Source: a virus. Taken from it: DNA of 64,000 bases. Every line of letters starts with the position of its first letter. Position 1 is the stretch's first letter. This document shows, in pieces, positions 1 to 64,000 of the stretch. The stretch spans positions 24,615 to 88,614 of IMG/VR virus record IMGVR_UViG_3300021437_000012. The stretch is one strand, 5' to 3'. The notes below the pieces were generated by a model. The model did not search any database and had not been told where the DNA came from. It worked only from the letters and a program-made list of their open reading frames with translations. The position numbers were made by a program, and so were the translations under genes.

Positions 1-1
1 G

Positions 2-1870
2 AGTCCTAACTCCAATGATAGCCGCGTTTTCCGCAACGTCCCTATCACTTCTGAGAATCAGGATAGGGACGGCGATGTAGTGCGCGTAGATGGTATCAAG
101 CTGGACAATTTCCTGCGTAATCCCGTGCTGCTTTTCGTTCACAATAAGTTGCCTGGAATGCCCGTGTTCCCGGTTGGTAAAGTGTTGTCATTCAAGAAGG
201 GTGCGCTAGCCGATGGAACTAAGGCGCTATTTGCCGATATTCAGTTTGCCAACATTGGCAATGAATTCATCGATACGCTTTACAAGTTATGGCAAGAGGG
301 TTACATGTCGGCAACGTCGATTGGTTTTAAACCGATCAAGGCGCGATCGATTGACCAACGTGGACGCCCGCTTACCGATTTAGTTCCTGCTGGAAACGTT
401 ACGATGGATGCCGACATTGCTTCTAAGTTTCAGGCGATGATGGGTGGTCCTCGCGAATATCTCGAATCCGAGCTTGTTGAACTTTCAGTGGTGCCTGTCG
501 GTTCTAATACTGACGCGGTATATCAGCGGTTCTTCACGCCTACGGTTATGAAGTCCTTTGAGGCGCTTGTCCATAAGACGATGGATACTCAGAATGGACT
601 TGTCGAGGCGGGTAACGTTGCTGAAAAAAAGTGCGTTGGAACACACTGCCCCGACTGTGCGACCAAGGATGCTCACGGTTCTGCGCACTGCGAAAAATGC
701 ACTGCACCCGATGTTATAAAAGAAGTCACTTGCGGCGGCGCGCACTGCGAAGGATGTGTGAACAAATCGCACGAGACTACGCATTGTGAAATGTGCGCGA
801 CCAAAGAAGTGACTAAAGGCGGCGCTGGCTCCGGTAACTTCGGCCATTCCGGTTCCGACTCTTGGGACGCTGCCTCGGAAGTTAAGAGCGCATCTACCGA
901 CGATCTAAATAAAATGTGCGCGTGGGTCGCAGACAAGCCCGACGCCGACCTAACAAAGTCGGATTACAAACTCCCGCACCATGAGCGCGCTGGGTACAAA
1001 ACATCGTGGCCTGGAGTTAAAGCTGCGATGGGCGCACTTCTCGGTGCGCGTGGCGGCGTCGATATTCCGCAAGCGGATAAAGACGCCGTGTACAACCATT
1101 TGGCAAAACATTATGCAGAGTTTGACAAAAAGCCACCGGAAAACAAAGACTACACTCCTGCGCAGTTGAAGCGACTTTTCTCGAATTCTTCACCTTCGGA
1201 AGTGGCGCGCGTTCTCAAGTCTCTCACCGTCGAAGAATGCCCGAATTGCAAAACCATCGCTACTGCATCCGTTGAGTGTGGTGGATTCGTACCACACACT
1301 TCTGAGGCTGGTGAACTTTGCAACGGCCCCGATGAATTCGGCGCGCGTGGTGTGCCGGTTAAAACGCTTGTGCGTTCACTTGCACATTCCCACTTCAAAG
1401 ACTTCGCAGGCGAGCGCGAGAAGTTACTTTTAACTGGTGCAGCGAGTCTTACTTACAAAGAATCAGCTACTCAGTTAATAGCGCGGGCTGCACAATTTGT
1501 GAATTCGCTCGCACATAAGATGGAAATTGAACCTACTCCAATGGCTGATAACGACGGTGATGAGGATAAGGGTAACTTCACCGACGAAGATTATGCTACA
1601 CTAACAGAGTCGATAGAAACTTTGAATCAGGTATTGGACGCTCTCCGCGTCGTCCAAACCCGGGCCAGTCAGACGCGGGTAACGCAACCCTCGGGTGGCG
1701 ACAATCAAGCGATGAACCAATTAAACGCAGAAACTCCAAATAAATCGCTATCGTCGTCCGAAATCGCCAAGTCGGTTGCGTCTAATCCCGCACTTCTTAG
1801 TGCTGTGACTACACTGACTGAACGACTGACGACGGTAGCCAACGAGGCTACCAGTGGCAGACGAGCTTAA
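2..1870 (+). CDS. HK97-family prohead maturation protease with long C-terminal extension (5'-truncated)
   Basis: Frame is open from base 2 (ITSENQDRDGDVVRVDG...NPVLLFVH...SIGF...LVELSVVPVGSN); lies immediately before the capsid gene. Confidence 0.85.
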   Translation, partial: SPNSNDSRVFRNVPITSENQDRDGDVVRVDGIKLDNFLRNPVLLFVHNKLPGMPVFPVGKVLSFKKGALADGTKALFADIQFANIGNEFIDTLYKLWQEGYMSATSIGFKPIKARSIDQRGRPLTDLVPAGNVTMDADIASKFQAMMGGPREYLESELVELSVVPVGSNTDAVYQRFFTPTVMKSFEALVHKTMDTQNGLVEAGNVAEKKCVGTHCPDCATKDAHGSAHCEKCTAPDVIKEVTCGGAHCEGCVNKSHETTHCEMCATKEVTKGGAGSGNFGHSGSDSWDAASEVKSASTDDLNKMCAWVADKPDADLTKSDYKLPHHERAGYKTSWPGVKAAMGALLGARGGVDIPQADKDAVYNHLAKHYAEFDKKPPENKDYTPAQLKRLFSNSSPSEVARVLKSLTVEECPNCKTIATASVECGGFVPHTSEAGELCNGPDEFGARGVPVKTLVRSLAHSHFKDFAGEREKLLLTGAASLTYKESATQLIARAAQFVNSLAHKMEIEPTPMADNDGDEDKGNFTDEDYATLTESIETLNQVLDALRVVQTRASQTRVTQPSGGDNQAMNQLNAETPNKSLSSSEIAKSVASNPALLSAVTTLTERLTTVANEATSGRRA

Positions 1871-3539
1871 GACTCCCGATCCGGCGCAGAATCTTGCGGA
1901 TGCGCTCAACAATCTTGCTACCGTCACTAAGGCGGTAAGCACGCAACCCACCCCTAACGCGACTCCTGCCGAGCAGAAGCCCGTTTCGACCGAAACCAAA
2001 GTCGAGCAGACTCCGGTTCAGGCGTTCAAGTCGTATCTCAATCTCGCAAATCAGCAGCTTGATTTGGCTACTTCGGAAGCCGATAAGGCTGCAATTCGTG
2101 CGGGGTTGAATGACACTCTTACGAAGATCGACGCCGACGTTAAAAAAATGCCGGTGGGTGACTACGTTAAGAAAACCGAATGGGGCGTTGAGGAAGCGAA
2201 GAACTACCTTGCTGAAATTGGGGGCATCCCGAAGACGGAAGTGAAGGGTATTTTTTCAAACCTCGGGGCACAACGTACTGCATCCGCAGATTCGTGGCGT
2301 GCTCAGTTCGGCAACCGTACTCCCCTTGACGTTCTTTTCAAGGGTGCGATGATCCCTGACACTTCCGGTCCTTACGAGAAGGCTAAGCCTCTTATCGTTA
2401 AGGATGACATGCTGGAGCGTGCGCGCGATCTGCACGATCAGGTTTTCGTGTGGATGCTACACAAGCAGGCGCAGAACGGCGGCATGGGTGTTGACCCGCG
2501 TACACAGTGCCGCATTTGGCCTGAGTACGCAAAGGCGATGGAGTACGTTGGTAAGGCGCTGGATACCACCGACACTGCTAACTGGGTGCCGACTGGGTTC
2601 ACGACTGACTTACTCGCTCGCTACGATCTTGATCGTAACGTTAGCCGTCAACTGCGTACTTTCCAACAGCCCCGCAACCCCTTTGATTATCCCGTCATGG
2701 GGGCGCGCACGACCACGTACAAAATCAGTGAACAGACTGCGGATATTGAGTCGGCTACGGCTGTCACGACTTCTGACATGACGCCGCTGAAAATCACGTT
2801 AACACTCGCTTCTCTCGGCGCTCGCACGTCTTGGAGCTACGAGTTAGACGAGGATTCGATCATCGCAATCGCTACTGAGGCCCGCAATCAGTTGGGAATC
2901 TCGATGGCGTACTCGGAAGAAGACGCGCTTATCAATGGTGATACCACGGGTACTCACCAGGATGCGGACGTTACTTCTTCGAGCGATATCCGCAAAATCT
3001 GGAAGGGTTTTCGTAAGTACGCGATTCAGCAGTCGTACACCACGGACGGTTCCGCGAAGGTCGTTGAGACGCTGACCGGAATGATCAAGTCGATGGGTAA
3101 GTACGGCGCGCGTCCTGCGGATCTTTTCTGGGTTTGCGCTCCTGGGCTGCGAGCGGACTTCTTGTCCCTTAAGGACACCAACAACAATCCTGTAATGATC
3201 GGCCTTCCTGTCATGGGCGCGGGTAACAGCCCGATGGTCATGACGTTGGCTGATGTGCCACTTCTTCTCGGATTGCCGTTGGTCGTTTCTGAGGCTTTCC
3301 GCTCGGACTTGAACGCGTCGGGCGTTTTCGACAACACTACCACGTCTAAGACGGGTCTTTTGCTCGTCAACCGCAAGGGTTGGATCTATAGCTACTCGAA
3401 TGAGCAGCCGCTTATCGAGTCGCAGCGTTGGATTCGCACCCGGCAGATCGAGATCGTTGCTTCGATGCGGCGTGCGTTCAACCCGATCTTCGCCATTGCA
3501 TCGAACAAGACGGTTTGGTACGATTACAACATGGCCTAA
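1854..3539 (+). CDS. Major capsid protein (HK97 fold) with N-terminal scaffold-like region
   Basis: 561 aa; WVPTGFTTDL...ELDEDS...EEDALINGD pattern; follows the protease and is followed by a terminator. Confidence 0.85.
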   Translation: MADELKTPDPAQNLADALNNLATVTKAVSTQPTPNATPAEQKPVSTETKVEQTPVQAFKSYLNLANQQLDLATSEADKAAIRAGLNDTLTKIDADVKKMPVGDYVKKTEWGVEEAKNYLAEIGGIPKTEVKGIFSNLGAQRTASADSWRAQFGNRTPLDVLFKGAMIPDTSGPYEKAKPLIVKDDMLERARDLHDQVFVWMLHKQAQNGGMGVDPRTQCRIWPEYAKAMEYVGKALDTTDTANWVPTGFTTDLLARYDLDRNVSRQLRTFQQPRNPFDYPVMGARTTTYKISEQTADIESATAVTTSDMTPLKITLTLASLGARTSWSYELDEDSIIAIATEARNQLGISMAYSEEDALINGDTTGTHQDADVTSSSDIRKIWKGFRKYAIQQSYTTDGSAKVVETLTGMIKSMGKYGARPADLFWVCAPGLRADFLSLKDTNNNPVMIGLPVMGAGNSPMVMTLADVPLLLGLPLVVSEAFRSDLNASGVFDNTTTSKTGLLLVNRKGWIYSYSNEQPLIESQRWIRTRQIEIVASMRRAFNPIFAIASNKTVWYDYNMA

Positions 3540-3569
3540 GTCTTCCTCCTGGACTTAGAGCTTGCACGG

Positions 3570-3604
3570 CGGCGCGCTGAAGTAACTAAGGCGCGCCGTT
3601 TTTA
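3570..3604 (+). terminator. Intrinsic terminator after capsid gene
   Basis: CGGCGCGC/GCGCGCCG stem followed by T-tract. Confidence 0.7.
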
Positions 3605-3813
3605 TTTGGTTTGAATCCTACTTTTTTAGTTAGTCCTGGCTGTATAGCTAAGCTGCTTTCATAGAACCATTCTACTGTGCGCCTTCCTTCAATCCACCAC
3701 GTAATTTCGTAATATGGAGCCTGATTGTTTATTATCGAAATTGCGGTAACAGTGCCTTGAATCCTGCTATCTTCGATGTAAACCCTTGTGTCTAAAGGAA
3801 TTATCTGGATCAT
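3586..3813 (-). CDS. Small beta-rich hypothetical protein, counter-oriented
   Basis: AGGAG RBS before ATG 3813; SH3/YodC-like pattern (GTVTAISI..YEITWW..EWFYESSL). Confidence 0.55.
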   Translation of the reverse strand: MIQIIPLDTRVYIEDSRIQGTVTAISIINNQAPYYEITWWIEGRRTVEWFYESSLAIQPGLTKKVGFKPNKNGAP

Positions 3814-3834
3814 GCTGTGGGCTCCTTTCATCGG

Positions 3835-3863
3835 TTGACAACTGAGTTATGCAGGAGTATAGT
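3835..3863 (+). promoter_or_regulatory. Sigma70-type promoter for glycan island
   Basis: TTGACA-17 nt-TATAGT. Confidence 0.75.
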
Positions 3864-3872
3864 ATGGTTACG

Positions 3873-4586
3873 ATGAATGAGTCAACGCTAGTTTGTGTAA
3901 GCGGGTTTAATGATGGCGCACAAATGTTGCGCGAATGTGTACAATCCGCCAACGCACTTGGTTTTCATGTTCTGTATATGGACGGTGCATACCCGCTGTT
4001 CTTAGATGATCCCGACGAAGACGTGTGGACTTCAGACGAAGCCTTACAAAAAGCGCTAGTTGATCTTCACGTTGATGAAGGTGATCACGAATTTCGGTGG
4101 ACAAGCGAAGCTGATAAGAAAAATGAAGTTCTGCGTCAGGCCGAAACACTGCGCACACCTAGCGGTGGTTGGTACAAGTGGGCACTGTTTCTCGACGTAG
4201 ACGAAAGACTAGAGGGTACATACTACAATTTTACACCAGAGGACCACTACAAATTAGGTGATCCTACTGAGTTATGGTGGATCAACATGTATCGCTACGA
4301 TGTTCATTTACCCCATAATCCGCAAGGTTTCCCGATGCCGAGAATGTTGCGCTTGCATCCGTCCCTGCACTTCAAACCACCGCGTGATTACGACGTGTAT
4401 CGCGAGGAGAAACAAATCGCTTTCATGGACGGCGCTACTATACCGTCTTATTGCGAAGGACATTATGCGCTGTTAGATCCTGGCATTCTTCGTATTCGGC
4501 ACGAGCGCAATAAACGCACCGATGAGCGGCGCAATAAAGCGGGGCGTTATTATCAACGGCAACGTGGTGATGTGAATGTTAGATAA
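3873..4586 (+). CDS. GT-A/GT2-like glycosyltransferase
   Basis: WALFLDVDERL DxD motif; paralog of 14479-15189; start chosen by alignment to the paralog. Confidence 0.6.
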   Translation: MNESTLVCVSGFNDGAQMLRECVQSANALGFHVLYMDGAYPLFLDDPDEDVWTSDEALQKALVDLHVDEGDHEFRWTSEADKKNEVLRQAETLRTPSGGWYKWALFLDVDERLEGTYYNFTPEDHYKLGDPTELWWINMYRYDVHLPHNPQGFPMPRMLRLHPSLHFKPPRDYDVYREEKQIAFMDGATIPSYCEGHYALLDPGILRIRHERNKRTDERRNKAGRYYQRQRGDVNVR

Positions 4587-4938
4587 CCAACTTCAAGTAA
4601 CTAAGATGGGTTTTAAGAATGCTCGTAGCTACGAAGTTGGTGATCTTCCTTGGCTTGAAGATTTATTCGACTTAGCGAGGAAGCAGACGAACTTCTTACC
4701 TTATGCCCACAATTTTCCGGTCAAGACTTCGTGGAGCTTATCTGAGCTTGGGGCACATAACTTACTAACTAAAGACATAGTTAATGAGGTAGCTAACACA
4801 CTCGCGCGTGAAGAAGAGGACATGATTATCAATGGTGATCGTGGCGGACTCCTTGTGCGTAACTGGAAGATGCCTGAAATCAAATCCAATGGCAGCCTCA
4901 TCGGTAACTATTCCGTAGGATTTAGGAGCAACACATGA
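4576..4938 (+). CDS. Short protein resembling a fragment of the major capsid protein
   Basis: KTSWSLSEL...AREEEDMIINGD versus capsid RTSWSYEL...AYSEEDALINGD. Confidence 0.55.
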   Translation: MLDNQLQVTKMGFKNARSYEVGDLPWLEDLFDLARKQTNFLPYAHNFPVKTSWSLSELGAHNLLTKDIVNEVANTLAREEEDMIINGDRGGLLVRNWKMPEIKSNGSLIGNYSVGFRSNT

Positions 4939-5915
4939 AATTCCAAAAACAGAACATTCTCATTACTGGTGCGGGTGGTTTTCTTGGTTGGCATCTTTCT
5001 GAATACTTGCACGCGCAAGGTCACAACGTAACTGGTATCGATCTACACACTGCCAAGTATGCTCCTCATTCGTCTACTCAATTGTTAATTCGAGACGTAA
5101 GAAATCCTGGATGGGTGCCTGGAGCTAAATACGACGTAGTGTACGCGCTAGCAGCAGATATGGGCGGTATGGGGTACATCTCGCAACACTCCGCGGAGAT
5201 TCTTGCCAACAACCTTAGAGTGAATCTCAGTACAGTAGAGGCTGTACGCTTGCATAAAATTTCGCGCGTTGTGTTTGCATCTTCCGCGTGTGTCTACAAC
5301 GAATTGAAACAAGATGGGGCGGACTCCAAACCGCTCACTGAAGACGATGCGTACCCCGCACTGCCCGATACAGAATATGGTTGGGAGAAGCTAATCTCGG
5401 AACGTCTGTATCAAGCCTACGCAAAAGCTTACGGATTCACTGCGCATATCGTAAGGTTTCACAACGTCTTCGGACCTTACGGATCGTGGAATGATGGGCG
5501 TGAGAAAGCACCAGCCGCTATTTGTCGGAAAGTCGCGGAGCATAAAGCAAAACGTACTAAAGAGATTGAGGTTTGGGGTGATGGGCAGCAACGTCGGTCA
5601 TTTTTGTATGTGGGTGACTGGCTTAAGGGGTTGCAAAAACTTGTCGATGGTAACATTGTGGGGCCTATCAATCTTGGGTCTGCGGATGACGTGTCTATTG
5701 CGGAGTTAGTAGCTCAGGTGTGTGAAATTGCAGGTGTAAAAGATCCTGTGATTAAGTTCATCCCTGGACCGCAAGGTGTGCGAGCACGTAACTCTGACAA
5801 TACACTTATTAAGAAGTTAACGGAGTGGGAACCGCCTGCGAATACGTTGAATCGTGGGCTTAAGGTGTTGTACCCTTGGATTGAGGAGCAAGTATGGAAC
5901 GTGCGCAAGACTTAA
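4935..5915 (+). CDS. GDP-mannose 3,5-epimerase-like NAD-dependent epimerase
   Basis: TGAGGFLG, AADMGGMGYI, ASSACVY, YGWEK, GREKAPAAICRK, WGDG, RNSDNTLIK. Confidence 0.9.
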   Translation: MKFQKQNILITGAGGFLGWHLSEYLHAQGHNVTGIDLHTAKYAPHSSTQLLIRDVRNPGWVPGAKYDVVYALAADMGGMGYISQHSAEILANNLRVNLSTVEAVRLHKISRVVFASSACVYNELKQDGADSKPLTEDDAYPALPDTEYGWEKLISERLYQAYAKAYGFTAHIVRFHNVFGPYGSWNDGREKAPAAICRKVAEHKAKRTKEIEVWGDGQQRRSFLYVGDWLKGLQKLVDGNIVGPINLGSADDVSIAELVAQVCEIAGVKDPVIKFIPGPQGVRARNSDNTLIKKLTEWEPPANTLNRGLKVLYPWIEEQVWNVRKT

Positions 5916-6550
5916 CACATTCAGAGATTGCGTCTTTCGTTGGGCACGCTAGTCCACTGATTCTTGAAATCGGCGCTAACGATGGCGCTGATACTGCACA
6001 GTTTCTTGAACACTTCCAAGGTAGACCGCTTATCTACTGTTTCGAGTGTGATCCACGCGCGATTGATAAATTCAGAGTCCGCAATTTTTCACCCGAGCGC
6101 GTAATCCTCACTGAAATCGCACTCGCCTCAAAGTCCGGCACACACGAGTTTTACCAATCTGGTGGTACGCCCACTATGGATCGCTCGATTGATTGGGATA
6201 AGTCTGGCTCTTTATTTCGTCCTACTGGACATCTAGTCTATTCGCCTTGGTGTAAGTTTGATAGCAAAATTGAAGTGCCTACCATTACACTTGATGAATG
6301 GGCTGAAGAAAATATACCAAATGAGCCCATAATCGACTTTATTTGGATCGATACGCAGGGTGCCGAACTAGATATATTTCGTGGTGGTTTGCATACTCTA
6401 GCAAAGACACGTTTTGTTAAGACCGAATGCCACCGCACAATTATGTATGAAGGAGCACCAACTGAGGGAGATTTGCGCGGATTTTTTTATGAGTGGACCT
6501 ATATAGGACGTTACGCTGATGATCTTCTTTTTAGGAATGATGCAGTATGA
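5894..6550 (+). CDS. FkbM-family (NoeI-like) sugar O-methyltransferase
   Basis: LEIGANDG, FECDPR, DWDKSGSL, IDFIWIDTQGAE. Confidence 0.85.
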   Translation: MERAQDLTHSEIASFVGHASPLILEIGANDGADTAQFLEHFQGRPLIYCFECDPRAIDKFRVRNFSPERVILTEIALASKSGTHEFYQSGGTPTMDRSIDWDKSGSLFRPTGHLVYSPWCKFDSKIEVPTITLDEWAEENIPNEPIIDFIWIDTQGAELDIFRGGLHTLAKTRFVKTECHRTIMYEGAPTEGDLRGFFYEWTYIGRYADDLLFRNDAV

Positions 6551-7515
6551 CGAGTAAAGAGCTACGCGCATTACGAGACGTTACTAAAAATATCGAGGGT
6601 GTTACTGATTTATTTGATATAGCACTGCAAGAATTAGCAATTAAAGAGCAGATGAACGCAGATTTACGTGAAACATACGAAACCTTAGTTGACCAGCGTA
6701 ATCAAGCTGAACTTGAGCGCGCTAGTATTCAAGCTAGTTTTCGCGGAGTTGAGCGCGAACGTGATAATTCTCAGATTGCTCTTTTTGAGTCTCGTCGCGA
6801 ATTGTTTCAACATTATGGAGCTTCTGATGCTTCGTTAGTTACTCGCATATTTGGTGAACCTGGGTATTTGGCAATGGTACGTGCAGAAAAAGCCCATCTC
6901 GTTAGTTTGAAATTAAATTGGGATAATAAGTCTGCATTAGAGGTAGGTGCGGGAATTGGGGAGCATACATCATTTCTTTTAGATCGTAATTGTGTTGTAA
7001 CTACTTCCGATGGGCGGGAAGATAATACGGCAATCCTACAACGTCGTTGGGGACATCGTACACGAGTACGTAAATGGGATGTAGAGAATGTGCAGGACTA
7101 TGACGCTAGTCGATATGAAATTTTGCACGTGTACGGACTTCTTTATCATTTGAAAGAACCTGCGCTAGCAATTAAATTACTTAGTAGATTATGCACTAAT
7201 TTTATGGTACTTAGTACCTGTGTTCAATCAACTGATGGCGAATCTGAATTTATGTTGGCAGAAGACCCTGCTGATTTGCGTAATTCTGTAAATGGCTACG
7301 GAGTACGACCTTCACGTCAATGGGTATTTAACGAGCTTCTCTGCCATTTTCCTTATGCTTATTACACTACTACACAGCCAAATCATACGGATTACCCATT
7401 AGAATTTAAAACTCCAAAATTGGGACTTACTCGTGCTGTATTTGTCGCTTCACATACGTCGCTTAGTAATTCGTCACTTTCTACGTTAAAACCTGATGTG
7501 TATGAGCGCATATAA
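6547..7515 (+). CDS. Class I SAM methyltransferase with N-terminal coiled coil
   Basis: LEVGAGIG, YGLLYHL. Confidence 0.75.
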   Translation: MTSKELRALRDVTKNIEGVTDLFDIALQELAIKEQMNADLRETYETLVDQRNQAELERASIQASFRGVERERDNSQIALFESRRELFQHYGASDASLVTRIFGEPGYLAMVRAEKAHLVSLKLNWDNKSALEVGAGIGEHTSFLLDRNCVVTTSDGREDNTAILQRRWGHRTRVRKWDVENVQDYDASRYEILHVYGLLYHLKEPALAIKLLSRLCTNFMVLSTCVQSTDGESEFMLAEDPADLRNSVNGYGVRPSRQWVFNELLCHFPYAYYTTTQPNHTDYPLEFKTPKLGLTRAVFVASHTSLSNSSLSTLKPDVYERI

Positions 7516-8294
7516 TGCCTAAATTTGAGCTAGGGACGTTAGATACTTGGTACGTTAATCTTGATTCAAGGTTAGATCGTCGTGAGCATGTAGAGAATCA
7601 GTTAAAAAGAGTGGGTCTTCATGCACAACGGCAACGTGGTTATCTGCCCACTGAGTGGAACGGACCACAAGAAAAAATTCGGCGTATGTATGACCGCACT
7701 CCTGGTGCAATTGGCTGTCATATGAGTCAGACTGCAATTATTGCGCGTAGTCTTTTAACTCATCGCAATGTATTGGTATTAGAGGATGACGTTGTATTTT
7801 GTACTGATTTTATGGCGCGTATTAACTATATAGAAAATTTTCTTGACGGGTGTGAATGGGACATCTTTTGGCTGGGGGCTACTTTTCATTGTAATCCTCC
7901 GGTTTGGCACGCTATGGATGTATCAGATCCTTTGATGGCGCACATCGGACGCGATGTTGAGTTAACTGACGATCCCCGAATTCTGCGAACATATGGCATT
8001 TGGTCAACGTATGCGTACATTGTAAATGCAGATAGCGCGCATAAAATCTTGACTCTGTTTGACCAAAATCTCCATTTGTCAATCGGAATCGATTATTTAG
8101 CAATTATGTTGCAGCCCAAATTAAATACGTTCTGCTTTGTACCAGGGTGTGTAGTACAGTATGATAACCAAAGTAATATAGGCACTGGAGTTACAACGTT
8201 TTCTAACTTTAAAGCGCTTGGGCCTTACTGGTACGCAGACCGTATGACAGATTTTGACCCAGTTACTTTTAATTGGGCAGAGGCACGAGTATGA
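7515..8294 (+). CDS. Glycosyltransferase family 25
   Basis: YVNLDSRLDRR, GAIGCHMSQ, LVLEDD, TYAYIVN. Confidence 0.85.
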   Translation: MPKFELGTLDTWYVNLDSRLDRREHVENQLKRVGLHAQRQRGYLPTEWNGPQEKIRRMYDRTPGAIGCHMSQTAIIARSLLTHRNVLVLEDDVVFCTDFMARINYIENFLDGCEWDIFWLGATFHCNPPVWHAMDVSDPLMAHIGRDVELTDDPRILRTYGIWSTYAYIVNADSAHKILTLFDQNLHLSIGIDYLAIMLQPKLNTFCFVPGCVVQYDNQSNIGTGVTTFSNFKALGPYWYADRMTDFDPVTFNWAEARV

Positions 8295-9151
8295 AACGTG
8301 TTATCGTCTTAGTCGCTGATGATAACTATGTAGATCATGCTAAAGCTCTTGTTATGTGCTGTAAAAAGTATGGTAGTTGGATTGATGATTTTGCGTTTGT
8401 TTGCCCGTCAAATTCACGAGCGGCAGAGACGTTCTCACAAAAGGGGTTTAAGGTATGTCTTCGTGAAGCGGAGTCGTTCTTACAGAAATTTTATGTTTTT
8501 GATGATTTTTTTCGGCAGTGGGACCAAGTTCTATACATGGATTGTGACGTAATTGTACAGAGTGATCTATATAGACTTTTTAGTTTACTTGCTTCGTCTG
8601 AAAAGCCTATATTGATGGATACCGAAGACCTTACGACTCTCGAAACATTTTGGAGAGATGAGCACAAAATTCGCAATGCACCATTATATGCACGTATGCA
8701 ACTTGAATTCCCTCACATTACGCAGCGTACATTTAACTCTGCATTTATGTTGTTTCGCCCAAATGAGTTACCCGTAAATACTGTAAATAAATTGTTCGCA
8801 GTGCAGACATGGGTAAGTCCAGCTAATGTAATAAATTCTGAGAAGGATTCGTGTGGAATTTTGCGCGGGGGTGGTACTGACCAACAAATTATCAATCTTG
8901 TACTTTATTCTTATATAGCAGCTATTCCTAGTAAGTTCGTTTGTTATTGGGCTTTCGATGAAGGTGAATCTCGTGTTGTACCTTCGCGTGGATGGACTGG
9001 TACTGAAATTCCAGTAGCTTTACACTATTCGCGTTGGTACGCCCCTTGGATTGAGAAAGTACCCCACGCGGGAGCTTACATGGTGCATAGATTAGAGGAA
9101 TCCGCATACAATATTTATCAAGAAAATCTTAAGGACTTTGAAGCACTATAA
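8291..9151 (+). CDS. Glycosyltransferase family 8
   Basis: DDNY, VLYMDCDVIV, FNSAFML, DQQIIN, HY..PW. Confidence 0.8.
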   Translation: MKRVIVLVADDNYVDHAKALVMCCKKYGSWIDDFAFVCPSNSRAAETFSQKGFKVCLREAESFLQKFYVFDDFFRQWDQVLYMDCDVIVQSDLYRLFSLLASSEKPILMDTEDLTTLETFWRDEHKIRNAPLYARMQLEFPHITQRTFNSAFMLFRPNELPVNTVNKLFAVQTWVSPANVINSEKDSCGILRGGGTDQQIINLVLYSYIAAIPSKFVCYWAFDEGESRVVPSRGWTGTEIPVALHYSRWYAPWIEKVPHAGAYMVHRLEESAYNIYQENLKDFEAL

Positions 9152-9723
9152 TGGCGACTTTCGGTCTTGATTTACGTACTCGCCGCAGCCTAGTGGCCTC
9201 ACTTCCTCACAACGCTTGTGTTGCAGAAATAGGTGTACTAGCCGGGGACTTTTCTTCTGTTATTTTTACCGAAACCCATCCTACTGCGTTGTACTTAGTG
9301 GACTGCTGGCAGACACAAGATGCAGAGGTGTACGGACAAGACCCTGCTAGTGCAAATTCACAAGCGTACTTAGACGCTTTGTACAAAGAAGTATGTGCCA
9401 AATTTGCAAATAACCGGGAAGTAGTAGTAATACGAGATTTTTCTATTAAGGCTGCAATAAAATTTGCTAGTGAGTCTCTTGATTGGGTGTATATTGACGC
9501 AAATCATCTTCGTGTGCGTGAAGATATTGAAGCGTGGTGGCCCGCAGTAAAAAGTGGTGGATGGATTACAGGGCACGATTTTACTAATACGGTGGGTATC
9601 ACAGTAAAGACTGATGTTACAGCTTTTACTACTTCGCGTAATCTACCTCTATTTGTAACTACAGGTGAAGGTGGCGGTATATACGAAGTTAACTACCCAT
9701 CTTGGGCTTTTCAGAAACCGTGA
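9151..9723 (+). CDS. Class I SAM methyltransferase (Methyltransf_24-like)
   Basis: AEIGVLAG, LDWVYIDANH, GGWITGHD. Confidence 0.8.
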   Translation: MATFGLDLRTRRSLVASLPHNACVAEIGVLAGDFSSVIFTETHPTALYLVDCWQTQDAEVYGQDPASANSQAYLDALYKEVCAKFANNREVVVIRDFSIKAAIKFASESLDWVYIDANHLRVREDIEAWWPAVKSGGWITGHDFTNTVGITVKTDVTAFTTSRNLPLFVTTGEGGGIYEVNYPSWAFQKP

Positions 9724-9730
9724 GGTTGGT

Positions 9731-10345
9731 ATGAAATCTTTCAATGAAATTGGTGCATTTTATGGTACAGATAAAGCTGACATATCCCTACATGGTCACT
9801 TTGCTGGTAATCCTGGGCATAATTATATGCGGTATTATGAGCGTATGTTGGGTACTTACCGCGCAGATGAACTTACGATAGTTGAAATTGGTGTACAGTA
9901 CGGCTATTCATTACAAGCATGGGATGAAATTTTCCCTAACGCAAATGTGCACGGGATTGATAAAAGTCCTTTGTGTGCACAAGAGCATATGACACGAGCT
10001 AAGTTACATACTTTTGATGCAACTAATTTGGAGGAATGTACAGCGTTCTTTACTAAGCTCGGGCCTGTCGATGTTCTTATTGAGGACGCATCACACCAAA
10101 GTCAAGAGCAGGTGAACTTATTTCATGCCCTGTTTCGTTATGTTCGATCAGGCGGGTTCTACGTAATTGAAGACATTGGCTGCGGCTATCAAGAATACTA
10201 TGGGGGAGGACCGGACGGCGGTGTTACTATCCAAATGGTCCGCTCATTCATTGATGATATCCACAATGGGTGTAGTAAATCGAAAATTACGGATATAGCA
10301 GGAGTTCATCTTTTTCGTGATATAGCTTTTGTGGAGAAAGCATGA
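9731..10345 (+). CDS. Sugar O-methyltransferase (MycE/TylE-like)
   Basis: YGTDK..HNY..YE, VEIGV, IEDASH, GGFYVIED. Confidence 0.75.
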   Translation: MKSFNEIGAFYGTDKADISLHGHFAGNPGHNYMRYYERMLGTYRADELTIVEIGVQYGYSLQAWDEIFPNANVHGIDKSPLCAQEHMTRAKLHTFDATNLEECTAFFTKLGPVDVLIEDASHQSQEQVNLFHALFRYVRSGGFYVIEDIGCGYQEYYGGGPDGGVTIQMVRSFIDDIHNGCSKSKITDIAGVHLFRDIAFVEKA

Positions 10346-10968
10346 ATTGGATTGAGCGGCTGTACGAGATTAAGAACAAAGATCTGTATTCACAGAACGG
10401 AGAAGGACTGTTATTAGAACACATCTCTAATGCGTTAGGCTTTAACACTGGAACTATTGATGATATCGGCGGCGGGGATGGCTTGTATCTTAGTAATAGT
10501 AGGCATTTACAAAATCTAGGGTGGGACAGATACGTTATAGACCGCGAACGTGGACAAACTGTTACAGTAGAGAATATTCTTGATATACCATTATTTTTGT
10601 TTGAACGAAATACGGCTACAGTACTGTCTATTGATATTGACGGCAATGACTACTGGATACTTGATACAATCTTGCAACATCGTAAGCCGTCCATCATCGT
10701 TGCTGAGTTTAATGCTACATATACTAACTCTCGTACTATCGCGTATAATCCTGATCATGTATGGGCAGGGGATAGCTATTACGGATTTACTTTTGCCGCT
10801 GGGTGCAAACTTGCTGAACGATTCGGATACCGTGTTATTTTTCAAGTCGCAAATATGAACATGATCATGGTACGTAGCGAATTAGTAACAGTGCGTGTAC
10901 CTTCAATTACAGTCAAGCAAAATCACTATTTCAAAATGTCTGATCGCACTGATTGGGTAGACGTATGA
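10342..10968 (+). CDS. Putative methyltransferase (FkbM-related)
   Basis: YSQNGE, LSIDIDGNDYWI, IVAEFN. Confidence 0.65.
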   Translation: MNWIERLYEIKNKDLYSQNGEGLLLEHISNALGFNTGTIDDIGGGDGLYLSNSRHLQNLGWDRYVIDRERGQTVTVENILDIPLFLFERNTATVLSIDIDGNDYWILDTILQHRKPSIIVAEFNATYTNSRTIAYNPDHVWAGDSYYGFTFAAGCKLAERFGYRVIFQVANMNMIMVRSELVTVRVPSITVKQNHYFKMSDRTDWVDV

Positions 10969-11630
10969 AAATAGCTTTGCTTACGTCTTATTTTGGTGTG
11001 TGTCCCTACGAATTTTTGTTTATGGGGGCCGCTACAGAATACTGCACTCGACACAGCTACAATTTAATAAGTATACGCGGGCAGTATGATGTTGATCAGA
11101 ATTTTAATTTTGGTATACCGTTTAAGACAAGCTACGGCGGCGAACCTTGGATATGGTGGTATAAACAATCGTTAATTTCTACGTATTTGCCGCTATACGA
11201 TTACGTTCTATGGATTGATATGGATTGCTTGCTGCTTAATATGAGTCTATCAATTCAGACTCTTATAGAAGAATTCGGAGATAACGATTTGCTTGTAGCA
11301 GACCATCGTGGTATTCCTGATACGGGCCTTTTATTGTTTCGCAATTCAGTGGCCACGCGAGAATGGGTTAGATATTGGATTGAGTACGGCTACACTAAAT
11401 TTGCCACCGCAGCGTGTGTTCCGCATAACAATCATGCTGCTTTTGAGTCTATGTATGCTACTGGCGCACTACCTGCAAATTCTAAAGTCGTAGTGTCGCC
11501 ACAATTTGGTGTTGGGCATGGATTTATGGATGGTCAACTAAGTACAACATTAGCTATGCATGTTTATGGAACGCCAATAGAGGAGAAAGTACAGATTATG
11601 GCTGCTTTCCAGAATCGAATACGCCGATGA
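10965..11630 (+). CDS. Glycosyltransferase, GT34 (GMA12/MNN10)-like
   Basis: WYK..YDYVLWIDMDCLLLN, DTGLLLFRN. Confidence 0.7.
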   Translation: MKIALLTSYFGVCPYEFLFMGAATEYCTRHSYNLISIRGQYDVDQNFNFGIPFKTSYGGEPWIWWYKQSLISTYLPLYDYVLWIDMDCLLLNMSLSIQTLIEEFGDNDLLVADHRGIPDTGLLLFRNSVATREWVRYWIEYGYTKFATAACVPHNNHAAFESMYATGALPANSKVVVSPQFGVGHGFMDGQLSTTLAMHVYGTPIEEKVQIMAAFQNRIRR

Positions 11631-12148
11631 TGCGTTCTGGAGTAGAATTTGGGTTTTCCAAGGTTGGGGAAGACGTGTGGGTATCAGATAAGGCAAGCAT
11701 CTATAGCGCATCAAAAATCAGTATTGGGGACCATGTACGTATAGACGATTTTTGTATTCTCAGCGCGGGTGAGGGTGGTATAGCATTAGGGAACTTTATT
11801 CATATTGCTTGTTACTCGTCTTTAATTGGTCATGCTTTGATCCAGTTGCACGACTACGCAAACATTGCCGCGCGCACGTCTATTTTAAGTTCGTCCGATG
11901 ATTTTTCAGGACGCCACTTAATAGGCCCGACAGTCGAAGAAAAGTATCGTAAAGTTACTCATAGAGAAGTAACTATCGGAGCATATTCTGTTATTGGTGC
12001 GGGGTGTGTGGTTTTACCAGGGTCACATATCGGTGCAAATGTTGCTGTTGGAGCTATGAGTTTGGTACGTGGGTACTTAGAAAATGATAGTATTTATGTA
12101 GGTGTGCCAATAAAAAGGATCAAAGGCCGTGAGCGAAGGTGTCTATAA
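11627..12148 (+). CDS. Hexapeptide-repeat sugar acyltransferase (VioB-like)
   Basis: IGDHVRIDDFCILS, SSDDFSG, left-handed beta-helix repeats, GVP. Confidence 0.85.
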   Translation: MMRSGVEFGFSKVGEDVWVSDKASIYSASKISIGDHVRIDDFCILSAGEGGIALGNFIHIACYSSLIGHALIQLHDYANIAARTSILSSSDDFSGRHLIGPTVEEKYRKVTHREVTIGAYSVIGAGCVVLPGSHIGANVAVGAMSLVRGYLENDSIYVGVPIKRIKGRERRCL

Positions 12149-12755
12149 AATTACTGAAATGTTCGAGCAATCTCTGTGTGAGTATACAGGGGCGCCGTAT
12201 GCTGTTACCTTTGATTCTTGTAGTAGTGCGTTATTTACAGCCTTATCATACCTAAAGTTAAATGGGGAGTTTATTCGCATCCCATCGCATACGTACATGA
12301 GTGTTCCTTGTGCAGTAAAACAAGCTGGGGGACGGGTTCAATTCGTAGAAAGTAGCCCTATTTTAGTTGGAGCGTATAGGTTATTGCCCACTAACATCAT
12401 AGATAGTGCTCTACGGTTTACGGCAGACATGTACGAATTTGGAACAGAAACGTGTTTGTCATTTACAGGCCCATTCAAGCATCTTAAACTTAGTAAGGCG
12501 GGTGCCATTTTAACGGACAGTCCGTGTAAAGCTGAATGGTATCGTAAATTTCGGTTTAACGGGCGTAACGAATGTTCGTATCATACTGATAACTTTACAA
12601 TGTTGGGATGGAATTTCTACTTGTTACCTGAAATTGCTGCGCGTGGTGTTTTGCTTATGCGACAATTCTATAATCTTGATGGTACAAAAAAACACATGCA
12701 GGATATTGCACTGCCGTATCCTGACCTTAGCAAATTCGAGGTATACACAACATGA
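12129..12755 (+). CDS. Short DegT/DnrJ/EryC1/StrS-family aminotransferase-like protein
   Basis: FEQSLCEYTGAPYAV..SCSSAL, IIDSA, LSF...K; only 208 aa. Confidence 0.75.
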   Translation: MSEGVYKITEMFEQSLCEYTGAPYAVTFDSCSSALFTALSYLKLNGEFIRIPSHTYMSVPCAVKQAGGRVQFVESSPILVGAYRLLPTNIIDSALRFTADMYEFGTETCLSFTGPFKHLKLSKAGAILTDSPCKAEWYRKFRFNGRNECSYHTDNFTMLGWNFYLLPEIAARGVLLMRQFYNLDGTKKHMQDIALPYPDLSKFEVYTT

Positions 12756-13543
12756 TCACCTTCGCAGTCACAGCATACAACGAATCTCTCCGCGGACGCA
12801 CTCCGTTTCAGTGGATTCGGGAGTGTATTACGCCAGCATTATCGCATAACTATGTTAGCGAGATTTTAGTGTACGACGACGGCTCTGACGATTACCCACA
12901 GTTATACCATACACTGAAAAATTACCCTAAAATTAATATGCACTTCGGAGAACAGAATCTCGGCGTTTTCGGAGCTAAACTAGAATCCGTGTTTCGCACG
13001 GAAAATGAATGGGTGATGATGGCAGATTCTGACAACGTGTTTGACTCTGCATATCTTGATCGATTGGAACGTATGGATAGACTAAGTGATCGTACATTTG
13101 TCTGTCCTAGCTTTGGACTTCCGATGTTAGACTATAGGCACTGCGTAGGTATGTGGTCTATGGATAACATAGGTCGATTGTCACGTATGAAAGCGTTTGA
13201 CTGCGTTGTGAATACAGGCAATCAATTTGTGAATCGTGAAACTTTCATGACGCTATTCGCACCCTACCGTGGACCTCGTTTCGATCTGAAGTTACCTGAT
13301 TACCTAAACGTAGGTGATCGTTCCAATATTCGCTGGCGTAAGATCTACGACGCATGTGATAGCTTGATTATCAATTCCATCGCGTTAAAAGCTGATGTTT
13401 CACTGTGGGTCGCACCTGAGTTAACCTATACTCATGGCTCACTAATGCCCGAGCACAAAAACATCATGCCGTCTTCGTGGGAACAGGCACCGCCTGAAAA
13501 AGAACAGTTATCCAAGATTCTCATTCAGGAGTTACTTAGGTGA
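12752..13543 (+). CDS. Glycosyltransferase family 2
   Basis: TAYNE, EILVYDDGSDD, NLG, MADSDN. Confidence 0.8.
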   Translation: MITFAVTAYNESLRGRTPFQWIRECITPALSHNYVSEILVYDDGSDDYPQLYHTLKNYPKINMHFGEQNLGVFGAKLESVFRTENEWVMMADSDNVFDSAYLDRLERMDRLSDRTFVCPSFGLPMLDYRHCVGMWSMDNIGRLSRMKAFDCVVNTGNQFVNRETFMTLFAPYRGPRFDLKLPDYLNVGDRSNIRWRKIYDACDSLIINSIALKADVSLWVAPELTYTHGSLMPEHKNIMPSSWEQAPPEKEQLSKILIQELLR

Positions 13544-14436
13544 GCGTCGTACAGATGACCAACTTCGGTCAAATGGGGCGATGGGGTAATCAGATATTTC
13601 AGTACGCTTTCTTGAATTTATATGCTGAAAGGTACGGTGCAACTGTTGAAATTCCAGCGTGGGCTGGTGATGCTATTTATGGGGTGCCTCGGCAGTCACC
13701 TACAGAAAAACTCCCGCTTTACTATAATCGCAAAGGTGAACGGCATTACGAATATCCGCCGATAGGCAATGAAGTTGTAGATCACGATTATTGTGGATAT
13801 GGGCAGTTCCATACGTCATGGTACGCACTACATAAGGACAAATTTCGCAGCTACTTCCAACCAAATCAATCAATTGTGCGCCGGCTTGCTCCTGCATTGA
13901 GCAGACTACAGCGGCATAATACGACTGTGGGATTACACATTAGGCGGGGAGATTATGGCCGTTCGATTTTCTACATAACTCTTATTGCGTGGTACTTGCA
14001 GCTTCTTTCACATATCTGGCCATTGTTGAACGATCCTATTTTATTTATTGCAACGGAAGACTTGAGTTTAACCACGGAGTTCAACGCTTATCTCCCGGTT
14101 ACAACGCAATCATTGGGCGTTGATCTTAACAGTGCACCTTTGATGCACTACAATTATTTACCTCATGACCTACAGACTCACGAGCTTGTGCAGATGGATT
14201 TCTTCCCCGACTTTTACTTTTTGTCACACTGCGATATTGTCATTGCGCCAAATTCTACATTCAGTTTTGCTGCGGCGATGATGAATCCACACCTTCAGAA
14301 GTTTTACCGATCTGAGTTAGAAACTCAGCGTTTTGTGGAGTTAGATGTATGGAATTCACGTCCATTGACCCATGTTAATGTCAATGAATTTCCCGAAGTG
14401 CCCGGCGTTCGTCTCGACTCTAATCCGTGGTGGTAG
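13540..14436 (+). CDS. Alpha-1,2-fucosyltransferase-like (GT11)
   Basis: GRWGNQIFQYA, GLHIRRGDY, IAPNSTFSFAAA. Confidence 0.85.
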   Translation: MSVVQMTNFGQMGRWGNQIFQYAFLNLYAERYGATVEIPAWAGDAIYGVPRQSPTEKLPLYYNRKGERHYEYPPIGNEVVDHDYCGYGQFHTSWYALHKDKFRSYFQPNQSIVRRLAPALSRLQRHNTTVGLHIRRGDYGRSIFYITLIAWYLQLLSHIWPLLNDPILFIATEDLSLTTEFNAYLPVTTQSLGVDLNSAPLMHYNYLPHDLQTHELVQMDFFPDFYFLSHCDIVIAPNSTFSFAAAMMNPHLQKFYRSELETQRFVELDVWNSRPLTHVNVNEFPEVPGVRLDSNPWW

Positions 14437-14439
14437 GGC

Positions 14440-14468
14440 TTGACATGTTTATAGACTCCTGGTATAGT
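14440..14468 (+). promoter_or_regulatory. Sigma70-type promoter
   Basis: TTGACA-17 nt-(TG)TATAGT. Confidence 0.75.
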
Positions 14469-14478
14469 TTCGCCCAAC

Positions 14479-15189
14479 ATGAGCTTGGCACCTACCGTTC
14501 TCGTGTGCGTCTCAGGGTTTAGGGATACGGCGCTACTGCGCGGGTGTGTGCGGTCGGCCAACGCACTAGGATGGCCTGTGCTGTACGCTGATGGCGCTTA
14601 TAGGACGTTTCTTGACCGTCCCGACTCTGACCCTTGGGTGACGTCATCAGATGAGCTACGCGAGGCTACAGAAGGGTCTGATGTAGCCTTTATGCCAGCA
14701 TTGCAAAAACAACCGTGGCCCGATGAGCCAACAAAGTTGAATGCAATTTTAAATCATGTTTCAGCGCACTACGATATTTTTTATCGTCCAACTTGGTTAG
14801 TATTTCTTGACTGTGATGAACGGCTAGAGTGGGTAAATCCGCGTGAAGAAGTTACCGGCTTTTTATACGCGCTACTTTCTATGCCTGAAATTAAGTGGGC
14901 TACCATTAAAACGTATCAGCCAAAATCTGGTGTCATTTCGTCCGTTGCCCGGTTTTTTAAGTTCGATGAGCATATTCGTGAGAATTTAGCGTTTAGTTCT
15001 ATTCCGCCGTTTCCGTTGTTATGGGATGGGGCAGCGTTGTGTGCGCCATGTGAATCATCCTACACCGGACTTCGGACAAATTGCGTTAATATACCATATA
15101 GTCTTCTAAGAATTCGGCATGAGTGTGGAAGACAGACTGCGGAACGTAAAGCTCAACTAGCGAGGTATCGTGCAATTATACGTGTTTGA
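14479..15189 (+). CDS. GT-A/GT2-like glycosyltransferase, paralog of 3873-4586
   Basis: LVCVSGF..CVRSANALG..VLYADGAY..FLDCDERLE..LRIRHE. Confidence 0.6.
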   Translation: MSLAPTVLVCVSGFRDTALLRGCVRSANALGWPVLYADGAYRTFLDRPDSDPWVTSSDELREATEGSDVAFMPALQKQPWPDEPTKLNAILNHVSAHYDIFYRPTWLVFLDCDERLEWVNPREEVTGFLYALLSMPEIKWATIKTYQPKSGVISSVARFFKFDEHIRENLAFSSIPPFPLLWDGAALCAPCESSYTGLRTNCVNIPYSLLRIRHECGRQTAERKAQLARYRAIIRV

Positions 15190-15748
15190 TGATGTACTTC
15201 AGATTTACCGCAAATGGCGGCGAGATGAGCTTCAAGGAATTTATCTACAGTATGCAAGTAATGTAGATGCTTTATACAACTTAGTTTGGTGCAAAGGGTA
15301 TGGGTATTCACCTGTTGTAGATGCAGTACAACGAGATACGCCTGTGGGTGACGCATTAACGGAGAATTCAGTGCTGACATTTGCGGTCGCTTATGGTGTA
15401 GTGGACTCATTATGGCTAAATGGAACTACTTGCCAATTAGTTACTAAGGCGCCCTATGTATATAAAGTTCCACTTAATTTGGAACAACAAGCTGGGCTAC
15501 CTTCGTTAAAATCAGGATGGTATGCTTTATTGGATTGGAGTTATTTCGCACCAAAGTGGGAAACAGACGATTCTATTGATAAGTCTATGGATCTTTTCTT
15601 TTCGTTCAACCATGGTGTACCAGAAACAATCTACTTACTAACTCCATGGCATCGTTGCAGTTCAAATTTAGCAAAATTCGCACAGTTCACTTCTCGTTTA
15701 AAAACAATGTATGGCGTAGACACCATCAACTGTCGAGGGATAAAATAA
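15170..15748 (+). CDS. Hypothetical protein
   Basis: 192-aa ORF packed in the operon. Confidence 0.5.
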   Translation: MQLYVFDDVLQIYRKWRRDELQGIYLQYASNVDALYNLVWCKGYGYSPVVDAVQRDTPVGDALTENSVLTFAVAYGVVDSLWLNGTTCQLVTKAPYVYKVPLNLEQQAGLPSLKSGWYALLDWSYFAPKWETDDSIDKSMDLFFSFNHGVPETIYLLTPWHRCSSNLAKFAQFTSRLKTMYGVDTINCRGIK

Positions 15749-15751
15749 ATC

Positions 15752-16447
15752 ATGTTACCGTACACACCCACTATTACTCAAATCCTTGATGTAATTAATA
15801 AGCCATTTCTTGTTAAATGGAAAGTGGAAAACGCGCAGGCTATAACTGCAAAGTTAGCTGCTGAAATGTATAGTGACGCATCATTTACAGATCATATAAA
15901 GTTTCATCAAGCCTTAACTAATAAAGTCACTGCTATTACACAACAATCGCAAACAGACATTTCATCTCGCGGCACGTCTATTCACGATTTAATTAGCTAC
16001 GCATTACTAACTAAAATGAAAAAAACTGATGGGTTAGTAAAACCAGAACCTACGGATTCAACTAGAATTGCTTGGGAAAATTGGAGAACTTGGGCTAACA
16101 AGGTAAAACCAAAACCTCTTTATATTGAGCATCGTATTCAAAGCGACGTACATAAGTATAGAGGTAAGTTGGACGCCATAATACAGCTTGGTAAGATAGT
16201 AACGGTCGTTGATTGGAAGACTGGTAAAGCAGTGTATCCTGAAGCTATTATGCAAGTGGCCGCTTATGCACGTGCAGCAGCAGAGATGAAATTAGTTAAA
16301 CCTGGGTATGAATGTGCTGTAATTCGTATTTCTAAAGATGACCCTCGTGATGAGGTTGAAGTGGTTAAGGTAGATAAGGCGGAGGAAGTAGCAGCATTCG
16401 GTGCTTTTTTGTCTGCACGGCAACTGTGGGGCTACTTAAATGCCTGA
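15752..16447 (+). CDS. PD-(D/E)XK nuclease (RecB/Cas4-like fold)
   Basis: RGTSIH, YRGKLDAI, VVDWKTG, QVAAYA. Confidence 0.8.
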   Translation: MLPYTPTITQILDVINKPFLVKWKVENAQAITAKLAAEMYSDASFTDHIKFHQALTNKVTAITQQSQTDISSRGTSIHDLISYALLTKMKKTDGLVKPEPTDSTRIAWENWRTWANKVKPKPLYIEHRIQSDVHKYRGKLDAIIQLGKIVTVVDWKTGKAVYPEAIMQVAAYARAAAEMKLVKPGYECAVIRISKDDPRDEVEVVKVDKAEEVAAFGAFLSARQLWGYLNA

Positions 16448-17423
16448 ATTAAAGTGTGTAGTTCTTGCAAATAAGCAGTATGAAACCTATATGTCCAACG
16501 AAGGTTGGCAGTTACAGGAGGGATTGCAGTTAGCAGGGTGGAAACTACGTGGTTATGGGTATGAAGATAATTCGGTTGACGTGCAAAGCATTATAGATCA
16601 AGACCATCCTGATGTAGTGATGATTCAAGATGTACGGGATTGGGCTAATGGGGATTCTCCCGTTAAATTCTGTAATACACAAATCTTAAGAGAACACAGC
16701 AGTATCTTCAAAGTGATGGTACTAAAAGACCCTTGGTATTGTTCAGATTTTCAATCTATGTACATGGGATTGATGGGTGTTAAGGCGTGTGTGGTTTATT
16801 ACCAGCAAGATACAGTACGCCAACATACTACATGGCTACCACAAAATATGTCACTTATTCGTACATACCATAGCGTTGATCCAACACAAGCGGCTAATGC
16901 GTATAATGTCAATTTACGTAGAGAAGATGGTTTAGTTTCTGGGACTTTGGAGCCGTATGAAACCTATCCCATGCGTAACTGGTTTGTGCGTAATTGTGCT
17001 GAATTAGATTTACGTGTACTACCTCATCCGCAGTATTACGTACAAGCCAAATCAGCAACTAACGCCTATCTACGTATTCTTAGTCAATTTAAAGTACATG
17101 TAGCTACTGCTAGTATTTACCAATGTGCGTTACGTAAGATAATCGAGTCAATTGCAACTGGGTGCATTCCAATCACAAATTTATCTAGTAATGATAAATT
17201 GCCTATGATTGATTCTGCTATTTGGCGCGCCCGATTTGATCAAGATGTGTATAGAATGCACAATGTACTACAATTGGCTAAAGAAAACTGGCGTAAAGAC
17301 CGTGCACTTCACTACGCACGTCTTGCATGGGAACACTATTCTTACATAAATCAAGGTAGACTTTTGTCCGAAGAAATTAAGAGGCAATACTATGCGCATT
17401 TTCGGCATCGTAACGTGTGTTGA
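16440..17423 (+). CDS. Putative GT-B glycosyltransferase
   Basis: HSVDP, Y..ILSQFKV..RKIIESIATGCIPITN (CgeB/Glyco_trans_1_2-like C-terminus). Confidence 0.55.
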   Translation: MPELKCVVLANKQYETYMSNEGWQLQEGLQLAGWKLRGYGYEDNSVDVQSIIDQDHPDVVMIQDVRDWANGDSPVKFCNTQILREHSSIFKVMVLKDPWYCSDFQSMYMGLMGVKACVVYYQQDTVRQHTTWLPQNMSLIRTYHSVDPTQAANAYNVNLRREDGLVSGTLEPYETYPMRNWFVRNCAELDLRVLPHPQYYVQAKSATNAYLRILSQFKVHVATASIYQCALRKIIESIATGCIPITNLSSNDKLPMIDSAIWRARFDQDVYRMHNVLQLAKENWRKDRALHYARLAWEHYSYINQGRLLSEEIKRQYYAHFRHRNVC

Positions 17424-18072
17424 CTATTCTGGTTTTCTTGAAAAGAGTTTATCTATATGGCAAGCAGGACTAGATAAGTTGGTCGTGGTAACTTCGCAAG
17501 AAGATAACCGCACTCAGCAACTTTTAGATTCTCCTGAATATTCGCAAGTTATCTTGCATCCTACTAATGCGTTTTGGCAAGACGGTGCATTATTCAACAA
17601 AGCTGCGGCTCTAGAAGAAGCTTATATAACACTGCGAACTTCAGCGGATGAATGGGTTTTATTTTTTGATGCTGATGTTATTCCACCTACTGGGTGGCGG
17701 CAGGATATTGAAGAAATTGGACAACTTGAATTGGGTTGCATATATGGTGCTATTCGTCGTACTGAAGACTATAGGCTGATACGTGATACGGAACTAGCTG
17801 GATTTTTTCAGCTATGGCATCGTCGTGATCCTGTTGTTCAGACTTTGCCATTATTAGGTTCATGGCATAATGCTTCTGGTTACGATTCTGCATTTGCCAC
17901 TCGGTGGCCTAAAACTAACCAACGTTGTGCACCAATTAGCTTAATACACCAAGGAAACGTCGGTAGAAATTGGTGCGGGGTAGGCCATGATTCTGACATG
18001 GGCGAAGTTTTTGCAAATCGACGACACAAAGGCGGATTTCTTCACGAGCGACTGGACAATATAGGGCGTTAG
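17392..18072 (+). CDS. Putative GT-A glycosyltransferase
   Basis: TCVDYSGFL, FNKAAA, WVLFFDADV, GFFQLW. Confidence 0.65.
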   Translation: MRIFGIVTCVDYSGFLEKSLSIWQAGLDKLVVVTSQEDNRTQQLLDSPEYSQVILHPTNAFWQDGALFNKAAALEEAYITLRTSADEWVLFFDADVIPPTGWRQDIEEIGQLELGCIYGAIRRTEDYRLIRDTELAGFFQLWHRRDPVVQTLPLLGSWHNASGYDSAFATRWPKTNQRCAPISLIHQGNVGRNWCGVGHDSDMGEVFANRRHKGGFLHERLDNIGR

Positions 18073-18081
18073 TGGTACACT
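18053..18081 (+). promoter_or_regulatory. Sigma70-type promoter (extended -10)
   Basis: TGGACA-17 nt-(TG)TACACT. Confidence 0.55.
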
Positions 18082-18086
18082 TAAAT

Positions 18087-18180
18087 TGCCTAGATCCTCT
18101 AGGCACGTCAGTTTCTCCTCTGTATAGGTGCATCGTCGTACCCATTAACTCGGACCCACTATGACGATGCACCGTTTTTT
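18087..18180 (+). ncRNA. Candidate small regulatory RNA with anti-SD seed
   Basis: 5' hairpin TGCCTAGA/TCTAGGCA, single-stranded CGTCAGTTTCTCCTCTGTATA, 3' terminator; promoter-like sequence upstream. Confidence 0.5.
18127..18180 (+). terminator. Intrinsic terminator
   Basis: GGTGCATCGTCGTA/TATGACGATGCACC 14-bp stem (one G-U) plus TTTTTT. Confidence 0.7.
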
Positions 18181-18186
18181 CAATAA

Positions 18187-18813
18187 ATGAACTACGATAC
18201 AGCACTCATAACTAGCGAAGACTTCAAATCGTACTATGGTATATTGTCTTCATCTACAGGATCAGATAGCTTAATAGCTCTATTAATAGAAAAGTGCTCT
18301 TCGCTTATAAGTGAATTTTGTGAACGAAAATTTCAGTCTGCTAGCTATACTGAATATTTCGATGGTAGAGGTAAATCTGATTTATTTGTAACGCACTACC
18401 CAATTGCAAGCCCGTTGTCTGCGACTACTGGTGGTGGTTTGTGGGATGACCCTCAGCGTACTTATTCTGATTCGTATAAGTTGACAGAGGATGTAGGCCA
18501 GGGCACTGGTGATTTTGTTGTATACCCTTCGGAAGAAGGTCAAGGCAAAATATCACGTATCAACGGTGTTTTTTACGTAGGGCGTCGAAATATAAAAATA
18601 ACGTACACTGGTGGGTATACGCAAATACCTAGACAAATTCAACTTGCTTGTTTTCGTATGGTTAGTAATGAGTACCAAAAAACACAAAAAGATACCTTTG
18701 GGCAAAGTTCTCAATCAATCCACCGAGATTCAACTACTTATATAGCACCTAAAGATGTACCTCTTGATATTCGGGAAATGTTAGAACGCTGGAGAAAGTG
18801 GTCGTTTAGATGA
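18187..18813 (+). CDS. Head-tail connector/adaptor protein
   Basis: LI...SSLISEFCER...YTEYFDG...IKITYTGGY..IP..IQLAC; position. Confidence 0.75.
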   Translation: MNYDTALITSEDFKSYYGILSSSTGSDSLIALLIEKCSSLISEFCERKFQSASYTEYFDGRGKSDLFVTHYPIASPLSATTGGGLWDDPQRTYSDSYKLTEDVGQGTGDFVVYPSEEGQGKISRINGVFYVGRRNIKITYTGGYTQIPRQIQLACFRMVSNEYQKTQKDTFGQSSQSIHRDSTTYIAPKDVPLDIREMLERWRKWSFR

Positions 18814-19418
18814 ACTTTGGCGTTAATGTACAGATTGATAGTACAGTAGCAGAAATGCTTAATAAAATAAGTGGTGGGCTTCCTGAAGCGGCACGTAAAA
18901 TTGCGCTTGGTGTGCTTTCAACCGTCGCAATGGAAGTGTCAGATAACGCGCAGAGCGGAAGACCGTATTTAAACCGAGGGTATGGGGTGTTATCCGATGC
19001 TTGGAAACTTTCGGCAAGTGGTCAGCATAACATAAATTCTGAACTACGGGTTGAATCTACTACGGATGGTGTAGAAGTATCTTTCGCTCCTGACTTACCA
19101 TACACTTGGATTCATGATACTGGCGGAGAAATTACGCCTAAGAATTCACAGTACCTTGCTATTCCTTTAGGTAACTTTGGTGGGTTAGGCCCTCGTGCTT
19201 TTGGTGATTTGTTTGTAATACGTACAAAAAATAACAATTTACTTCTTGCTAGACGTACACGAAATAAAGCATTAGAGTTTCTTTTTGTGTTAAAGAAACG
19301 TGTTGAAATTCCTGCACGTCACTATATTTCAGATGCTATTGCAGTAGCTTCTGAGACCGCTACTTATGTAGGTGTTGGGGTGTTAAACGACTTAATTCGC
19401 GAGGCAACCAGTGGCTAG
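18810..19418 (+). CDS. Virion morphogenesis (neck/tail completion) protein
   Basis: YTWIHDTGGEITPKNSQYLAIPL...VEIPARHY. Confidence 0.65.
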   Translation: MNFGVNVQIDSTVAEMLNKISGGLPEAARKIALGVLSTVAMEVSDNAQSGRPYLNRGYGVLSDAWKLSASGQHNINSELRVESTTDGVEVSFAPDLPYTWIHDTGGEITPKNSQYLAIPLGNFGGLGPRAFGDLFVIRTKNNNLLLARRTRNKALEFLFVLKKRVEIPARHYISDAIAVASETATYVGVGVLNDLIREATSG

Positions 19419-19884
19419 TTCTGTTAAAGAAGTTGGGCTTGCTGCGATTAGAACGGATTTATTGGGCATTAACGCTATAACACCATACAATTTTAAGGTA
19501 GAGATTGTGTCGCGAGATGTGGCACCGCCTGAACGGTTAAAAGTAATTTCAGGGGATGTCGCAGCGATAGCTATGCTAGACGGTATTGAAACTAAACACC
19601 GACAAGTTTCTAATCGAGTTATTGTATGGAGAGTACCAGTTACTTTACTTTGTTACATCAAGCGTAATCCAGATGAGTCTGGGTCTGCTACTCTGAATAA
19701 ATTACGTTCCGATGTGTTTATTGCACTGTATTCTTCGAGTAAGTGGAATCATAGCGGTAACGTGATACTAACTGATCCTTTATCATTCGACCCACTTGCT
19801 GTTGCTGGTGTTGACCTTCTTTGTCTTATTGTGGATTTTTATTTTTTGTGCTCTCATACGTGGGATGATCCGACTACAACATGA
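19411..19884 (+). CDS. Putative tail terminator protein
   Basis: Size and position before the tail tube gene. Confidence 0.5.
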   Translation: MASSVKEVGLAAIRTDLLGINAITPYNFKVEIVSRDVAPPERLKVISGDVAAIAMLDGIETKHRQVSNRVIVWRVPVTLLCYIKRNPDESGSATLNKLRSDVFIALYSSSKWNHSGNVILTDPLSFDPLAVAGVDLLCLIVDFYFLCSHTWDDPTTT

Positions 19885-20111
19885 GTAGACGATATGGGCG
19901 TATTGGAGAAGCTGTATCATTGATTCTTTCTGATATGACAGGAAAAGACGCTTCTTGCTTCATTGAGTCTGATGATAACGGACCCTATGTTGACTTAGAC
20001 ACCAGACGTGTTAAACTGTTACTAGCGGATGTAACTCTAGTTACACTCGAAGAATCTGAAGCGCCACCAACATCCGGCGTCTGTAACTCAGGAGACAAAA
20101 AGTGTCCGTAA
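19881..20111 (+). CDS. Hypothetical protein
   Basis: Overlaps both neighbours. Confidence 0.4.
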   Translation: MSRRYGRIGEAVSLILSDMTGKDASCFIESDDNGPYVDLDTRRVKLLLADVTLVTLEESEAPPTSGVCNSGDKKCP

Positions 20112-21199
20112 TAAATCTCGCTGTAGGCGCCCCATTTTATGGTGGTTTTAAGCAGGTTACTTCTGCCCCCGATTGGGATGGCGTGATCACCACTCAGGGA
20201 GTACTTTTAGGATCTGGTGATGGGTTAGAAATATTGCCTACAGGCGTCCCAATGACAAAATTGGGATTTGTTGAAGACAACTCGCTTAATTCAACCGGCG
20301 TGCAACGTAAGCGCCAACTTCGTACTATTGATTGTGAAGGCAGCATTCAGGTTCTTTGTCGGTATCGTGGGTGTGAACGTTTAATTTTTGGTTGGTTTGG
20401 TACGGATACAATGACTGGGCCAACTGATACAGTAGTCTACACACATAAGGCTACTATCAACACCATCAATAAAGGTAACATCTTTAACTTTGCAGCTTAC
20501 GACAACCTTGTATGTCGTGATTTTCCTGTTTGTAAAGTTGAACATCTTAAGATGGAATTCGCGGAAAATACGCTCAGCGTGCTAGAAGCGGGGTTAGTTG
20601 CGAAACGTGAACTTCAGGATGGTTCTGGGCTTAATACAACTTCTACCATTACAAGTGTAACGCTACCATCACCGAAAGAGTACGTTGTGCTTTCTGCTGC
20701 TTCGACTGTTCTTCGTATGAAGACAGTTACGGGAAGTGAAACTGCACTCGGGTCGAATGACATTCTGTATCCGTCAAAGATTAGTTTGACGTTCGCTCGT
20801 AAATATAAGAAGCGTCGTTCAACGCGCAACAATCCGTACATTGATGAGCCCGTTGCCGGTGCTTGGTTCTTAATTGGTGGTTCTTTTACATTGCCAATCG
20901 ACGACGCCACTGCGTACTGGACTGATATCGTAGGCGCCTCCGAAAAGAAAATGGACATTACATTTACAGGTGGTGCAATCGCAGGATCAGCGTCAAGTTT
21001 TTACACGTGGTTGTTTGAGTATCCGTCTATGATTATTGAGTCTGGCGGGTTGCCGAACATCAACACACCGGATTTACTCGAAGTAACTTTTCCGTTCACT
21101 GCACATCGTGCAGACGCTAACCCTGGTGGCATGTCTTTCCAGCTTCCTCAGTTCACTTGTAAGAATCTTGTTAGCACGTCTTTCCTTAACGGAGGATAA
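20102..21199 (+). CDS. Major tail tube protein
   Basis: GGAG RBS, beta-rich 365 aa, directly before chaperone and tape measure genes. Confidence 0.7.
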   Translation: MSVINLAVGAPFYGGFKQVTSAPDWDGVITTQGVLLGSGDGLEILPTGVPMTKLGFVEDNSLNSTGVQRKRQLRTIDCEGSIQVLCRYRGCERLIFGWFGTDTMTGPTDTVVYTHKATINTINKGNIFNFAAYDNLVCRDFPVCKVEHLKMEFAENTLSVLEAGLVAKRELQDGSGLNTTSTITSVTLPSPKEYVVLSAASTVLRMKTVTGSETALGSNDILYPSKISLTFARKYKKRRSTRNNPYIDEPVAGAWFLIGGSFTLPIDDATAYWTDIVGASEKKMDITFTGGAIAGSASSFYTWLFEYPSMIIESGGLPNINTPDLLEVTFPFTAHRADANPGGMSFQLPQFTCKNLVSTSFLNGG

Positions 21200-21200
21200 C

Positions 21201-21569
21201 TTGAAGATTGATATTCGTAAAGGTAGGCTTGTTGAGTGGGCGCCGCCTGGTGAGTTGAATGTAGTTAAGTTGTACATTCGTGGAGTGCCTATTGCAAAGC
21301 AGATTGAACTTGTAGAGCGATTTGTAGGTCCACGAGCTAATGAAGAAGGGACACCAAAGTTTGATCCTAAGACGATTGGCGAGATCCAGCAAGTTGTAGT
21401 CGAAGCTACTTCTTCATGGGAAGGTGTAGACGAAGGCGATAAACAAGCAGAGTGCAATGTAGAGAATAAAACGGCGTTTTATGAAATGTACCCGGATGCG
21501 CGAGATACCGTTTTTCGTGCGCTACTTGCAACCACGTCTACAAATACTTCGGAAAAAAAAGTTCATTAG
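21201..21569 (+). CDS. Tail assembly chaperone (gpG-like)
   Basis: GGAGG RBS plus TTG; ends at slippery GAAAAAAAAG. Confidence 0.7.
   Translation: MKIDIRKGRLVEWAPPGELNVVKLYIRGVPIAKQIELVERFVGPRANEEGTPKFDPKTIGEIQQVVVEATSSWEGVDEGDKQAECNVENKTAFYEMYPDARDTVFRALLATTSTNTSEKKVH
21552..21561 (+). other. Programmed -1 frameshift site
   Basis: GAA AAA AAA G; the -1 frame is open (SSLEIWVRFC...) into the 21578-21973 ORF. Confidence 0.75.
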
Positions 21570-21577
21570 AGATTTGG

Positions 21578-21973
21578 GTGAGATTTTGCTTGTCTCATCC
21601 GACTATTCGGTGTTGGGAAGTTACTGCGGCTGATGGTACTAAGTATGGGTGTGATCATTTAAAAGTGGTTGCGCCGGAGCGCGCGTACAAGTGTTCCACA
21701 TGTCCTTTACCTAAAGCGGACCCTGGCCCCGAAATCCGCTCTATATATACGTTATATAATTTTATATTTGCATTCCCTGAAAATTCTATCTTCTTTAAAG
21801 ATAGATGGGCGCGCGTACGTCGTAGTATGCCCACAGAACAGTGGGATGACCTACTTAGCAGTTTCTATGTGATTCGTGCTATAGTGGATCGAACTAATGT
21901 GGCTGCTCAAGCAGTCGCCCAAGCGCAAATAGAAGCGAACTTAGCGCTGAAAAAGCGCCAATCTAGGATTTAA
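21578..21973 (+). CDS. gpT-like frameshift extension of the tail chaperone
   Basis: -1 frame relative to 21201-21569, no clear RBS, precedes tape measure. Confidence 0.65.
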   Translation: MRFCLSHPTIRCWEVTAADGTKYGCDHLKVVAPERAYKCSTCPLPKADPGPEIRSIYTLYNFIFAFPENSIFFKDRWARVRRSMPTEQWDDLLSSFYVIRAIVDRTNVAAQAVAQAQIEANLALKKRQSRI

Positions 21974-21974
21974 C

Positions 21975-24824
21975 GTGGCTGATAACGCAAACGTTAATAT
22001 CAAAGTCACAGCTACTACGGGTGACGCCAATGCGTCTATTCAGGTGCTTACTCAAACAGTACAGCAGCTTGCGTCAAATATGCAGACTGCGTTTATATCT
22101 GCGTCCGCGGCTACTGCGCAATTAGCAGATCATATTCAGGGGCTTGGGCAAAAGCATGAAGAGGCGGGGCATAAAACAGAAGCTCACAGCGTTGCACTCG
22201 GAATGCTTATTGCGGAAGGTGTTGAAAAGTGTATAGAGAAGGGGCGTGAATTAATTGAAACTTTACGTGAATGGTCACACGAAGCCGCTGTAAATGAACA
22301 GGCTAATATTCTTCTTGATAATGCTCTGCGCGCCCAAGGTAGTTTTACTCCTGAATTGTCCGCACATTATAAGGAATTAGCAGACCATCTTTCTAACGTA
22401 GCGGGTGTTGCAGATAATCAAGTTGTTACTGCGTTAACTGGACTTATTACTATAGGTAATGTGTCAGCAGTAAATATGGATCGAGTTACCAAAGCTGCTA
22501 TGAACTTTGGTGATCAGATGGGCTATTCACTACCGCAAGCAATGAGTATGGTGGAACGGGCGGCTGCCGGCCATACAACAATGTTGCATCGTATGGGACT
22601 TAATTTCGTTGAGACTGGTGATAAGGTAAAGGACTTCAACCATGTTCTTGAAGCTATGGAACAAATGAGTCGTGGCGCTACAGATTCTATGCAAACTTCC
22701 GTTATTCGTATGGAAGCACAAATGAACATATCACTTGGTAAGATGGAGGAGACTATAGGTAGTGTAGTTAATGATGGAATTAAACCATTCATTATTGTTA
22801 TTCGAGATGCAGCACAAGAAGTGCAGAGATTCGTAGAAGAACATAGAACCGAAATTCTTAACGACTTCAAAACTGCACTTGAACTTCTTGTACCAATTTT
22901 GACAGTGTTAGCAAAACAGGTGGTGGTTGTAGGTCTTGAAATCGCAGAGTTAGCTGACACTATACATAGATTTGGTGGGCCTATAAAAGAATCAGTCGAA
23001 TCATTTAACTCGTGGGGTAATGCCTCCCATTCGTTAATTATGGCTTTAACGCCACTTGCAGTACCACTGCAAGTTTTGAATTTTGCTATAGACAAAATAA
23101 GCAGTGGTCTGCAAATTCTTTTGCAGGGGTTTGCAGACCTTACTTCAGGATTGGCTGAAAATCCTATGTTTACAGGCGCAATAGCAGCTAAATTAGGTAT
23201 TACTAAAGACGGGTTAGAGAATCTTTCTGGAGGCTTTCAAGATTTAGCTGATAGGGTTAAGAATTCTTCAGCAAAACACGAAGATTTTAAAAAGAAATTA
23301 GAGGAGATAGGTACAACTATTAATGGCAATATTGACGAAACAATGACTAAACTACAAAAGTTATTAGCCGATGTAGGTAAAGAAGGTATGAATGCAGGCA
23401 AAGGCGTTAAGGATGGCGCGGATTTAATGGGGCCTTCGCTATCAAGTGTACCGCCAATTATTCAACAGATAGGGGACCATGTTTTCATAGTAGGTAAGCA
23501 GTTCGACGACACATTTACTCGAATCAAAAACTTAACACGCGATGAAACGCAGTTACTTGGCTCTTTACGTGATGCTTTACCCGATGTACTCGCTGAAAAA
23601 GTCGATACTTTAGAGCAGCGCTTTGCTCTATTGACTAAAACTTTAGGGGATTCAACCAAAGCTTCGATATTGCTTAAATCTGAAGCTAAGGGGATAGCTG
23701 ATAAGTACAAAGAAATGGGGGAAATAGTCCCTTACTCCGTACAAAAAATTATTGATTATAGTGGCGCCGCAGAAAAAGCTGCCAAAATGCACGCTGCGGC
23801 AGTTAAGCAAGTTACAGATAACTTAAAGGAACAGGCTAAGGTTGCGGAAGAAGCAGCGAAGTCTGCTGGTAAGGGTTATGACATGACTTCACCCGCAGGT
23901 CTTGAGGCAACTAAGAAAGCTGCTGATGCAGCCGCTGCGGCTTATGCTAATGTTGCGCAAAGTTCCAAGAATATGGGTAAAGAAGCAACAGAAGCGGCGA
24001 AATCTGCTGCGCAACAAATGGTTCAACTTGTGATGGGCACCGCTAAGTTCGCAAATGAGTTAGAGCGTATCAAAGCTGTAACAGCATCTATAACCATTAC
24101 TTCGGATGAAAAAGTTGATATAGACCCAAAATCTGGCCCTATAAAAAATATCCTTGACGACATCAATACTATGGTTAAGAACAATGCGCCCGGTGCTCAA
24201 TGGTTAAAAACGTTTGCAGAAAATCTTAAGTCCGGCGATCTTGGTGCAATGAAAAAAGAAGTTGATATGTTAAATCAGCAACTTCAAACTTGGGTTGGCG
24301 CTGGTTATGACCACATTTCGGGAGATTTAAAGAACTTAGTTTTTAGTCTTCAGAATAAGTTAAACGAAGCCCAAATTGCAATTGGTAATCAACAGAAAGA
24401 TGTCATACAGTCTTCGGCCGATGTGCAAGATGCAGGGGTAGATGCGTACCACCAAATTGGTGATGCAGCAACTTACGCAGCCCGCGCGATTAATGGAGTT
24501 GCGCAAGCTAATCGTTCAGTGATCGGAGAACCTACTACTGCAAACAAAGTTCGAGGCGGTGGTGGGCTTCGTGATGTTGGGCCTGCGGATACTCAGGGTG
24601 GGTTGATAAATGCGACAGTAGATAATACAAAAGAGCTTGGTGGACTTCGTAATGATACCCGTAGTAGTGCTGATAAGATTGTTAAATCTCTGGGTGAAAA
24701 AAATGATACGATGATTAAACTTTTGCGCGGATTAGTGGATAAACCGGCTATTGATGCAGGAACACTTACGACTGTATTAGCAAAAGCGCAACGTCAGGGT
24801 CTCGCAAAGCCAGGTAATCCATAA
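21975..24824 (+). CDS. Tape measure protein
   Basis: 949 aa, Ala-rich and helical; canonical position. Confidence 0.85.
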   Translation: MADNANVNIKVTATTGDANASIQVLTQTVQQLASNMQTAFISASAATAQLADHIQGLGQKHEEAGHKTEAHSVALGMLIAEGVEKCIEKGRELIETLREWSHEAAVNEQANILLDNALRAQGSFTPELSAHYKELADHLSNVAGVADNQVVTALTGLITIGNVSAVNMDRVTKAAMNFGDQMGYSLPQAMSMVERAAAGHTTMLHRMGLNFVETGDKVKDFNHVLEAMEQMSRGATDSMQTSVIRMEAQMNISLGKMEETIGSVVNDGIKPFIIVIRDAAQEVQRFVEEHRTEILNDFKTALELLVPILTVLAKQVVVVGLEIAELADTIHRFGGPIKESVESFNSWGNASHSLIMALTPLAVPLQVLNFAIDKISSGLQILLQGFADLTSGLAENPMFTGAIAAKLGITKDGLENLSGGFQDLADRVKNSSAKHEDFKKKLEEIGTTINGNIDETMTKLQKLLADVGKEGMNAGKGVKDGADLMGPSLSSVPPIIQQIGDHVFIVGKQFDDTFTRIKNLTRDETQLLGSLRDALPDVLAEKVDTLEQRFALLTKTLGDSTKASILLKSEAKGIADKYKEMGEIVPYSVQKIIDYSGAAEKAAKMHAAAVKQVTDNLKEQAKVAEEAAKSAGKGYDMTSPAGLEATKKAADAAAAAYANVAQSSKNMGKEATEAAKSAAQQMVQLVMGTAKFANELERIKAVTASITITSDEKVDIDPKSGPIKNILDDINTMVKNNAPGAQWLKTFAENLKSGDLGAMKKEVDMLNQQLQTWVGAGYDHISGDLKNLVFSLQNKLNEAQIAIGNQQKDVIQSSADVQDAGVDAYHQIGDAATYAARAINGVAQANRSVIGEPTTANKVRGGGGLRDVGPADTQGGLINATVDNTKELGGLRNDTRSSADKIVKSLGEKNDTMIKLLRGLVDKPAIDAGTLTTVLAKAQRQGLAKPGNP

Positions 24825-26341
24825 TGATATACGGAGCTATACAGTGTTTATCCGAGGTGCAAGCACATGGTCGATTGGCGGATACTGCTTCTTTACATCT
24901 TACGGATATGAGTGCAGAAATAAAAGGATTGCGCGTTGATGTTCAACCTAGTGGTACGTATGCCATATTGTCAAAAGGTGGATTAAACGCTACTGACAAG
25001 GCAAATTATTGGATTGGTTACTACTACTCATCAGGTGCCTACTATCTTAAAGCGGGCTTCATGACTAGTGCTGGCGTCGAGAAATCTCTTACGTACCAAG
25101 TGACTTTGAATATTGGGCAGTGGTACGCTGTTTTATATACGTTCAATAATACGACTAAAGCGTCTGCTCTATATCTTGCTATTCGTAAAAGTTTTACTAA
25201 TCCGGTAAGTACGTATACACAAGTTGCTACTGGAGTACATACCGCAGCAACACCCAACGCAAGTACAGCTATGTTACGTATTGGTGCGGATACTGATGCA
25301 ACGGGTGTACTAGCAAATACAGCAAATATTAGTGTAACTGAAGTTGGTGTATTCCCGCAGGCTTACGCAATGGGGGATTTAGACTCATTTTTATCCACTA
25401 GATTTCAGTATACAGCGCTAACTGCTTCAGTTTTGTACGCTTGCGATGAGGGTTCAGGAAATACATTATATGATCGTAGTAGCAGCGGACTTAATATGGA
25501 ACTTGTCGCGAGTCCACCTTGGACAGATGGGCCTCCTGATTTATTCTATTCTACAGGCCAAGTTGATGGACCACTAATCGGCGTACTTAGTGCTACACGT
25601 CGTCCTCAAACTGTGATCACATCTGATGATGAAGATGCTAGTTACCCGGTTACAGAGTTAAAAGTACCACGTTGCGACCACGTTACACGCACTAATAGCG
25701 CTACTGGTGGTAAAACTTGGATATTTAATTTTAACCAACCATATACTATAGTAGCAATTTCTATACGTAACCACAATTTTTCGAGCAAGAGCGCAGTTCA
25801 TGCAGAACTGAGTTCTTCAAATTCATGGGGTGGTCCGTCTGAATGTAGTGAAGCGTTAACGTACGCACCGAACAACTATAACCATATTTTTCAGCGTCAT
25901 CATCAAGCACAATGGGCACGATTAACAGTTAGTGATGATACAAATTCCAATGGCTATTTGTCTGTAGGCACGATTGATTGGTGGTATTGTTGGGAGTCTA
26001 GTGAAGGTATTGAGTTAGCTTCAAAAACGATCACTATTCATGATCCATCAAAACTTACTCGTACAAGACAGGGGGATGCTACGCTTCGTGAATTGGATAT
26101 TTTTACTAGCGTTCAGCTAGATTTTACTTTTATACAACGTGACGCTGCATTAGAATTTAAACGACTTTTTAATCTAGCTGTAGGTTCTGCTGGGTATGTT
26201 TTTGTATGCGATGAACCTAAGCGTAATTTAGCGCACGCAATCTATGGTCCGATTATATCGTGCGCTACTGAAGTTCCTGAAGATGCAGCTTTTCAAGAAA
26301 CTCATCTTAGTACGTTAGTGATTGCAGAGGATAAAGCTTGA
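24824..26341 (+). CDS. Tail protein with LamG/concanavalin-like N-domain (distal tail-like)
   Basis: GQWYAV..LRIG..DEGSGNTLYD; follows tape measure. Confidence 0.6.
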   Translation: MIYGAIQCLSEVQAHGRLADTASLHLTDMSAEIKGLRVDVQPSGTYAILSKGGLNATDKANYWIGYYYSSGAYYLKAGFMTSAGVEKSLTYQVTLNIGQWYAVLYTFNNTTKASALYLAIRKSFTNPVSTYTQVATGVHTAATPNASTAMLRIGADTDATGVLANTANISVTEVGVFPQAYAMGDLDSFLSTRFQYTALTASVLYACDEGSGNTLYDRSSSGLNMELVASPPWTDGPPDLFYSTGQVDGPLIGVLSATRRPQTVITSDDEDASYPVTELKVPRCDHVTRTNSATGGKTWIFNFNQPYTIVAISIRNHNFSSKSAVHAELSSSNSWGGPSECSEALTYAPNNYNHIFQRHHQAQWARLTVSDDTNSNGYLSVGTIDWWYCWESSEGIELASKTITIHDPSKLTRTRQGDATLRELDIFTSVQLDFTFIQRDAALEFKRLFNLAVGSAGYVFVCDEPKRNLAHAIYGPIISCATEVPEDAAFQETHLSTLVIAEDKA

Positions 26342-27486
26342 TTATCGCGCCGTGGGAGTGGAGCTTACTTAATGCTGCTGGAGCATCAGTTACTACTTCT
26401 ACCAGTTCGTTTGAATTAGCATTTCCTGCGTCCAATTTATTCACGGCGGATAAACGTCAACCAGCAGTTTTTCGTGGTGGATTTTTGGTAGTTACTGGGT
26501 CTAATGATAAAATTGATTTTCGTGGTAATACAAAACATGCAACATTAAATGCTGGCTGGTATCGTTCTCCTGCGGAGTTTGCGCAAGAAATTGCTAGAGC
26601 TATGACCGCCGCTGACACAGTAGAATGGCGTTGGTGGTGGAAACAAGGCTCTACAGACAGACATCGGTTTGAAGGCGGACCAATTACAGGCACGTCTACA
26701 CTTGATATCTTAACTGGGACTAGTCATACTAAGAATTCCTTAAATTTGCTTGCAGGATTCCGTAATCAAGACCGCACTGCTGCATCTACACATACAGGGG
26801 ATTTTGCTGCTATTCATTCGCGGGACCAAGTGGTTGTGGATTTAGGGCTTACCGCTACGGCCCATGCATCTTTCATTGTTGGGTTAAAATCTTCTCCTGA
26901 TGCAGTAGTTTGGTTACAAGAGGATAGCGTCGATCCTCCTACAGCGTCAGACGGTATTTATTTTCCAGGACATGCTGATGAATCAATTCTTGCGCTATAC
27001 AATATCGTGGGTAGTCTTCATCGATATGTAGGACTTAATATAAATGATGCAGCTAACTCCGCTGCACAACGTACTCAAATAGGTGCGTGGTGGTACGGTC
27101 CTGTTTTCAATACTATGCGCACTACTTTGTATAGTATCGAATGGGAATGGCAAAGTTATAAGCGCAAAGGCGAACTACATCGTGCAGAAGTTGATGGTGT
27201 TTTAGGCCGTCCATTTTTTTCTGAAATGGCACCAGGGGAGACATTTAGTGTATCTTTTGCTTCTGCTCCAGGACTTAATCCTGAACTTATTGCTCCTGCA
27301 CAGAGTCTAATGGAAACTTTAGGTAACCATGGGTTAGCTTTCGTAGGACTTGATCCTGTTAATGAACCAATACGTGAAACTAGGCTATGCTATCTAACAC
27401 CATCACCGATTCATCGCATTGAAGGTGGAACATTAGATGGCTGCTATTCAATGAATTTTGATGGTATAATTGCTGAGGTAGCTTAA
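26338..27486 (+). CDS. Minor tail protein
   Basis: Position, beta-rich. Confidence 0.5.
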   Translation: MIIAPWEWSLLNAAGASVTTSTSSFELAFPASNLFTADKRQPAVFRGGFLVVTGSNDKIDFRGNTKHATLNAGWYRSPAEFAQEIARAMTAADTVEWRWWWKQGSTDRHRFEGGPITGTSTLDILTGTSHTKNSLNLLAGFRNQDRTAASTHTGDFAAIHSRDQVVVDLGLTATAHASFIVGLKSSPDAVVWLQEDSVDPPTASDGIYFPGHADESILALYNIVGSLHRYVGLNINDAANSAAQRTQIGAWWYGPVFNTMRTTLYSIEWEWQSYKRKGELHRAEVDGVLGRPFFSEMAPGETFSVSFASAPGLNPELIAPAQSLMETLGNHGLAFVGLDPVNEPIRETRLCYLTPSPIHRIEGGTLDGCYSMNFDGIIAEVA

Positions 27487-27866
27487 TGGCACTTGCAACA
27501 CCTGTATGGATTCAACCAATTGCTGATGAAGCGGATTTACGGCTTGATGAGCGTATCTTATTTCAATGGACTAAAATTAGTGGCGGCGGGAACTTTAAGT
27601 ACTACCGAATCTTATTTTATTCCGATTCTGGTGGCACTACTTTAGTGCATGACACGTTATGGCAACCTACACACGCACAACGCGGTGGCGATGGGTGGGC
27701 AACTCGTGAAGCCTCAGCACTTGGGTTTACATCTGCAACATCTTACTGGCGTAAAGTTGGCGTACGAGATGATGCGGCAGCAACTTCAAGTTATTCTACA
27801 TTGTTCAAATTTACTATGGAAACAGTAAAGTTGTCTGCAACTAATTGGGAGAAAGCGCAACCATGA
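27486..27866 (+). CDS. Ig/FN3-like virion protein
   Basis: FQW...YYRI...YWRKVGVRD pattern. Confidence 0.45.
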   Translation: MALATPVWIQPIADEADLRLDERILFQWTKISGGGNFKYYRILFYSDSGGTTLVHDTLWQPTHAQRGGDGWATREASALGFTSATSYWRKVGVRDDAAATSSYSTLFKFTMETVKLSATNWEKAQP

Positions 27867-30800
27867 ACCGACGTGGTTCGCGTCCCGGTGCAGATTCTAC
27901 TACGGTATTACTGCTTGATCGGTTATCAGGTACTCCTCGCGATTTAAGTTTATACGAACAAGTAATTACAGTGGAAAATACTTCAGGGGAACTGCCGCAG
28001 CCCGGACTTGGGTACTTCGGAGATGGTGTTAGACTTGGTAATATCGGAGTTTCGCCAGAAAATGGGTTACCTAGAATTAAAATTGCGCAAGCAGCTAGTC
28101 TAGATTTAGGTACATTACTTACTTTTGAAACTGCTTACTACCGTGCAAATACCGCGGATGCTACTTATTACATTGCATCGCGTAAAGATGGGTCCAATAA
28201 TCTTTCTTGGGAAGTGAAACACGCTAACTTTGCAATTACGTTTGCGATAGAGAATCCGTCTGGAACCGGGGATACACTTTCAATTAGCGTGCCTATAGGT
28301 CAAAATCTTACTACTCTTGCACGTTGGTACTATGTACGATTTGTAGCCGACTTAAACAATGGGTGGCTCTACGGGTTCCTTAATGGAAATTTGCGCGCGA
28401 AGAAAAGTACAGCGTTAGTGGCTTTACGTACGGCAAGTTTAGGGCCGTTATACATCGGAGCTAATGCTAGATTAAGCTCGTCACTAGATTATTCGTTTGG
28501 TGGGCATATCTCTAATGTCAAATTACGCAATGTTGCCGATTTTGATGAAACTACGCTCCCACAAAATATACTCCTTTCAGACCACATTACTACTAAACAA
28601 ACTCGTGCGTTGGAATACGATTTAGGTGAGATTGTTGAAAGTAACACTTGGGTAGACGATACGGCTGGTGGATTTTATACTAGTGCAGCTAGTTTAGGTC
28701 TAATTAATTTTTTGGTGGATGACACCGATTTAGCAGGATTTACGCTTACTACTTCTGGTGGTGTTACCACAACACTTACAAAAGTGGGTAATATAACTGA
28801 TGTAGATTCTACAGCTAATACGTATTGTTACGACGCAGCAAGTAATCGAATTTACGCAAATCCGAATCCATCAACGTATGCCACTGCACTACTTCGAGTT
28901 ACTTATAGGTGTGCAGATCATACTCTAGCTATAGCAGGTCGTAATTATCGAGGTACTTTAGTAGTTTCTGATGCTGGGCATTTAGCTACTAATTACATAT
29001 TCGCACCATTACCATTATCAAGTGGTGGTCGTATCGCTATATCTAGACAACATCCAGATCATCCCGCGTCGTTCGGTGGAGAATCTAGTAGTAAGATTGT
29101 GTGGCCTGGCGCTCCTGTACGATTATATAAAATTTTTGATCACGGGTCTTGGAGTGAAAAAATACCAATTTTTACTGGGTACGTAGAAACTTCACCTGCT
29201 GATGACCGCGATGTTATTGCTGTTAATATTGGTCCTCGTCATATGAAACTTGATAAAGTTGTCGTAGAGCCACATACAATCAACGTAACGGATTACCCAT
29301 ACGCACCTAAAGAGGCAATTGGGTATAAATTCCCTACAATCTGGGGTGTAGGACATCTACGTGTACCTGCTCCATGCGTAGATGTAACTCCTACAGTCAT
29401 AAGTGGAGTTACTTGTTACAAACGTAAAATTTCAGCACGGGCAATAACTTCAATTACTCAACTAGGTTCAGGTAACTCAGCTTTACTTTATTTCACCAAT
29501 GTTGATCTTAGCGTAGGTACTCTTTATTCTTCAGAAGCCCCCACGACAGAATTGTGGGCAAACGTTTCAGGTTATGGAACTCCATCTAGCGCTACTAGTG
29601 CAGCAGGTATATTTATTAAGTCGTTTAGTACTCCAACAGAAGCTATTACAGATCCTATGACGTGGCTAAAGACATGGTTATCATTACTGATTGATTTACC
29701 ATCGTCAGCAATGAGCGATTCAACATGGGCGAATACTGCTACACGAGTACTACTTGGGCGTCGTTTCTGTGAAGTAATGGACGGATTAGGTAGCGGTGCT
29801 GCGGAACTGCAAAGATTTTTTCAAGAAACAGTTACTTTTTTACGGCCTTATGTAGATGGGACTTATGGGTGGTCTGACGTAGATAAAACTACAGTAAGCA
29901 GTGGCGTACTACGAGATTGCAATATTATTTCTGACTTATGGTATAACGACATTGATAAATTAAGTAGACGGGCGGATGGGGAGTGCTACGAATACCAATT
30001 AAGAAGTGATGGCACTACCTCTAGCAGTGCGCCTTTCTCACTAAGTCCGTTAAAATCCGATGTTCGTTATTTGCTTAATCCTGGTTGGAATCCTCCAGGT
30101 GGAAAAACTAGATTTATGTCCACCGGCAGCGCAAATAACTGGCTTCAAAATATGGTTCGTAGATTTCTTGAGGAAGTTGGGCAACTTAGGGATATAACGG
30201 TAAGTCCTAAGTACGCTTCAATTAAAGTGCTGGACGTACTTACCGATTATACGAGTAACTCTCAAGCTGGTAATGGAGCGAGACTTCGAGTCTTTAGTCG
30301 CGAAGAAACACCAGAGGGTAATCTAAAGTTAATCGTAGTTCCTGAAACTTTATTTCCGGCAAATGGTGCTCAACCTTACGATATACGAGATTCTTACGGT
30401 CCACAACGACATTTTAGTTTTGGTAAATCTAGTGGACAGTCAGTTTCTTCCGCTGGTGTTTGGAGTGTGGTTGGCGATTATACGAAACTCTTTCAAGGTT
30501 CAGTGTGTCGCTTTCCACCCTCTGGTGTATCACACCGTTTAGCTATACGTGCACAACGCATCGGTGGAAGTAATGATACGGATTTAGCTTTTAGATTACG
30601 CACTGCTAGTGGGCATACTATCGCCAGCATCGCGGGTGTGACCACAGCGGCCCAGTTCGTCTCTACAACGAGCTTCACTAACATACCGACGATTGATGAA
30701 TTGATTTGGTTAGAGGTACAGACTAATTATGGTGCGACCGGAACGGTGTGGAGCGCGTCATGGGAAAGCGAAGAGACGGCCGCGTCTCCTGGCGACCCGA

Positions 30801-32029
30801 TAAGTGGCACGACGTTGTGGGAGGCAAGCCTCGGCGTGGCGGGCGCGACGCTCGGGACAACTAACCGAGTAGGGCTCAAGCCTACGCACCATTTCAGTTA
30901 CGGTAATAGCGCGGGCACGGCGCTCGCTGCAACCGCTGGCGCGTGGGCGACGGTGGACAATTGCGAGCGGTTGTGGCAAGGCGGATTCGGAACGTTCCCC
31001 GTGGGCACATCTCACCGGCTCCAAGTGTACGCCAGCGGAAGTGCGGGAACGACGCAATTCCGCATTTACGACTTCACTAATTCTCAAGTCGTCATGGGTC
31101 CGGTGACAGGCGTTGGCGGACTGGCGCTGTATCAATCGACCACGGCCGGGACGATACCGGAGAGCAACGCTAGACTCAGGCTTCAATACCTGACTGTCGG
31201 CGCTGAGACGGCGGTGATTTACTCGGCGGGATGGGAGGCGAAGGAAGCCGCGACGCCAGCGAGTGAGCCTGTAGTGCCGGAGGTTATCTACTCTGATGGT
31301 AATTCCGCTGGTGTGGCGTGTGCCACGACTGGCTCTAAGACTGTGTGGAAGAACGTCCCGCTGCGAGCCGGGCAGGTAGTGATAAACAGGGCATACCATG
31401 AGACGCTAGGCGTAACCTATCAAGCGGCTCTGTATTGCGACCCGGGCGCTGCGACGGACTTCGCTGTTAGGCTAAGGATGAGATGGTATTTCGGCGGCAC
31501 GACATTCGACCAGACTATGGACTTCGGAACGCTAACGACGGCAGGACTGTATATAGCAGGGCTGTACCTTGGAAGCGGGACGAGTCAGGCGCAAATGGCG
31601 ATGAACGACTTGCAAGTGACGGTGGAGTATTCCTCGACCGCCAACACGGCTACGGTCTACTCTGCCTCATTGGCCGCGCTGTATACGTATGATGTCACGG
31701 CGGAAAAGTACCTGACTGTTCCTGGCAGGGCCGGGGCGTTCATCACGACTCCGATGCCTGTAGGAGCGCGCCATCGTTGGGCAATTCGCGCGAATGGCAC
31801 TGGGTGCTCTGGATTCAGGCCAGTTATCGTGTCAACAGACGGGCCAGTGGTGGCAAGCGATACGCTTAAGGTTATAGCCGACTTCGGTGTGATTACAACG
31901 GACGGCGTATTTGTGACCGAAGGGTTGGATAACCTAGCCGGATTGGGCGTCGAGCTTCGCTACTCTAACGGCTCAGGTTCTCCGGTGGTGTATGCCGCGA
32001 GCCTTGAGGCTCTGTATCCAGAGGAATAG
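27863..32029 (+). CDS. Large tail tip/receptor-binding protein with LamG-like domain and C-terminal repeats
   Basis: ~1390 aa; LYIGA..FGGHISNVKL; repeated ~120-aa modules at the C-terminus. Confidence 0.65.
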   Translation: MNRRGSRPGADSTTVLLLDRLSGTPRDLSLYEQVITVENTSGELPQPGLGYFGDGVRLGNIGVSPENGLPRIKIAQAASLDLGTLLTFETAYYRANTADATYYIASRKDGSNNLSWEVKHANFAITFAIENPSGTGDTLSISVPIGQNLTTLARWYYVRFVADLNNGWLYGFLNGNLRAKKSTALVALRTASLGPLYIGANARLSSSLDYSFGGHISNVKLRNVADFDETTLPQNILLSDHITTKQTRALEYDLGEIVESNTWVDDTAGGFYTSAASLGLINFLVDDTDLAGFTLTTSGGVTTTLTKVGNITDVDSTANTYCYDAASNRIYANPNPSTYATALLRVTYRCADHTLAIAGRNYRGTLVVSDAGHLATNYIFAPLPLSSGGRIAISRQHPDHPASFGGESSSKIVWPGAPVRLYKIFDHGSWSEKIPIFTGYVETSPADDRDVIAVNIGPRHMKLDKVVVEPHTINVTDYPYAPKEAIGYKFPTIWGVGHLRVPAPCVDVTPTVISGVTCYKRKISARAITSITQLGSGNSALLYFTNVDLSVGTLYSSEAPTTELWANVSGYGTPSSATSAAGIFIKSFSTPTEAITDPMTWLKTWLSLLIDLPSSAMSDSTWANTATRVLLGRRFCEVMDGLGSGAAELQRFFQETVTFLRPYVDGTYGWSDVDKTTVSSGVLRDCNIISDLWYNDIDKLSRRADGECYEYQLRSDGTTSSSAPFSLSPLKSDVRYLLNPGWNPPGGKTRFMSTGSANNWLQNMVRRFLEEVGQLRDITVSPKYASIKVLDVLTDYTSNSQAGNGARLRVFSREETPEGNLKLIVVPETLFPANGAQPYDIRDSYGPQRHFSFGKSSGQSVSSAGVWSVVGDYTKLFQGSVCRFPPSGVSHRLAIRAQRIGGSNDTDLAFRLRTASGHTIASIAGVTTAAQFVSTTSFTNIPTIDELIWLEVQTNYGATGTVWSASWESEETAASPGDPISGTTLWEASLGVAGATLGTTNRVGLKPTHHFSYGNSAGTALAATAGAWATVDNCERLWQGGFGTFPVGTSHRLQVYASGSAGTTQFRIYDFTNSQVVMGPVTGVGGLALYQSTTAGTIPESNARLRLQYLTVGAETAVIYSAGWEAKEAATPASEPVVPEVIYSDGNSAGVACATTGSKTVWKNVPLRAGQVVINRAYHETLGVTYQAALYCDPGAATDFAVRLRMRWYFGGTTFDQTMDFGTLTTAGLYIAGLYLGSGTSQAQMAMNDLQVTVEYSSTANTATVYSASLAALYTYDVTAEKYLTVPGRAGAFITTPMPVGARHRWAIRANGTGCSGFRPVIVSTDGPVVASDTLKVIADFGVITTDGVFVTEGLDNLAGLGVELRYSNGSGSPVVYAASLEALYPEE

Positions 32030-32467
32030 ATGCCAGGGACGCGCAAGTACCATATAGCGACGGTATCGTGGGGGGCGACTCAGGGCGCGAGCCTCGCCGC
32101 GTCATCTACCGTCGAATTGGCCGCCACTGGTGCTGGCACATGGGCAGCCATAGACGGCCACGAGGTTCTACGCGAGGGCGGATTCGCATTCGCCACGGGC
32201 TCGCCGATGGTAACACATTACCTGTATGTGCGCTTCGCGGTGTCGCTGCTGGCGGACACAACGCTATCGTTCCGCCTGCGGGACGTGAGCAATTCTCTGA
32301 CGATTGCGACGGCGACGCCAGAGAGCATAGGTGACACGTCGGCATACTCGACCACATTCTCAAACCTTCCGGCGTCGGATGCTAGGGTAGAATTGCAATA
32401 CACGCTCGTCGCGCCGAGGACGTGCTTGTTCTACTGGGCGCTGTGGGATATGAGCCGATGGCTATAA
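32030..32467 (+). CDS. Tail-associated protein (single repeat module)
   Basis: NLPASDARVELQY shared with the next gene. Confidence 0.55.
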   Translation: MPGTRKYHIATVSWGATQGASLAASSTVELAATGAGTWAAIDGHEVLREGGFAFATGSPMVTHYLYVRFAVSLLADTTLSFRLRDVSNSLTIATATPESIGDTSAYSTTFSNLPASDARVELQYTLVAPRTCLFYWALWDMSRWL

Positions 32468-32910
32468 GGTTCTACCAGTTAGCGCTTATGGACTGGGGAG
32501 TCACTCAGGCCGCTGGGTCAGACATAAGCGCTCCTACAACTGCCAACCTGGCTATAACAGGAAGCGGAGCGTGGGCTACGGTTAACGCACAAGAGTGCTT
32601 GAGGCAGGCGACGTTCTCAGTCCTGGATACAGACGGGAATGTAGCGCACTCGCTACGCGTGAACGCCTACCGCGGGCCGCTTGTAACGGACCTATGGTTT
32701 CGACTACAGAACGTCACGTCTAGCACTACCATCGTCAGCGGAACGGCCAAATGGGCGACGTCCGCTAATCCAATCACTATCTACGCAATCGATGCGGCAA
32801 ACCTGCCGGCGGCAGATGCGCGAGTCGAATTGCAGTATTGGCTAACCGGGTCAGGCGCCGGGCACGGGTCTTTCCTCGCAGCGTGTTGGCTGATGGAGCG
32901 CACCCCATGA
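32458..32910 (+). CDS. Tail-associated protein, paralog of 32030-32467
   Basis: WG.TQ.A..GAWA..FRL.NV..NLPAADARVELQY. Confidence 0.55.
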   Translation: MAIRFYQLALMDWGVTQAAGSDISAPTTANLAITGSGAWATVNAQECLRQATFSVLDTDGNVAHSLRVNAYRGPLVTDLWFRLQNVTSSTTIVSGTAKWATSANPITIYAIDAANLPAADARVELQYWLTGSGAGHGSFLAACWLMERTP

Positions 32911-33713
32911 CACCTGAAATGCAAGACATCCTACGCCGCCTCAGAGACCTTGAGAACGGGCATATACCGGCGAACGTGCTTCGCCTCGGGAATGGAGACG
33001 CGAGCGAGGACAGGCGCATAGAGTTCGTCACGGGCTCTGATGTGAACACCGATTCTACATCATCGCACTTACGTCCTGGTATTGTGTATGCTGTTAGTAC
33101 GGGCAAAGTCAGTGTAAGTCAAGATGGAGTAACTTCTGGGCAAATCATAGGTGCTGGAGATATCAACGGTGACGCGATTCCAGTATTTGGTGGTATTGTG
33201 CCGTTTCGCGTTAAATCAAGTGCCGAAGTTCCTTTATTGAATGCAGCTACAGTAGGCAATTTTACAGCACACGATCTTCTTTTGTTTGAAAATCATGTGG
33301 GAACACTAACCGTTCCTTTGGGATTTACTTGGACAAATAGAAGTAATTATCAGCTTCGTGAAGTAAGTTCAACTTACGGGTCCGGCGTATCTTTACTAGA
33401 TTCATTATCATTACCTGGAACTGATCTACTTGGGTTTACGCCGTCTCTTGCACAGTTAATTATCCGGTATACTACTGGTGCATCTCCGGCAGCAACAACG
33501 TACAGTATCAGAGTACGAGATAAAACCACAGGAGCAACCCTAGGAGAAATAACAGGAATTGCAGTAGGTGGTACGAATCTGCTTGCCAATGCAGTGACTA
33601 CCACTACTTGGCCCATTGATGCTACAATGGACTGTGCCATCGAGGTAAAGCATTCGACTGGCGCATCGGGCACTGTGATAACGATTCACAACCTCTTACT
33701 GGTAGCGCGATGA
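32907..33713 (+). CDS. Putative tail fibre-associated protein
   Basis: N-terminal ILRRLRDLE coil; ATGA overlaps at both ends. Confidence 0.5.
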
Positions 33714-34480
33714 AACGCATTATCATTATACTTACTATTTTACTTGTTGCAACAATTGTGTGGTCGCAAGGATTTTTTGATTTTACCGCTGCACGTCTTT
33801 TATTACCGCAAGGAACAAGTTGTGCAGGAAGTACATTAGAAGGCGATACGTGTTGGGACACTGACGACGATAAATTTTACATAGGGACTGGATCTGCTGC
33901 TTTACTAATCGGTCCTGGTGCTGGAGCAACAGGGAGTACTGGCCCTACGGGTAGCACTGGACCTTCTGGCCCTAGTGGACCGTCCGGTCCTACTGGAGCA
34001 ACAGGATCAACTGGTGTTACTGGAAGTACAGGTACACAAGGATTAAGTGGTCCGAGTGGTCCCGCGGCGTACAAATTTTTATGGGGTGGTGGAACGGGGA
34101 ACACCACACAAACTGTAGGCGTTGGTGGAGCTACTTTCTATGGTCCTATGACCGGAACACTTGCAACTTTAAGTGCAAGTGATACATCAGCAGGTACACG
34201 CTCAACAACATCCTATGCTATAACAACCTGGAGCAATCTTTGTTATACTGTAGGTGCAGACCCCGGCAACACAAAGACTTTCACGATTACGGCAATGAAA
34301 AATGGTAGTGCACAATCAGTTACATGCACTATAACGGGTGATGGTTCAACACACAAAACTTGTTGTGATAATACGAATAATTTTAGTTCATCTGCACAAG
34401 ATGAAGTTGGAATAAAAATTGTGGCATCAGCAAGTGCATCAACCACGATTCATTCATGGGGGGTTTTAGCAACGTTTTGA
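33710..34480 (+). CDS. Collagen-like repeat protein with signal peptide
   Basis: [20 protein letters not shown]; about 16 G-X-(S/T) triplets. Confidence 0.7.
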
Positions 34481-34622
34481 TGTATAAAAACTTAGATTTT
34501 CCTGCGTATATAGAAGATACGTGGACGCTAAACTGCAAACGGTCAAGCGGTGCGGGCAGCGTGACGCTCGGCGAAGGAAGCGCGCTCGCGGCATACGTGG
34601 CAAAATGAATAGGGGAGGAAAC

Positions 34623-35333
34623 ATGAAGAGACTCGCAGCACTCGTTCTCGCACTCGCGTTGGCTGGCGCGGCTGCTGCGCAGAATCCAACGCCGGAGCCG
34701 ACTCCTACTCCAACAACGACTCCCACGCCAGACCCTGCTCCGCCTCCTGGCATACGCGAGGACGGTGACAGCGGCCCTACAGTGACTTCCCAGAAAGCTC
34801 CCGATGACTATCGCGCCAATCGCGATAGGGGCACAGTGCGCTACGATGCGGATCGCCTCAATTACAGCTTCCATCGCGTATTGTTTCCAGCCGTTAGACC
34901 TATCGCAATCGCCGGAGTGAACTTCACGCAAGGGCAGGCGAATACCGTCGTATTCTGGGGGCTCCAGGACCAGGGCCTTGCCAGCACCTTAGCGAACGCC
35001 GTGCGCGTCCGACCAGGGCCAGGGCACATCGTCACCGATGCAGAGATAGGAATGCGTCTGCGCCTACAGGGAACTGGCGTCACGCGAGGAGTCTACGTTA
35101 TCGTGGCGACAGTGACCGTGAATGGCGTCAAGGCGTGGGTGGTTGACCGCGCCCCCGCATCCCCAAATACGTCTGGCATGTCGTGGCAACTCATCGGCCC
35201 TATCAGGGACTTTACGGGGATAACGTTTGTCGGTTGCAACCTACGCAACGTGTGGCTTCCGTCATCCACATATCGTCCTACCGTGACAGCGTGCAACACA
35301 TACCAGTCCGATCTAGATCCAGAGACGCCATGA
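34623..35333 (+). CDS. Exported protein with Pro/Thr linker
   Basis: GGAGG RBS; MKRLAALVLALALAGAAAAQ; PTPEPTPTPT. Confidence 0.65.
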   Translation: MKRLAALVLALALAGAAAAQNPTPEPTPTPTTTPTPDPAPPPGIREDGDSGPTVTSQKAPDDYRANRDRGTVRYDADRLNYSFHRVLFPAVRPIAIAGVNFTQGQANTVVFWGLQDQGLASTLANAVRVRPGPGHIVTDAEIGMRLRLQGTGVTRGVYVIVATVTVNGVKAWVVDRAPASPNTSGMSWQLIGPIRDFTGITFVGCNLRNVWLPSSTYRPTVTACNTYQSDLDPETP

Positions 35334-37072
35334 GGCTAGCAGCGTTTGTCATCGCGATCCTTCTCGCCTCATCGGCGCTGGCCGCTCTCAATGCCGGCCT
35401 GGCTTGGGATGTGAGGACTACAGCCACAGCGTCGAACATAAACGGAGGTGCGTTCCGCAACGCTGACAACGTGGCCACGCCTAGCGCGCCATCCGTGTCT
35501 TGCCCGACTACCGGCGGAACAGTGGCGGCCAATACGTATTACGTAGTAGTGGTGTATGTGTCGGCGTTTGGGCGTGAAGGGCCAGCCAGCGCGGCTACTT
35601 CCGTGGTATGCACCGGCTCCACGTCCAGCATCGTCACCACGTCTCCGGCAGCGAGCGGAGTTGGTGTATCGACCGCCGTGAACTATCACGTCTATATCGG
35701 GACGGCCAACCTTCCCGGGCCGTGGTTTGCCAACCCAGGAACGGACGTGGCGATTGGCACCAACTCGACGCGCACTACAACCCCAGCTACCAGCGGGACC
35801 AATCCTCCAGGGGCCGATCTCAGTCAGTCGAACGGATCGACCAAGAGCTACACCGATATCATAGTAGGAGGGACGACCACAACCGCCACGTCGGTAGCGC
35901 GCCCATTCGTTCCAGCGGACGTTGGCAACCTAATCAACGTCGCCTCTGGTTGCACGGTTCAAACGGTCGAGATAACGGCGGTGAGCGCGACGAACGTCGC
36001 GACATTCGACAAGTCTCTTGGCACGGCCGCGTCTACATGCGTCGGAGAGCTGGGAGGCGCCAAGCTCACGCTATCTGCGACGGAACTGTTGGCGGTAGCC
36101 GGAAACCGCATCAATGTGAAGTCGGGAACGTATACCGAGACCCTAACCATGACTATCTCAGGAGGGGCCGGAACGCCGCGCAATTGGGACGGCTATCTAT
36201 CTAGCCATCTGGACGCGCCGAGCGGCACTGACAGGCCGCTGATTGACGCTACATCGTTGACGAATGGAGTGGCCGTCGTGGCGACCACTGGGAACGCATT
36301 TTCCTACCTTAGAATCGCCAACGCCACCGGAGCCAACGTCACCGGGACAACTGGCGGCTCGTTGTGGTATCGCTGTAAGTCGAGCGGGGCCGCAGGGGAC
36401 GGATTCGCTGAAACGACAAGCGGGAACCTTACACTTGACGAGTGCGAGTCGGCGTCGAATTCAGGCTATGGTGTGTCGGCGAGCGGTACGCAGCTCGTAG
36501 TCATCGGGTCATACATCCACGACAACACTTTGGCTGGCGTGCTTTCCACGTCGGTCGGAAGCCTGTTTATGTGCCACGACATAGTTGAGATGAACGCCGC
36601 TTCAAACGTCTCCATCGCGTCTCCGACCGTTGCCATTGTGACAAACAGCACGATTGATGGAGCATCAGGCGGTACGTCTGATGGGATACAATTGGGCACG
36701 TCATCTACTGGCCGCTTCACTGTTCTGGCGGATAATGCCATCACAAATAGCGGCAGGTACGGCGTCAACAGGACCGCACAGACAAGCGGCGGGTATGGCG
36801 TGGTGGACTATGACGGCTACTACGGGAATTCCACCGCGGCGCGAAACAACGCGCCTTCAGGATCAGCAGACTTGAGCACCAATCCCGCCTATACGAATGC
36901 CACCGGAGGCGACTTCTCTATCGGCACAGCGGGCTGGAAGACAGGCGGTAGTCCTGGTGCATTCCCTGGAGGCGCGAGCACTGGCTACATGGCGATTGGA
37001 GCGGTGGGGCCGCAGTGTAGTGGTGGCGGAGGACTTATCATCCCGCCAGGGCTTAACGGAGGCATACAATGA
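35330..37072 (+). CDS. Exported right-handed beta-helix protein
   Basis: MRLAAFVIAILLASSALAA; INVKSGTYTE, IHDN..GV, ITNSGRYGV, NPAYTNA..GDFS. Confidence 0.65.
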   Translation: MRLAAFVIAILLASSALAALNAGLAWDVRTTATASNINGGAFRNADNVATPSAPSVSCPTTGGTVAANTYYVVVVYVSAFGREGPASAATSVVCTGSTSSIVTTSPAASGVGVSTAVNYHVYIGTANLPGPWFANPGTDVAIGTNSTRTTTPATSGTNPPGADLSQSNGSTKSYTDIIVGGTTTTATSVARPFVPADVGNLINVASGCTVQTVEITAVSATNVATFDKSLGTAASTCVGELGGAKLTLSATELLAVAGNRINVKSGTYTETLTMTISGGAGTPRNWDGYLSSHLDAPSGTDRPLIDATSLTNGVAVVATTGNAFSYLRIANATGANVTGTTGGSLWYRCKSSGAAGDGFAETTSGNLTLDECESASNSGYGVSASGTQLVVIGSYIHDNTLAGVLSTSVGSLFMCHDIVEMNAASNVSIASPTVAIVTNSTIDGASGGTSDGIQLGTSSTGRFTVLADNAITNSGRYGVNRTAQTSGGYGVVDYDGYYGNSTAARNNAPSGSADLSTNPAYTNATGGDFSIGTAGWKTGGSPGAFPGGASTGYMAIGAVGPQCSGGGGLIIPPGLNGGIQ

Positions 37073-39612
37073 AGCGCATCGTTATACTTCTGGCGCTCCT
37101 CATCGCGCCGTCCGTTCTGGCCGCTCCTATCGCGTGGGTCGCGGGCACGACGTCGCGCACCATCGATCTGAAAATACTCGACTCGTCATCGACCACGGGC
37201 GCTGGACTATCTGGGCTCGTCTACAATTCGAGCGGCCTTGTGTGCTCATACACACGCGAGAAAGCGGCGCGCGTTGCAATCACGCTCGCAACACAGACCG
37301 TAACTGGTGCATATTCCAGCGGCGGGTTCGTTGAGATTGATGCTACGAATTTCAAGGGGCTTTACCGTCTTGACATACCCGATGCGGCCCTCGCAGCCGG
37401 CGTTAACTTCGTCGTATTGGAGTGCTATGGTGCGACTAACATGCTGCCAGTGGACCGCGAGATTCAACTAATCGGGATGAATTTCGAGGACGCGGTAGCT
37501 GGCGGTATGTCGATGGTCCCGACCGATGTGAAGAAATGGAATGGCACAACGGTAGCGACTCCGGCCACTGCTGGCGTCCCGGATGTCAACGTCAAAAACG
37601 TCAACAATGTCGCCGCGGCTACTCCAGGAGCGAGCGGCGGCATGCTCATATCGGGAAGCAACGCCGGCACTACGACGCTTGGCGCTCTAACCGTGACAGG
37701 CACTACGACGATGAGTGACGGCCTCGTTGTCAATCGCTCCACGTCTAACAGCGACGCGGTATCGCTCACGGCAAGCGGTTCTGGCGTCGGCCTCAAGGCG
37801 ACGGGTGGCGCGGCGAGCGGTGCGACGGCCGGCGGCGACGGGATCAAGGCGATAGGCGGCGCGGCATCGACTACGGGCGGAGGCGTAGCCGGACGTGGCG
37901 TGTATGCACTAGGCGGCGCGGGGGCTGCCACGACTAACACGGCGCGCGGCGGATTCCGCGTAGAGTCTGGCGCTGACAATGGGGCCGGCGGCGATGTTGG
38001 AATGCGCATGGTAGGCGTCGGCGCGTTCCCTGGATTCGAGGCGGATGGCGGAGCGACCGGGGCAGGCGCGAAGTTCGTCGGCGGCGCCACGAGTGGAGAT
38101 GCAATCGACCTCACTACCACGAGCGGCGATGGTTTCAACTCCTCGCCGACTGCCGGCAACGCGATGGTCCTCGCGGCCAACGGAACATCGAAGCACGGAC
38201 TTGTCGCGACGGGCGGCACCGCGGGGACAAGCGACGGAATCAAGGGCGTGGCCGGAACCGGTGGCGTGCCGATTCGCGGAAATATCACGGGGAATATCAC
38301 CGGTACTATCGACACTGTTACGACTCTGACAAACCTACCAGCAATTACGACTAACTGGCTCACCGCTTCCGGCATCGCGGCTGGTGCGCTCAACGGCAAG
38401 GGCGACTGGTCGACATACGCCGGTGGTGACACGAGCGGAACGACCACGCTCTTGTCTCGGCTCACGTCTACGCGTGCAGGATATCTCGACAACTTGAGTG
38501 GCGGGGCTGTGGCTTTGGCGTCCACGGCCCTCAGTACGGCGCAGTGGACTAACGGGCGCGCGGCGAACCTCGACAACCTCGATGCTACGGTTAGCAGTCG
38601 CCTCGCAAGCTCAGGCTATACCGTGCCCCCTACCGCGCTAGCGAATGCAACCGCGGTTTGGACTGACCTACTAGCAAGCTCTGACTTCTCCACCGTCTCA
38701 AGCGTGGGCAAGCTCCTCAAGGACGATATCGACGCCGCGGTATCCAGCCGCATGGCGACATACACTCAACCCACCGGATTCCTCGCGGCTACGTTCCCAG
38801 GAACGGTTGCGAGCACAACCAATATCACCGCCGCCACGGGCATCACCGTCGCGACAAACAGCGACAAGACGGGCTATACGCTCACCGTTACTCCACCCAC
38901 AGCGGCGACCATTGCCACGACGGTATGGCAAGACTCAACGGCCGGTGACTTCACAACAGCATCGAGTATCGGTAAATCTCTCTATAATGCCTTTACTCCA
39001 AATACCAGTGTCTACACTACAGCTTCATTAGCTAATGCACCTACAGGCGGATCTAGTGGGCCAACGTTAACTCAAATAGTTAATGGAGTTTGGGATGAGC
39101 CTAACGCGAGTCACGTCATTACAGGTAGTACAGGCAAAAGTCTGTCTAATTCTGGTGCAGCATCAAACCCTTGGGACATAGATATAAGTACGTATGCTAG
39201 CCCTACTGCGGGCCATACAGTTCAGAGTATCCGCAACGAATTAAGTGCAGCAGCATTAACTTTATCATCCGCAGTTTCAACAAACGGAACATCCATAAAG
39301 TTCGTCCAAGGTGATGACAGGCTACACGCAGACTCCAAGGAATTTGCGTTTACTTGTAGTGCTTCTATATGCCCTACGCTGTCATCCGCCACAATGACAA
39401 TCACACAAAATTCGACGGTAATTTATACACTAACTGGTGTGGTAACAGATGTTACTTCTGACCCACGTACGTTCTACTTTGAACTTACTTCTACACAAAC
39501 TGCTGCAATGACTGTAGCTTCTGATTATAAGTATGCTATCGCAGTTCAATTCACTACAGGGCATAAATTTACACCAATCATAAACGGTGTGATGCAGGTG
39601 TTGGGAAATTAA
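37069..39612 (+). CDS. Exported Gly/Thr-rich fibre-like protein
   Basis: MKRIVILLALLIAPSVLAA; Gly-rich repeats; repeated NLDA.VSSR and A..VW motifs. Confidence 0.65.
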   Translation: MKRIVILLALLIAPSVLAAPIAWVAGTTSRTIDLKILDSSSTTGAGLSGLVYNSSGLVCSYTREKAARVAITLATQTVTGAYSSGGFVEIDATNFKGLYRLDIPDAALAAGVNFVVLECYGATNMLPVDREIQLIGMNFEDAVAGGMSMVPTDVKKWNGTTVATPATAGVPDVNVKNVNNVAAATPGASGGMLISGSNAGTTTLGALTVTGTTTMSDGLVVNRSTSNSDAVSLTASGSGVGLKATGGAASGATAGGDGIKAIGGAASTTGGGVAGRGVYALGGAGAATTNTARGGFRVESGADNGAGGDVGMRMVGVGAFPGFEADGGATGAGAKFVGGATSGDAIDLTTTSGDGFNSSPTAGNAMVLAANGTSKHGLVATGGTAGTSDGIKGVAGTGGVPIRGNITGNITGTIDTVTTLTNLPAITTNWLTASGIAAGALNGKGDWSTYAGGDTSGTTTLLSRLTSTRAGYLDNLSGGAVALASTALSTAQWTNGRAANLDNLDATVSSRLASSGYTVPPTALANATAVWTDLLASSDFSTVSSVGKLLKDDIDAAVSSRMATYTQPTGFLAATFPGTVASTTNITAATGITVATNSDKTGYTLTVTPPTAATIATTVWQDSTAGDFTTASSIGKSLYNAFTPNTSVYTTASLANAPTGGSSGPTLTQIVNGVWDEPNASHVITGSTGKSLSNSGAASNPWDIDISTYASPTAGHTVQSIRNELSAAALTLSSAVSTNGTSIKFVQGDDRLHADSKEFAFTCSASICPTLSSATMTITQNSTVIYTLTGVVTDVTSDPRTFYFELTSTQTAAMTVASDYKYAIAVQFTTGHKFTPIINGVMQVLGN

Positions 39613-40014
39613 GTGGACGCTGTTTATATAGAGGCTATTTCTGTTGCAGGTGGTACTGCACTATCCATTGTTGCTTATTACTCTGGATGGAAGCGTCGAG
39701 TACGTAAAGAAGGGGAAGAAGAACGTGCACAAGTGGACACTCTTCACGGCGTTGAAGCTCGTGTTACGTCAATAGGTGTACATACAGACGCTAACGCCGC
39801 AGAGATTCGGCGCGTAGAAACGAAACACGATGCGGATTTAGCTAAATTAAATTCAGAGATAGCTGTACTGCGTACGCAACAAGCAGAAAATATGCGTCGG
39901 TTAGAATCAGGAGATCGCCTTCTTCAACAACTCTCTGAAATGCTTAACAGAATCCGAGGAGCAATTGATGCAGCCGGACCAAATAAGCACAACAATCGTG
40001 ACATCAGATCTTGA
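39613..40014 (+). CDS. Membrane-anchored coiled-coil protein (holin-like)
   Basis: N-terminal hydrophobic helix, basic patch, coiled coil. Confidence 0.45.
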   Translation: MDAVYIEAISVAGGTALSIVAYYSGWKRRVRKEGEEERAQVDTLHGVEARVTSIGVHTDANAAEIRRVETKHDADLAKLNSEIAVLRTQQAENMRRLESGDRLLQQLSEMLNRIRGAIDAAGPNKHNNRDIRS

Positions 40015-40204
40015 CCGGCGTAAGAAAACACCGGGTAAAACCGCAGTGCATATAGCACTTCGGGAATTACATGAAGTGTGTAAAGAAGGTGTAGAAGTAC
40101 CCGATACTGTGAAAGAAGAAGTACAACAAGCTTTACAATCTATGATAGATAATATTAAGACGCATCTAACTAAATCGGGGTACTATATGAAGTTTCCTCA
40201 GTGA
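39965..40204 (+). CDS. Hypothetical protein
   Basis: Packed ORF; start uncertain. Confidence 0.35.
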   Translation: MMQPDQISTTIVTSDLDRRKKTPGKTAVHIALRELHEVCKEGVEVPDTVKEEVQQALQSMIDNIKTHLTKSGYYMKFPQ

Positions 40205-40419
40205 TTAAAAATGTTGGTGCACAATTTCCATGTCATGGTTTAATGTTATATGTTGCTTTATGTGAGTTAAATCCTGTGTGTTCTAACTGTCCGTACGATA
40301 TCGGTGCAACTAAGTTAGAAGTTTTAGCGGAGTTAGATGCGATAGAAAAAGTGCTAGATGACCATAAATGTAAACAGTGTGTGTTATTGCAACCTGTGTC
40401 TAGCCTAAGCACAGATTAG
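40201..40419 (+). CDS. Small Cys-rich hypothetical protein
   Basis: CxxC motifs; GTGA overlap. Confidence 0.35.
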   Translation: MIKNVGAQFPCHGLMLYVALCELNPVCSNCPYDIGATKLEVLAELDAIEKVLDDHKCKQCVLLQPVSSLSTD

Positions 40420-40448
40420 TGGTATAATACGAGTAAAGGAACACAGTA

Positions 40449-42053
40449 ATGAATTTTCTGCGATTCCTCGTATGTGCTTTATTTACAACGGTTTTGGGGT
40501 GTAGTAATGGTGGGAATTATCATCCACCAACCCCTGGACCGACCCCTGGACCGACCCCTGGACCGACCCCTGGACCGACCCCTGGACCGACCCCTGGACC
40601 GACCCCTGGACCGACCCCTTACTCAGTCAACGCATCCGCACCGCCCCCGCCGGCCACCGTCAAATGGAAGCCAGGTACAGGATCTTGTTCCGGCGGTGTA
40701 GGTTATACGGGATGCAGCGAAGGTAATTGTTCTTGTGGTAGTGAAGGTATAAAAGGTGCACACGGATTACCATTCAATGTTTCTTTTAGTGGTTTAGGGT
40801 CTGACAATCCACGGGATATCTTAAGAGCTAATTTATCTCCATCTTTGATTGATACTGAAATTTCAGAGTTACTTGATTCTGAAGTTGTAGATAACAACGT
40901 TATTTGGCGTTATCAAGGTCGTGTAATTGCTCGAATTCCATTTGGCACTAAAGATTTATTCGCAAATGGCGGGTCACAAAACATAGGTCTTTCATGCCGT
41001 GTAGTGAAGTATCGTAAAGATAAAGACAGTAAGTGGATCGAAGGATACTGTGATACGCAACTTAGTGGGGATATAGGAATTGGTGGTACTGAAGCTAACT
41101 CAGGCATGTATGATTCAGTGACGATTGGAAATCTAATAGTAGCTAAATTTCTTGCGCATCAATTTGGTCATTCAGTAGTTGAAAATAAGATTGGGGATTT
41201 ACTTCGACGTAAGTTAGGCTTACAAACTTTGATGGCACAGAAACAACCTGTATTGAATTGGCATTCAATTTTTTATGACGAATTCAGCACAGGTAAGGAT
41301 GTAGATATAACAATCAAGGCAGACAACCCAAGTGGCCCTGGAACAAACTTCATCTGTAACAGAATTTATGGTAATGGCGGCGCAGGGTCATGTGACGGAG
41401 TACAGCACACCTTCCTTGCAATCCTTTATGATATGCCAGATCGTAAAAATGCATGGAAATATTCTACTGATGCAGGGCACAGTGGTCGTCCAGTATGTGC
41501 ACCATTTCATGAAATGCACTTAGACATTGAGCAGGACGGGCATGTCGATTTAGCTAGATACACCGTATCGCCTGAATTTTTTGGATTTGATTCAGTGACT
41601 CAATTTCAAGGGCGTCAATTTCTTGAGTCGAATGGTACTCGCTACTTAAATGAACTAATTTCATGGAATAAGGATAGTACATTCGACTGCGATCTTTGGA
41701 TTTTAAGAACCAAGTACGGGATTACTGTCGCGAACATTCACGCAGACGGCTCAGAGACTCGTGTGTGCAGTGGGACAAAAGGTGGTAGTATACCTATAGC
41801 CACACTTGAGGGTACTACGTCACATACCGTTTCCCGTATTACGCATCAAAACAGCCCTGAAGCAGCTTGGGTTTATCGTAGTGGACCTAATCATGACGGA
41901 GGTTTTGTTTGTGAAAAATCAGACCAACGTCCAGAGAAGTGTGTAGCGTTAGCTACAGGATGGAATAACTCAGACGACGTAATTTACGAACTTGTATGGC
42001 CTGCACACGGAAAGCTACAAATTGTGCGCGCCAATCACCAGGAGATACCTTGA
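40449..42053 (+). CDS. Lipoprotein with (PTPG)n linker
   Basis: Lipobox VLGC; AAAGGA RBS; TGnTATAAT at 40420-40428. Confidence 0.7.
   Translation: MNFLRFLVCALFTTVLGCSNGGNYHPPTPGPTPGPTPGPTPGPTPGPTPGPTPGPTPYSVNASAPPPPATVKWKPGTGSCSGGVGYTGCSEGNCSCGSEGIKGAHGLPFNVSFSGLGSDNPRDILRANLSPSLIDTEISELLDSEVVDNNVIWRYQGRVIARIPFGTKDLFANGGSQNIGLSCRVVKYRKDKDSKWIEGYCDTQLSGDIGIGGTEANSGMYDSVTIGNLIVAKFLAHQFGHSVVENKIGDLLRRKLGLQTLMAQKQPVLNWHSIFYDEFSTGKDVDITIKADNPSGPGTNFICNRIYGNGGAGSCDGVQHTFLAILYDMPDRKNAWKYSTDAGHSGRPVCAPFHEMHLDIEQDGHVDLARYTVSPEFFGFDSVTQFQGRQFLESNGTRYLNELISWNKDSTFDCDLWILRTKYGITVANIHADGSETRVCSGTKGGSIPIATLEGTTSHTVSRITHQNSPEAAWVYRSGPNHDGGFVCEKSDQRPEKCVALATGWNNSDDVIYELVWPAHGKLQIVRANHQEIP
40530..40619 (+). 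repeat. Perfect 12-bp tandem repeat (ACCCCTGGACCG x7.5)
   Basis: Read directly; encodes PTPG. Confidence 0.95.
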
Positions 42054-42460
42054 AGAAAAATGGATTCGCAACAATTGCAATTATAGGCATTATTGGTGTT
42101 TCTTCAGTACTTGTTGGGTTAATTCATTATCGACATGCTGCAACATGTTCGATTATCAATGCAGGGTGTAGTGCATTACCAGCAGTACATGCAATTATAA
42201 ATAGCACAACTTCATCTGTACCTAACGCAGTCGCGGATGCTTTAGATGGATTGGATAAAGCATGTCCTGGCGTTGTAGCAGAATGTGCAAAAGGTACAAC
42301 CCCTTCCCTTCACGATCTTGGTCCTTTTCTTGCTGATGTTGTAGACGTATCAGCGTGGGCGTTTGCCCAACCACAGCCACGCGACATTTCTATTCCTTCA
42401 GTCGATTGGGAACAGTTAAACCACGACGCAATTAAATTACATACTAAGGCGGTGAAATAA
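42050..42460 (+). CDS. Membrane-anchored hypothetical protein
   Basis: GGAG RBS plus TTG; N-terminal transmembrane segment. Confidence 0.5.
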   Translation: MKKNGFATIAIIGIIGVSSVLVGLIHYRHAATCSIINAGCSALPAVHAIINSTTSSVPNAVADALDGLDKACPGVVAECAKGTTPSLHDLGPFLADVVDVSAWAFAQPQPRDISIPSVDWEQLNHDAIKLHTKAVK

Positions 42461-42462
42461 CT

Positions 42463-42786
42463 ATGCAAAATACAATTTCAATTTGGGCACTCCGTATCGT
42501 AGGGGTCTGTACGGCGCTCATTGGTATTGTCAATGGTGTAAGTACACTTGCAGGACAAGTCGCACATTGGACATTTAACTTTACCGCTGCAACAGAAGCA
42601 TTCGGTATGATAAAAGTTGGCATACCTGCGCTCATTGCTGCTCTTGCAATTCAGCACGCCCCTGCGCTTAAAGTATTGGCTTTAGAGGCGCAATCACGTA
42701 TGTTACTTAGTTTAGGGTCACGTGGGTTGCGTGATGAAGCTATTGCGCATAAGTTGCAGGATAAAGCTCTGGAGATTAAACTCTAA
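42463..42786 (+). CDS. Putative holin
   Basis: 107 aa, two hydrophobic helices, charged C-terminus, near the endolysin. Confidence 0.45.
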   Translation: MQNTISIWALRIVGVCTALIGIVNGVSTLAGQVAHWTFNFTAATEAFGMIKVGIPALIAALAIQHAPALKVLALEAQSRMLLSLGSRGLRDEAIAHKLQDKALEIKL

Positions 42787-42788
42787 CT

Positions 42789-43634
42789 ATGTCAGTACAA
42801 CGCGCTCTATTAATCGGTATCAATGATTATGCAAACCCACGTGCCGATCTACAAGGGTGCGTACCTGACGTAAGCAATGTAGACAAATTCCTTAGATTCT
42901 CTGTAAGTAAGAAGTACGAAACTTATATTATCACTGATCAAAAAGCTACACATGATGCGTCTATAGCGGCCTATCGAAAATTACGGGACATATCGCAACC
43001 TGGGGATACTCTAGGGCTGATGTTCTCTGGACACGGGACTCAATTACCAGACCAAGATGGTGACGAACAAGACGGGTTGGACGAAGCTCTGTGTATGGCT
43101 GATGTATTCACAAATCCGACGGGGTTTGCAGCAGGTTGTGTAAGTGATGATGAACTACGACACGAAATTGCACTAGTTCCACGGGGCGTACGTCTTTGGT
43201 TTTGGCTTGATTCTTGTCACTCTGGCACAGGTACAAGAGAACTTTTTGCACTGAATTCTTATCGTGCAGCTAAATTCATTGCAGCGCCAGACTGCATAAT
43301 GCAAAACTACTATAATCGTAAACGTGGGTTGGCGTCGATTTTTTCTAAGATCGTTAAGTGGCGGCATAAGACCAGTAAATCTGTAATCGAAGCAGATATC
43401 GTAGAATTACTTCTCGCCGGGTGTCGCGCCGATCAAACGTCTTCTGATGCTTTCATCGACGGTGAATATTGTGGGGCGTTCACCCATTTCATATTAAAAG
43501 CTATCACAGAAAATCCCGCACTTTCGATAGGCACGATTGTCAATAAATGCGCGGCGTCCTTAGCAAAGGCAGGGTTCTCTCAAATTCCTCAAGTTGAGGG
43601 AACAGCAGCAAACTTAGCACAGGTTTATTTTTGA
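42789..43634 (+). CDS. Metacaspase (peptidase C14)
   Basis: ALLIGINDY, LQGCVPD, FSGHG, DSCHSG, GCRADQTSSD, GAFT, QIPQ. Confidence 0.9.
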   Translation: MSVQRALLIGINDYANPRADLQGCVPDVSNVDKFLRFSVSKKYETYIITDQKATHDASIAAYRKLRDISQPGDTLGLMFSGHGTQLPDQDGDEQDGLDEALCMADVFTNPTGFAAGCVSDDELRHEIALVPRGVRLWFWLDSCHSGTGTRELFALNSYRAAKFIAAPDCIMQNYYNRKRGLASIFSKIVKWRHKTSKSVIEADIVELLLAGCRADQTSSDAFIDGEYCGAFTHFILKAITENPALSIGTIVNKCAASLAKAGFSQIPQVEGTAANLAQVYF

Positions 43635-44197
43635 GCAGCAACTTTCAATTTGCATTATCTCGTACCCTTGTTAATGAAGGTGGGTATGATGATGATCCTA
43701 AAGACCCAGGCGGTGAGACATTTCGTGGCATTACACGACGCGACCACCGTACTTGGGCAGGGTGGAAAATAGTGGACGCTGCTAAAGCTACGTCTGAATT
43801 TCCTAAAGGTCTTGTAACTAATTCTGATTTATCTCGTTTAGTAGCTGAGTTGTACTTAGACGAGTATTGGATTCCTATGCGACTTGACGATATTGACAAC
43901 GTACTTATTGCTGCAAAATTATTCGATATGGAAGTGCAGTTTGGTCGTGGTGAAGCAGTACAACTTCTTCAAAGGCTTATTAATATACTAAATCCACAAT
44001 CCGATGAAATTACAGTAGATGGTAAAATCGGTACACAAACGATCAAGGCAATTAATGATCTTGTTAATCACTATGGCGCAGAAGTAATCTTATATGGACT
44101 CCGCTTATTCCACGGTATGCGGTATGCTGAATTACTAGAATCAAATGACGCTCTAACGCCTTTTTCCATCGGATGGATAAAACGAGCGTTCACTTGA
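43631..44197 (+). CDS. Endolysin, glycoside hydrolase family 108
   Basis: EGGY.DDP.DPGGET.RGIT, LQR, VDGKIG..T, GW..R. Confidence 0.9.
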   Translation: MSSNFQFALSRTLVNEGGYDDDPKDPGGETFRGITRRDHRTWAGWKIVDAAKATSEFPKGLVTNSDLSRLVAELYLDEYWIPMRLDDIDNVLIAAKLFDMEVQFGRGEAVQLLQRLINILNPQSDEITVDGKIGTQTIKAINDLVNHYGAEVILYGLRLFHGMRYAELLESNDALTPFSIGWIKRAFT

Positions 44198-44433
44198 TAA
44201 AAGAACTAGAAATTGAATTAGAAGTACGTAAACGGTTACGAGATCGATTACTTGAGCCCCTACTTGACAAACGTATAGAGATCGAGGGAAAATGTCTAGG
44301 TTACTTAGATGCACTCGCACTTCAAGGTGATAACGAAGCAGAACAACTCATTTCACAATTGCACGAAGTTCGTAAACAGATCGCAGACTTAGATACCTAC
44401 GATCACAGCCCGACTATCACAGTCGGAATATAG
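44194..44433 (+). CDS. Hypothetical helical protein
   Basis: TTGA overlap with the endolysin stop. Confidence 0.45.
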   Translation: MIKELEIELEVRKRLRDRLLEPLLDKRIEIEGKCLGYLDALALQGDNEAEQLISQLHEVRKQIADLDTYDHSPTITVGI

Positions 44434-44444
44434 GAGAATGCGAA

Positions 44445-44870
44445 ATGGCTAAGCAGGTCATAATTAAGAAGTCTGTAGCCCCCGATCCAGGAGCGGAAAA
44501 TGCACATGCTGCATTAAGCAACATCAGTACAGCCTCGGCGTCTGTTCGAGCAGCGCTAGATAATGCAGAGAAAGTTTGGGCTGCTTCTGAAACTACACTT
44601 GGACAACGCATCAATGTTTTGTATAATGAAAATCAAGATTTGAAAAATCAGTTAGAGACTGCAATAGCTAATGCAGAAGCCGACGTAACTAAGTTAACAC
44701 ATAGTTACGAGTTAAAGGCGCGAGACCAAGAAGCTAATTTCAAGGAAAAGATGGCGAACCGGGAACGCGAACTTCAGTTGCAGATCGATACACTCTTGAA
44801 AGAAAATACACAGCTTTCTAACGAGTGTGCGAAGCAGGCTGAGAAGTTACGTAAGATTGCAGCTATCTAA
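44445..44870 (+). CDS. Coiled-coil protein
   Basis: AGGAG RBS; heptad pattern. Confidence 0.55.
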   Translation: MAKQVIIKKSVAPDPGAENAHAALSNISTASASVRAALDNAEKVWAASETTLGQRINVLYNENQDLKNQLETAIANAEADVTKLTHSYELKARDQEANFKEKMANRERELQLQIDTLLKENTQLSNECAKQAEKLRKIAAI

Positions 44871-44874
44871 GCTG

Positions 44875-44914
44875 AAATAAAAAATGCCCGCCCTCAAGCA
44901 TTTTGAGGGCGGGC
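44875..44914 (-). terminator. Terminator between convergent late and early operons
   Basis: GCCCGCCCTCAA/TTGAGGGCGGGC 12-bp stem with an A-tract on the left (U-tract on minus). Confidence 0.8.
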
Positions 44915-44936
44915 GAAGAGAAGGGAGAAACTTCGA

Positions 44937-46496
44937 CTAATCGACAACCACTGTGACAGTCCCGGATTTTCCATTACCGGGAGTATTTGACGGATGTGTT
45001 TGTGACTTTTGGTTTTGTTCGCGCCGCATACCGTTGAACTTTTCCATTACTCCGGTCATGACTGACGCGAACCCAGCGCCTCCTGCCTGTGCAACGTTCA
45101 TCAACATTTCTTCCATAGTAGGTTGATGAGGTGGCGTCTGTTGGTGAATTGTTAGTTCAGTGTGCATGGAGTCGATGGTATCAAGTAGCACAGACTTGGT
45201 GATCTTGATTGGTTCCCCCGATTCTCCTACCGATATTGCGGTTAACTTCGACCGTTCCACCACTTCTCGTATCGCAGCCGGTATCACCCCCGCGAGGCGT
45301 TCGCCTACCTCGAATAGATTTTCATTCGGAGATAGGAGTTCTCTTGCGTAGATGCGGACTAACCGTTGTGCTGCTTCCGCGTCCGGTGGTTGCATTTGTA
45401 TGATTGCGTCCATACGACCAGGACGCAACATTGCAGGATTGATGTTACCGAGCGCGTTGGTGGTCAGAATTACCATGATGTTTTTGTCTTTAGAGTCCGC
45501 ACCATCAATGATGTTAAGAATAGCGTCTACGTGGTCCGTTCTGTCCATTTTGATCACACGGTCGATGTCTTCGCAGAAAACCACCACCCCACGTTCTTTG
45601 GTGGCGAACTTCGCAGCGAACTTCATCGCATCTTCGAGTTCTACCGCTTTGTCTACAAGCAAGAACATCCAGCCTGCCTGTACTGCCTTAGCAGCCGCGA
45701 CTGTTCCTGCAAGTGTCTTACCTGTGCCGTAAGTACCAGCAAGCAGTACGCCCCTTTTCACGGGGATGCCGTTGTCCTGGCAGTCTTTAGTACGTATGAT
45801 AGGCGTTACGATATTAGTACGAATTGCAGTTTCGATGCCCTTCGGGTATACCCATTCCTTTTCCATGTTCGGGTTTGTTGTTAGAAAGGTGATATCAGGG
45901 ACTTGTAGCTTAACCCCGTCAAGACTGTAGAAGTTGATCCGCATTGCTTGCCCGTGATAGATGGAGTGTGTCTTTGCGTACTTCTCGATCTCCTCGATTA
46001 GCGTGTTGATCTTTTTGCGGTATTTGCCTAGCGAGTGAATGGTTAACTCGTAAGCAGCGAGTCCGTTCACTGAAGTTATGTTGGAGTGTACGCAAGCATG
46101 CAACTGCTCAATACCGAACGTACCCCACGGTATGTCCGTTTTACCATTAGGTGTCTGCACTGGGATTACCTGAGCACCGTAGAATCCCGGTATTATGATG
46201 TTATTTCCACTCGTCGCACCACGTTGATGGGCGAAACCGAATGTTTTCTGTACTACTTCCTTCACTGCGATGCACCCATCCCACGGCATAACATCAATAG
46301 TACGGCTTATCTCGATCCTTTCTTCGTCCAACTCCTGTTGACGTTGAAGCGCTAAAATCACAGCGCTCACTTCGGCGTCTTCAGGGATTGTCAATGTAGT
46401 CCCGCATGCGATTGTGATTTGATCAGGATCGACGATCTTCTTCTTCTTTGCACCTTGCGGTGCGTTCTTCATCAACTGCTCGAAATGCTGTGCCAT
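44937..46496 (-). CDS. AAA+ ATPase (FtsH/CDC48-like AAA domain, no protease domain)
   Basis: RGVLLAGTYGTGKT, VVFCEDID, LTTN..INPAMLRPGRMD. Confidence 0.9.
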   Translation of the reverse strand: MAQHFEQLMKNAPQGAKKKKIVDPDQITIACGTTLTIPEDAEVSAVILALQRQQELDEERIEISRTIDVMPWDGCIAVKEVVQKTFGFAHQRGATSGNNIIIPGFYGAQVIPVQTPNGKTDIPWGTFGIEQLHACVHSNITSVNGLAAYELTIHSLGKYRKKINTLIEEIEKYAKTHSIYHGQAMRINFYSLDGVKLQVPDITFLTTNPNMEKEWVYPKGIETAIRTNIVTPIIRTKDCQDNGIPVKRGVLLAGTYGTGKTLAGTVAAAKAVQAGWMFLLVDKAVELEDAMKFAAKFATKERGVVVFCEDIDRVIKMDRTDHVDAILNIIDGADSKDKNIMVILTTNALGNINPAMLRPGRMDAIIQMQPPDAEAAQRLVRIYARELLSPNENLFEVGERLAGVIPAAIREVVERSKLTAISVGESGEPIKITKSVLLDTIDSMHTELTIHQQTPPHQPTMEEMLMNVAQAGGAGFASVMTGVMEKFNGMRREQNQKSQTHPSNTPGNGKSGTVTVVVD

Positions 46497-46511
46497 TGTC
46501 AGTTTCTCCGT

Positions 46512-46587
46512 TGGTGCGCCCGGCCGGACTTGAACCGGCGACCTTGAGCTTAAAAGGCTCCTGCTCTACCTTCTGAGCTACGAGCGC
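46512..46587 (-). tRNA. tRNA-Lys(UUU)
   Basis: Cloverleaf: GCGCTCG acceptor, anticodon loop CTTTTAA, T loop TTCAAGT, encoded CCA; 76 nt. Confidence 0.92.
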
Positions 46588-46696
46588 AATGTGATTTATT
46601 TGTTTCTGATCTCTCTGATTGCGTCGAGTGCAATACGAGCCATAACGAATGGTTGTGATACTCTGGCTCTACTTATGGCCAATCTTGTTCATTGAC

Positions 46697-47020
46697 TTAC
46701 CCTTTCTTTGGTTTCCAAGCTACTTCATGATCGAAAATGTGAGCCATCGCTACAATCTCGAAAGTACCATCCGTATGTATTCTAAACGAAATAGAGCAGT
46801 TGCGCATTACTGGTGATTTCGCAATAAACGGACCAACTACCGGTCTAAGCTCCTGCGCGGCTTTACCCAGTGCTTTTTGGTGCGTCTGGATCGATTGATA
46901 ATGTTCTGTGTCGTCTGAATCTTTTTTTGCGCGCGGGCCTTCTTGTTCTCTTTCGGCCTCCCTAATCGCCTTAGCACTTATGCCTAAACTCTTAAGTAGT
47001 GCGCGTTGAGTGTCGTCCAT
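46697..47020 (-). CDS. Hypothetical protein, paralog of 48519-48953
   Basis: HQKAL..A.ELR..N.S....DG.FEIVA. Confidence 0.6.
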   Translation of the reverse strand: MDDTQRALLKSLGISAKAIREAEREQEGPRAKKDSDDTEHYQSIQTHQKALGKAAQELRPVVGPFIAKSPVMRNCSISFRIHTDGTFEIVAMAHIFDHEVAWKPKKG

Positions 47021-47301
47021 TACCTAAGATCCTCTAGTACTATTGTGGCGCCGATTAGACGATCCCGTGTCTTTTTGTCAACTTCGTTCGCCGCCATCGT
47101 CAGCAAACGCTTACTGATTTCTGCGACGCAACTATGGGACTCAGTACGAATCTTCTTTAATGCCTTGACGACTTTAGTTGATTTTTTTTTCGCTTGTGGG
47201 TGGTCAGGGTCATTCCACCGAGCTTTGATTGCTTTATGTGATTGTAATGACCGCGCAGAATCAAAACTCGTTGGGCAGTGTTCACAAGTGAACTTTTTCA
47301 T
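47020..47301 (-). CDS. C2H2-like zinc-finger protein
   Basis: FTCEHC..SF.....L.SH. Confidence 0.55.
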   Translation of the reverse strand: MKKFTCEHCPTSFDSARSLQSHKAIKARWNDPDHPQAKKKSTKVVKALKKIRTESHSCVAEISKRLLTMAANEVDKKTRDRLIGATIVLEDLR

Positions 47302-47537
47302 TACCGTGCCTTCCGCGGAATATGTCGCTCTGCACGACCAATTAACTCGTTATGCCTATTGATGTACTCTTTAAAATACCGTACACCATGACCCTTCTTA
47401 GTATGGTATTTCTCCCACGCTCGATGTTTAACGCAAAAGTCGGATTTCTTACTTGCGGCGTCGCGCTCGCATCCTGGCATTTGACATGATGGTAGCGGAC
47501 TTGGGTCCGGTGTCTCTAACTGTCCCTGAACTTTCAT
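47301..47537 (-). CDS. Small Zn-binding hypothetical protein
   Basis: C..PGC...FC.KH; AGGAGAAAC RBS. Confidence 0.55.
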   Translation of the reverse strand: MKVQGQLETPDPSPLPSCQMPGCERDAASKKSDFCVKHRAWEKYHTKKGHGVRYFKEYINRHNELIGRAERHIPRKAR

Positions 47538-47663
47538 TTAGTTTCTCCTGCTTTTCGTTATGTATTTCGTTACTGTGACTTGTCAATTCAACTAACGAAT
47601 CAAATGCGACGGCAGGTGTACAAACACCACAAGCATATGGTGCCGGTAAATCAACTTTCTTTT

Positions 47664-48002
47664 TCATCGACTTCTCTTTCGTTCAATTTTCATCGACTGT
47701 TTTAGTGAACCAACCGCTTGTCTCATTGACCAATCACATTTGTTACAATGAATATCCATTAAACGCGCGTCTGCATACACCGCAGCTAAATTCTGCGGCG
47801 GCACCCGTACTCCGTATTTCTTCCACCGAAAACCTAGTGCAGTTTCAAAAGTTGGTGCTAACGCCCCTTTACGCCCCCATCCTTTGAATGGTAAGCTTAC
47901 GGATACAATAAGACGGACTTCTAATCGTCCATTGCATCCTGCGGTTCCTCCACCCACTGCGACTTTTCTTTTCTTACGATAATTAGGACAATAGGTAGCC
48001 AT
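47664..48002 (-). CDS. Zn-ribbon hypothetical protein
   Basis: CP..C..CNKC; TAATG coupling. Confidence 0.5.
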   Translation of the reverse strand: MATYCPNYRKKRKVAVGGGTAGCNGRLEVRLIVSVSLPFKGWGRKGALAPTFETALGFRWKKYGVRVPPQNLAAVYADARLMDIHCNKCDWSMRQAVGSLKQSMKIERKRSR

Positions 48003-48532
48003 TAGTGAACATGGGTTGATGTGTTTTGAAGTAAGTTTGCAAAAATTCCTGTGGAAAGACTTGGTTGTGGTACGTGGACAAATTCCTTTAATACTGGTTT
48101 TGTATTCTGTCTGTCAATTTCAGCGTAAATCATTTTAGAGTTAGTTTTAGTTTCTATTTGAATAGTGATAGCTTCTATTCTCCCCTGCACATCTTCGACA
48201 GATGCGGGTATTTCATTTTCATTATCTACTTTCAATATCCAAGATTCAAAAAGTACAGCATAAATTAATGCACCGAAAGTGTGCATTAATTGTCTGGCAT
48301 AATTTGCCCATAGGTATTTATCCTGTGGTACTTCTAACTTAGTTGCAGCAATGGACATTATATGTCTATTGGCGGAAACAATAAACGGACCTATTACAGT
48401 GTAAGCATTAGGACCACTAGGTACCTCGATATCAGTATCAAATACAATCACAGGTTGAATATAACCATCATTCTGATACATATCACGCGCCATAGATACA
48501 ATTGCGTTTTCAAATTCTTCATTCTTCCTCAT
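48002..48532 (-). CDS. Conserved-type phage hypothetical protein
   Basis: ESW...RIEAI pattern; start MRKNEEF. Confidence 0.55.
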   Translation of the reverse strand: MRKNEEFENAIVSMARDMYQNDGYIQPVIVFDTDIEVPSGPNAYTVIGPFIVSANRHIMSIAATKLEVPQDKYLWANYARQLMHTFGALIYAVLFESWILKVDNENEIPASVEDVQGRIEAITIQIETKTNSKMIYAEIDRQNTKPVLKEFVHVPQPSLSTGIFANLLQNTSTHVH

Positions 48533-48953
48533 GTCCAGCTTCTCCCTTCTCTGGCTGGTATGTACTTTGTTCTGAAAAGAGGTTAGAATATGCGATAACT
48601 TCAAACCGACCATCGGGCTTAAACAGCAAAGTAACGGAGGCGTTACTAAAAACACCATCACTATTATACCGAGTAACTAAGGCAGCTAACTCTGCACGAA
48701 ATTCATTCGCGCGATTTAACAACGCAGTCTGATGTGCCGTTATCTCGTCTTGGTGTTGTTTCCATTTTTTATTATTCGCTGTTTGTTCTTTTAACTGACG
48801 CCTGCGTATGTATCTTTCAAACTCAGGGTGCACCCCGGCAAGTTCAGGCTTTTTTACTCGTTTTGATACTGTCTTTTGTATGAGTTTAGGGTCTAGACCC
48901 GCGTTAGTAAGATCGCGGATTAGTTGCTCTAAATCTGGTACTTTGGCATCCAT
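48519..48953 (-). CDS. Hypothetical protein, first gene after promoter
   Basis: GGAGG RBS; paralog of 46697-47020. Confidence 0.65.
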   Translation of the reverse strand: MDAKVPDLEQLIRDLTNAGLDPKLIQKTVSKRVKKPELAGVHPEFERYIRRRQLKEQTANNKKWKQHQDEITAHQTALLNRANEFRAELAALVTRYNSDGVFSNASVTLLFKPDGRFEVIAYSNLFSEQSTYQPEKGEAGHEEE

Positions 48954-48979
48954 CCTGATCTTCCTCCGATGGTATTGGA

Positions 48980-49008
48980 ATTATACCATACTTTAAGGGA
49001 TTTGTCAA
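48980..49008 (-). promoter_or_regulatory. Consensus sigma70 early promoter
   Basis: TTGACA-17 nt-(TG)TATAAT on the minus strand. Confidence 0.85.
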
Positions 49009-49019
49009 GCGGGGATTGA

Positions 49020-49241
49020 CTAAGATTCTCCGACCTTTGGGCATATACCGAAGATGATAAAATTGTGGTCTATAGCGTCATCTATGAATGACTCTAAATC
49101 AGACTGCCTAAGAACTAAGAATCCATCACGCCACACCGCAGCTTTTTGCGTATTGAGCCATAAGTGCGCACGGTGATTTAGTGGTTTAATAAGTGTCAGC
49201 AAATTAAGGTCTTGCACGTATAGGTCGGCGTGGTCTGGCAT
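49020..49241 (-). CDS. Hypothetical protein
   Basis: GGAG/AAGGA RBS. Confidence 0.5.
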   Translation of the reverse strand: MPDHADLYVQDLNLLTLIKPLNHRAHLWLNTQKAAVWRDGFLVLRQSDLESFIDDAIDHNFIIFGICPKVGES

Positions 49242-49251
49242 CCTTATTCTC

Positions 49252-49494
49252 CTATTTATGTGCAGCAGCGAGGATCGCTACAACGATTGTGCCTACTGTC
49301 ATCCATCCGATGATTGCAAGAACGATGAATGCAGGGATAGACGCTAACGCCCACTTTATCATGAACCATACCATTGACCAAAAACTCATGTCGAAGTCAA
49401 CGATTTTCACTCGTTGTATAAGTTCTTGCTTTACAGGTTGTGCGATTGGTATTACCTGTCTACGCGCAATAACTTCAGCGGTTTGAGGTGTCAC
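49252..49494 (-). CDS. Small membrane protein
   Basis: V.IVDFDMSFWSMVWFMIKWALASIPA plus transmembrane helix. Confidence 0.65.
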   Translation of the reverse strand: MTPQTAEVIARRQVIPIAQPVKQELIQRVKIVDFDMSFWSMVWFMIKWALASIPAFIVLAIIGWMTVGTIVVAILAAAHK

Positions 49495-49497
49495 GAT

Positions 49498-50013
49498 TCA
49501 CTTCCCTTCTCTTATGATTTTAGTTAGAATTTTCACTGCTCGTTGATCTGCTAACGTTAGCTTAGTCAGCAGATAAGTAATCTCAGCAATAAACACCTTT
49601 GCAAACCCAGGATCATACGTAATAATTGAAGGTGCGTTATCGATCAGATCACATACTTTAAGAGTGTGCAATTCAGGATCTTCAATTGCTCCAATCTTAT
49701 CGGCGTATCGTCTTTTGCGTGTTGCGCGGTTTCCATTCTTATCCGTATCAGTCATACCCTCAACTAAGCGCGCAACATACGGAGTAAACTGAATCTCAAT
49801 TTCTTGTGCCGTCTTACCGCAATCCTCGATAACATCGTGCAAAAGGGCGGCAGCAACACCAGACTCAGTTTGTTGTAAATTAATCATCATGCCAGCAACC
49901 GCAATTGGGTGCTGAATATACGAACCCATATCGTATTTACGTTGTTGTTGTCCTCTATGAGCATTTTCAGCGTACTTTAGTGCACGAAATACTAAATCCG
50001 ATTTAATTTTCAT
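49498..50013 (-). CDS. HD-domain small alarmone hydrolase-like protein (RelA/SpoT hydrolase, Mesh1-like)
   Basis: AH.GQ.RK, YI.HP..VA, AALLHDVIED, VA.LV...TD, K..D..DN. Confidence 0.85.
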   Translation of the reverse strand: MKIKSDLVFRALKYAENAHRGQQQRKYDMGSYIQHPIAVAGMMINLQQTESGVAAALLHDVIEDCGKTAQEIEIQFTPYVARLVEGMTDTDKNGNRATRKRRYADKIGAIEDPELHTLKVCDLIDNAPSIITYDPGFAKVFIAEITYLLTKLTLADQRAVKILTKIIREGK

Positions 50014-50026
50014 TGTACTTCCTTTA

Positions 50027-50110
50027 TGCCGAGGGCGGGAGTCGAACCCGCATGAAGTTACCTTCGACGGATTTTAAGTCCGTTGCCTCTACCAATTGGG
50101 CTACCTCGGC
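50027..50110 (-). tRNA. tRNA-Leu(UAA)
   Basis: GCCGAGG acceptor, ACGGA-CTTAAAA-TCCGT anticodon arm, long variable arm, GGTTCGACTCC; CCA not encoded. Confidence 0.92.
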
Positions 50111-50118
50111 TGTACTAT

Positions 50119-50352
50119 TTACTTAGAATAAGGTACGAAGTTGAAATACACACGCGGAGAATGTGTGAATTCCAGCGAACCCTTCACACCGTCACTCTTC
50201 CGCACAACAACCACAAAAGGTGCTGCGAACCCTATAAAATCGAACTCTGCTGTTGCTTGGTCAGTAGTCCATTTTTGTTGCGCAGATTCCATGTCACGCT
50301 GCGGTTTTCCGGTTTCGATCATGTTCTTACGGATCTTTTCAGTTATGTCCAT
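50119..50352 (-). CDS. Hypothetical protein
   Basis: GGGGAGAAAC RBS directly after ribozyme; GF.APFVVV.RKSDGVKGSLEF.H.PR.YF. Confidence 0.7.
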   Translation of the reverse strand: MDITEKIRKNMIETGKPQRDMESAQQKWTTDQATAEFDFIGFAAPFVVVVRKSDGVKGSLEFTHSPRVYFNFVPYSK

Positions 50353-50368
50353 TTGTTTCTCCCCTTTG

Positions 50369-50439
50369 TAGCCTGTCTCTTCAGTGCGAGTAGGCCATTT
50401 CTCGCAGACGGCCGCTAAACTACAGCGGCCCGTTTCGAC
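50369..50439 (-). ncRNA. Type II hammerhead ribozyme 1
   Basis: GUC-GAAAC-[stem III GGCCGCU/AGCGGCC]-GUC^-[stem I UGCGAG/CUCGCA]-CUGAAGA-GAC; loop I UGGCCU pairs with the AGGCUA tail. Confidence 0.9.
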
Positions 50440-50441
50440 TG

Positions 50442-51167
50442 TTACGATGTTCCGATTCTCTTAGGTCCCATGCCTAAACTCCGCGATGCACCACCTAATC
50501 TGATTTTATCCGCAGCTTCCGCACCAGCACTGAATGCTGCCGAATGGCGCAATGCGCGCCCTTTCATAGACCGCAAACCTAACTTACTGGCAAGATCATC
50601 GACTAACTGAGATTGTTTGTCGATTCTCATCAAAGCGCCTTGAGACGCTTGCAAGTCGTTCAACGCTTGTGCGCGAACTTCACGCAACCGATCTTTCAAC
50701 TTTATCGCGGCGCCCACCCGGAAGCTATTCTTCCACGATTTGGCTTGTCCCGGGCCTGAGAACACACCTTGCATGATGTAGTTTTCTTCGGCAAGGCGAT
50801 TAACAGCGTTTATGAGGTATTCATGAGTGTACTTTATCGCGTCCAACTTTGACTGTACTGCGATAACGCGGTAAAGCGTGGTCCCATAGCCTACCGACAT
50901 ATAAGCGCGGCAGCCGAAACTTACGGCGACGCCATCAAGAATATGCGCTTGCCAACCGATTCTGTTCTTCGACTGATTTAGCACGAAGTCATCCGGCGTC
51001 TCAAGTGTAACGTCACCAGACTCGATTGCGATATCCGCTTCGGATACCTCATGTTCGGCCATCAATGACGCTGCTTTCGCCGCCGCTCTTGCTGCCTCAT
51101 GCTCGTTAGGCGAAGATGAAAGGCGAAGAAGTTTGCGGATTTTGTCTAGTATTTTTTCTTTTTCCAT
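50442..51167 (-). CDS. DUF2786-domain protein
   Basis: KILDKIRKLL.LS.SPNEHEA..A..KA..LM. Confidence 0.8.
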   Translation of the reverse strand: MEKEKILDKIRKLLRLSSSPNEHEAARAAAKAASLMAEHEVSEADIAIESGDVTLETPDDFVLNQSKNRIGWQAHILDGVAVSFGCRAYMSVGYGTTLYRVIAVQSKLDAIKYTHEYLINAVNRLAEENYIMQGVFSGPGQAKSWKNSFRVGAAIKLKDRLREVRAQALNDLQASQGALMRIDKQSQLVDDLASKLGLRSMKGRALRHSAAFSAGAEAADKIRLGGASRSLGMGPKRIGTS

Positions 51168-51184
51168 TTATTGTTTCTCCCTTG

Positions 51185-51254
51185 TAGCCTATCTCATCAG
51201 CGCAAGTGGGCTAATTCTTGCGGACGCGATACCGTTAGGGTACCGCGTTTCGAT
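51185..51254 (-). ncRNA. Type II hammerhead ribozyme 2
   Basis: AUC-GAAAC-[GCGGUAC/GUAUCGC]-GUC^-[CGCAAG/CUUGCG]-CUGAUGA-GAU; UAGCC/GGCUA pseudoknot. Confidence 0.92.
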
Positions 51255-52685
51255 TCACTTGACGAGCGATAACTCTTCTATCGCCCGTGTGATTCCGACG
51301 TAATGAATATTTTGTTCTTCGAGCGTCTTTCTTCCTCCGGGGTACAAAGTCCCCTCAAGTAAGAACACCCGGCGAGCCTCAAGCCCCTTAGCCTTGTGGA
51401 CCGTCGAGCATGTTACTTGATTTTCACGTGTGCCGTCGTCTGAGAAAAGACTGTCAAGTACACGTTGAAGTTCTGTCAGAGTGACAATCCCTTCAGCGAG
51501 CACTCTCAGCGTTTCGGCGCGATCTGCGATTTCTACTGCCTTACTATCTTTCTTCGCATTCCGAGCACGGCCGACTTCAATCAATTCCCACTCATGTAAC
51601 TTCTCTAGGAATTGACTTACATCGCCGCCGTTACCAAGTTTGCGAACAAGTGCTGTAAGGCCCTTTCCGATGTCTCGCCCTTCAACCGTTGCGCGCGTTC
51701 CGTTTCGCAAGAGTGATAAACACGTCTTAACGAGCGGAGCGTTTACACGACTAAGAACGAAGTCACCGGGCGCAGCAGTTACGGCTAACTTGTCATAGGC
51801 AAGATCGGTTATCAATCCATCCGGCGCAGTGTCGGCGCATTGATAATCGGGCACGAGTGTCTGAGCAAGTTCCACGATTTTCTTAGGGCAGCGATACGTT
51901 ACTGTTAGAGGAAGCTCAACAGCATTGTATTCCGCCTTAAGTCTATCAAGTGACTCTGAATCCGCGCCGCGGAAGCGATAAATACCTTGACGGTCGTCAC
52001 CCACCACTGCGATCCTACCGTTAGGCGCCAACACTTGTTGAGCAAGTAGGATTTGCGCGGGATTCATATCTTGACACTCATCTATGACAACCAACGGGTA
52101 TTTACCTGCCACCCATTCGTTAACAAGTGGCAAGTAACACATATCCTGAAATGAGACAACCTGAGCGCGCCGCCGCGCAAGTCTCATTGCATTGAATGCG
52201 TACTCTGCGATCTGCTCGACAGTGTACTTATTCGTTGCAGGCACACAATCAAAATCGTCCGCGATTTCAATTAGTGCTTCAGAACTGTCAGCCAAGGGCA
52301 TAATCTGCTTACCCAAGTCTGACAACTTAGATACTAACGAAATGATCGTGTCAGGTGTCCCCGCCGGACAACTTTCTTCAGCTAGTACCCAAGTCCGCTG
52401 ATCGTCCACGCCTACCCCGCGCCAATTCGACCGTATGATCGAATAACCTACGGAGTGAAGCGTTTTTGCCTCCGCACGCGGATTCTTCAGCTTACGCTGC
52501 AATTCTGTTGCGATTTTCTTATTGAATGCCGCAAGTAGAATTGATGATTCTGGTGCGAATTCAAGCCCATGCAAGATAGTCGTCGTCTTGCCAGTTCCCG
52601 CGCGTGCTCGGACAACCAAATTGCCTCCGCCTACACGGAACCAATCGAAGATCGCTTCTTGCTGTGGACTCCATTTTATTGTCAT
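51255..52685 (-). CDS. UvrD/Rep-like SF1 helicase
   Basis: ARAGTGKT, IDECQD, VGDDRQGIYRFRGA, TYRC, STVHKAKGLE, YVGITRA. Confidence 0.92.
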   Translation of the reverse strand: MTIKWSPQQEAIFDWFRVGGGNLVVRARAGTGKTTTILHGLEFAPESSILLAAFNKKIATELQRKLKNPRAEAKTLHSVGYSIIRSNWRGVGVDDQRTWVLAEESCPAGTPDTIISLVSKLSDLGKQIMPLADSSEALIEIADDFDCVPATNKYTVEQIAEYAFNAMRLARRRAQVVSFQDMCYLPLVNEWVAGKYPLVVIDECQDMNPAQILLAQQVLAPNGRIAVVGDDRQGIYRFRGADSESLDRLKAEYNAVELPLTVTYRCPKKIVELAQTLVPDYQCADTAPDGLITDLAYDKLAVTAAPGDFVLSRVNAPLVKTCLSLLRNGTRATVEGRDIGKGLTALVRKLGNGGDVSQFLEKLHEWELIEVGRARNAKKDSKAVEIADRAETLRVLAEGIVTLTELQRVLDSLFSDDGTRENQVTCSTVHKAKGLEARRVFLLEGTLYPGGRKTLEEQNIHYVGITRAIEELSLVK

Positions 52686-52700
52686 TTTTGTTTCTCCCTG

Positions 52701-52770
52701 TAGCCTGTCTCTTCAGCGCAAGTGGGCTAAGTCTTGCGGACGCGATACCCTAACGGTATCGCGTTTCGAC
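52701..52770 (-). ncRNA. Type II hammerhead ribozyme 3
   Basis: GUC-GAAAC-[GCGAUACC/GGUAUCGC]-GUC^-[CGCAAG/CUUGCG]-CUGAAGA-GAC; UAGCC/GGCUA pseudoknot. Confidence 0.92.
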
Positions 52771-52773
52771 TTA

Positions 52774-53031
52774 TTACGAGAAAAAACACACATCGCAAGC
52801 GCAGTGGATTTTATCACCACCCGCCGCGATTGCACGTTGATATAAGCACTCGGCATGCCCATCATGGGGCGGCGCGAATTGTGTGCTGCCATCACGCAAA
52901 AGTTGCATGTAACTTGTGCATTCATCGCACCCGATGTGCTGTACGAAGTCCACGCCGTTGATCTTGTGTTTGTGGATTGTATCCTTTTTTACTTTCGGCT
53001 TTGGTATCTTTTCAACTTCCGCCGTTGTCAT
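52774..53031 (-). CDS. Small Cys/His-rich (Zn-binding) protein
   Basis: GCDEC..PPH..C..HCACDVCF; RBS after ribozyme 4. Confidence 0.7.
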   Translation of the reverse strand: MTTAEVEKIPKPKVKKDTIHKHKINGVDFVQHIGCDECTSYMQLLRDGSTQFAPPHDGHAECLYQRAIAAGGDKIHCACDVCFFS

Positions 53032-53046
53032 TTTTGTTTCTCCCTG

Positions 53047-53116
53047 TAGCCTGTCTCTTCAGCGCAAGTGGGCTAGTTCTTGCGGACGCGATACCCTAAG
53101 AGTATCGCGTTTCGAC
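53047..53116 (-). ncRNA. Type II hammerhead ribozyme 4
   Basis: GUC-GAAAC-[GCGAUAC/GUAUCGC]-GUC^-[CGCAAG/CUUGCG]-CUGAAGA-GAC; UAGCC/GGCUA pseudoknot. Confidence 0.92.
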
Positions 53117-53148
53117 TTGCGGGGTTTAGTCACTTCACCCCGCTTAAG

Positions 53149-53532
53149 TTACTTCTCTGACTTCTTGACTTTCTTCGCCTTGGGCTCCGCACCCTCAGCC
53201 TTCGGCTCGCGCTTCTTGCGCGGACGCGGCGAATGGTAGAACAGCACCCAATCCGATTTCCCCGTGGATTCACCCGTCTCGGGGTCGAAGATTTCGCCGA
53301 AGTTCACCATCAGCGACTTCTCTTCGGTATCGAAGAGGGTTTTGTTCGCGCGAAGGATCGGGAGCAGCGCCTTGCGGGCTTCCTCCTGGAATACGTTGAT
53401 CACGCCGCGCTTGGCTTCCATCTCGGCGTTGAATGCCTGCTTTTCCTGCTTACGCAAGATGTTTTCGATGAACTTCTCATCGAAGCCGGCCGCCTTGAGG
53501 GTTTCCAGAACCTTGTTCTTGTCGATAGCCAT
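53149..53532 (-). CDS. First early protein, with Lys-rich C-terminal tail
   Basis: GGGGAGAAAC RBS; strong G/C third-position codon bias. Confidence 0.7.
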   Translation of the reverse strand: MAIDKNKVLETLKAAGFDEKFIENILRKQEKQAFNAEMEAKRGVINVFQEEARKALLPILRANKTLFDTEEKSLMVNFGEIFDPETGESTGKSDWVLFYHSPRPRKKREPKAEGAEPKAKKVKKSEK

Positions 53533-54303
53533 TGTGTTTCTCCCCACAATGCACGCGGAGATTATCACCGCGCGTCGCCCATTTTCCCAACGGGACGATC
53601 AACCCTTTCTAACTTCCGCATTTGGTTTTAGGTGACGGTTAACGCGGGTAGATACCCCGACCGTGACACTCTACGTTAGAAAGGGTTGACCGTCCCGCGA
53701 TTCACACATGCGACCCTTGGGAGAAAGGTGTCCTCGCCGCACAATGGAATCACGGTTAAATGACGGTTTTGTTTAGTTGTCAAAAGACTCTTTCGAGTCC
53801 TACAAACCCCGATTAACGGTATCTATCGATCCTTCGGCCATCCCTCACGGTCAGCCGATTTCATATCCAACTTCCGGCCTCGTTTACTTCTTGAGTTACG
53901 TATCTAATGTCGATCCCCGTAGGGTACTCTCATCCTGATACGTATCCGGGTCTATCGTTGGATTACGGATCTCCCTTGTCCCGTGTTACTGTCGGGGTGT
54001 TTGATGAGCGAGTAGACTATACTCGCTCATCTTACTGGGAATCCCTGATACCCCTGTCCGCGTATCTCGTCTAGTCCTCGTGTCCACTTGGGAGAAGTGA
54101 TTTTTCCGGGGGACGTGATACGGGATGAGATTGTCTCATTAGACTCTATTACTAGAGTCCTAGGACCTCCCAGTCACCCGTCGCATCGCACTCTACCACG
54201 TATCAACTTAACTATAGTAGAGGATCCAACACTCAAGAGTGTTGACGCGACTAGGTTATGTTCAAAGAACTAAGGTCAAGGTGTTTGTACACTTCAACCT
54301 TAC
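53533..54303 (-). ncRNA. Long structured leader / candidate large ncRNA
   Basis: No credible ORF; many hairpins including a 23-bp helix (53591-53613 with 53675-53697); promoter at its 5' end. Confidence 0.65.
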
Positions 54304-54309
54304 ATTAAT

Positions 54310-54338
54310 AGTATAATACGAGTCCTATACAATGTCAA
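54310..54338 (-). promoter_or_regulatory. Sigma70 early promoter
   Basis: TTGACA-17 nt-TATACT on the minus strand. Confidence 0.85.
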
Positions 54339-54410
54339 GGGTTTTGGTGTCAATTGGGTACGTATAGATTTTGATCACCTTCCTGTAAAGATATCATAAA
54401 AGTTATGGGT

Positions 54411-54446
54411 GTGTCTAATTAGACACGCGTCCTAAATTAAGGACAC
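54411..54446. promoter_or_regulatory. Paired palindromes (candidate operators)
   Basis: GTGTCTAATTAGACAC (perfect) and GTCCTAAATTAAGGAC. Confidence 0.45.
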
Positions 54447-54453
54447 TTCCCAA

Positions 54454-54660
54454 GGTACGGTCCTAGGACTCACCAGGTTAGGTCTAGTCGCGTTCCCTGG
54501 TACGGTCCTAGGACTCACCAGGTTAGGTCTAGTCGCGTTCCCTGGTACGGTCCTAGGACTCACCAGGTTAGGTCTAGTCGCGTTCCCTGGTACGGTCCTA
54601 GGGACTCACCAGGTTAGGTCTAGTCGCGTTCCCTGGTACGGTCCTAGGGACTCACCAGGT
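54454..54660. repeat. 45/46-bp tandem repeat, about 4.6 copies (candidate origin iterons)
   Basis: GGTACGGTCCTAGGACTCACCAGGTTAGGTCTAGTCGCGTTCCCT at 54454, 54499, 54544, 54589, 54635. Confidence 0.9.
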
Positions 54661-54664
54661 AAGG

Positions 54665-54835
54665 TTATGTACGATCTAACTCTTCTCGCGCTGCCACTAT
54701 GCAACTTTCAATGTGTACTAATTTACGTCGAAGTTCTTTATCATCTAACATAGACACAACTGGCCTGCGTAGTATATAATCAAAATCTTCTTTTGCGTCC
54801 TCTACGTATCGTTGGATCTTATCTGGGTTTTTCAT
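54665..54835 (-). CDS. 56-aa hypothetical protein (below the ORF-track cutoff)
   Basis: MKNPDKIQRY...ELDRT; TAATG coupling to the upstream gene. Confidence 0.45.
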   Translation of the reverse strand: MKNPDKIQRYVEDAKEDFDYILRRPVVSMLDDKELRRKLVHIESCIVAAREELDRT

Positions 54836-55077
54836 TATGCTGCTTCCTCTGAAGTTAAATTCTTCAGTATGTAGTCCCTAATTGCAAGTTGCAGCACTAC
54901 ATGCAAATGCCGACCTTTCTGTTGTGCGAATTCTTTTAACACATCCCTCATTTCAGGTGGAATTGGACCTACATACACCCAAGGCAAATCTTTATCAATA
55001 GGTCCATAATCGACCGCGTTACGTGCTCGCGCACCCAATCTACTAGGCATCTGAGTTTTCGTTTCCATGACTGTCAC
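54835..55077 (-). CDS. Ribbon-helix-helix-like DNA-binding protein
   Basis: IPPEMRDVLKEFAQQKG..L..V..AIRDYI. Confidence 0.55.
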   Translation of the reverse strand: MTVMETKTQMPSRLGARARNAVDYGPIDKDLPWVYVGPIPPEMRDVLKEFAQQKGRHLHVVLQLAIRDYILKNLTSEEAA

Positions 55078-57676
55078 CCCTTATTTCTAGGTTGAATCCT
55101 CCTATGTCAAGACCGGAGAGATTCGCTTTATTTATTGAAATTGCAACCCAACTTCTGCCGAGATACAGTCGTGCAGGATCTGTAACATATCCGTCTCTTT
55201 TGAGATTTTCATAGACCATACTCCTGTAGGCTTGCTGCGTAAGTGGGTCTAGTGCAGAGTCAGTTCTGCGCGACCACTCTCTAAGTCTAGCAACACATAC
55301 CCGCAATCTCAAGAGAATCTCGCTACGGTTGATATCGTACGCCCATTCGCGTCCGCATGTTACAAATCCAGCCTCACTCATAGATGAAATATCTTCTATC
55401 AAAGCATCTAATGCCACTCGCGGACGTGCGCCAACCACTGGAATCATGTCATCTAGCATATCGGCAATGCCTGCATCCACCCATTCATCGGTATACTTAC
55501 TCGCGTGGTGGCCCATCGACATAAAGAAGGAAGTCATTGCAGACCAACCAAATAAAACACACGCTATCGAAGTCACTACACGTCCCGGCGGTTCCATCAA
55601 ACCACGCAACTTTTTACGCGCGATGCCGTCTGCTCGTTTATACGCACCAGTCCAAATTTGGTGCATTTGTGGCTCTATTTCTTGTAGTGTGTACCTTAAG
55701 TACGGATAAAGAAACCCTCTCAATGGTAATGCGTACATCTGAGTAAGGATCTTCTTAGTGCGTGGCTCTGACGGCGGCACATTTACGGGCACCATACGTT
55801 CTCGTGTTGCAGGGTCTTCCGGTCCAGTCTCTCCAACTAAGGCAACTGGCGCAATTAAGCGAAACGAAGTAACTGATAAGTCTGGTCGTCCACGGTCATC
55901 AAAACCACCGTTGTAAATTTCGCGCAATCGCCGCTTATTTAAATCAGTCTCACGATCCCCTGCGCGATACTCATCAAAGGCAATTGGTACGATGGAGTTA
56001 CTTGCGAGTAATCTAAGCAGGACGAACTTAGTGTGTCCAATGGTGTTCATTTCACCACGCCCGTAGTCCCATCCGCTCATACGTAGCAGCACACCAGTTG
56101 TCTCGGATTTACCAGATCCTTGTGTTCCATACACATTAAGGATCGGAAAACCTCCCGACTCTTTTCTAATCTCTTCTGCAAACGGACAAGCTGCAAACCA
56201 TCCCATCATAGGTACTATTACTTTAGGTTGGTGCAAATGAGCTAGTTGATCTGCAACTTGATGTACTAATTCCTTATTAGCTCGTTGACGTAAGTTCAGC
56301 GGAGCAAATCGAAACGACCCGGTAAGCAAATCTTTTTCGTCCAACGGTGCGTACACCCATTCAGATTCCGTTTCTTTTCCATTCGCGGAGTACACGCCAT
56401 CCGGCATAACGTACACTTTTTTTTCTAACTTCTCGTCATAAACCATCCCAGCGTATCGTAGTCCTTTTTTAGCTGGCGTCGGCGTATTCGCAAGGATTGC
56501 ACGTATCACTTGTATGTCACGGTCGGAACCTGTAAACCAATGAGTTTGCTGGGGCAACGCATTTCTAAAATCCCGAGCCGACGCAAATAACCGATTATCA
56601 ATAATCGAAATAGGATGTTCACCTTCAGCAGTTGAATCCCATTCAACTTGCAGTCTCTCAGGAGATCCATCGGGGTCTACAATACGCATAATGGGTTTCA
56701 GTACAAATGAAGATATCGCGGTTGGTTCAGCGTCATCTTTTCCAACTCTGACGTATTTTTTTGTAAGGTCGTCGATGATTAAATCGAATCCTTCACCTAC
56801 AGGTTTCAGCAAAGGTGCGCTAACTAACTTCTGTAGATCTTCGGTATTCCCACCCGAAATGAAAAAATCTGTTATATCAAACCCTTGCTTATTAATCGTA
56901 GGCCATCGTAAAACGCGGACTTCCGTTACATGAGCAACAAGACTACGCCCGACTTTGAACGCACCTTTTTTCCCAGGTTCATCATTGTCATACGCAATCA
57001 CTACCGACTTGCCTTGAAACAACAAACTCCATTCATCTTTCCAAGTTCCGGCACCACCTGTGTTTGTAACTGCATTTAGGCCGTGGGACAACGCACACAG
57101 AGTATCGGACTCACCTTCGCATAGGTAAAGTGGAGTACCATCGGATTCTTTGGTTAGCTGTTCTACCGGAAACAGATTCACACCACGTCCTGCGTCAATC
57201 GGCAACATCTTTGGATTTCCACCAGGCAGATACTTCCGCACGTCTATGCACTGCCCACCTTCATTCATTACCGGGATTGTCACTCTAGTATCATTCCAAC
57301 CAATTTTGTACTTAATAAGAATTTCCTTCGACCAGCTTCTAGTCCTACACAGTGCCATCCTTTTTTTCTTATCATTCATGAGTCTCTGATGCCACTGCTC
57401 AATAAGATCCGACGATACGATAGGCTGTGCCTGTGGAGCTTCAGTCCGTTCTTTTTTCGACACCATGCTTTTGAGCTTATTGATATCCCCCGAACCACAT
57501 CCTGCAAAACATTTCCATTTACCTGTTTTTAGATTAAGAGACAGCGAATTTTGTGAATCAGGATGAAGAATACATAACGTCGATACCTGTTCTCTATCTG
57601 CGGGAATTACACGTCCAAGGATAACTGAAAATTCATGAACGTATGACACAGTGCGTCCTTGCGGTGAAGCTTGCAT
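55043..57676 (-). CDS. DNA primase-helicase (Zn finger + TOPRIM + P-loop)
   Basis: C..H.D..WKCFAGC, LCEGESD, YDNDEPG, GTQGSGKS, FDEYR; start at 57676 chosen from GAGGA RBS. Confidence 0.85.
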   Translation of the reverse strand: MQASPQGRTVSYVHEFSVILGRVIPADREQVSTLCILHPDSQNSLSLNLKTGKWKCFAGCGSGDINKLKSMVSKKERTEAPQAQPIVSSDLIEQWHQRLMNDKKKRMALCRTRSWSKEILIKYKIGWNDTRVTIPVMNEGGQCIDVRKYLPGGNPKMLPIDAGRGVNLFPVEQLTKESDGTPLYLCEGESDTLCALSHGLNAVTNTGGAGTWKDEWSLLFQGKSVVIAYDNDEPGKKGAFKVGRSLVAHVTEVRVLRWPTINKQGFDITDFFISGGNTEDLQKLVSAPLLKPVGEGFDLIIDDLTKKYVRVGKDDAEPTAISSFVLKPIMRIVDPDGSPERLQVEWDSTAEGEHPISIIDNRLFASARDFRNALPQQTHWFTGSDRDIQVIRAILANTPTPAKKGLRYAGMVYDEKLEKKVYVMPDGVYSANGKETESEWVYAPLDEKDLLTGSFRFAPLNLRQRANKELVHQVADQLAHLHQPKVIVPMMGWFAACPFAEEIRKESGGFPILNVYGTQGSGKSETTGVLLRMSGWDYGRGEMNTIGHTKFVLLRLLASNSIVPIAFDEYRAGDRETDLNKRRLREIYNGGFDDRGRPDLSVTSFRLIAPVALVGETGPEDPATRERMVPVNVPPSEPRTKKILTQMYALPLRGFLYPYLRYTLQEIEPQMHQIWTGAYKRADGIARKKLRGLMEPPGRVVTSIACVLFGWSAMTSFFMSMGHHASKYTDEWVDAGIADMLDDMIPVVGARPRVALDALIEDISSMSEAGFVTCGREWAYDINRSEILLRLRVCVARLREWSRRTDSALDPLTQQAYRSMVYENLKRDGYVTDPARLYLGRSWVAISINKANLSGLDIGGFNLEIRGDSHGNENSDA

Positions 57677-57739
57677 TGAAGATTCCTCGCCCTGCACTCA
57701 TCTTCACGAAGAGTGCAGGGCGGTCGCAATGTGTTTAAG

Positions 57740-58480
57740 CTAAGCGTCTGATTCGTCATCCCCACTATTTTCTGTAGTAGGTTCTGAATCGAACGCACCA
57801 GGGTCGATATCGATCTTCTTAGAGGCTTCGTAACTATCAATCAGAGACGCGATCAACTTGGGATTGGTGATTTCTCCCTTATCGGTAAAAACGAATTGAT
57901 CGTACTTCTCACCATGCTTGACTGACAACTCCGTCCAAGTAGTGAGCCGTTTACGATTCGCCTTGATTAAGGTTAACAGGTAATCTGAAAGTGCTTTGTT
58001 GCTCATCACCGGAATATTGAGCATCTCGACTTTCTCTTCCGCCCCATTACGATGAACGACAAGCAGTGTATTTTCTGCGCACGCTTTCGCGCGTCCGGTC
58101 TTCGCACTACCGAATTGGTTCATCGGGCATTGAGCACATGGGAAGTTAACGTGGTCTACACGTTCACCCTTCCAAATGATGAATCCGTTGCCTTTTCCAT
58201 TACCGCGTGACGAACAATCAGGCGGCACGTGTGACCCAGGCTCAAAAGGTTTTGCGTAATACCGGCGAAGCCCGCCACGACGGTCGATGATCGCGACTTT
58301 AGCAGGCCACGTATCCGGGGTTTTGATTGATAATCTAGGAAGTCCGAGTCCTGCTTTTAATTCAGCTTCTTCCGCAGCTTCCGCGGCCATGATTTCATCC
58401 AACTTTGCTTGAATAACAGCAGAAGTTGGCGCCATCTTTTGCACCGCTTCAGTGGTCTTTTTCTTCACTACTTTTTTCAT
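57740..58480 (-). CDS. Putative ssDNA-binding protein
   Basis: PDC.S..C.QCP.NQFGS..KAC motif, acidic C-terminal tail, adjacent to primase. Confidence 0.5.
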   Translation of the reverse strand: MKKVVKKKTTEAVQKMAPTSAVIQAKLDEIMAAEAAEEAELKAGLGLPRLSIKTPDTWPAKVAIIDRRGGLRRYYAKPFEPGSHVPPDCSSRGNGKGNGFIIWKGERVDHVNFPCAQCPMNQFGSAKTGRAKACAENTLLVVHRNGAEEKVEMLNIPVMSNKALSDYLLTLIKANRKRLTTWTELSVKHGEKYDQFVFTDKGEITNPKLIASLIDSYEASKKIDIDPGAFDSEPTTENSGDDESDA

Positions 58481-58959
58481 CGGTTTCCCTTTCCGCGCGT
58501 TTTGCGCGCCCCTAGTGTATGCCACGGTGTAACGGTAAGCCCATACTTTGTTGGATTTTTATGTATCCCTGGAAGTAGCTCCTCTGATTCTTCCTCCCTA
58601 TTGAAGAACGCATTTAAGGTCTGCGAATGAATAGTAATAAAATCTTCTTTTACTCCTGCTTTCTCAAGTGCCTTCATGAACTTATTACGATCTTCCATTT
58701 TAACCGATGTGCGGAATTGAATAAAAACCATGCCACCATCTACTCGTATGTTTTTTACTTCCCCGTCGATCATGCGTTGCATTAGTATTCTCTGAATTGC
58801 TTGCGCTGCATGTAACGCCTCGTCTGCGTATTCCTTTCGTTTTTCGTATTCATAAGTTAGTTTGAAAAACGTTTTCGCGAGTCCTTCCAGCGGTATGTCT
58901 TTCGCTGCTATATCAAGGTCTTCCGGTGGTTTACCGTACCCGATCTTAGGTTTCGACAT
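58477..58959 (-). CDS. Hypothetical replication-region protein
   Basis: GGAGG RBS; first gene after promoter. Confidence 0.6.
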   Translation of the reverse strand: MSKPKIGYGKPPEDLDIAAKDIPLEGLAKTFFKLTYEYEKRKEYADEALHAAQAIQRILMQRMIDGEVKNIRVDGGMVFIQFRTSVKMEDRNKFMKALEKAGVKEDFITIHSQTLNAFFNREEESEELLPGIHKNPTKYGLTVTPWHTLGARKTRGKGNR

Positions 58960-58983
58960 ACGTTATACCTCCAATCATGTACC

Positions 58984-59012
58984 AGTGTATCATACTTTTA
59001 CTGTATTGTCAA
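58984..59012 (-). promoter_or_regulatory. Sigma70 promoter for replication genes
   Basis: TTGACA-17 nt-(TG)TACACT. Confidence 0.75.
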
Positions 59013-59116
59013 GTCCGGTGATACCCTATCTAACTTAGTTCGCATGTACGCCTCTTTTCGCTGTCCAATTAATATGCCAACTAAACGGTATAGCATCGCA
59101 GTAAACTCAAATTGTT

Positions 59117-59560
59117 TCATTGCGCTCCTATGATTGGGTCTACCATCGAATCGAGCATTCCGATGAATTGTGTTGTGGTAGCGAACCAATAGGCGTTGGA
59201 TAACACATACAGTCCGCGCCCGGTGACAACCCAGTTATTCGCCCACTCTTCTTGATGTGGCGGGTATTTAGTCGTGAGTGCTTTCATACCTGATTTTAGT
59301 TCAATTGCGATAGGCACTCCACGATACGCACCTATAAAATCTGCGGTGCCGTAATGTGTATAACCCGCCTGAAATAGACCTAAACACACCTTCGTTTCGT
59401 CTATTCGCTTTAGCAGCTTTCTACGCATATGTGTTTCTGATTTACGATTACGTGGAACTGGCGCGACGATGGTTGAAAATATACCATACGACGCATGTGC
59501 GTGGACGATACCTAAAGTAATACTACTCGCTACGGAACTTATCGAAACTAATTCGTGCAC
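59117..59560 (-). CDS. VRR-NUC/resolvase-like nuclease
   Basis: GTADFIG..RG..IAIELK..Q..W. Confidence 0.6.
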   Translation of the reverse strand: MHELVSISSVASSITLGIVHAHASYGIFSTIVAPVPRNRKSETHMRRKLLKRIDETKVCLGLFQAGYTHYGTADFIGAYRGVPIAIELKSGMKALTTKYPPHQEEWANNWVVTGRGLYVLSNAYWFATTTQFIGMLDSMVDPIIGAQ

Positions 59561-59964
59561 TGCTCACCCTTCCTTGCAAGATATTCTTTGTGTTGTATAT
59601 CGTGGTTTGCTAACTCATTAACAAACTCTTCAAATACGTACTGCACATCATCAGGTGGTGGTAATGATACACCTTTAATTGCTTTGTCTAACGCCCTTGC
59701 AATTGCCTCTTGCCGGCTCCATTTCGCAGGATTTTCTTTAACGGGATGAAGTACGGACCATCCGAAGAATCTCATACCTTCGTTATCTATTGCGACGCAC
59801 GTAATACGCCGATCATTATCACCGTACTTATACCGGATGTGAACGTTATGCCGGCCCAATGCAACTTCTACGTAATTTAAGTACGACTGACAGCTACGCA
59901 GAAAGTCTGTGCGGTTCTTTGGCACGTCTATTTTCATGAACTCTTTCAACGTACTTAGGTTCAT
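59548..59964 (-). CDS. Hypothetical protein
   Basis: GAGGA RBS; G.S..HP.....IARAL. Confidence 0.55.
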   Translation of the reverse strand: MNLSTLKEFMKIDVPKNRTDFLRSCQSYLNYVEVALGRHNVHIRYKYGDNDRRITCVAIDNEGMRFFGWSVLHPVKENPAKWSRQEAIARALDKAIKGVSLPPPDDVQYVFEEFVNELANHDIQHKEYLARKGEQCTN

Positions 59965-60020
59965 TTCAGTTCCTCGTTAGGCGAACACCGACAAGTCTAT
60001 TCTCGTCGGTGTTCGCTATG

Positions 60021-60602
60021 TTATCTTTCTAGTTTTTGGTAAATCGCCTTTGCGTTAGCGAATCTAATTTGATCTGCGGAACTCATGCCTTCATAAGTTA
60101 CCGCTGCAAGTCCAATAGACAACACATGAATTACTTTATGTTGTCGATCTACAATGAATCTACCTTTGATATACGTTACCCCCATAGGTGTTGTGACTTT
60201 CAGCACAGTACGACCATGACTTTCTGTCCATTCTCGAACATAGTCGGTCAGCATAAGTTCAGAATCCCACGGTGACATTCCTTGGATTGTCATTTTACCG
60301 AAGTTAAACGTAGTCAATGGTTCGTTATGTTCTAGTTGAGCTATGGGGGACTCAGGTAAAAGCGCGAAAGCTATAGTAGCTAAGTCTTCTGCTGGAACAT
60401 CGGAAGATCTTAATCCTGTGCATCCTTTACAGTCTGCACAATCGGGTGAATTTTCACAATTTTGTGAACTATCCGGGTCTGCTGTTGCTGATGTGCACGT
60501 TGCGGTTCCATGCCCACTAGCATTTGGCAGACAACAAGTGTCACACTTATCTTTACAACCTAACACGAAAAGAAGCGTTGACAGTAGTGCGAACTTTTTC
60601 AT
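60021..60602 (-). CDS. Cys-rich lipoprotein
   Basis: MKKFALLSTLLFVLGC lipobox; GAGG RBS. Confidence 0.65.
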   Translation of the reverse strand: MKKFALLSTLLFVLGCKDKCDTCCLPNASGHGTATCTSATADPDSSQNCENSPDCADCKGCTGLRSSDVPAEDLATIAFALLPESPIAQLEHNEPLTTFNFGKMTIQGMSPWDSELMLTDYVREWTESHGRTVLKVTTPMGVTYIKGRFIVDRQHKVIHVLSIGLAAVTYEGMSSADQIRFANAKAIYQKLER

Positions 60603-60830
60603 TTTACCTCTCTTGTTTAGGACGAATTTTGTGGTTTTGCGGACCTTCGATGGCCTCTCTTTCTAGTCGTTCAATTTCGGCAACCAATGCCTCTACACCA
60701 TACCAAGATAACGTAATAATACCTGTGTCCGACTCTCGCTTTTCTTGTACTAAAATTTCCGCTACTTTTCTATTCATCTCTTTTTAGTCCTCACTTTTAC
60801 AGGCCGCTTGTAAACATACTGTACAACCTC

Positions 60831-63807
60831 CTATGTCATAGCCCTAGTCGCCTCCTCTGACAACCGATACAATATCATCATGTCTCGCGTCTGCTTGCTC
60901 GGCTGTATGCACTCCTGCCTGAGCTTGTGGTCTCCGTCCCGCACGATAACCCACACCGGAGAGTTTGCCCACCCCGGTCCTGATGCATTTTCGGCGTATG
61001 CCGCGACGATGCTGTCTCCTGGTCTCAGCGTCATTCCGCCCTCCAAATAGTTCGTCCTTTTTTGCTTACCTCGCAGGTCTTGCGCATGTGCAACGCCGAC
61101 TCCCTTCCGCACTCGTCACACACCATCCCGATTGCCCCCGGCATCATGTCCCACTCATCCCACTTCCACGAATGGCGGTGTGAGCACTTTGGGCACGCCC
61201 ATTTGACTTTGACCTTCATTCCTCACACTCCGTCATTATCGTGCTCGGAATCATCATCCCCGGAGATGGGAAGTCAATTATGGGGCGACCATCTTTCCAT
61301 TTGAATACCTTGACGCAGTGAGCACACCACCAGTAGTCGTATTGACGGATGACATTAACTCCATCATCGACCGGGGCGGTTGTCGATGCCTTGCATGTGT
61401 CACACTTCCAGGTTCTCATTCCTCCACCTCTACATCGCCGTCGATGCACGCTCCGCACCGGCACGGGCAGCGCCACGCCTCGCACTCTACGCCGTCGTGG
61501 ATGCAATCGCCTGAATGAGTCGGAGATGCTTCTGGAGAGTCATCGTCCTCATAGAAGTCGGTCACGCTTTCCTCCTCAATCGCCGGATGGCAGCCAGGAC
61601 CACGGCGCACTCATCGGGACTAAGTTCGAGCGTTTTGATACGGCACGCAATAGACAACTCTCGCGCACTCGGCAGCCGCGTCGCGGCGCTGTAGCCGGCG
61701 AGGAATGTCTCGCGCATCGACTCGCCTCCTGCCGGTACTATGTGCGCTTGCCACGCCAGCTCCAGCTTGTTCATGATTTCCTCCTCAGTCGCCGGATGGC
61801 GGCCAATGCCTGCTCGGCATGGTTGCGGTATATACCACCTCCGACGCGCATATCTTCGTGAAGGACCTTCGCGCTCGGCAGCTTGGCCCCGGAGCGGTAG
61901 CCGGCGATGAAATCCTGCTTGCTGAAGATGGGCCAGTCGGTACGTTTGCGGTGCCTCTCCCACGCCCGCTCAGCTGCCGTCTTGCGCTTCACGGCTCGAA
62001 CTCCACGGGTATCGTCTGCCCACACTTCTCCCAATGGCCCGCCGGCCACTCCGCCGCAAACGACAGGAGGCCGAGCCACACGATACGGCCAACGGTATTG
62101 CACCTCAGGCAGCGGACCTTCACGGCTTCACCAGTAGCCGAAGCTCGGCGAGCGAGGCTTCGATTGCCGCGCACCCATCACATTCATCGGACGGATAGCG
62201 CGTATTGTCCGCATGGTCCAGCGCCTCCACCGCCCGCGCAAGCACAGCCCTGTCCACCGCCACGGCGTCGATGGTGGGGATGCACGGGGCCTCGCCATCC
62301 GTCCAGGGGCACTCGCGCGAATGCCCCACCGCGTCTATCTCGCCTACGAGCTTGCCGCATCCGCAGCGAGCCATCATCGGCGCGGATGAGGAGCACATCG
62401 GGCACGCCGTTGCGCGCCCCTCGGCGTCCTCGTAGGGATGCTGACAGTCTTGGTCGTTCATTTGTCACCCTCCCGGCGCCGTGGCCGGTCGAAATCCCAC
62501 GGCGCGTTGACCACCTCATCCGGCAGCAACGCGAAGCTAACCGGCTGCTGGCGCTGTAGCTCGCGCTCATCCCACACCCTGCGCCACGCCGCGAAGCGTG
62601 GACGCCACCAGGAGAGCGGCCGGCTAGAGCGCAGCACGATTCTCTCAAGCGACCCGAAGCTTTCCCGCGTCGTTTCGACGATGACCGTTTGGTCGCCCAT
62701 GCTCTCCAGGTGGAGCGTTGCCCAGATTGACAGGCTCATGCTCATGCCCCACCGTCCCGGCGCCGCGGGACTGCGCGATATTCGTGGTAATAGCCCGGCT
62801 GGCACACGTTGCACTTGTCTCCAGCCCCATCAGAGCCATCGGGGGCAGCGCCGCACCTGTTGCAGCGCACCCCAATCTCCTCTCTCGCCGCCGGCTCCCC
62901 GGCCGCGATGGCGCGGAGTAACGGCGCGCACCCTTTGAGCCACCCCTCGCGAGCGACGCCGCCCTCGTTGAAATCGGCCGAGCCGCTGCACCACTGAAGC
63001 GCCCCCACCAGCTCCCTCTCGCGGGCTTCGAGGGCGCGGCCACGAGCAATCAGGCACGTCCAGCAATAGGGCCGGTCGGGATAGCTCTTGCCGTCGGCAT
63101 TCCAGACACACAGGCATGGCGCGTCGAATCGCTCGCTCAGCGGTCGCTTGTCCACGGCTACTCCCTCCCCTCGTGCTTCGCCTTGTCGTGCGCGTTGCGC
63201 GCTGCCGCGGTCTCGAAGATCGCCTCACCGCCAGCGCACTTGAACGGACGGCCGGCATCGTTGGGGTGGCTGCACCTGACGCACCGCCGCCCTGGGAATG
63301 TGAGGCAGCCGCAGCCGGCACAGTTGACCATCTTAGCGCGCTGCGCAGTCTCGTAGCTCAAGGCTCCCTCCCCTCGGCGATGGCGCGCTCGACCATCTCC
63401 AGCGCCTCGACGTATCCGCAATCGCACGGGCCGGATGGTCGGCAAATTGGCCGGTGTTCCATGTAGACCGTGCTTTGTTCCGCCGCCTGTCGTAGCTTCC
63501 TCTCCCGTTCCTCCCGCGCCAGCCAGTCGGCGGCGAGGCGCTCGGCAAGGTTGCGGGCGAGGGCGATGAAGGCGGCGTCCTCGTTCCTGAGTCCCATGTA
63601 GTCGCCGCAGTCCACGGTGAACGCCGACAAGCTAGCGCCGCTGATTGCCGTCTCGTTCACGCACCCGCCTGGATTGCCGTTGCTGCACTCGACGCAGTAT
63701 CCGCACACTTCCGTCTCGCCGTTGCTCAATTCCCACGGCCCCGGCGTCGCCTGCGCTACCGCCGCCAGCAGCGCCTCGACCTCTTCCCGCGAAACCCTAG
63801 CGTCCAC
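60831..63807 (-). other. GC-rich array of about 12 small, translationally coupled accessory ORFs (many with CxxC)
   Basis: e.g. 60831-61034, 61031-61219, 61216-61419, 61562-61774, 61771-61992, 62120-62461, 62742-63155; ATGA/GTGA overlaps with GGAGG RBSs. Confidence 0.6.
63358..63807 (-). CDS. Ead/Ea22-like protein
   Basis: ATPGPW...DAAFIALAR; GGAGG RBS. Confidence 0.6.
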   Translation of the reverse strand: MDARVSREEVEALLAAVAQATPGPWELSNGETEVCGYCVECSNGNPGGCVNETAISGASLSAFTVDCGDYMGLRNEDAAFIALARNLAERLAADWLAREERERKLRQAAEQSTVYMEHRPICRPSGPCDCGYVEALEMVERAIAEGREP

Positions 63808-64000
63808 GACTCACCTCCAATTTCGGAGCCTTGTTCATCTTGCGGGCGATGGCCGCGCACTTCGCGAATGTTTTTGCTCGCGCGTCGTCGGCGTCGTCGG
63901 CGGCGGCGGAGGCGGCGGAGGCGGCGTCGGCGGCGTAGGCGGCGGAGGCGGCGTGGGCGGCGTAGGCGGCGTGGGCGGCGGCGGAGGAGGCGGCGGCGTG
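63797..64000 (-). CDS. Ala-rich repeat protein (5'-truncated)
   Basis: AAYAAHAASAAYAADAAS low-complexity repeats. Confidence 0.5.
   Translation of the reverse strand, partial: HAAASSAAAHAAYAAHAASAAYAADAASAASAAADDADDARAKTFAKCAAIARKMNKAPKLEVSRGR

Follow-up and report, generated by a model that had tools for sequence, protein, structure and literature searches.

A glycan-synthesis island of 20 co-oriented genes was found next to the major capsid protein gene of an uncultured freshwater phage, and the best reading of the encoded enzymes is that they glycosylate the phage's own virion proteins in the cytoplasm, the major capsid protein being the probable acceptor. Judged from gene content and gene order, we consider this reading moderately likely. 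The island was studied in a window of 64,000 nucleotides from an 88.6-kb record (IMGVR_UViG_3300021437_000012), which is estimated to be 81% complete.

Organization of the glycan-synthesis island

The island occupies positions 3835–18072 of the window on the (+) strand, opening with a promoter-like site and closing with the stop codon of the last gene, and takes up about a sixth (~16%) of the recovered phage genome. Most of its genes overlap (17 of the 19 junctions), and no ORF contains an internal stop. Catalytic motifs are present: the DxD motif is intact in six proteins (GT8, GT34-like, GT2, both GmaR-like paralogs, and the product of ORF 17392–18072), as are the motifs EDD of GT25 and HIRRGD of GT11. 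The genes appear to be functional.

A preliminary description of this DNA had reported a gene run here with about nine glycosyltransferases, five methyltransferases, an epimerase, an acyltransferase, and an aminotransferase. The run was recovered with its 20 genes, and Pfam together with profile and structure matches reproduced the count (Table 1). The nine glycosyltransferases comprise five recognized by Pfam, two GmaR-like GT-A paralogs, one CgeB-like GT-B enzyme, and one weak GT-A match; two of the five methyltransferases fall under the Pfam cut-off. The remaining genes encode an Fcl-like epimerase/reductase, an acetyltransferase, a mini-DegT protein, a PD-(D/E)XK exonuclease, and two products without a functional call. 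The exonuclease (15752–16447) and the ORFs 4576–4938 and 15170–15748 were absent from the earlier list.

Table 1. Features of the island and its flanks (positions in the window).
Feature	Position	Strand	Evidence
Left anchor, HK97-type major capsid protein, 561 aa	1854..3539	+	PF05065 37.6 bits, PF25209; 91 homologs
Intrinsic terminator-like hairpin 3' of capsid gene	3568..3606	+	fold -21.2 kcal/mol
Promoter-like site P1, TTGACA-N17-TATAGT	3835..3863	+	11/12 consensus positions; ~10 nt upstream of ATG 3873
GmaR-like GT-A glycosyltransferase, paralog 1	3849..4586	+	likely start 3873; DxD motif LDVDE
120-aa ORF, weakly like capsid residues 311-366	4576..4938	+	BLASTP E 7e-5; hhalign probability 54%
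NAD-dependent nucleotide-sugar epimerase/reductase, nearest GDP-L-fucose synthase	4935..5915	+	PF01370 140 bits; NF047922 106 bits (under cut-off)
FkbM-family methyltransferase	5894..6550	+	PF05050 74.7 bits; TIGR01444
Class I SAM methyltransferase-like protein	6547..7515	+	PF13489 (Methyltransf_23) 26.5 bits vs cut-off 27
GT25 glycosyltransferase	7515..8294	+	PF01755 40.3 bits
GT8 glycosyltransferase	8273..9151	+	PF01501 36.1 bits; DxD motif YMDCD
Methyltransf_24 methyltransferase	9151..9723	+	PF13578 47.6 bits
Methyltransf_24 methyltransferase	9665..10345	+	PF13578 32.5 bits
Weakly FkbM-like methyltransferase	10342..10968	+	PF05050 18.8 bits vs cut-off 22.7
GT34-like glycosyltransferase	10953..11630	+	PF05637 28.1 bits; DxD motif IDMDC
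Hexapeptide-repeat acetyltransferase, WbbJ/WcaF-like, O-acetyltransferase type	11627..12148	+	PF00132 43.3 bits
Mini-DegT, PLP-enzyme-like, 208-209 aa	12129..12755	+	PF01041 64.3 bits
GT2 glycosyltransferase	12752..13543	+	PF00535 42.1 bits
GT11 (fucosyltransferase family) glycosyltransferase	13540..14436	+	PF01531 27.8 bits; HIRRGD motif
Promoter-like site P2, TTGACA-N17-TATAGT	14440..14468	+	10 nt upstream of ATG 14479
GmaR-like GT-A glycosyltransferase, paralog 2	14479..15189	+	DxD motif LDCDE
192-aa ORF	15170..15748	+	no Pfam or PHROG match; single-sequence AlphaFold2 model poor, pLDDT 44
PD-(D/E)XK exonuclease, not glycan enzyme	15752..16447	+	PF12705; phrog_298 E 7e-22
GT-B glycosyltransferase, CgeB/YkvP-like (Glyco_trans_1_2)	16440..17423	+	ESM Atlas feature score 0.97-0.98, structure TM 0.80-0.84
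Probable GT-A glycosyltransferase, motif FFDAD	17392..18072	+	weak signals throughout; 17 homologs without Pfam domain
Intrinsic terminator-like hairpin ending island, 14-bp stem then U6	18127..18180	+	inside fold of 18060-18185
Right anchor, head completion protein	18187..18813	+	PF24163 27.8 bits; homolog in 33 relatives

The genes form two modules (3849–14436 and 14479–18072), each starting with a consensus promoter ~10 nt upstream of the ATG of a GmaR-like glycosyltransferase; they may serve two acceptors or build two different glycans. Promoters and terminators were called by consensus match or RNA fold only. Four sites of the P1/P2 class occur in the window, against 0.29 expected, and two promoters of this sigma-70-like class lie in the replication region. 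The hairpin behind the capsid gene has an 11-bp GC-rich stem followed by UUUUUAUU, and the 126-nt fold around the second hairpin (18060–18185) as a whole reaches -38.9 kcal/mol (z -3.7). As in moron-type cassettes, the island is bracketed by its own promoter-like sites (3835, 14440) and terminator-like hairpins (3568–3606, 18127–18180), which suggests an autonomous cassette rather than mere membership in the late operon. Since the promoters are of the class found in the replication region, expression need not be late; both modules would be transcribed by host RNA polymerase.

All island proteins were predicted to be soluble (maximum 19-residue hydropathy ≤1.56). Pfam domains of an initiating polyprenyl-phosphate transferase, flippase, polymerase, or ABC permease were not detected in the 81% complete record. 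The lack of a flippase, polymerase, or ABC transporter, already reported for the island, holds across all 88.6 kb, where each ORF has at most two predicted transmembrane (TM) segments.

The capsid junction and the GmaR-like family

The proposed insertion between capsid and head-tail genes was corroborated in 33 capsid relatives, in which the gap between the same two anchors is 240–4986 bp long (median 714), compared with 14.6 kb here. The wider gaps among the relatives likewise contain glycosyltransferases, and the cassettes at this slot form a graded series. Locus L051 has a single GmaR-like glycosyltransferase between the capsid and head completion genes; in L011, a GmaR-like enzyme, a GT2, a methyltransferase, and another GT2 precede the connector; L029 contains a GmaR-like enzyme, a 965-aa triple-GT2 protein, and an epimerase; and L077 has a GT2-TPR-GT4 fusion. 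The junction is probably a recurrent hot spot for insertion.

The two GmaR-like proteins of the island are paralogous (32% identity, E 2e-28). Searched against solved structures, a 40-sequence profile of their family matched the glycosyltransferase domain of GmaR (E 1.1e-14), SunS (7.8e-8), and a ThuS-like chain (2.6e-6), whereas a chain resembling wall-teichoic-acid enzymes (5tze) gave an E-value of just 1e-3; E-value rank among GT2 enzymes is, however, no proof of acceptor type. The GmaR match spans profile positions 3–178 of 200, with D116, D118, and E119 invariant. All three names denote protein or peptide glycosyltransferases, and GmaR transfers GlcNAc onto flagellin (PMC9638930). The TPR substrate-binding domain is absent from both island proteins, which consist of a single domain (236–245 aa); TPR fusions were seen only in relatives (L077) and in Atlas structural neighbours.

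The family contains 3592 clusters at 50% identity (E ≤ 1e-3) and was near-absent from bacterial genomes in one pattern-limited scan; two members used as queries found no match among 50,697 sequenced phage records. Among 76 IMG/VR loci fetched with this family, 68 were assessable, and in 35 of these the glycosyltransferase starts -100 to +700 bp after a same-strand capsid gene. Eight of ten upstream ORFs tested had a capsid fold by Pfam (PF05065, Phage_capsid_4, or Linocin_M18); these capsids represent several lineages, some of them missed by the first capsid profile. Such synteny is guilt by association. We tentatively propose, as a possibility that we do not favour strongly, that the stand-alone GmaR-like GT-A family may serve environmental tailed phages generally as a capsid O-glycosyltransferase, seeding an exchangeable, modular glycan cassette at the capsid/connector junction; the present phage would be an extreme case, with two methylated, acetylated particle glycans from two promoter-led modules.

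Proposed role and alternative explanations

If the enzymes act on the virion, the Fcl-like reductase/epimerase, mini-DegT, and acetyltransferase would tailor host nucleotide sugars, and each GmaR-like enzyme would attach the first sugar to Ser/Thr of a folded virion protein. The GT25, GT8, GT34-like, GT2, GT11, CgeB-like GT-B, and last GT-A enzymes would extend the chain, and the methyltransferases and acetyltransferase would cap it; the resulting coat would give the particle protection or stability, or change its adhesion. Cytoplasmic glycan synthesis on virion proteins had been suggested in the preliminary description. The solubility of the proteins, the kinship with GmaR and SunS, and the capsid synteny speak for it, but the searches for an acceptor found none: the capsid protein has no C-terminal extension, its end aligning with those of relatives without glycosyltransferases, and Ser/Thr-rich tracts are absent from the ORFs of the genome except for a mild one in a collagen-like fibre.

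A rather unlikely alternative is that, during infection, the enzymes act from the cytoplasmic side to modify a host polymer (LPS/LOS core, O-antigen, capsule, or wall teichoic acid), the altered glycan being carried out by host exporters (MsbA, TarGH, Wzx) and stopping superinfection by the same or other phages. GT25, GT8, and GT11 are typical of LPS/LOS core and O-antigen synthesis, and host glycan modification, already the alternative in the preliminary description, stays in consideration because GT25 and GT8 are classic LPS-core families, whose enzymes act at the cytoplasmic face and need no phage-encoded exporter. The acetyltransferase is nearest to the LPS/colanic-acid O-acetyltransferases WbbJ and WcaF, and promoters of the replication-region class would permit early expression. 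The endolysin (GH108 plus PG_binding_3) and a tail protein with a beta-helix presumably indicate a Gram-negative host with LPS or surface polysaccharide. Prophage-encoded TarP and the LPS gene clusters of cyanophages are examples of soluble phage glycosyltransferases acting on host polymers. A role at the host surface, however, leaves unexplained why the leading glycosyltransferase family adjoins capsid genes in many unrelated phages, and the best solved relatives of this family act on proteins or peptides. Neither an initiating polyprenyl-phosphate transferase nor a membrane protein is encoded in the 81% complete record, lysogenic conversion is unlikely since neither an integrase nor a resolvase was found, and 14 kb would be a costly investment in a transient surface change during a lytic cycle.

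Decoration of modified genome bases against restriction, as in T4 and 5hmC-glycan phages, is very improbable here, even though DNA modification is described as a frequent role of phage glycosyltransferases (bioRxiv 10.1101/2023.12.21.572611) and a PD-(D/E)XK nuclease lies within the island. No enzyme making hydroxymethyl-pyrimidine or another acceptor base was found: C5-cytosine methyltransferase (PF00145) and thymidylate-synthase/dCMP-hydroxymethylase (PF00303) are absent from the 88.6-kb record, although at 81% completeness this does not prove the absence of base-modification genes, and Tet/JBP (PF12851) gave no match in a search whose control was uninformative. In addition, the glycosyltransferases of the island belong to families of the polysaccharide or protein type. 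A similar cluster with the same mini-DegT is present in the cultured Flavobacterium phage immuto, whose DNA was reported to contain only fdPreQ1 besides canonical dA, dC, and dT (bioRxiv 10.1101/2023.04.13.536721).

Mis-assembly of a host polysaccharide locus onto phage DNA can be considered extremely improbable. The GC content is 0.52 in the capsid region and 0.41–0.47 in the island; however, the latter matches the values of the tail genes downstream and of most of the phage genome (0.41–0.45), and the island genes share their orientation with both flanks. Chimeric assembly, named earlier as a possible objection, was contradicted by an independent 65-kb Logan contig that joins island and flanks, covering window positions 1–20000 at a flat depth of 21 with zero differences, though the run may be the source sample. 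Two more freshwater runs from other samples with other study codes contain at least 99% identical pieces of the capsid flank and island; one (X2) extends over the downstream flank as well (30 of 30 bins with depth), and the other (X3) has no depth past ~17.3 kb. Relatives also carry smaller cassettes in the same slot.

Comparison with known systems

To our knowledge, experimental demonstration of virion glycosylation by a phage's own enzymes is limited to a few actinobacteriophages (mycobacteriophages), with two to four enzymes. There it alters antibody recognition. In the sources cited here, O-methyltransferase and glycosyltransferase genes of mycobacteriophages, among them Che8, Corndog, and Myrna, modify capsid and tail tube (Freeman et al. 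2023, Cell Host Microbe, PMC10527164, as described in PMC11600133 and PMC12619734). The island resembles these systems in that soluble glycosyltransferases and an O-methyltransferase are phage-encoded in or near the structural (head) genes; according to the same sources, cytoplasmic decoration of capsid and tail tube by the mycobacteriophage enzymes has been either proposed or demonstrated. Corndog genes 35–38, flanked by gene 34 on one side and by the capsid maturation protease on the other and annotated in the record as hypothetical proteins, are given as an O-methyltransferase and three glycosyltransferases in PMC11600133; hmmsearch and phmmer found no match between gp35–38 and the GmaR-like profile or the island proteins. 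The systems differ in gene number (2–4 versus 20), in host (Actinobacteria versus a possibly Gram-negative host), and in the described attachment of mycobacteriophage glycans to C-terminal extensions of capsid and tube proteins, which the capsid protein studied here lacks.

With GmaR, the flagellin O-GlcNAc transferase of Listeria monocytogenes (PDB 22ao), the phage proteins share a GT-A domain of ~175 residues and the DxD motif; unlike it, they are stand-alone proteins of 200–245 aa that lack its antirepressor domain and its TPR domain, the presumed site of protein-substrate binding. SunS and ThuS (PDB 7msp, 7msn, 7msk) are glycocin S/O-glycosyltransferases that, like GmaR, act on polypeptides in the cytoplasm; the C-terminal peptide-binding domains of SunS are missing from the phage proteins.

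Large polysaccharide-type enzyme sets also occur in phage genomes as cyanophage LPS/O-antigen-type clusters and seroconverting prophage glycosyltransferases; we know of none tied to a capsid gene. Seroconverting systems include membrane proteins of the GtrA/GtrB/Gtr type, which are absent from the present record (at most two TM segments per ORF). Nor does the 88.6-kb record, at 81% completeness, encode an exporter-type membrane protein such as a Wzx/Wzy- or ABC-transporter-dependent polysaccharide locus would contain. In the chlorovirus PBCV-1 and giant viruses, the major capsid protein carries complex methylated glycans that are made in the cytoplasm by multiple virus-encoded enzymes, including GT-A enzymes and sugar methyltransferases as in the island; however, the hosts are eukaryotic and the double-jelly-roll capsids unrelated. 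ORF 17392–18072 showed weak similarity to PBCV-1 A64R (E 0.6).

New here are the two promoter-led modules, the GmaR-like first genes, the terminator brackets, and the family-wide capsid synteny. If virion glycosylation is confirmed and the leading family marks capsid glycosylation across many capsid lineages, glycan coats would form a layer of the phage surface that is widespread, modular, and quick to evolve, with bearing on particle stability, adsorption to particles or mucus, grazing, host defence, and phage therapy. With a general capsid role of the GmaR-like family, virion glycosylation would be a common natural phenomenon and not a peculiarity of mycobacteriophages, and a GmaR-like gene directly 3' of the capsid gene would then be a simple sequence marker for such phages. 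For protein glyco-engineering, the island provides a compact set of soluble enzymes that needs no exporter.

The 11-kb glycosyltransferase run carried by Flavobacterium phage vB_FspM_immuto (MW353176, genes 87–101) likewise encodes a methyltransferase and an epimerase, besides an acetyltransferase-like "pilin glycosylation protein" and the same mini-DegT, which is 59% identical; a PD-(D/E)XK nuclease lies at the edge of the run. It is located away from the capsid gene of a 160-kb myovirus, only the mini-DegT and epimerase are detectably common to both clusters, and we found no published function for it. The mini-DegT protein is about half the size of a normal DegT, Lys117 and Asp92 are invariant in an alignment of 17 family members, and the conserved family includes thousands of clusters at 60–65% identity.

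Gene content and layout of the island

The run of glycan-synthesis genes placed by the preliminary description between the capsid and head-tail genes was confirmed, and its enzyme inventory was reproduced by Pfam, NCBIfam, ESM Atlas, paralogy and weak GT-A signals. The interval from the capsid gene to the head-completion gene is filled by 20 ORFs on the plus strand, with overlaps of 1–59 nt at 17 of the 19 junctions. Eleven ORFs exceeded the Pfam cut-offs, two more were methyltransferase-like just below them, and four ORFs without a Pfam match were also glycosyltransferase-like. The earlier inventory had not included two ORFs of unknown function and an exonuclease of the PD-(D/E)XK type. The nearest NCBIfam model for the epimerase was GDP-L-fucose synthase, with a score far under the equivalog cut-off, and the hexapeptide protein had WbbJ and WcaF, both O-acetyltransferases, as its nearest matches. 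The search of 50,697 phage records returned matches to the GT25 enzyme from three huge uncultured phages only. All island proteins were predicted to be soluble, and no ORF with more than two predicted membrane segments was found in the whole record.

The two GmaR-like GT-A glycosyltransferases are paralogs that share an invariant D-x-D-E motif. The GT-B enzyme is of the CgeB/YkvP type, as judged by feature and structure matches in ESM Atlas. The last island ORF gave weak GT-A signals only: a Pfam match to Glyco_tranf_2_4 (E 0.011), an hhalign match to the paralog family (E 4e-5) and weak PDB matches. Most of the latter were to GT-A enzymes or other enzymes related to them that use nucleotide sugars, among them A64R, the capsid glycosyltransferase of the chlorovirus PBCV-1. 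A phmmer search of this ORF and the GT-B enzyme against PDB sequences gave no match. Single-sequence AlphaFold2 models were unusable, with a pLDDT of 32 for the last ORF and 44 for the ORF at 15170–15748. The exonuclease gene lies within glycan module B; another nuclease of this kind edges the glycan cluster of Flavobacterium phage immuto (L188, 5274–6215).

The protein listed as an aminotransferase (mini-DegT) resembles PseC and LegC in NCBIfam at the N-terminus only; relative to PseC, the C-terminal domain is missing, as are ~50 residues from the middle of the protein. Its family, with members of ~209 aa at 60–65% identity, comprises at least 6968 clusters (90% identity clustering) and is also represented in immuto and in huge uncultured phages. 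Lys117, in the SFxGPxKHL motif, and Asp92 were invariant across 17 aligned members. The gene is not a broken one.

In 5' to 3' order, the island consists of a putative terminator, P1, the 15 genes of module A, P2, the 5 genes of module B and a second putative terminator. P1 and P2 were the top two promoter-like sites in 19 kb. The window contains four sites that match TTGACA-N17-TATAGT with at most one mismatch, all of the form TTGACA-N17-TATA(G/A/C)T, where 0.29 would be expected. Since P1 and P2 end ~10 nt before an ATG, the mRNAs of both units are probably near-leaderless at the start. The consensus matches would make the island an autonomous, moron-like cassette. Such promoters were mostly missing upstream of the GT genes of relatives.

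Features of the island and of the rest of the window
Feature	Position	Characteristics
Prohead protease/scaffold gene	in window	
Major capsid gene	1854–3539	
Hairpin	3568–3606	11 bp, GC-rich, then U-run; directly 3' of capsid stop codon
Promoter-like site P1	3835–3863	exact TTGACA-N17-TATAGT; ends ~10 nt 5' of ATG 3873, which aligns with GmaR-like paralog start
GmaR-like paralog	3849–4586	first gene of module A
ORF of 120 aa	4576–4938	
Mini-DegT gene	12129–12755	208 aa
Promoter-like site P2	14440–14468	exact TTGACA-N17-TATAGT; ends ~10 nt 5' of ATG 14479, which aligns with GmaR-like paralog start
GmaR-like paralog	14479–15189	first gene of module B
PD-(D/E)XK exonuclease gene	15752–16447	
GT-B gene	16440–17423	
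Last island ORF	17392–18072	
Hairpin	18127–18180	14 bp with U6; closes the island
Head completion gene	18187–18813	
Tail tube gene	20102–21199	
Tape measure gene	in window	
Caspase-like peptidase C14 and GH108 + PG_binding_3 endolysin genes	42789–44197	peptidase 281 aa (E 3.5e-21), its gene directly 5' of endolysin gene
Promoter-like site	48980–49008	minus strand, replication region
Promoter-like site	54310–54338	minus strand, replication region

The insertion slot and integrity of the assembly

A 15-sequence capsid alignment was used to retrieve 80 viral loci, 33 of which contained both anchor genes. In these, the gap between the capsid and head-completion genes was 240–4986 bp (median 714), versus 14.6 kb here, which bears out the placement of the island as an insertion between capsid and head-tail genes. 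The closest capsid relatives, P0002–P0004, shared 43–48% identity; their genomic contexts were recovered by neither of two scans of metagenome contigs. Viral scans with the capsid protein alone or with the two GmaR-like paralogs gave no match.

The runs containing the phage are freshwater metagenomes. A 65-kb Logan contig, the run of which may be the source sample, covers window positions 1–20000 at flat depth and with zero differences. In addition, two other freshwater runs, X2 and X3, which are separate samples with different study codes, contained pieces of the island and of its capsid flank with an identity of at least 99%; the downstream flank was covered in X2 but not in X3. In GC content, the island (0.41–0.47) resembles the tail genes and the greater part of the phage genome. 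Thus, chimeric assembly with a host locus, which the preliminary description had named as a finding that would refute its reading, is unlikely in view of the contig, the two runs and the matching GC.

The same slot holds no GT in some relatives (gaps of 240–400 bp), one GmaR-like GT in L051, about four genes in L011 and about 6 kb in L029. The present phage, with 14 kb, has the largest cassette load among the relatives examined. This graded series at one position points to an exchangeable cassette site. The 120-aa ORF of the island has weak similarity to residues 311–366 of the phage's own capsid protein (EED-INGD motif) and may perhaps be a capsid-gene relic left by cassette exchange.

Association of GmaR-like glycosyltransferases with capsid genes

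Among 1.84 billion representative proteins searched with a profile, 3592 clusters matched this family of ~200-aa proteins at E ≤ 1e-3; its ESM Atlas neighbors were mostly viral. A tblastn search of 50,697 phage records with the GmaR-like proteins and the GT-B enzyme gave no match. Comparison of a 40-member family profile with the PDB identified the GmaR glycosyltransferase domain (22ao, E 1.1e-14), SunS (7msp, E 7.8e-8), a ThuS-like chain (7msk, E 2.6e-6) and a glycosyl transferase (5tze, E 1e-3), which we take to be the wall-teichoic-acid enzyme TarS. Glycocin peptides are the substrates of SunS-type enzymes. The N-terminal domain of GmaR (~180 residues) adds GlcNAc to flagellin (PMC9638930). 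Thus, the nearest characterized relatives of the family work in the cytoplasm, with polypeptides as substrates. Unlike GmaR, the two GmaR-like proteins of the island have no TPR domain, which weakens the case for virion proteins as their target.

In the capsid relatives L005, L011, L029 and L051, the capsid gene is directly followed by a GmaR-like member. Fused GT2 forms occupied this position in L029 and L077/L078 and were found 3.5 kb downstream of the capsid gene in L031/L036. In an independent test, 76 viral loci were fetched with the GT family itself (alignment subset A6). The GT started at −100 to +700 bp after a same-strand capsid gene in 35 of the 68 loci with enough upstream sequence; for a randomly placed gene, this position would be expected, by a rough estimate, in only a few percent of phages. 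Ten upstream ORFs that the first capsid profile had missed were tested, and eight of them encode proteins with a capsid fold (PF05065, Phage_capsid_4 or encapsulin-like Linocin_M18) from other lineages. This synteny, the strongest argument available, suggests that the family acts on the capsid or on something assembled with it. In locus L124, a GmaR-like GT gene follows that of an encapsulin-like Linocin_M18 shell protein, not of a canonical phage capsid protein (3994–4863, 4890–5531).

Proposed function and genome setting

On balance, we lean towards the view that the island is a two-module, self-promoted cassette that would glycosylate virion proteins, most likely the capsid. The glycan on virion proteins envisaged in the preliminary description is in part supported by the capsid-gene synteny and the polypeptide-acting relatives; however, its acceptor was not found. 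The capsid protein showed no C-terminal extension, and neither serine-repeat or mucin-like nor Ser/Thr-rich acceptor tracts were detected in the phage proteins, apart from a mild one in a collagen-like fibre. The serious rival is that the enzymes alter host surface glycans. GT25 and GT8 are of the LPS-core type and would need no phage-encoded exporter, the acetyltransferase is of the LPS/colanic-acid type, and the island promoters could work early. In addition, the endolysin, of the GH108/PG_binding_3 type, and a tail protein with a beta-helix suggest a Gram-negative host with a surface polysaccharide. However, modification of the host surface leaves the link to the capsid gene unexplained. 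Glycosylation of DNA by the island glycosyltransferases is disfavored. Searches of the 88.6-kb record (81% complete) for C5-methyltransferase, ThyA/dCMP-hydroxymethylase and Tet/JBP domains were negative, although the Tet control was uninformative. Cultured phage immuto has a comparable glycan cluster and the same mini-DegT, and its DNA is reported to contain only fdPreQ1 and canonical bases (bioRxiv 10.1101/2023.04.13.536721).

If virion proteins are the target, the cassette is an unusually large version of a known kind. The virion glycosylation genes of mycobacteriophage Corndog are unrelated to the island; therefore, the present system would be an analogue of the mycobacteriophage system, not a member of it.

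The source phage is tailed, with a head of the HK97 type. The window corresponds to bases 24615–88614 of the IMG/VR record, which is classed as linear with an estimated completeness of 81%; the part upstream encodes the portal, a DNA polymerase A-UDG fusion and SNF2 and UvrD helicases. A search for integrase and resolvase genes found none, and a WhiB gene was absent. Scanning of genome contigs with A6 yielded three loci only, two of them in Actinomycetota MAGs, and gave no usable host call. In L082, the portal gene is immediately followed by a gene for a type IB topoisomerase, and DNA polymerase A has an N-terminal uracil-DNA-glycosylase-superfamily domain (17680–19044 and 3493–5901, respectively, in genome coordinates). 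The GC content is 0.52–0.62 at window positions 30000–39500, 0.63–0.68 at 61000–64000 and 0.41–0.45 elsewhere. The first of these high-GC patches spans tail-fibre genes (collagen repeats; beta-helix), several with hydrophobic N-termini.

Follow-up and report, generated by a model that had tools for sequence, protein, structure and literature searches.

The intergenic element at positions 18053-18180 of this freshwater phage genome, here called E1, carries a pyrimidine loop whose complementarity to the ribosome-binding sites (RBSs) of a distant early operon clearly exceeds that of shuffled anti-SD controls. We tentatively favor, with confidence well short of even, a reading in which E1 is a terminator-linked anti-RBS riboregulator, made both as an RNA of ~93 nt and as the 3' end of longer transcripts. 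A simple terminator or a gating one is only slightly less probable. Judged from the sequence, a small regulatory RNA at this locus is plausible, and the riboregulator is a well-supported candidate. Three related loops elsewhere in the genome are referred to as E2, E3, and E4, and the window is the whole 64,000-nt stretch of DNA analyzed, in which all coordinates are given.

Anatomy of the E1 locus

The intergenic gap is 114 bases long, with a promoter-like site and a hairpin followed by a pyrimidine loop and then a strong terminator. The parts of E1 are as follows:

18053-18081, plus strand: promoter-like site, with -35 TGGACA (18053-18058), a 17-nt spacer, and extended -10 TGgTACACT (18073-18081)
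18087-18105, plus strand: 5' hairpin (8 bp, UCC loop) that is a perfect palindrome at the DNA level, at the predicted 5' end of the transcript
18106-18126, plus strand: E1 anti-RBS linker CGUCAGUUUCUCCUCUGUAUA, of which GUCAGUUUCUCCUCUGUA is 18107-18124
18127-18180, plus strand: intrinsic terminator, with a 14-bp stem (18127-18140 with 18160-18173), a 19-nt loop, and -21.2 kcal/mol

The coordinates, hairpins, unpaired segment, and terminator described in an earlier sequence-only reading of this DNA are all present. Transcription is predicted to start near G18088, just where the 5' hairpin has its base. Within the linker, a weak 3-bp mini-stem (CAG 18109-18111 with CUG 18120-18122) presents the loop UUUCUCCU at 18112-18119. 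This loop is at least 98% unpaired within the modelled 93-nt RNA (18088-18180) and opening of the seed costs ~1.4 kcal/mol, in agreement with the unpaired segment that had been described. The terminator stem is followed by a G and a U6 tract (18175-18180), and the terminator ranks second in the genome by strength. The fold of the whole spacer (-35 kcal/mol, z = -4.9) was equaled by none of 200 shuffles. This anatomy is compatible with a short transcription unit.

E1 lies at a module boundary, between a glycosyltransferase island and the head completion gene, within a 62-kb block of plus-strand genes. The gene directly 5' of it encodes a 226-aa protein modelled as GT-A glycosyltransferase-like over its full length (residues 1-226), and the island to which this gene belongs has promoters near 3835 and 14460. 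On the other side, the ATG of the head completion gene (18187) is found 7 nt past the E1 U-tract and has no SD. A 30-aa plus-strand ORF at 18072-18164 was considered and rejected; an ORF of such length is expected by chance in ~24% of cases, and its start lies 5' of the predicted transcript start.

The promoter-like site

The phage genome appears to have a promoter family of its own, with 6 perfect TTGACA-N14-TGnTAnAnT sites where 0.06 are expected, and 10 members against 0.76 expected when at least 5 of the 6 positions in the -35 are required to match. Scored with the core PWM of this family, the 18053 site is the top match outside the training set at 19.0 bits, while the best score over 5 shuffled genomes was 14.9 bits. 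It falls to rank 18, at noise level, once the PWM includes spacer columns, a full-length matrix that is overfitted to 7 sequences. The site also has a mismatch at a -35 position that is otherwise invariant in the family. The TGGACA-17-TACACT promoter proposed in the sequence-only reading is thus present and credible when compared with the phage's own family, but by the generic sigma-70 consensus it scores 9/12, which is noise level, and such sites are commoner in shuffles.

By its sequence, the 18053 promoter belongs with the putative early promoters in one host sigma-70-like class. Because of this shared class, an early-to-late switch does not follow from it. The anatomy does fit the RNA of ~90 nt that had been placed in the late region, but "late" expression is an assumption given a promoter class that is the same as that of the putative early ones.

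Complementarity to the RBSs of the early operon

The target operon occupies 44.9-53.6 kb and contains 15 genes, including those for a helicase, an HD hydrolase, and an AAA ATPase, along with two tRNAs and a set of hammerhead-like repeats. The candidate target sites are listed below:

46498-46509, minus strand: AAA ATPase RBS GGAGAAACUGAC, of which E1 is the exact complement over 12 nt
47540-47549, minus strand: RBS AGGAGAAACU of gene 47301-47537, complementary to E1 over 10 nt and to E2 over 9 nt
47027-47037, minus strand: possible target CUAGAGGAUCU at the RBS of gene 46697-47020, complementary over 11 nt to the E1 5' hairpin
48540-48552, minus strand: AGAGAAGGGAGAA, probable RBS of ATG 48532, a 13-nt complement of E2
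50355-63, 51173-83, 52690-99, 53036-45, and 53536-44, minus strand: five further (G)GGAGAAAC RBS copies, 4 of the 5 directly behind hammerhead-like repeats

The perfect 12-nt pairing with the AAA ATPase RBS, the 10-nt pairing at 47540-47549, and the 8 pairs before 50352 and 53532 (matches at 50355-50362 and 53536-53543) had all been claimed from inspection of the sequence and were confirmed. Additional 8-nt complements of E1 are found at 51173-51180, 52690-52697, and 53036-53043. The AAA ATPase RBS stands directly behind the CCA end encoded by a tRNA gene (46515-46587). Of the ~13 pairs proposed behind hammerheads 2-4, those in the leaders of 3 and 4 hold (13 pairs with one bulged U), but hammerhead 2 pairs less well. 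The complement of the E1 5' hairpin, CTAGAGGATCT, recurs at the RBS region of gene 46697-47020, a match (47027-47037) that is weak alone, with at least 2 matches in 14 of 100 shuffles.

When start regions were ranked with accessibility taken into account, the top 7 of 122 for the E1 linker were all in the 15-gene operon (Mann-Whitney p = 6e-5). The earlier reading had called for a pairing scan against shuffled controls, and no flank-shuffled anti-SD control matched the targeting of E1, either with accessibility (0 of 100) or without it (0 of 150). Composite k-mer criteria were passed by 3 loci genome-wide on both strands, with E1 alone on the transcribed strand. An unbiased anti-RBS scan of 2,971 non-coding sense windows placed E2 at rank 1, E1 at rank 2, and E4 at rank 3. 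The 8-mer that underlies the 8-nt complements has 10 copies on both DNA strands against 1.45 expected. Both the placement of E1 and its complementarity to this RBS family are beyond chance.

Several results limit how these matches should be counted. Between 26% and 44% of all 479 natural CTCC-containing 22-mers equal E1 in raw duplex energy, so that by this measure E1 is unremarkable; this control is confounded by GC content, with GC-rich segments dominating its ranking, and composition-matched shuffles and exact-match scans were therefore used. Genome-wide, ~51 loci have a 12-nt complement to some start region, and some degree of match to a purine-rich RBS family is expected of every CU-rich tract. 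Near-identical, repeated leaders make up four of the seven targets and therefore amount to about one independent match, leaving only about four independent E1 matches. The proposal that at least seven early mRNAs could be silenced through a common RBS is upheld as to complementarity, which goes beyond shuffled anti-SD sequences, but four of those targets repeat one leader.

Related loops in the same genome

Similar loops were found at three other loci:

44879-44936, minus strand: E2, in the 3'UTR of the AAA ATPase gene, with a mini-hairpin GAAG/CUUC, loop UUUCUCC, UCUUC, a 12-bp GC-rich terminator, and U6
3536-3603, plus strand: E3, a hairpin (7 bp, anti-SD loop UUCCUCCUG at 3543-3551) across the stop codon of a capsid gene, followed by an intrinsic terminator at 3567-3603
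53715-53728, minus strand: E4, in the long 5' leader of the target operon, a mini-hairpin CCUU/AAGG with loop UCUCCC that complements GGGAGAAA of the first gene's RBS

E2 begins 3 nt past a TAG stop (44937-44939), its anti-RBS loop is 44934-44920 on the minus strand, and its terminator (-24.7 kcal/mol) is the strongest in the genome. It is complementary to nine RBSs of its own operon over 9-13 nt, with 9 nt for the SD of its own gene and 10-13 nt for other RBSs. E2 is thus an anti-SD motif located between a stop codon and a terminator that matches the SD of the same transcript. The target specificity of E3 is weak, at 7 nt or less to any RBS. Both sense copies of GUUUCUCC lie 8-16 nt 5' of the genome's two strongest terminators, and the 9-mer AGUUUCUCC is common to E1 and E2, while the terminator stem of E2 is unrelated to that of E1. 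On the sense strand, 6.35 kb of non-coding sequence contain four copies of UUUCUCC and 82 kb of coding sequence contain one, a ~10-fold non-coding enrichment. E1 is not unique, and the presence of E2 and E4 suggests a broader cis/trans anti-RBS system instead of a single late sRNA.

Proposed mechanism of the candidate riboregulator

Under the reading that we favor, a host-type RNA polymerase would start near 18088 from the extended -10 and mostly halt at U6, giving the RNA of ~93 nt. Transcripts that enter from the glycosyltransferase island upstream would likewise have this module as their 3' end. The loop UUUCUCCU and its flanks, exposed between the 5' hairpin and the terminator, may then pair with the (G)GGAGAAAC(U) SD regions. 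Ribosome binding would be blocked by such pairing, which could also produce double-stranded sites for cleavage. Use of the promoter, a discrete RNA, repression, and its timing are all parts of this scheme that we infer. Since E2 is located in its 3'UTR and E4 in its leader, the target operon is probably damped not by E1 alone but also through its own RNA.

No other promoter serves the tail genes that begin at 18187, and the E1 terminator must therefore be leaky or antiterminated. It could thus also serve as a gate or a leaky attenuator, with the short RNA as a by-product. An extended version of the riboregulator, which we regard as speculative and quite unlikely, is an RNA-only circuit in which E4 in the leader, E2 in the 3'UTR, and E1 as a separate ~93-nt RNA made where the tail genes begin would pair with the common GGAGAAAC RBSs of the early operon, with its ribozymes and tRNAs, and would throttle translation of all of it as they accumulate. 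If E1 pairing also affected read-through into the tail genes, the result would be a transcript-counting early-to-late timer.

Alternative explanations

The strongest competing explanation is that E1 is an ordinary terminator or attenuator at an operon boundary, serving transcripts of the glycosyltransferase island. The CU tract would then have no function in trans, its RBS match would reflect composition and luck, and the promoter would be unused. We consider this only slightly less probable than the riboregulator. A strong terminator between the GT-A-like gene and the head completion gene speaks for it, and it accommodates the generic score and full-PWM rank of the promoter, the natural 22-mers that often equal E1 in duplex energy, the ~51 other loci with 12-nt complements, and the lack of conservation evidence after relatives were searched by DNA and protein. 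The 19-nt terminator loop and the requirement for read-through suit an attenuator equally well. It does not, however, account for composition-matched shuffles that never equal the targeting of E1, nor for the enrichment of UUUCUCC in non-coding sense RNA. The shared 9-mer also precedes the other strongest terminator, whose stem is unrelated, E1 and E2 are the top two loci of the unbiased scan, and the core promoter score is above that of all shuffled genomes.

A rather less probable explanation is that E1 is a promoter-proximal terminator gating the 26-kb structural module. In phage lambda, PR'-tR' combines a sigma-70-type promoter, a short terminated 6S RNA, and a long structural operon that needs read-through dependent on Q. 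To our knowledge, the lambda 6S RNA has no anti-RBS seed. At E1, a promoter-proximal terminator likewise stands directly before a structural operon, and polymerase starting at 18053, on this view the promoter of the module, would halt after ~93 nt if no phage factor or RNA element rendered it terminator-resistant; the CU loop may in this case bind an antitermination factor. The order of promoter (18053-18081), terminator (18127-18180), and ATG (18187), with its gap of 7 nt, no SD, and no other promoter, agrees with such a gate. So does the finding of no comparably strong sense-strand terminator from 18187 to 44884, and phages frequently make short, terminated transcripts from 5'UTRs (PMC10914365). 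In contrast to lambda, a scan of 19 proteins turned up no Q-like gene and no antiterminator family. A Q-like antiterminator directly upstream was rejected, as the neighboring protein is GT-A glycosyltransferase-like over its full length and had no Pfam or PHROG antiterminator match. An alternative antiterminator pairing in the E1 leader was sought by eye, and nothing convincing was found. The gate leaves unexplained the match of the loop to early RBSs and the presence of E2 at the 3' end of an opposite-strand operon, and the head genes, which are upstream, would require a separate system.

It is also conceivable, but improbable, that the CU loops of E1-E4 are sites for an RNA-binding protein involved in termination, stability, or processing, or that the motif is an 8-9-bp double-stranded DNA site that can be read in both directions, with the RBS complementarity incidental. 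Four small hairpins with similar pyrimidine loops in non-coding RNA, and the over-representation of the motif on both DNA strands, are consistent with this. However, 8 of the 10 DNA copies are already explained by RBS function, and the flanks of E1 and E2 extend to different RBSs (over 12 nt and 13 nt), something not required of a common protein site; no candidate binding protein was identified. Finally, on the minus strand GGAGAAACUGAC is followed by GUG at a spacing of 8 nt, with a 56-codon frame open, so that this strand might carry a real RBS (AGAGGAGAAACUGAC then GUG 18106) for a 56-aa antisense ORF (17936-18106) or its remnant, in which case the resemblance would be homology and not complementarity; this is very improbable, and the ORF was rejected, given its 137-nt overlap with the plus-strand gene for the GT-A-like protein (fold modelled over residues 1-226), the lack of a minus-strand promoter nearby, two RBS-like pieces that are not colinear with the early operon, and a position inside the 62-kb plus-strand block.

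Comparison with known systems

Returning to the riboregulator, we know of few phage RNAs that control the phage's own translation, and c4, sar, and OOP each act on a single gene. The P1/P7 c4 RNA uses short segments in its loops to pair at sites that overlap the ant RBS, and translation is blocked as a result (PMC12197685). E1 resembles c4 in that it is phage-encoded and has short loop segments complementary to RBSs of the phage's own genes, and E2 further resembles it in coming from the same operon as its target. Unlike c4, E1 matches an RBS family in a lytic-type early operon and not a single antirepressor gene, is ~28 kb away on the other strand, and matches no Rfam family in sequence or structure. 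Pseudomonas phages commonly produce ncRNAs from 3'UTRs and short, terminated RNAs from 5'UTRs (PMC10914365). DicF is derived from the 3' end of an operon (PMC12197685), and in 3'UTR-derived sRNAs such as DicF and PAK_P3 ncRNA1/ncRNA2 a seed just 5' of the intrinsic terminator of an operon is part of a 3' fragment that functions, or builds up, as a small RNA (PMC12197685, PMC10914365). E1 is like these RNAs in having its seed just 5' of an intrinsic terminator. It differs from DicF, which targets host ftsZ, in that both E1 and E2 match phage RBSs and E1 may own a promoter.

Pyrimidine anti-SD motifs in loops and 3'UTRs that pair with SD regions occur in Gram-positive bacteria, in the icaR 3'UTR and in the UCCC loops of RNAIII and RsaE. 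The 9-nt complementarity of E2 to the SD of its own mRNA is similar, while its motif is UUUCUCC and not UCCC, and the organisms differ. A functional analogy is provided by RegB and RegA of T4, which inactivate early mRNAs via the SD or start regions that these have in common (PMC3014915). RegB, an endonuclease that cuts GGAG, and RegA, a translational repressor, are proteins, whereas here an RNA complement is proposed. If the riboregulator is real, a short RNA and its 3'UTR twin would address a whole operon through a common RBS, which would amount to shutdown of a gene class without a protein of the RegB/RegA type, and E1 would be a compact, programmable translational off-switch.

Relatives and hammerhead-like repeats

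The DNA that bears E1 was found in only two freshwater DNA metagenomes, with identical sequences and zero variants, and no RNA run was listed as containing it. No relatives sharing the E1 junction were found by DNA or protein searches, and megablast and blastn against phages gave zero matches. The head completion protein, the tube protein, and the AAA ATPase had nothing close in IMG/VR or metagenome contigs, and the head completion protein had a single homologue, at 31%, among 5.8 billion proteins. AAA ATPase homologues of ~40% identity are found in named phages of enterobacteria, Pseudomonas, and Erwinia, which is too distant for RNA comparison. An Rfam scan of the window returned nothing at the gathering score besides the two tRNAs; at 17900-18300, the top match was TarA (17 bits, E = 2.1), so no Rfam family fits E1. 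An exact 18-mer match in IMG/VR extends to 21 nt and is treated as chance, because it is located inside a long (777-aa) ORF of an unrelated contig.

The sequence-only reading had also proposed a ribozyme half of the switch. Hammerhead core motifs are visible by eye in the repeats, but only 1 of the 4 claimed copies (50367-50440) matches Rfam Hammerhead_II, at a sub-threshold 33.9 bits versus the gathering score of 37, and the other three went unreported in the Rfam search. The 3' tail of the repeats is also found in 17 other viral contigs, ~13 of which have a hammerhead core by eye. None of the 17 showed an anti-RBS tract before terminators, of which few were detected, and one similar-looking case, at 10856-10900 of one contig (L019), involves a 9-mer match that is expected there by chance. 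The other hammerhead-bearing phages also carry long repeated RBS leaders, with no anti-RBS partner found there. In the phage studied here, the candidate targets stand directly behind ribozyme-like repeats and tRNAs, and a functional E1 would for this reason link RNA processing to translational control.

Location and structure of the candidate anti-RBS element

The window corresponds to bases 24615-88614 of an IMG/VR phage contig of 88.6 kb. Two freshwater metagenomes contain this DNA with identical sequence, and no RNA run containing it was found. Its genes lie on the plus strand until 44870 and on the minus strand from 44937. E1, the candidate anti-RBS element, falls within a 114-nt gap separating ORF 17392-18072, the last gene of a glycosyltransferase island, from gene 18187-18813. 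The product of the former is predicted to be GT-A glycosyltransferase-like, with the model covering its full length; the latter encodes a head completion/head-tail adaptor protein, with the tail tube and other structural genes downstream. All the parts that the sequence-only reading had listed for E1 were found, and they are given here with three sibling elements, E2 to E4.

Parts of E1 and its siblings, as read from the sequence
18053-18081, plus strand: E1, promoter-like TGGACA-17-TGgTACACT
18087-18105, plus strand: E1, 5' hairpin of 8 bp
18106-18126, plus strand: E1, linker with GUCAGUUUCUCCUCUGUA
18127-18140/18160-18173, plus strand: E1, terminator with a 14-bp stem, then G and U6
44934-44915, minus strand: E2, GAAG-UUUCUCC-CUUC-UCUUC immediately 5' of the genome's strongest terminator, with UUUCUCC as the loop of a GAAG/CUUC mini-hairpin
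3536-3603, plus strand: E3, hairpin with loop UUCCUCCUG (canonical anti-SD core) spanning the capsid gene stop, then an intrinsic terminator
53715-53728, minus strand: E4, mini-hairpin CCUU-UCUCCC-AAGG in the long 5' leader of the target (ribozyme) operon

The E1 spacer folds far more stably than its shuffles (z = -4.9). In the modelled 93-nt RNA (18088-18180), UUUCUCCU forms a loop with an unpaired probability of at least 98%, and opening the seed costs ~1.4 kcal/mol. E1 matched no Rfam family, DNA and protein searches found no relatives sharing its junction, and judged by its sequence it is no member of any described RNA family.

Complementarity to the RBSs of the early operon

The proposed targets of E1 lie in a 15-gene minus-strand operon (44.9-53.6 kb) encoding a helicase, an HD hydrolase, and an AAA ATPase. 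The exact 12-nt and 10-nt complements reported for E1 at 46498-46509 and 47540-47549 are present, and the claimed 8-nt RBS pairing is exact, with an 8-nt complement at five further RBSs. For the roughly 13 pairs proposed behind hammerheads 2-4, the leaders behind the third and fourth hammerhead-like repeats form 13 pairs with one bulge. The seven targets represent about four independent matches, since four of them are near-identical repeated leaders.

This pairing is better than that of a generic anti-SD: with the CTCC or TCTCCTC core fixed and the flanks shuffled, none of 150 controls reached the summed energy or strong-target count of E1. When target accessibility was added for 122 start regions, the best seven for E1 were all in the 15-gene operon, which scored below all other genes (p = 6e-5), a result equaled by 0 of 100 shuffles. 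Raw E1 energies are unremarkable against 479 natural CTCC-centred 22-mers, a comparison dominated by GC-rich segments. Only three loci on both strands of the whole genome yield one 12-mer, two 10-mers, and six 8-mers as exact matches, and E1 alone is on the transcribed strand.

Sibling elements

On the minus strand, the AAA ATPase gene is followed by the genome's strongest terminator (-24.7 kcal/mol); E2 lies immediately before this terminator in the 3'UTR of the gene (44879-44936). E2 and E1 have the 9-mer AGUUUCUCC in common and unrelated terminator stems. Complements of E2 occur in nine RBS regions of its own operon (13, 11, 11, 10, 10, and four of 9 nt), including the SD of its own gene. 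E4 is complementary to GGGAGAAA, the RBS of the operon's first gene, and may therefore act as an anti-SD element in cis. The target specificity of E3 is weak; a 12-nt complement of it lies inside a coding region (53379-53390, minus strand).

An unbiased scan of all 2,971 non-coding sense-strand windows ranked E2 first, E1 second, and E4 third. Coding sense RNA (82 kb) contains UUUCUCC once, against 4 occurrences in the 6.35 kb that are non-coding, where an estimated ~0.4 would be expected. The two sense copies of GUUUCUCC lie no more than 16 nt from the genome's two strongest terminators, a placement whose chance is estimated at <1e-3 even if only intergenic positions are allowed.

A candidate promoter of the phage's own family

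Against the generic consensus, the candidate promoter at 18053 scores 9/12, which is noise level. A clear promoter family of its own, TTGACA-N14-TGnTAnAnT, occurs in the phage: genome-wide, six sites fit perfectly versus 0.06 expected, and ten have at least 5/6 in the -35 versus 0.76 expected. With a PWM of this core (-35 and extended -10 only), the 18053 site is the best outside the training set at 19.0 bits, above the top score of each of five shuffled genomes, and it falls to rank 18 when spacer columns are included. Transcription is predicted to start at G18088, where the stem of the 5' hairpin begins, and use of this promoter is plausible. Since putative early-gene promoters such as 58992 and 48988 (minus strand) are of the same class, late-only expression of E1 is not implied.

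Family copies in the window are found at 14440-14468 (plus), 48988 (minus), and 58992 (minus). The first ends ~10 nt upstream of ATG 14479 inside the glycosyltransferase island, implying a nearly leaderless mRNA. At 3832-3863 (plus), TTGACA, an 18-nt spacer, and TATAGT overlap the annotated ATG 3849; this site may be the island promoter, and if it is, the first island gene would actually start further downstream.

Possible functions of E1

We tentatively read E1 as a terminator-linked anti-RBS riboregulator, at rather less than even confidence. Its two forms would be a separate ~93-nt RNA and the 3' end of island transcripts, and its target would be the GGAGAAAC RBS family of the helicase/HD hydrolase/AAA ATPase operon, on which E2 and E4 would act jointly with it. 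Somewhat unlikely, yet close behind, is an ordinary boundary terminator whose complementarity is fortuitous.

Since the head completion gene lacks both an SD and another promoter, polymerase must pass the E1 terminator to reach the first head-tail genes, and in any model this terminator is leaky or antiterminated. The ATG of that gene lies 7 nt past the U-tract in an A/U-rich stretch (18181-18189). E1 could be imagined as a gating leader before the head-tail genes, with the short RNA possibly a by-product like the 6S RNA of lambda. This is an unlikely reading: a Q-like gene was not found, the upstream neighbor being glycosyltransferase-like, no antiterminator families were found among 19 scanned proteins, and both the RBS complementarity and E2 are left unexplained. 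A protein or DNA motif is improbable, and a minus-strand ORF very much so.

If the riboregulator is real, E1 belongs to a known kind, the phage-encoded anti-RBS RNA. Its proposed function is akin to that of P1/P7 c4 RNA, in which complementary segments displayed in loops block an RBS within an operon of the same phage, and of 3'UTR-derived sRNAs such as DicF (PMC12197685). It also resembles phage RNAs detected by ONT-cappable-seq that are short and terminated or are processed at the 3' end (PMC10914365), and its logic parallels that of T4 RegB and RegA, which target start regions common to early genes (PMC3014915). Unusual features would be the targeting of many genes by way of one RBS that they share, and the presence of a twin within the target operon. 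The hypothesis is testable, and the intragenomic statistics are good.

Hammerhead-like repeats and other features of the early operon

Of the four hammerheads proposed, one matches the Rfam type II model below threshold (33.9 versus 37 bits); the other three have no match. The arrangement of ribozyme 3' tail, SD, and ATG recurs in other viral contigs. The pattern CUGAnGAGAYAGGCUACA matched in 17 other viral contigs (L004-L020, IMG/VR), with a type II core visible by eye in ~13 and, in most, an SD and ATG ~8-30 nt after the pattern. Several repeat a 12-14-nt RBS leader (AAGACAGGAGAA...) on many genes and show no obvious anti-RBS partner, so a shared long RBS alone does not imply a trans regulator. 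In L019 (10856-10900), a terminator-like hairpin is immediately preceded by UCCCUCCGU, which is complementary to the post-hammerhead RBS ACGGAGGGA of the same contig; this is a single case of a 9-mer match expected by chance.

The early operon includes two tRNA genes (46515-46587 and 50027-50110, both minus strand): one has anticodon UUU (Lys), an encoded CCA end, and a 3' end abutting the AAA ATPase SD, and the variable arm of the other is long. The gene listed at 48002-48661 (minus) more likely starts at ATG 48532, which follows RBS GGGAGAAGCUGGAC (48519-48552 region) and overlaps the upstream ORF's stop codon.

Follow-up and report, generated by a model that had tools for sequence, protein, structure and literature searches.

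Organisation of the locus

The window, i.e. the whole 64-kb stretch of viral DNA analysed here, harbours five protein genes and one tRNA gene in a row on its minus strand. Four ribozyme motifs of that same strand, referred to as HH4, HH3, HH2 and HH1 in the order in which they are encountered, occupy four consecutive intergenic gaps over 2.75 kb of this series, and the gene map thus agrees with the placement proposed in an earlier note on this DNA. The proteins of the virus record match phage families; the phage is an uncultured one from freshwater, and the ribozyme-flanked genes belong to its replication module. Gene 1 (53149-53531; 127 amino acids) belongs to no family, and the same holds for gene 2 (52774-53031; 85 amino acids, cysteine-rich), which is located between HH4 and HH3. 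Between HH3 and HH2 lies the gene of a UvrD-like DNA helicase (51255-52685; 476 amino acids; PF00580, E = 1.2e-24; phrog_1967, E = 5e-91), and between HH2 and HH1 that of a DUF2786/DUF7168 protein (50442-51167; 241 amino acids; PF10979, E = 1.3e-13; phrog_421, E = 3.5e-38). Gene 5 (50119-50352; 77 amino acids, no family) is enclosed by HH1 and a tRNA-Leu(UAA) gene (50027-50110) which follows 8 nt past its end.

Each ribozyme motif is succeeded by one and the same ribosome-binding site (RBS), GGGAGAAAC, and an ATG start codon, as had been claimed: the RBS is present at 53036-53044 after HH4 (ATG at 53031), at 52690-52698 after HH3 (ATG at 52685), at 51173-51181 after HH2 (ATG at 51167) and at 50355-50363 after HH1 (ATG at 50352). 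The identical RBS also heads gene 1 (53536-53544), there with no ribozyme in front of it. Altogether GGGAGAAAC occurs six times in the window compared to 0.41 occurrences expected. The distance from the preceding stop codon to the ribozyme amounts to 0 to 29 nt, and that from the end of the ribozyme to GGGAGAAAC to 3 to 5 nt. For three copies 0, 1 and 3 nt separate the stop codon from stem II, with HH2 beginning at the base right after the TGA stop codon of the helicase gene; for HH4 the distance is 29 nt.

Four copies of a type II hammerhead

A strict descriptor demanding a 3-bp stem II, GAAA, a stem III hairpin closed by A15.1-U16.1, H17, a stem I hairpin and CUGANGA was applied to both strands of the whole 88,614-bp record. 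It returned exactly four type II hammerhead matches, all on the minus strand, and these are precisely the four elements of about 70 nt to which the earlier note had drawn attention. When the genome was dinucleotide-shuffled 100 times, the mean number of matches was 0.01 and the maximum 1. HH4 extends over 53047-53116, with the GUC of the stem II 3' strand at 53116-53114, the GUC triplet at 53087-53085, the predicted cleavage site at 53085/53084 and the GGCUA tail at 53051-53047. HH3 (52701-52770) has its predicted cleavage site at 52739/52738 and is directly followed by the helicase gene. For HH2 (51185-51254) cleavage is predicted at 51223/51222, and for HH1 (50369-50439) at 50407/50406. All four predicted sites had been read correctly from the sequence before. 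At the cut-offs of Rfam, no ribozyme of any other class was found in the 64-kb window.

The invariant core (C3 U4 G5 A6 N7 G8 A9, G12 A13 A14, A15.1-U16.1 and H17) is complete in all four copies, as maintained in the earlier note, and apart from N7, which is U in HH2, its columns are identical among them; the cleavage triplet is GUC throughout. Likewise, the type II permutation is found four times out of four, with stems I and III capped, stem II open and the core-adjacent pairs intact. Stem I, with 6 bp, is capped by a loop of 10 nt; stem II comprises 3 bp and stem III 9 to 11 bp. The pseudoknot described earlier between loop I and the 3' tail is present in each copy: HH2, HH3 and HH4 feature UAGCC/GGCUA (5 bp), and HH1 features UGGCCU/AGGCUA, which yields 6 bp including one G-U pair.

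Differences between the copies are confined to loops, to the free core position N7 or to paired changes. The reported compensatory exchanges are all found, stem II reading GUC/GAC or, in HH2, AUC/GAU, and stem I reading CGCAAG/CUUGCG or UGCGAG/CUCGCA. Ten columns vary among HH2 to HH4; six of them fall on free loop nucleotides or on N7 (P = 0.001 from position alone), two form a single compensatory pair and the remaining two retain a wobble pair. HH1 is divergent in stem I and in stem III, the latter having been described as unrelated in sequence and paired. Divergence and pairing are both borne out; the helix is not a perfect one, being composed of 4 bp, a 1-nt bulge and 5 bp.

Folding of the copies together with their tails gave nested alternatives as minimum-energy output because a pseudoknot cannot be drawn by plain minimum-energy folding. 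The matter was settled by folding the minimal ribozymes, whose minimum-energy structure consists of stems III and I, the full fold being 0.6 to 2.2 kcal/mol away.

Covariation in viral relatives

To a covariance model built from other viral loci only, with the copies of the window left out (model R2), HH4, HH3, HH2 and HH1 align with 75.1, 73.8, 72.8 and 69.3 bits, respectively, at E values of about 1e-17. Two alignments of the relatives, a family of about 50 members, show 97.6% and 97.3% of cells paired and double changes at 17 of 19 and 15 of 17 pairs, in alignments which had been fitted to the model. None of 500 shuffles reaches the observed level of pairing and covariation, and controls in which the pairing was slid arrive at 29 to 44%. 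The pseudoknot covaries as well, occurring in the relatives as UAGCC/GGCUA, UGACC/GGUCA, UGGCA/UGCCA, UGACU/AGUCA and UGGUA/UACCA, with a mean length of 5.5 bp versus 3.4 bp when loops are shuffled. On every sequence-level criterion, to which the covariation within the family is added, the assignment of the four elements to the pseudoknotted type II hammerheads holds.

The Rfam model for this class (Hammerhead_II, RF02276), by which the earlier note had proposed to check the elements, fails to report any copy at its gathering cut-off of 37 bits, a value which is an annotation threshold and not a biochemical property. HH1 attains 33.9 bits (E = 2.6e-4), HH2 to HH4 give no match even when E values up to 10 are allowed, and a search of 52680-53140 with Rfam at permissive thresholds produced no hammerhead match. 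Two relatives from the family of the custom model do exceed the cut-off of RF02276 (48.2 and 41.4 bits). The low or missing scores are probably due to the long stem III and to the 6-bp stem I with its 10-nt loop. As Hammerhead_II overlooks three of four clear copies, such arrays must be assumed to be under-annotated in viral metagenomes. The subtype with a GGCUAC tail is seen in viral contigs; a scan of cellular genomes with a 17-mer representing this subtype revealed no hammerhead among the matches listed, at least 120 in number, and no hint at the host; for cultured phages no match was found.

Probable transcription unit and predicted processing

All genes of the unit reside on the minus strand. 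Their transcription likely starts from a sigma-70-like promoter at 54310-54338 on this strand (TTGACA-17-TATACT, 11 of 12 matches). According to the promoter scan, the next strong minus-strand promoter is situated at 49008-48980, and the terminator scan indicated no convincing minus-strand terminator between the two. The layout of five genes and four ribozymes therefore fits a single transcription unit as far as pattern scans for promoters and terminators and the shared strand can tell. An Rfam search of the leader (53500-54700) gave matches at chance level only.

We regard it as likely that the four elements act as functional hammerheads of type II which, stabilised by their pseudoknots, are co-transcribed with the genes and cut the message into single-gene pieces. 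One minus-strand message, probably initiated at the promoter at 54338-54310, would run through the five genes of the replication module; each ribozyme would fold during synthesis, gain stability from the pseudoknot that loop I forms with the tail on the 3' side of stem II, and cut after C17. The predicted pieces are one of about 1.2 kb containing the leader and gene 1, one of 346 nt with gene 2, one of 1516 nt with the helicase gene, one of 816 nt with the DUF2786/DUF7168 gene and a last one of about 296 nt ending at the tRNA. Since stem II has no more than 3 bp, the two cleavage products should separate. The 3' end of the upstream product would then be made up of the long G+C-rich hairpin of stem III and one further base with a 2',3'-cyclic phosphate; in the downstream product, the stem I hairpin would have a 5'-OH at its base, and the identical RBS would follow behind the GGCUAC tail, 3 to 5 nt further on. 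Stability and translation of the individual mRNAs might be affected in this way. The tRNA-Leu(UAA) may provide a second type of processing point, cut by RNase P of the host, which the last piece would still need.

Several observations weigh against this explanation: the model of Rfam remains below its cut-off for HH1 and silent for HH2 to HH4, gene 1 has the same RBS with no ribozyme, and 4 of 18 consensus hammerheads proved inactive in published tests (PMC3088659). Furthermore, phages with helicases which are 31 to 53% identical to the one encoded here (L035-L042) carry no hammerheads nearby and share no neighbours of that gene; the ribozymes are therefore not needed to express the helicase gene.

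Alternative explanations

The same helicase relatives, lacking both ribozymes and common neighbours, are in line with a different view, according to which the unit of ribozyme and RBS mainly serves to delimit a mobile gene cassette; we rate this as possible, albeit rather unlikely. Near-identical repeats of about 95 nt would serve as sites of homologous recombination for the gain, loss or swap of single genes, and the ribozyme would free an inserted gene from its neighbours, so that cleavage would benefit portability rather than the control of this particular operon. Indeed, HH3 and HH4 hardly differ over the stretch that extends from AAGUCGAAAC to nucleotide 7 of the open reading frame, even though the genes adjacent to them are unrelated. 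Moreover, within another group of related viral contigs the sequence between conserved hammerheads is replaced (L008 versus L012), and one member (L014) is devoid of one unit of open reading frame plus hammerhead, the flanks in that group being 87 to 93% identical. On the other hand, contigs from three freshwater DNA runs match the locus identically, with neither variants nor joints, and no contig in these three metagenomes connects HH4 to HH3 with omission of the 85-amino-acid gene. The conservation of the catalytic bases and the covariation likewise point to selection on the ribozyme fold and not on a mere repeat. Besides, gene mobility of this kind is compatible with processing of the message. 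The contigs break at the HH3/HH4 repeat, as is expected of repeats.

Stop codons which abut or overlap the ribozyme lend themselves to another interpretation, namely that the elements are true hammerheads whose cutting depends on the level at which the upstream gene is translated. A ribosome terminating at such a stop codon would unwind stem II together with the 5' strand of stem III, and the pseudoknot tail beside the RBS could couple cleavage to downstream initiation. The three copies of the window with stop codons 0, 1 and 3 nt before stem II are in favour of this idea. In 40 of 46 relatives the stop codon is found between a 1-nt overlap and 6 nt before stem II, 18 of them with overlap, and in 39 of 46 a Shine-Dalgarno (SD)-like motif and a start codon are present downstream, in about two-thirds of those 13 to 20 nt past the ribozyme. 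The order of stop codon, ribozyme, SD motif and ATG is accordingly near-constant in the subfamily (40 of 46 relatives), which bears on the relation between cleavage and translation; this layout is not discussed by Perreault et al. 2011 (PMC3088659). However, a compact phage genome would show such close spacing in any case, with no regulatory significance attached to it, HH4 is 29 nt away from its stop codon, and pseudoknotted hammerheads are fast and may cut ahead of the arrival of a ribosome (PMC3088659), so that we deem dependence on translation quite improbable. Both ideas may be combined to the effect that hammerhead plus RBS form a portable, self-insulating cassette boundary, with recombination at the repeats and stop-codon-gated cleavage freeing genes from the translation and decay of their neighbours. 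We consider this combination unlikely; if the portable-cassette reading were true, ribozyme arrays would represent a general device of phage genome modularity beyond mRNA processing.

Finally, it is hardly credible that these are just common intergenic repeats or hairpins (REP-like or protecting 3' ends) whose likeness to hammerheads is accidental and which lack cleavage activity. In favour of this view are the scores below the Rfam cut-off and the strength of the stem III hairpin taken by itself. Against it, each of the four copies has every conserved core base in the correct permuted order, with 0.01 expected by chance per genome, and all three helices covary, as does the pseudoknot.

Comparison with known systems

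The motif, its clusters and the idea of processing are all published already, and the arrangement in phages has been known since 2011. Perreault et al. 2011 (PMC3088659) described the pseudoknotted type II hammerheads, whose occurrence in bacteria and phages the earlier note took as established, reported clusters of them around single prophage genes and put forward the hypothesis of transcript processing for such clusters. Self-cleavage was demonstrated in vitro for clustered prophage hammerheads and in E. coli for one triple cluster, and out of 18 consensus hammerheads assayed, 14 showed activity (PMC3088659). According to PMC6765202, a biological purpose has yet to be defined for the hammerheads of bacteria and phages.

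With the published type II hammerheads and RF02276 the copies of the window share the permutation, the invariant core, the very short stem II and a pseudoknot in which loop I and the segment directly 3' of stem II form at least 4 bp; they differ from RF02276 by their long stem III (9 to 11 bp) and their 6-bp stem I with a 10-nt loop. As in the prophage clusters of Clostridium scindens, Azorhizobium caulinodans and Agrobacterium tumefaciens (PMC3088659, Figure 3), ribozymes of the same strand are placed in successive gaps between phage genes, and the proposed role, conversion of long transcripts to single-gene mRNAs, is the same. Those clusters flank single genes or short gene blocks and their cleavage was seen in vitro and once in vivo (PMC3088659), whereas it is predicted here, for an uncultured freshwater phage whose array runs through replication-module genes and in which every copy is joined to the same invariant RBS. 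In the haloviruses HF1 and HF2, the hammerhead HHphage forms part of a polycistronic transcript, where it precedes the start codon of an early DNA helicase gene by 13 nt, and the mapped 5' end is at most 3 nt away from the cleavage site (PMC3088659). HH3 is positioned relative to a helicase gene as HHphage is. Yet HHphage is a core variant present as a single copy in an archaeal virus, in contrast to the canonical core and the array of four in the window.

Insulators of the RiboJ type similarly place a self-cleaving hammerhead before an RBS, which strips the upstream context and leaves a leader with a 5'-OH and a hairpin. RiboJ was engineered from a satellite-RNA hammerhead and an added hairpin, whereas the copies of the window are natural, of type II and pseudoknotted. 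Offering four clear-cut copies, known genes and an RBS that does not vary, the locus would be a convenient test bed.

Four type II hammerheads within a phage replication module

The IMG/VR virus record (88.6 kb, completeness estimated at 81%; the window covers its positions 24615-88614), whose sequence in the window is identically present in three freshwater metagenomes, harbours on its minus strand a row of genes running from 53568 to 49498. It comprises, in this order, gene 1 (127 aa), a gene for a Cys-rich protein of 85 aa, a UvrD-like helicase (PF00580, phrog_1967), a DUF2786/DUF7168 protein (phrog_421), a 77-aa gene, tRNA-Leu(UAA) and an HD phosphohydrolase. The true start of gene 1 is the ATG at 53531, preceded by an RBS at 53536-53544. 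This row and the primase encoded upstream (55043-57697) form a phage replication module, for which "early" expression is plausible.

The earlier note had placed a hammerhead in each of four consecutive intergenic gaps of this row. A strict descriptor was run on both strands of the entire genome. It demanded a stem II of 3 bp, then GAAA, an A15.1-U16.1 pair closing the hairpin of stem III, any base except G as residue 17, the hairpin of stem I, and CUGANGA. It yielded exactly four matches: 53053-53116 (HH4), 52707-52770 (HH3), 51191-51254 (HH2) and 50375-50439 (HH1), compared to a mean of 0.01 in one hundred dinucleotide shuffles. These matches, like direct reading of the sequence, bear out the four elements as described, and the cleavage positions assigned to them (53085/84, 52739/38, 51223/22 and 50407/06) are correct. 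Directly 3' of each ribozyme lies the tail A-GGCUAC, which forms a pseudoknot of 5-6 bp with UAGCC of loop I or, in HH1, with UGGCCU. After the tail, GGGAGAAAC and then ATG follow, as claimed for the RBS and start codon behind each copy; GGGAGAAAC has six matches in the window versus 0.41 expected. Folding of the minimal ribozyme sequences yields stems III and I as the minimum-energy structure, with about -16 to -20 kcal/mol for the stem III hairpin, and the addition of stem II costs only 0.6-2.2 kcal/mol over this fold. The distance of 29 nt from the gene 1 stop codon to HH4 is explained by a 7-bp G+C-rich hairpin (GCGGGGU...ACCCCGC, 53121-53145, minus strand) which occupies the gap, lacks a U tract and is present at this junction only. 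Elsewhere in the window, a candidate small RNA carries in its single-stranded segment (18107-18124, plus strand) the sequence GUUUCUCCU, which could pair with the GGGAGAAAC RBS behind each hammerhead over 9 bp including one G-U.

HH2 to HH4 closely resemble one another and HH1 has diverged from them; the invariant core bases are identical in all four. Among the ten columns which vary between HH2, HH3 and HH4, six are unpaired (three in loop III, two in loop I outside the pseudoknot, and N7, the sole free core position), two constitute a compensatory exchange of a stem II pair from G-C to A-U, and two further ones retain their pair as a wobble. The location of six of ten variable columns within the 12 free positions of 70 corresponds to P = 0.001, the compensatory pair not yet counted. 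In HH1 two stem I pairs are exchanged on both sides, so that the compensatory changes noticed earlier are confirmed in both stems. Its stem III, reported as unrelated in sequence yet paired, does preserve pairing, but requires a one-base bulge (4 + 5 bp) and is thus not a perfect helix.

Relatives in other viral and metagenome contigs

With a core-plus-tail 17-mer taken from the window, 33 loci were retrieved from viral contigs, about half of which contain complete hammerheads, often several per locus; a metagenome scan added 18 loci. Hammerhead arrays are common among these relatives, and much denser ones than that of the window, of the same pseudoknotted type II hammerhead, occupy small-gene junctions in L017 (11 hammerheads in 5.4 kb, 3163-8611, plus strand; three copies with the U4C core CCGAUGA) and L179 (eight in 3.9 kb, 312-3902, plus strand). 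Some support exists for the view that the ribozyme repeats serve as boundaries at which genes are gained, lost or exchanged, which would be compatible with cleavage. In related contigs whose flanks around the hammerheads are 87-93% identical (L008, L012, L014, L024 and L007), replacement of the ORF enclosed by two conserved hammerheads distinguishes L008 from L012, and one ORF-plus-hammerhead unit is absent from L014. In the window phage, however, no replaced or missing unit was seen between the ribozymes among the matching contigs of the three freshwater metagenomes.

The arrangement of stop codon, ribozyme and start codon is the norm of the family. The comparison covered 49 unique relatives from outside the window. 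In 40 of 46 cases the last base of the upstream stop codon falls within a span reaching from 6 nt ahead of stem II to 1 nt into it, the G of UAG being the first stem II base in 18 of these. An SD-like motif follows the ribozyme in 39 of 46, and the start codon lies 13-20 nt past it in about two-thirds of the cases (range 1-42 nt). The overlap of stop codon and stem II suggests that cleavage might be gated by translation.

Model R1, built from the window copies, matches 36 times within the 33 loci. In the resulting alignment 97.6% of cells are paired, with both-sided changes in 17 of 19 pairs, a result reached by none of 500 shuffles (slid controls: 29-44%); the alignment combined with the metagenome loci gives 97.3% and double changes in 15 of 17 pairs, all these values being not fully independent as a window-derived motif served to find the loci and the alignments are fitted to the models. 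The pseudoknot likewise covaries (UAGCC/GGCUA, UGACC/GGUCA, UGGCA/UGCCA, UGACU/AGUCA, UGGUA/UACCA). Model R2, built solely from loci outside the window, gives the four copies 69-75 bits at E values around 1e-17, and these are its only matches in the window. Chance resemblance or plain repeats are effectively excluded, and the assignment of the four elements as type II hammerheads, with self-cleavage predicted, is supported.

Rfam at gathering cut-offs reports only two tRNAs in the whole window. With permissive settings HH1 spans the full Hammerhead_II model (RF02276) at 33.9 bits (E 2.6e-4), short of the cut-off of 37, and HH2 to HH4 are not reported at all, so that the proposed check against this family succeeds for no copy. 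The window copies differ from its consensus by their long stem III and a 6-bp stem I with a 10-nt loop. We read the low scores as a sensitivity limit of RF02276 rather than as evidence against the motif. Two relatives, both in L017, exceed the cut-off and thereby tie our set to the curated family. With none of four clear copies called within 50366-53118, standard annotation probably under-counts phage hammerhead arrays.

Probable transcription unit and proposed processing

A minus-strand pattern scan revealed a near-consensus promoter (TTGACA-17-TATACT) at 54338-54310; the next strong one, at 48980-49008, is a perfect sigma-70 consensus (TTGACA-17-TATAAT with upstream TG). As no convincing minus-strand terminator was found between the two, this placement makes a single transcript through five genes likely. 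The second promoter, situated among the genes that follow the ribozyme unit, probably starts another transcription unit. Just upstream of the first, downstream of the primase-side genes, lies a tandem repeat (45 bp, 4.7 copies, 98% matches, 54454-54665) which looks iteron-like and may represent an origin of replication or an array of binding sites for a regulator. The leader of about 770 nt between promoter and gene 1 (53545-54303, minus strand) contains no credible ORF and no Rfam family even at E <= 1, and it continues into gene 1 with no hammerhead in between.

Cleavage would release a first piece of about 1.2 kb, consisting of this leader and gene 1, middle pieces of 346, 1516 and 816 nt, and a last one of about 296 nt ending with the tRNA. 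The predicted cut lies 31-60 nt beyond each upstream stop codon; therefore, ribosomes can terminate normally. Since in the type II layout only the three stem II pairs would hold the products together, these should separate. The upstream product would end in the stem III hairpin and C17 with a cyclic phosphate; the downstream one would carry its 5'-OH end at the foot of stem I, keep its pseudoknot partner and continue through the GGCUAC tail and 3-5 nt to the RBS. In bacterial mRNA decay, both new ends would be expected to resist exonucleases as well as the 5'-end-dependent RNase E and RNase J. As far as sequence analysis goes, the earlier interpretation that the hammerheads process a polycistron is supported.

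This proposal has close precedents. The first natural type II hammerheads were described by Perreault et al. 2011 (PMC3088659), including the pseudoknot between loop I and the 3' tail and its role in fast cleavage. The same study reports prophage clusters flanking single genes or short gene blocks, and proposes that hammerhead cleavage converts long phage transcripts into operon-length or single-gene mRNAs (PMC3088659). Cleavage was demonstrated for three tandem arrangements in vitro and for one triple in E. coli, and a halovirus hammerhead is described 13 nt upstream of an early helicase gene, where a 5' end was mapped to the cleavage site (PMC3088659).

What the first reader, a model, noticed from the sequence alone, without database searches (positions are those of the whole stretch)
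53533..54303. ~770-nt hairpin-dense non-coding RNA at the head of the ribozyme operon
Seen: no credible ORF lies between the promoter (54338-54310) and the first gene. The minus strand holds many helices: a 5' UAAGGUUGA/UUGACCUUA stem, CAACACUC/GAGUGUUG, GGACUCUA-GUAA-UAGAGUCU, a 12-bp stem at 54003-54031, GGACUC-GAAA-GAGUCU and a 23-bp helix (53675-53697 with 53591-53613). The one mismatch in the 23-bp helix is a G-U pair only on the minus strand. A possible long-range pairing is UAGAUACC (53818-53825) with GGUAUCUA (53649-53656). I do not recognise the family. Inference: a large phage ncRNA or processed leader, with the long helix a possible RNase III site.
Basis: partly seen in the sequence, partly recalled or inferred. 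Interest (0 to 1): 0.75.

Follow-up and report, generated by a model that had tools for sequence, protein, structure and literature searches.

The report
Orphan 770-nt folded phage leader RNA
A gene-free 770-base stretch at the start of a freshwater phage's replication operon is the most strongly folded part of the genome and very likely makes a large structured RNA, but no relative exists in any searched database, so its fold cannot be confirmed by covariation and its role is only inferred.

Summary
Window 53533-54303 (minus strand) has stop codons of all three kinds in all six frames and lies directly behind a near-consensus sigma-70 promoter. Its 200-nt windows are the most structured in the whole 88.6-kb phage record. 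The minus strand folds at -296.7 kcal/mol (z = -12); the plus strand gives z = -7.

Several features favour an RNA made from the minus strand. Four of seven tetraloops belong to the stable classes GNRA, UNCG or CUUG. Unpaired positions are 47% A. In helices shared by both strands, wobble pairs favour the minus strand 10 to 2.

It matches no Rfam family. It contains no hammerhead, although four type II hammerheads separate the genes downstream.

No homologue was found by any route; the adjacent gene is an orphan and the nearest primase is 29% identical. Covariation therefore cannot be tested.

Best reading: a multi-domain 5' leader RNA. It has a 22-bp helix that fits an RNase III substrate and two hairpin loops complementary to the operon's shared ribosome-binding site.

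Its first 150 bp also carry DNA boxes shared with an upstream array of 45-bp repeats. A DNA-level role as operator or origin therefore overlaps and remains a rival.

Earlier notes of this scan report long leaders in other hammerhead-bearing phage operons; no window in its index resembles this stretch by sequence.

The parts
54310..54338 (-). Sigma-70-type promoter TTGACA-17-TATACT. Its spacer contains the 8-mer TAGGACTC.
53533..54303 (-). Non-coding structured leader RNA of about 771 nt. RNA position p corresponds to window 54304-p.
54271..54302 (-). 5'-terminal hairpin, 9 + 4 bp (RNA 2-33)
   Evidence: pair probability 0.97
54176..54256 (-). Domain A, a three-way junction (RNA 48-128). It contains box CTAGTCGCGT (54245-54254) and a hairpin loop with GAUAC.
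54034..54174 (-). Domain B, multi-branch (RNA 130-270). It contains box GGTCCTAGGACTC (54155-54167), the GUAA-capped hairpin (54141-54160) and anti-RBS hairpin 1, whose UUCUCCC lies at 54090-54096.
54003..54031 (-). Perfect 12-bp hairpin with a 5-nt loop, -20 kcal/mol
53806..53998 (-). Domain C, multi-branch (RNA 306-498), with a UACG tetraloop, the palindrome GAUACGUAUC and the loop UAGAUACC
53777..53805 (-). GAAA-capped hairpin with the same GGACUC/GAGUCU stem as the GUAA hairpin, followed by UUUU. It is weakly terminator-like.
   Evidence: it did not pass the terminator scan
53576..53765 (-). Domain D (RNA 539-728): a 22-bp uninterrupted helix (53675-53696 with 53592-53613), an apical loop GGUAUCUA, and anti-RBS loop 2 (UUCUCCC at 53719-53725)
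53530..53551 (-). Translation-initiation hairpin of gene 1: a 7-bp stem CAUUGUG/CACAAUG that contains the AUG, with the Shine-Dalgarno GGGAGAAA in the loop
   Evidence: pair probability about 1.0, -9.1 kcal/mol
53149..53532 (-). Gene 1, 127 aa, an orphan protein, contiguous with the leader
53038..53122 (-). First of four type II hammerheads. It marks the 3' end of the leader-plus-gene-1 RNA after self-cleavage.
54454..54665 (.). About 4.6 tandem 45-46-bp repeats. Each carries the two boxes that recur, in inverted orientation, in leader domains A and B.

Best explanation
The stretch is the long, highly folded, non-coding 5' part of the minus-strand transcript. That transcript starts at the promoter at 54338-54310 and runs into a replication-gene operon whose genes are separated by four self-cleaving hammerheads. 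The RNA folds as a string of four multi-branch domains and four strong hairpins, and it stays joined to the gene-1 message. It most likely acts at the RNA level on the expression of its own operon, in three inferred ways. (1) A 22-bp perfect helix about 60-160 nt before gene 1 offers an RNase III cut that would detach the 5' roughly 600 nt. (2) Two hairpins present the heptamer UUCUCCC, the exact complement of the ribosome-binding site GGGAGAA used by all five operon genes. These could pair with that site in cis or in trans. (3) Gene 1's own start codon is buried in a 7-bp stem with its Shine-Dalgarno exposed in the loop. Shown here: it is non-coding, the structure is exceptional and well defined, the signal is biased to the minus strand, there is no known family and no relatives. 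Inferred only: transcription, processing and the regulatory role.
For: No ORF is possible and coding potential is negative. The promoter scores 11/12, and no minus-strand terminator was found between the upstream genes and gene 1. Folding gives z = -12, 263 pairs and mostly probability above 0.9, with low ensemble entropy. It is the top structural outlier of the genome. For the strand: the minus fold is 26 kcal/mol more stable, z = -12 against -7. In helices common to both strands, 10 adjoining wobble pairs are G.U on the minus strand and 2 on the plus strand. Unpaired positions are 47% A against 28% overall. Four of seven tetraloops are GUAA, GAAA, UACG or CUUG; my estimate for chance is about 2e-4, and their complements on the plus strand are not special. 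UUCUCCC occurs twice in the leader, both times in or at hairpin loops, out of five copies on that strand of the 88.6-kb genome. GGGAGAA(AC) precedes the start codon of gene 1 and of the gene after each of the four hammerheads. A 22-bp helix is the idealised E. coli RNase III substrate length (PMC3867540). There is no hammerhead or other Rfam ribozyme inside the leader.
Against: There is no homologue, so there is no covariation and no evidence of conservation. The plus strand is also significantly structured (z = -7). Two perfect 10-nt palindromes (GTCCTAGGAC and GATACGTATC) and the boxes shared with the upstream repeats point to DNA-level protein binding in part of the region. The fold has no robust long-range closure, so it may not be one functional unit. 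The anti-RBS observation is post hoc and rests on two copies. No significant complementarity to the downstream operon was found beyond the RBS heptamer.
Confidence: 0.55

Rival explanations
1. This is mainly a DNA-level control region, namely a replication origin and/or operator field. The 45-bp iterons, an AT-richer spacer, the promoter, and further protein-binding boxes and palindromes spread over the transcribed region. The hairpins are by-products of inverted binding sites, or they act as single-stranded DNA structures during initiation.
For: The region lies between the primase gene and the UvrD-type helicase gene. About 4.6 tandem 45-bp repeats with a 10-bp palindrome lie at 54454-54665, followed by a 38% GC spacer and then the promoter. 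A 13-mer and a 10-mer box of the repeat unit recur, inverted, at +50 and +137 of the leader; 13-mer matches number 3 against 0.02 in shuffles. Six of the seven genome copies of TAGGACTC lie in 53800-54560, one of them in the promoter spacer. GATACG/CGTATC occurs 6 times against 0.41 expected. The plus strand also gives z = -7.
Against: The shared boxes cover only the first roughly 150 of 771 nt. Structure is stronger on the minus strand, with wobble asymmetry, RNA-type tetraloops and A-rich loops. The GATAC/GTATC copies are arranged as helix partners, not as a regular array. The repeat array itself shows no strand preference, unlike the leader. No initiator protein has been identified.
Confidence: 0.2
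2. This is a patchwork rather than one RNA: several independent small elements in a row. These would be a 5' stabilising hairpin, protein-binding hairpins (the two GGACUC-GNRA-GAGUCU hairpins acting like nut/boxB-type sites), a weak attenuator at the GAAA hairpin plus UUUU that ends a roughly 525-nt RNA, and a short true leader with the long helix and the start-codon hairpin.
For: All domains are local, and the only end-to-end helix (RNA 35-45 with 756-766) disappears when gene-1 sequence is included. The two GNRA hairpins have identical stem sequences rather than covarying ones, which suggests sequence-specific recognition. The GAAA hairpin is followed by four U.
Against: The GAAA hairpin failed the terminator scan. 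The two halves show no significant sequence similarity. Multi-branch domains of 80-190 nt are more than simple binding sites need.
Confidence: 0.15
3. There is no present function: a decaying remnant, or hairpin-rich filler, that happens to fold well.
For: It is an orphan with no conservation evidence, and the neighbouring gene 1 is also an orphan.
Against: A z-score of -12, low ensemble entropy and enrichment of special tetraloops are not expected of decaying sequence. The sequence is identical in contigs from three freshwater runs filed under three studies, one of which may be the sample of origin. Elsewhere the phage packs its genes tightly: these are the only ORF-free gaps of at least 250 nt in the 64-kb window.
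Confidence: 0.08

Closest known systems
Phage T7 early-transcript leader and its RNase III processing signals (my own knowledge of Dunn and Studier's work; substrate rules from PMC3867540)
   Same: There is a non-coding leader of several hundred nt behind strong host-type early promoters. A double-helical element lies shortly before the first gene. The operon is cut into single-gene messages.
   Different: Here the cuts between genes are made by four type II hammerheads, not by RNase III. The leader is about twice as long and far more structured. The helix is a perfect 22 bp, whereas T7 signals have internal loops. Cleavage is untested.
GOLLD, ROOL and OLE: large ornate RNAs, often in phages or prophages, that form RNA-only multimers (PMC12286853)
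   Same: The size class is 600-800 nt with many multi-branch domains. It occurs in a phage from fresh water, has tRNA genes in the same arm, and its function is unknown.
   Different: There is no match to their covariance models even at E <= 10. This RNA is a 5' leader joined to a message, not a free-standing gene. Oligomerisation is untested.
Type II hammerhead ribozymes in phage and prophage operons (Rfam RF02276; PMC3088659)
   Same: The operon headed by this leader carries four of them.
   Different: The leader itself contains none, and the first hammerhead comes only after gene 1.
Iteron-type replication origins and ColE1 RNA II-type primer transcripts
   Same: Tandem direct repeats, an AT-richer spacer, and a promoter firing a long folded untranslated RNA, all inside the replication module.
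   Different: The RNA continues into coding sequence. No initiator, no RNase H site and no DNA start have been identified. Nothing was found with Rfam models.
Translational operator hairpins and anti-Shine-Dalgarno elements of phage mRNAs
   Same: The start codon of gene 1 lies in a stem, and two loops are complementary to the operon's ribosome-binding site.
   Different: The anti-RBS loops lie 180-560 nt upstream. No binding protein is known, and pairing is not predicted as the ground state.

Membership tests
GOLLD (Rfam) | Match to the family covariance model | tested here: not met
   No match at gathering score over the window or at E <= 10 over 53300-54600 with permissive filters
ROOL, OLE, HEARO, raiA and other large Rfam motifs | Match to any of the 4227 Rfam 15 models | tested here: not met
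   The only hits in 53300-54600 are chance-level, at 14-24 bits against cut-offs of 40-80.
Group I / group II introns | Catalytic core matched by covariance model (P7 or domain V) | tested here: not met
   The 12-bp hairpin has no bulge and so does not resemble domain V (read from sequence).
Hammerhead ribozyme inside the leader | CUGANGA / GAAA core with three stems | tested here: not met
   Rfam clan models found none in 53300-54600. A model built from the phage's own four copies finds only those four in the window.
RNase III-processed phage leader (T7 type) | Double helix of about two A-form turns (about 22 bp) | tested here: met
   22 uninterrupted pairs with one G.U, probability 0.98. It is the longest local inverted repeat of the window. 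The 22-bp ideal substrate is described in PMC3867540.
RNase III-processed phage leader (T7 type) | Cleavage by host RNase III at that helix | not testable with these tools
   No RNA run holds the sequence and the host is unknown
Iteron-type origin of replication | Tandem direct repeats next to an AT-rich unwinding region | tested here: inconclusive
   About 4.6 repeats of 45 bp and a 38% GC spacer lie upstream of the finding's coordinates, not inside them
Iteron-type origin of replication | Initiator binding and start of DNA synthesis | not testable with these tools
   No initiator was recognised among the neighbouring small ORFs
New structured RNA family (general criterion) | Compensatory base changes among homologues | not testable with these tools
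   No homologue exists in any collection searched. Three metagenome runs hold the identical sequence with no differences in the leader.

The most novel reading that the evidence does not exclude
This is a new class of large multi-domain phage RNA with a function of its own, released from the operon's 5' end at the 22-bp helix. One possibility is that it co-ordinates translation of the hammerhead-released messages through its two loops complementary to their shared ribosome-binding site. Another is that it assembles into higher-order RNA particles through its recurrent GAUAC/GUAUC and palindromic elements, in the way GOLLD and ROOL use kissing contacts.
Probability: 0.12. Interest if true: 0.8.

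Novelty: new variant of a known kind. Interest (0 to 1): 0.5.

Why it matters
Long, intricately folded non-coding RNAs in phages are few, and their functions are almost all unknown. This one sits at the head of an operon that is cut into single-gene messages by ribozymes instead of host RNases. It also carries loops complementary to the operon's own ribosome-binding site. If it is confirmed as a functional RNA, it would give a tractable case linking a large leader RNA, self-cleaving ribozymes and translational control in one transcription unit. For now it is a single sequence with strong thermodynamic but no evolutionary support.

Tried and rejected
Homologue searches, all empty or chance-level:
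- blastn (distant mode) against 50,697 phage records.
- Synteny through the helicase: 8 IMG/VR loci at 31-53% identity have no comparable ORF-free gap and no nhmmer or blastn match.
- Whole records of five of those loci searched by BLAST and by two single-sequence covariance models, for domains B and C.
- Primase in IMG/VR gave only two weak partial hits. In 5.8 billion proteins the nearest is 29% identical.
- The gene-1 protein was found only as itself.
- Exact or degenerate DNA words in IMG/VR: hammerhead 3' half, GNRA hairpin, paired palindromes, long-helix arm and 12-bp hairpin.
- One 20-mer in metagenome contigs gave four chance hits, including human-gut contigs.
- Helicase in 185,579 species genomes gave only 23-28% identical Lachnospiraceae hits.
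- The earlier-findings index held no look-alike.

Other checks that led nowhere:
- A second phage family (L013, L014, L016, L018, L022, L024) shares only the hammerhead. Its intergenic region is AT-rich repeats and is not analogous.
- Sequencing runs: no RNA holder listed. Contigs of three freshwater runs carry the stretch without any difference in the leader, so there is no strain variation to use.
- Recoded genetic code was rejected: all three stop types occur in every frame, and the two tRNAs are ordinary Lys(UUU) and Leu(UAA).
- Internal duplication of two half-molecules was rejected: the best local alignment scores at shuffle level.
- Sequestration of the ribosome-binding site by RNA 35-40 was rejected as not robust: it vanishes when gene-1 sequence is included.
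- Antisense pairing of the leader with downstream messages is at chance level apart from the RBS heptamer.
- Gene-1 structure is low-confidence (pLDDT 63, pTM 0.26) and was not used.
- The genome search cannot draw relatives for a virus record.

Full report
Setting. The window is bases 24615-88614 of an 88.6-kb IMG/VR virus record, estimated 81% complete. Contigs from three freshwater metagenome runs filed under three studies, one of which may be the sample of origin, hold the stretch. From about 44.9 kb to the end of the window the genes lie on the minus strand. The finding lies between a primase gene (55043-57697; Toprim domain, PHROG primase families) and a UvrD-type helicase gene (51255-52685). 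On the minus strand the order is as follows:
- primase;
- two small ORFs (54835-55068 and 54665-54835);
- about 4.6 tandem 45-46-bp repeats (54665-54454);
- a 38% GC spacer;
- the promoter TTGACA-17-TATACT (54338-54310);
- the 771-nt gene-free stretch (54303-53533);
- gene 1 (127 aa, 53532-53149);
- then four further genes, each preceded by a type II hammerhead.

Check of the observation. All six frames of the stretch contain TAA, TAG and TGA codons, so no change of genetic code opens a frame. The window's two tRNAs are ordinary. A codon-usage log-odds score trained on the phage's long genes is negative in all frames of the leader and positive in frame for gene 1 and its neighbours. At a 60-aa ORF threshold, the two halves of this region are the only ORF-free gaps of 250 nt or more in the 64-kb window.

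The minus strand folds at -296.7 kcal/mol against -233.9 +/- 5.2 for dinucleotide shuffles (z = -12.0). The plus strand folds at -270.4 (z = -7.1). The fold has 263 pairs, 23 of them G.U, and most helices have pair probability above 0.9. Positional entropy (0.47) lies below all 15 shuffles, which average 1.08 +/- 0.28. In a scan of the whole 88.6-kb genome, with folding energy regressed on composition, windows of this stretch and of the adjacent repeat array take the eight top places but one. The 23-nt inverted repeat is the longest local one in the window. Its single mismatch is A.C on the plus strand, hence G.U on the minus strand.

Is it RNA, and from which strand? Four observations favour a minus-strand RNA over a symmetric DNA feature.
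- The energy gap between strands is 26 kcal/mol, and the z-scores differ accordingly.
- 137 base pairs are common to the folds of both strands. Next to them lie 10 wobble pairs that exist only on the minus strand and 2 that exist only on the plus strand.
- 47% of unpaired positions are A, against 28% overall. This is the usual composition of loops in structured RNAs.
- Of seven predicted tetraloops, four are GUAA, GAAA, UACG or CUUG, the three classic stable classes, which together make up 13 of 256 sequences. Their plus-strand complements are not special. The energy model rewards some of these loops, so this last point is slightly circular.
Transcription is inferred, not shown. It rests on the promoter, on the direction of all neighbouring genes, and on the absence of a minus-strand terminator in 53000-55200.

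Anatomy (RNA position p = window 54304-p).
- A 5'-terminal hairpin (RNA 2-33).
- Domain A (48-128), a three-way junction.
- Domain B (130-270), which includes GGACUCUA-GUAA-UAGAGUCU and a hairpin with loop CUCCC.
- A perfect 12-bp hairpin (273-301).
- Domain C (306-498), with a UACG loop and the palindrome GAUACGUAUC.
- A GGACUC-GAAA-GAGUCU hairpin followed by UUUU (499-527).
- Domain D (539-728), with a 22-bp uninterrupted helix.
- A GC-rich hairpin (730-752).
- A 7-bp stem CAUUGUG/CACAAUG that contains the AUG of gene 1 and shows the Shine-Dalgarno GGGAGAAA in its loop (753-774, pair probability about 1.0).
The domains are local. The only end-to-end helix in the first fold (35-45 with 756-766) disappears when 90 nt of gene 1 are added. 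There is therefore no evidence that the whole folds as one body.

Recurring motifs.
- GAUAC/GUAUC occurs 9 times against 1.7 expected, and GATACG/CGTATC 6 times against 0.41. Four copies form two helices. These are candidate tertiary or intermolecular contacts, but none exceeds chance on its own.
- UUCUCCC occurs twice (RNA 208-214 and 579-585), each time at a hairpin loop. Only five copies exist on that strand of the whole genome. It is the exact complement of GGGAGAA. That heptamer, extended to GGGAGAAAC, precedes the start codon of gene 1 and of the gene after each of the four hammerheads.
- The two GNRA hairpins share the stem GGACUC/GAGUCU. The 8-mer TAGGACTC has six of its seven genome copies within 53800-54560.

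Overlap with a DNA-level element. The repeat unit of the upstream array contains a 13-mer (GGTCCTAGGACTC, with a 10-bp palindromic core) and a 10-mer (CTAGTCGCGT). Both recur in inverted orientation at +137 and +50 of the leader. Exact complementary 13-mers between the leader and the upstream region number 3, against 0.02 in shuffles. A half-box sits in the promoter spacer. The repeat array shows no strand preference in folding. The simplest reading is that a DNA-binding protein recognises these boxes, as an operator, as iterons, or both. On that reading the first roughly 150 bp of the transcribed region belong to that field as well. Pairing of read-through transcripts of the repeats with leader domains A and B is an alternative that I cannot separate from this.

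Known families. Rfam 15 gives only two tRNAs in the window at gathering score. In 53300-54600 it gives nothing above chance at E <= 10. That excludes GOLLD, ROOL, OLE, HEARO, introns and self-cleaving ribozymes as far as these models can see. The four downstream hammerheads are real. One scores 33.9 bits against a cut-off of 37 (E = 2e-4). All four share the CUGANGA, GAAA and GUC core in an 83%-identical alignment. A model built from them finds no fifth copy in the window, including the leader.

Relatives. None was found; every route is listed under Tried and rejected. Gene 1 is alone among 5.8 billion proteins. The nearest primase is 29% identical. The nearest helicases are 49-53% identical, and their loci are densely coding, with no hammerhead and no match to the leader by BLAST, nhmmer or two domain covariance models. 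Three metagenome runs hold the leader without a single difference. The covariation test is therefore impossible with present data, and it is the main gap in the case.

Mechanism. The most likely reading (confidence about 0.55) is a functional leader RNA acting on its own operon. The 22-bp helix has the length of the idealised E. coli RNase III substrate (PMC3867540). It sits where T7 has its first RNase III signal before gene 0.3 (my own knowledge). A cut there would free a 5' RNA of about 600 nt and leave gene 1 with a short leader. The start-codon hairpin and the two loops complementary to the shared ribosome-binding site suggest control of translation, in cis for gene 1 and possibly in trans for the ribozyme-released messages. 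These steps are inferences from sequence. The rivals are a DNA-level origin or operator field (0.2), a patchwork of independent small elements including a possible attenuator at the GAAA hairpin (0.15), and no function (0.08).

Relation to earlier notes of this scan. Other notes report long structured leaders in front of hammerhead-bearing early operons in other phages, one of them with ribosome-tail-like loops. None of these could be compared directly, and the index holds no sequence look-alike of this stretch. They are leads, not support.

Verdict. This is a real, exceptionally structured, non-coding, minus-strand-biased element of no known family. It is most likely a large leader RNA. It is an orphan, so conservation, unity of the fold and function remain open.

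Noticed in passing
window 54454-54665: About 4.6 tandem 45-46-bp repeats start at the stop codon of the upstream 56-aa ORF. Each has the palindrome GTCCTAGGAC (GTCCCTAGGAC in the last two). A 38% GC spacer and the leader's promoter follow. They are candidate iterons, operators or a centromere-like site. No similar array was found in IMG/VR.
   Followed up: partly
window 54835-55068 (minus): A small ORF overlaps the end of the primase gene. By eye its C-terminal half looks like a ribbon-helix-helix DNA-binding protein (strand, then two helices). Pfam and PHROGs give no match, so this is only an impression. It would be a candidate binder of the adjacent repeats.
   Followed up: partly
window 50360-50445, 51176-51260, 52692-52776, 53038-53122 (minus): The four type II hammerheads are confirmed. 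Only one appears in an Rfam scan, and it scores below the gathering cut-off (33.9 against 37 bits), so routine annotation would miss all four. Three of them are nearly identical to each other.
   Followed up: yes
window 50363, 51181, 52698, 53044, 53544 (minus): All five genes of this operon use the same extended ribosome-binding site GGGAGAAAC. In the four downstream genes it lies directly after the hammerhead's 3' tail GGCUACA.
   Followed up: partly
window 52087-52286 (minus): A 200-nt window inside the helicase coding sequence is the fifth most structured of the genome (composition-corrected z = -4.2 on the minus strand, -3.5 on the plus strand). It may be an embedded RNA element.
   Followed up: no
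L014:11723-13005, L016:5573-6107, L018:6314-7070 and relatives (L013, L022, L024): A separate family of IMG/VR phages (88-96% identical to each other) has a long AT-rich, repeat-laden intergenic region, then a short first gene, then type II hammerheads whose 3' half matches this phage's. Only the ribozyme is shared.
   Followed up: partly
window 31000-39000 and 61000-64000: G+C rises to 58-69% against about 42-45% in most of the phage. This suggests mosaic origin or assembly chimerism in the tail-fibre region and at the right end.
   Followed up: no
window 53657-53668 (leader RNA 636-647) and 56513-56524: There is a 12-nt perfect complementarity between the leader's domain D and the primase message. 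About 0.08 such matches are expected by chance, so it is probably coincidence.
   Followed up: no
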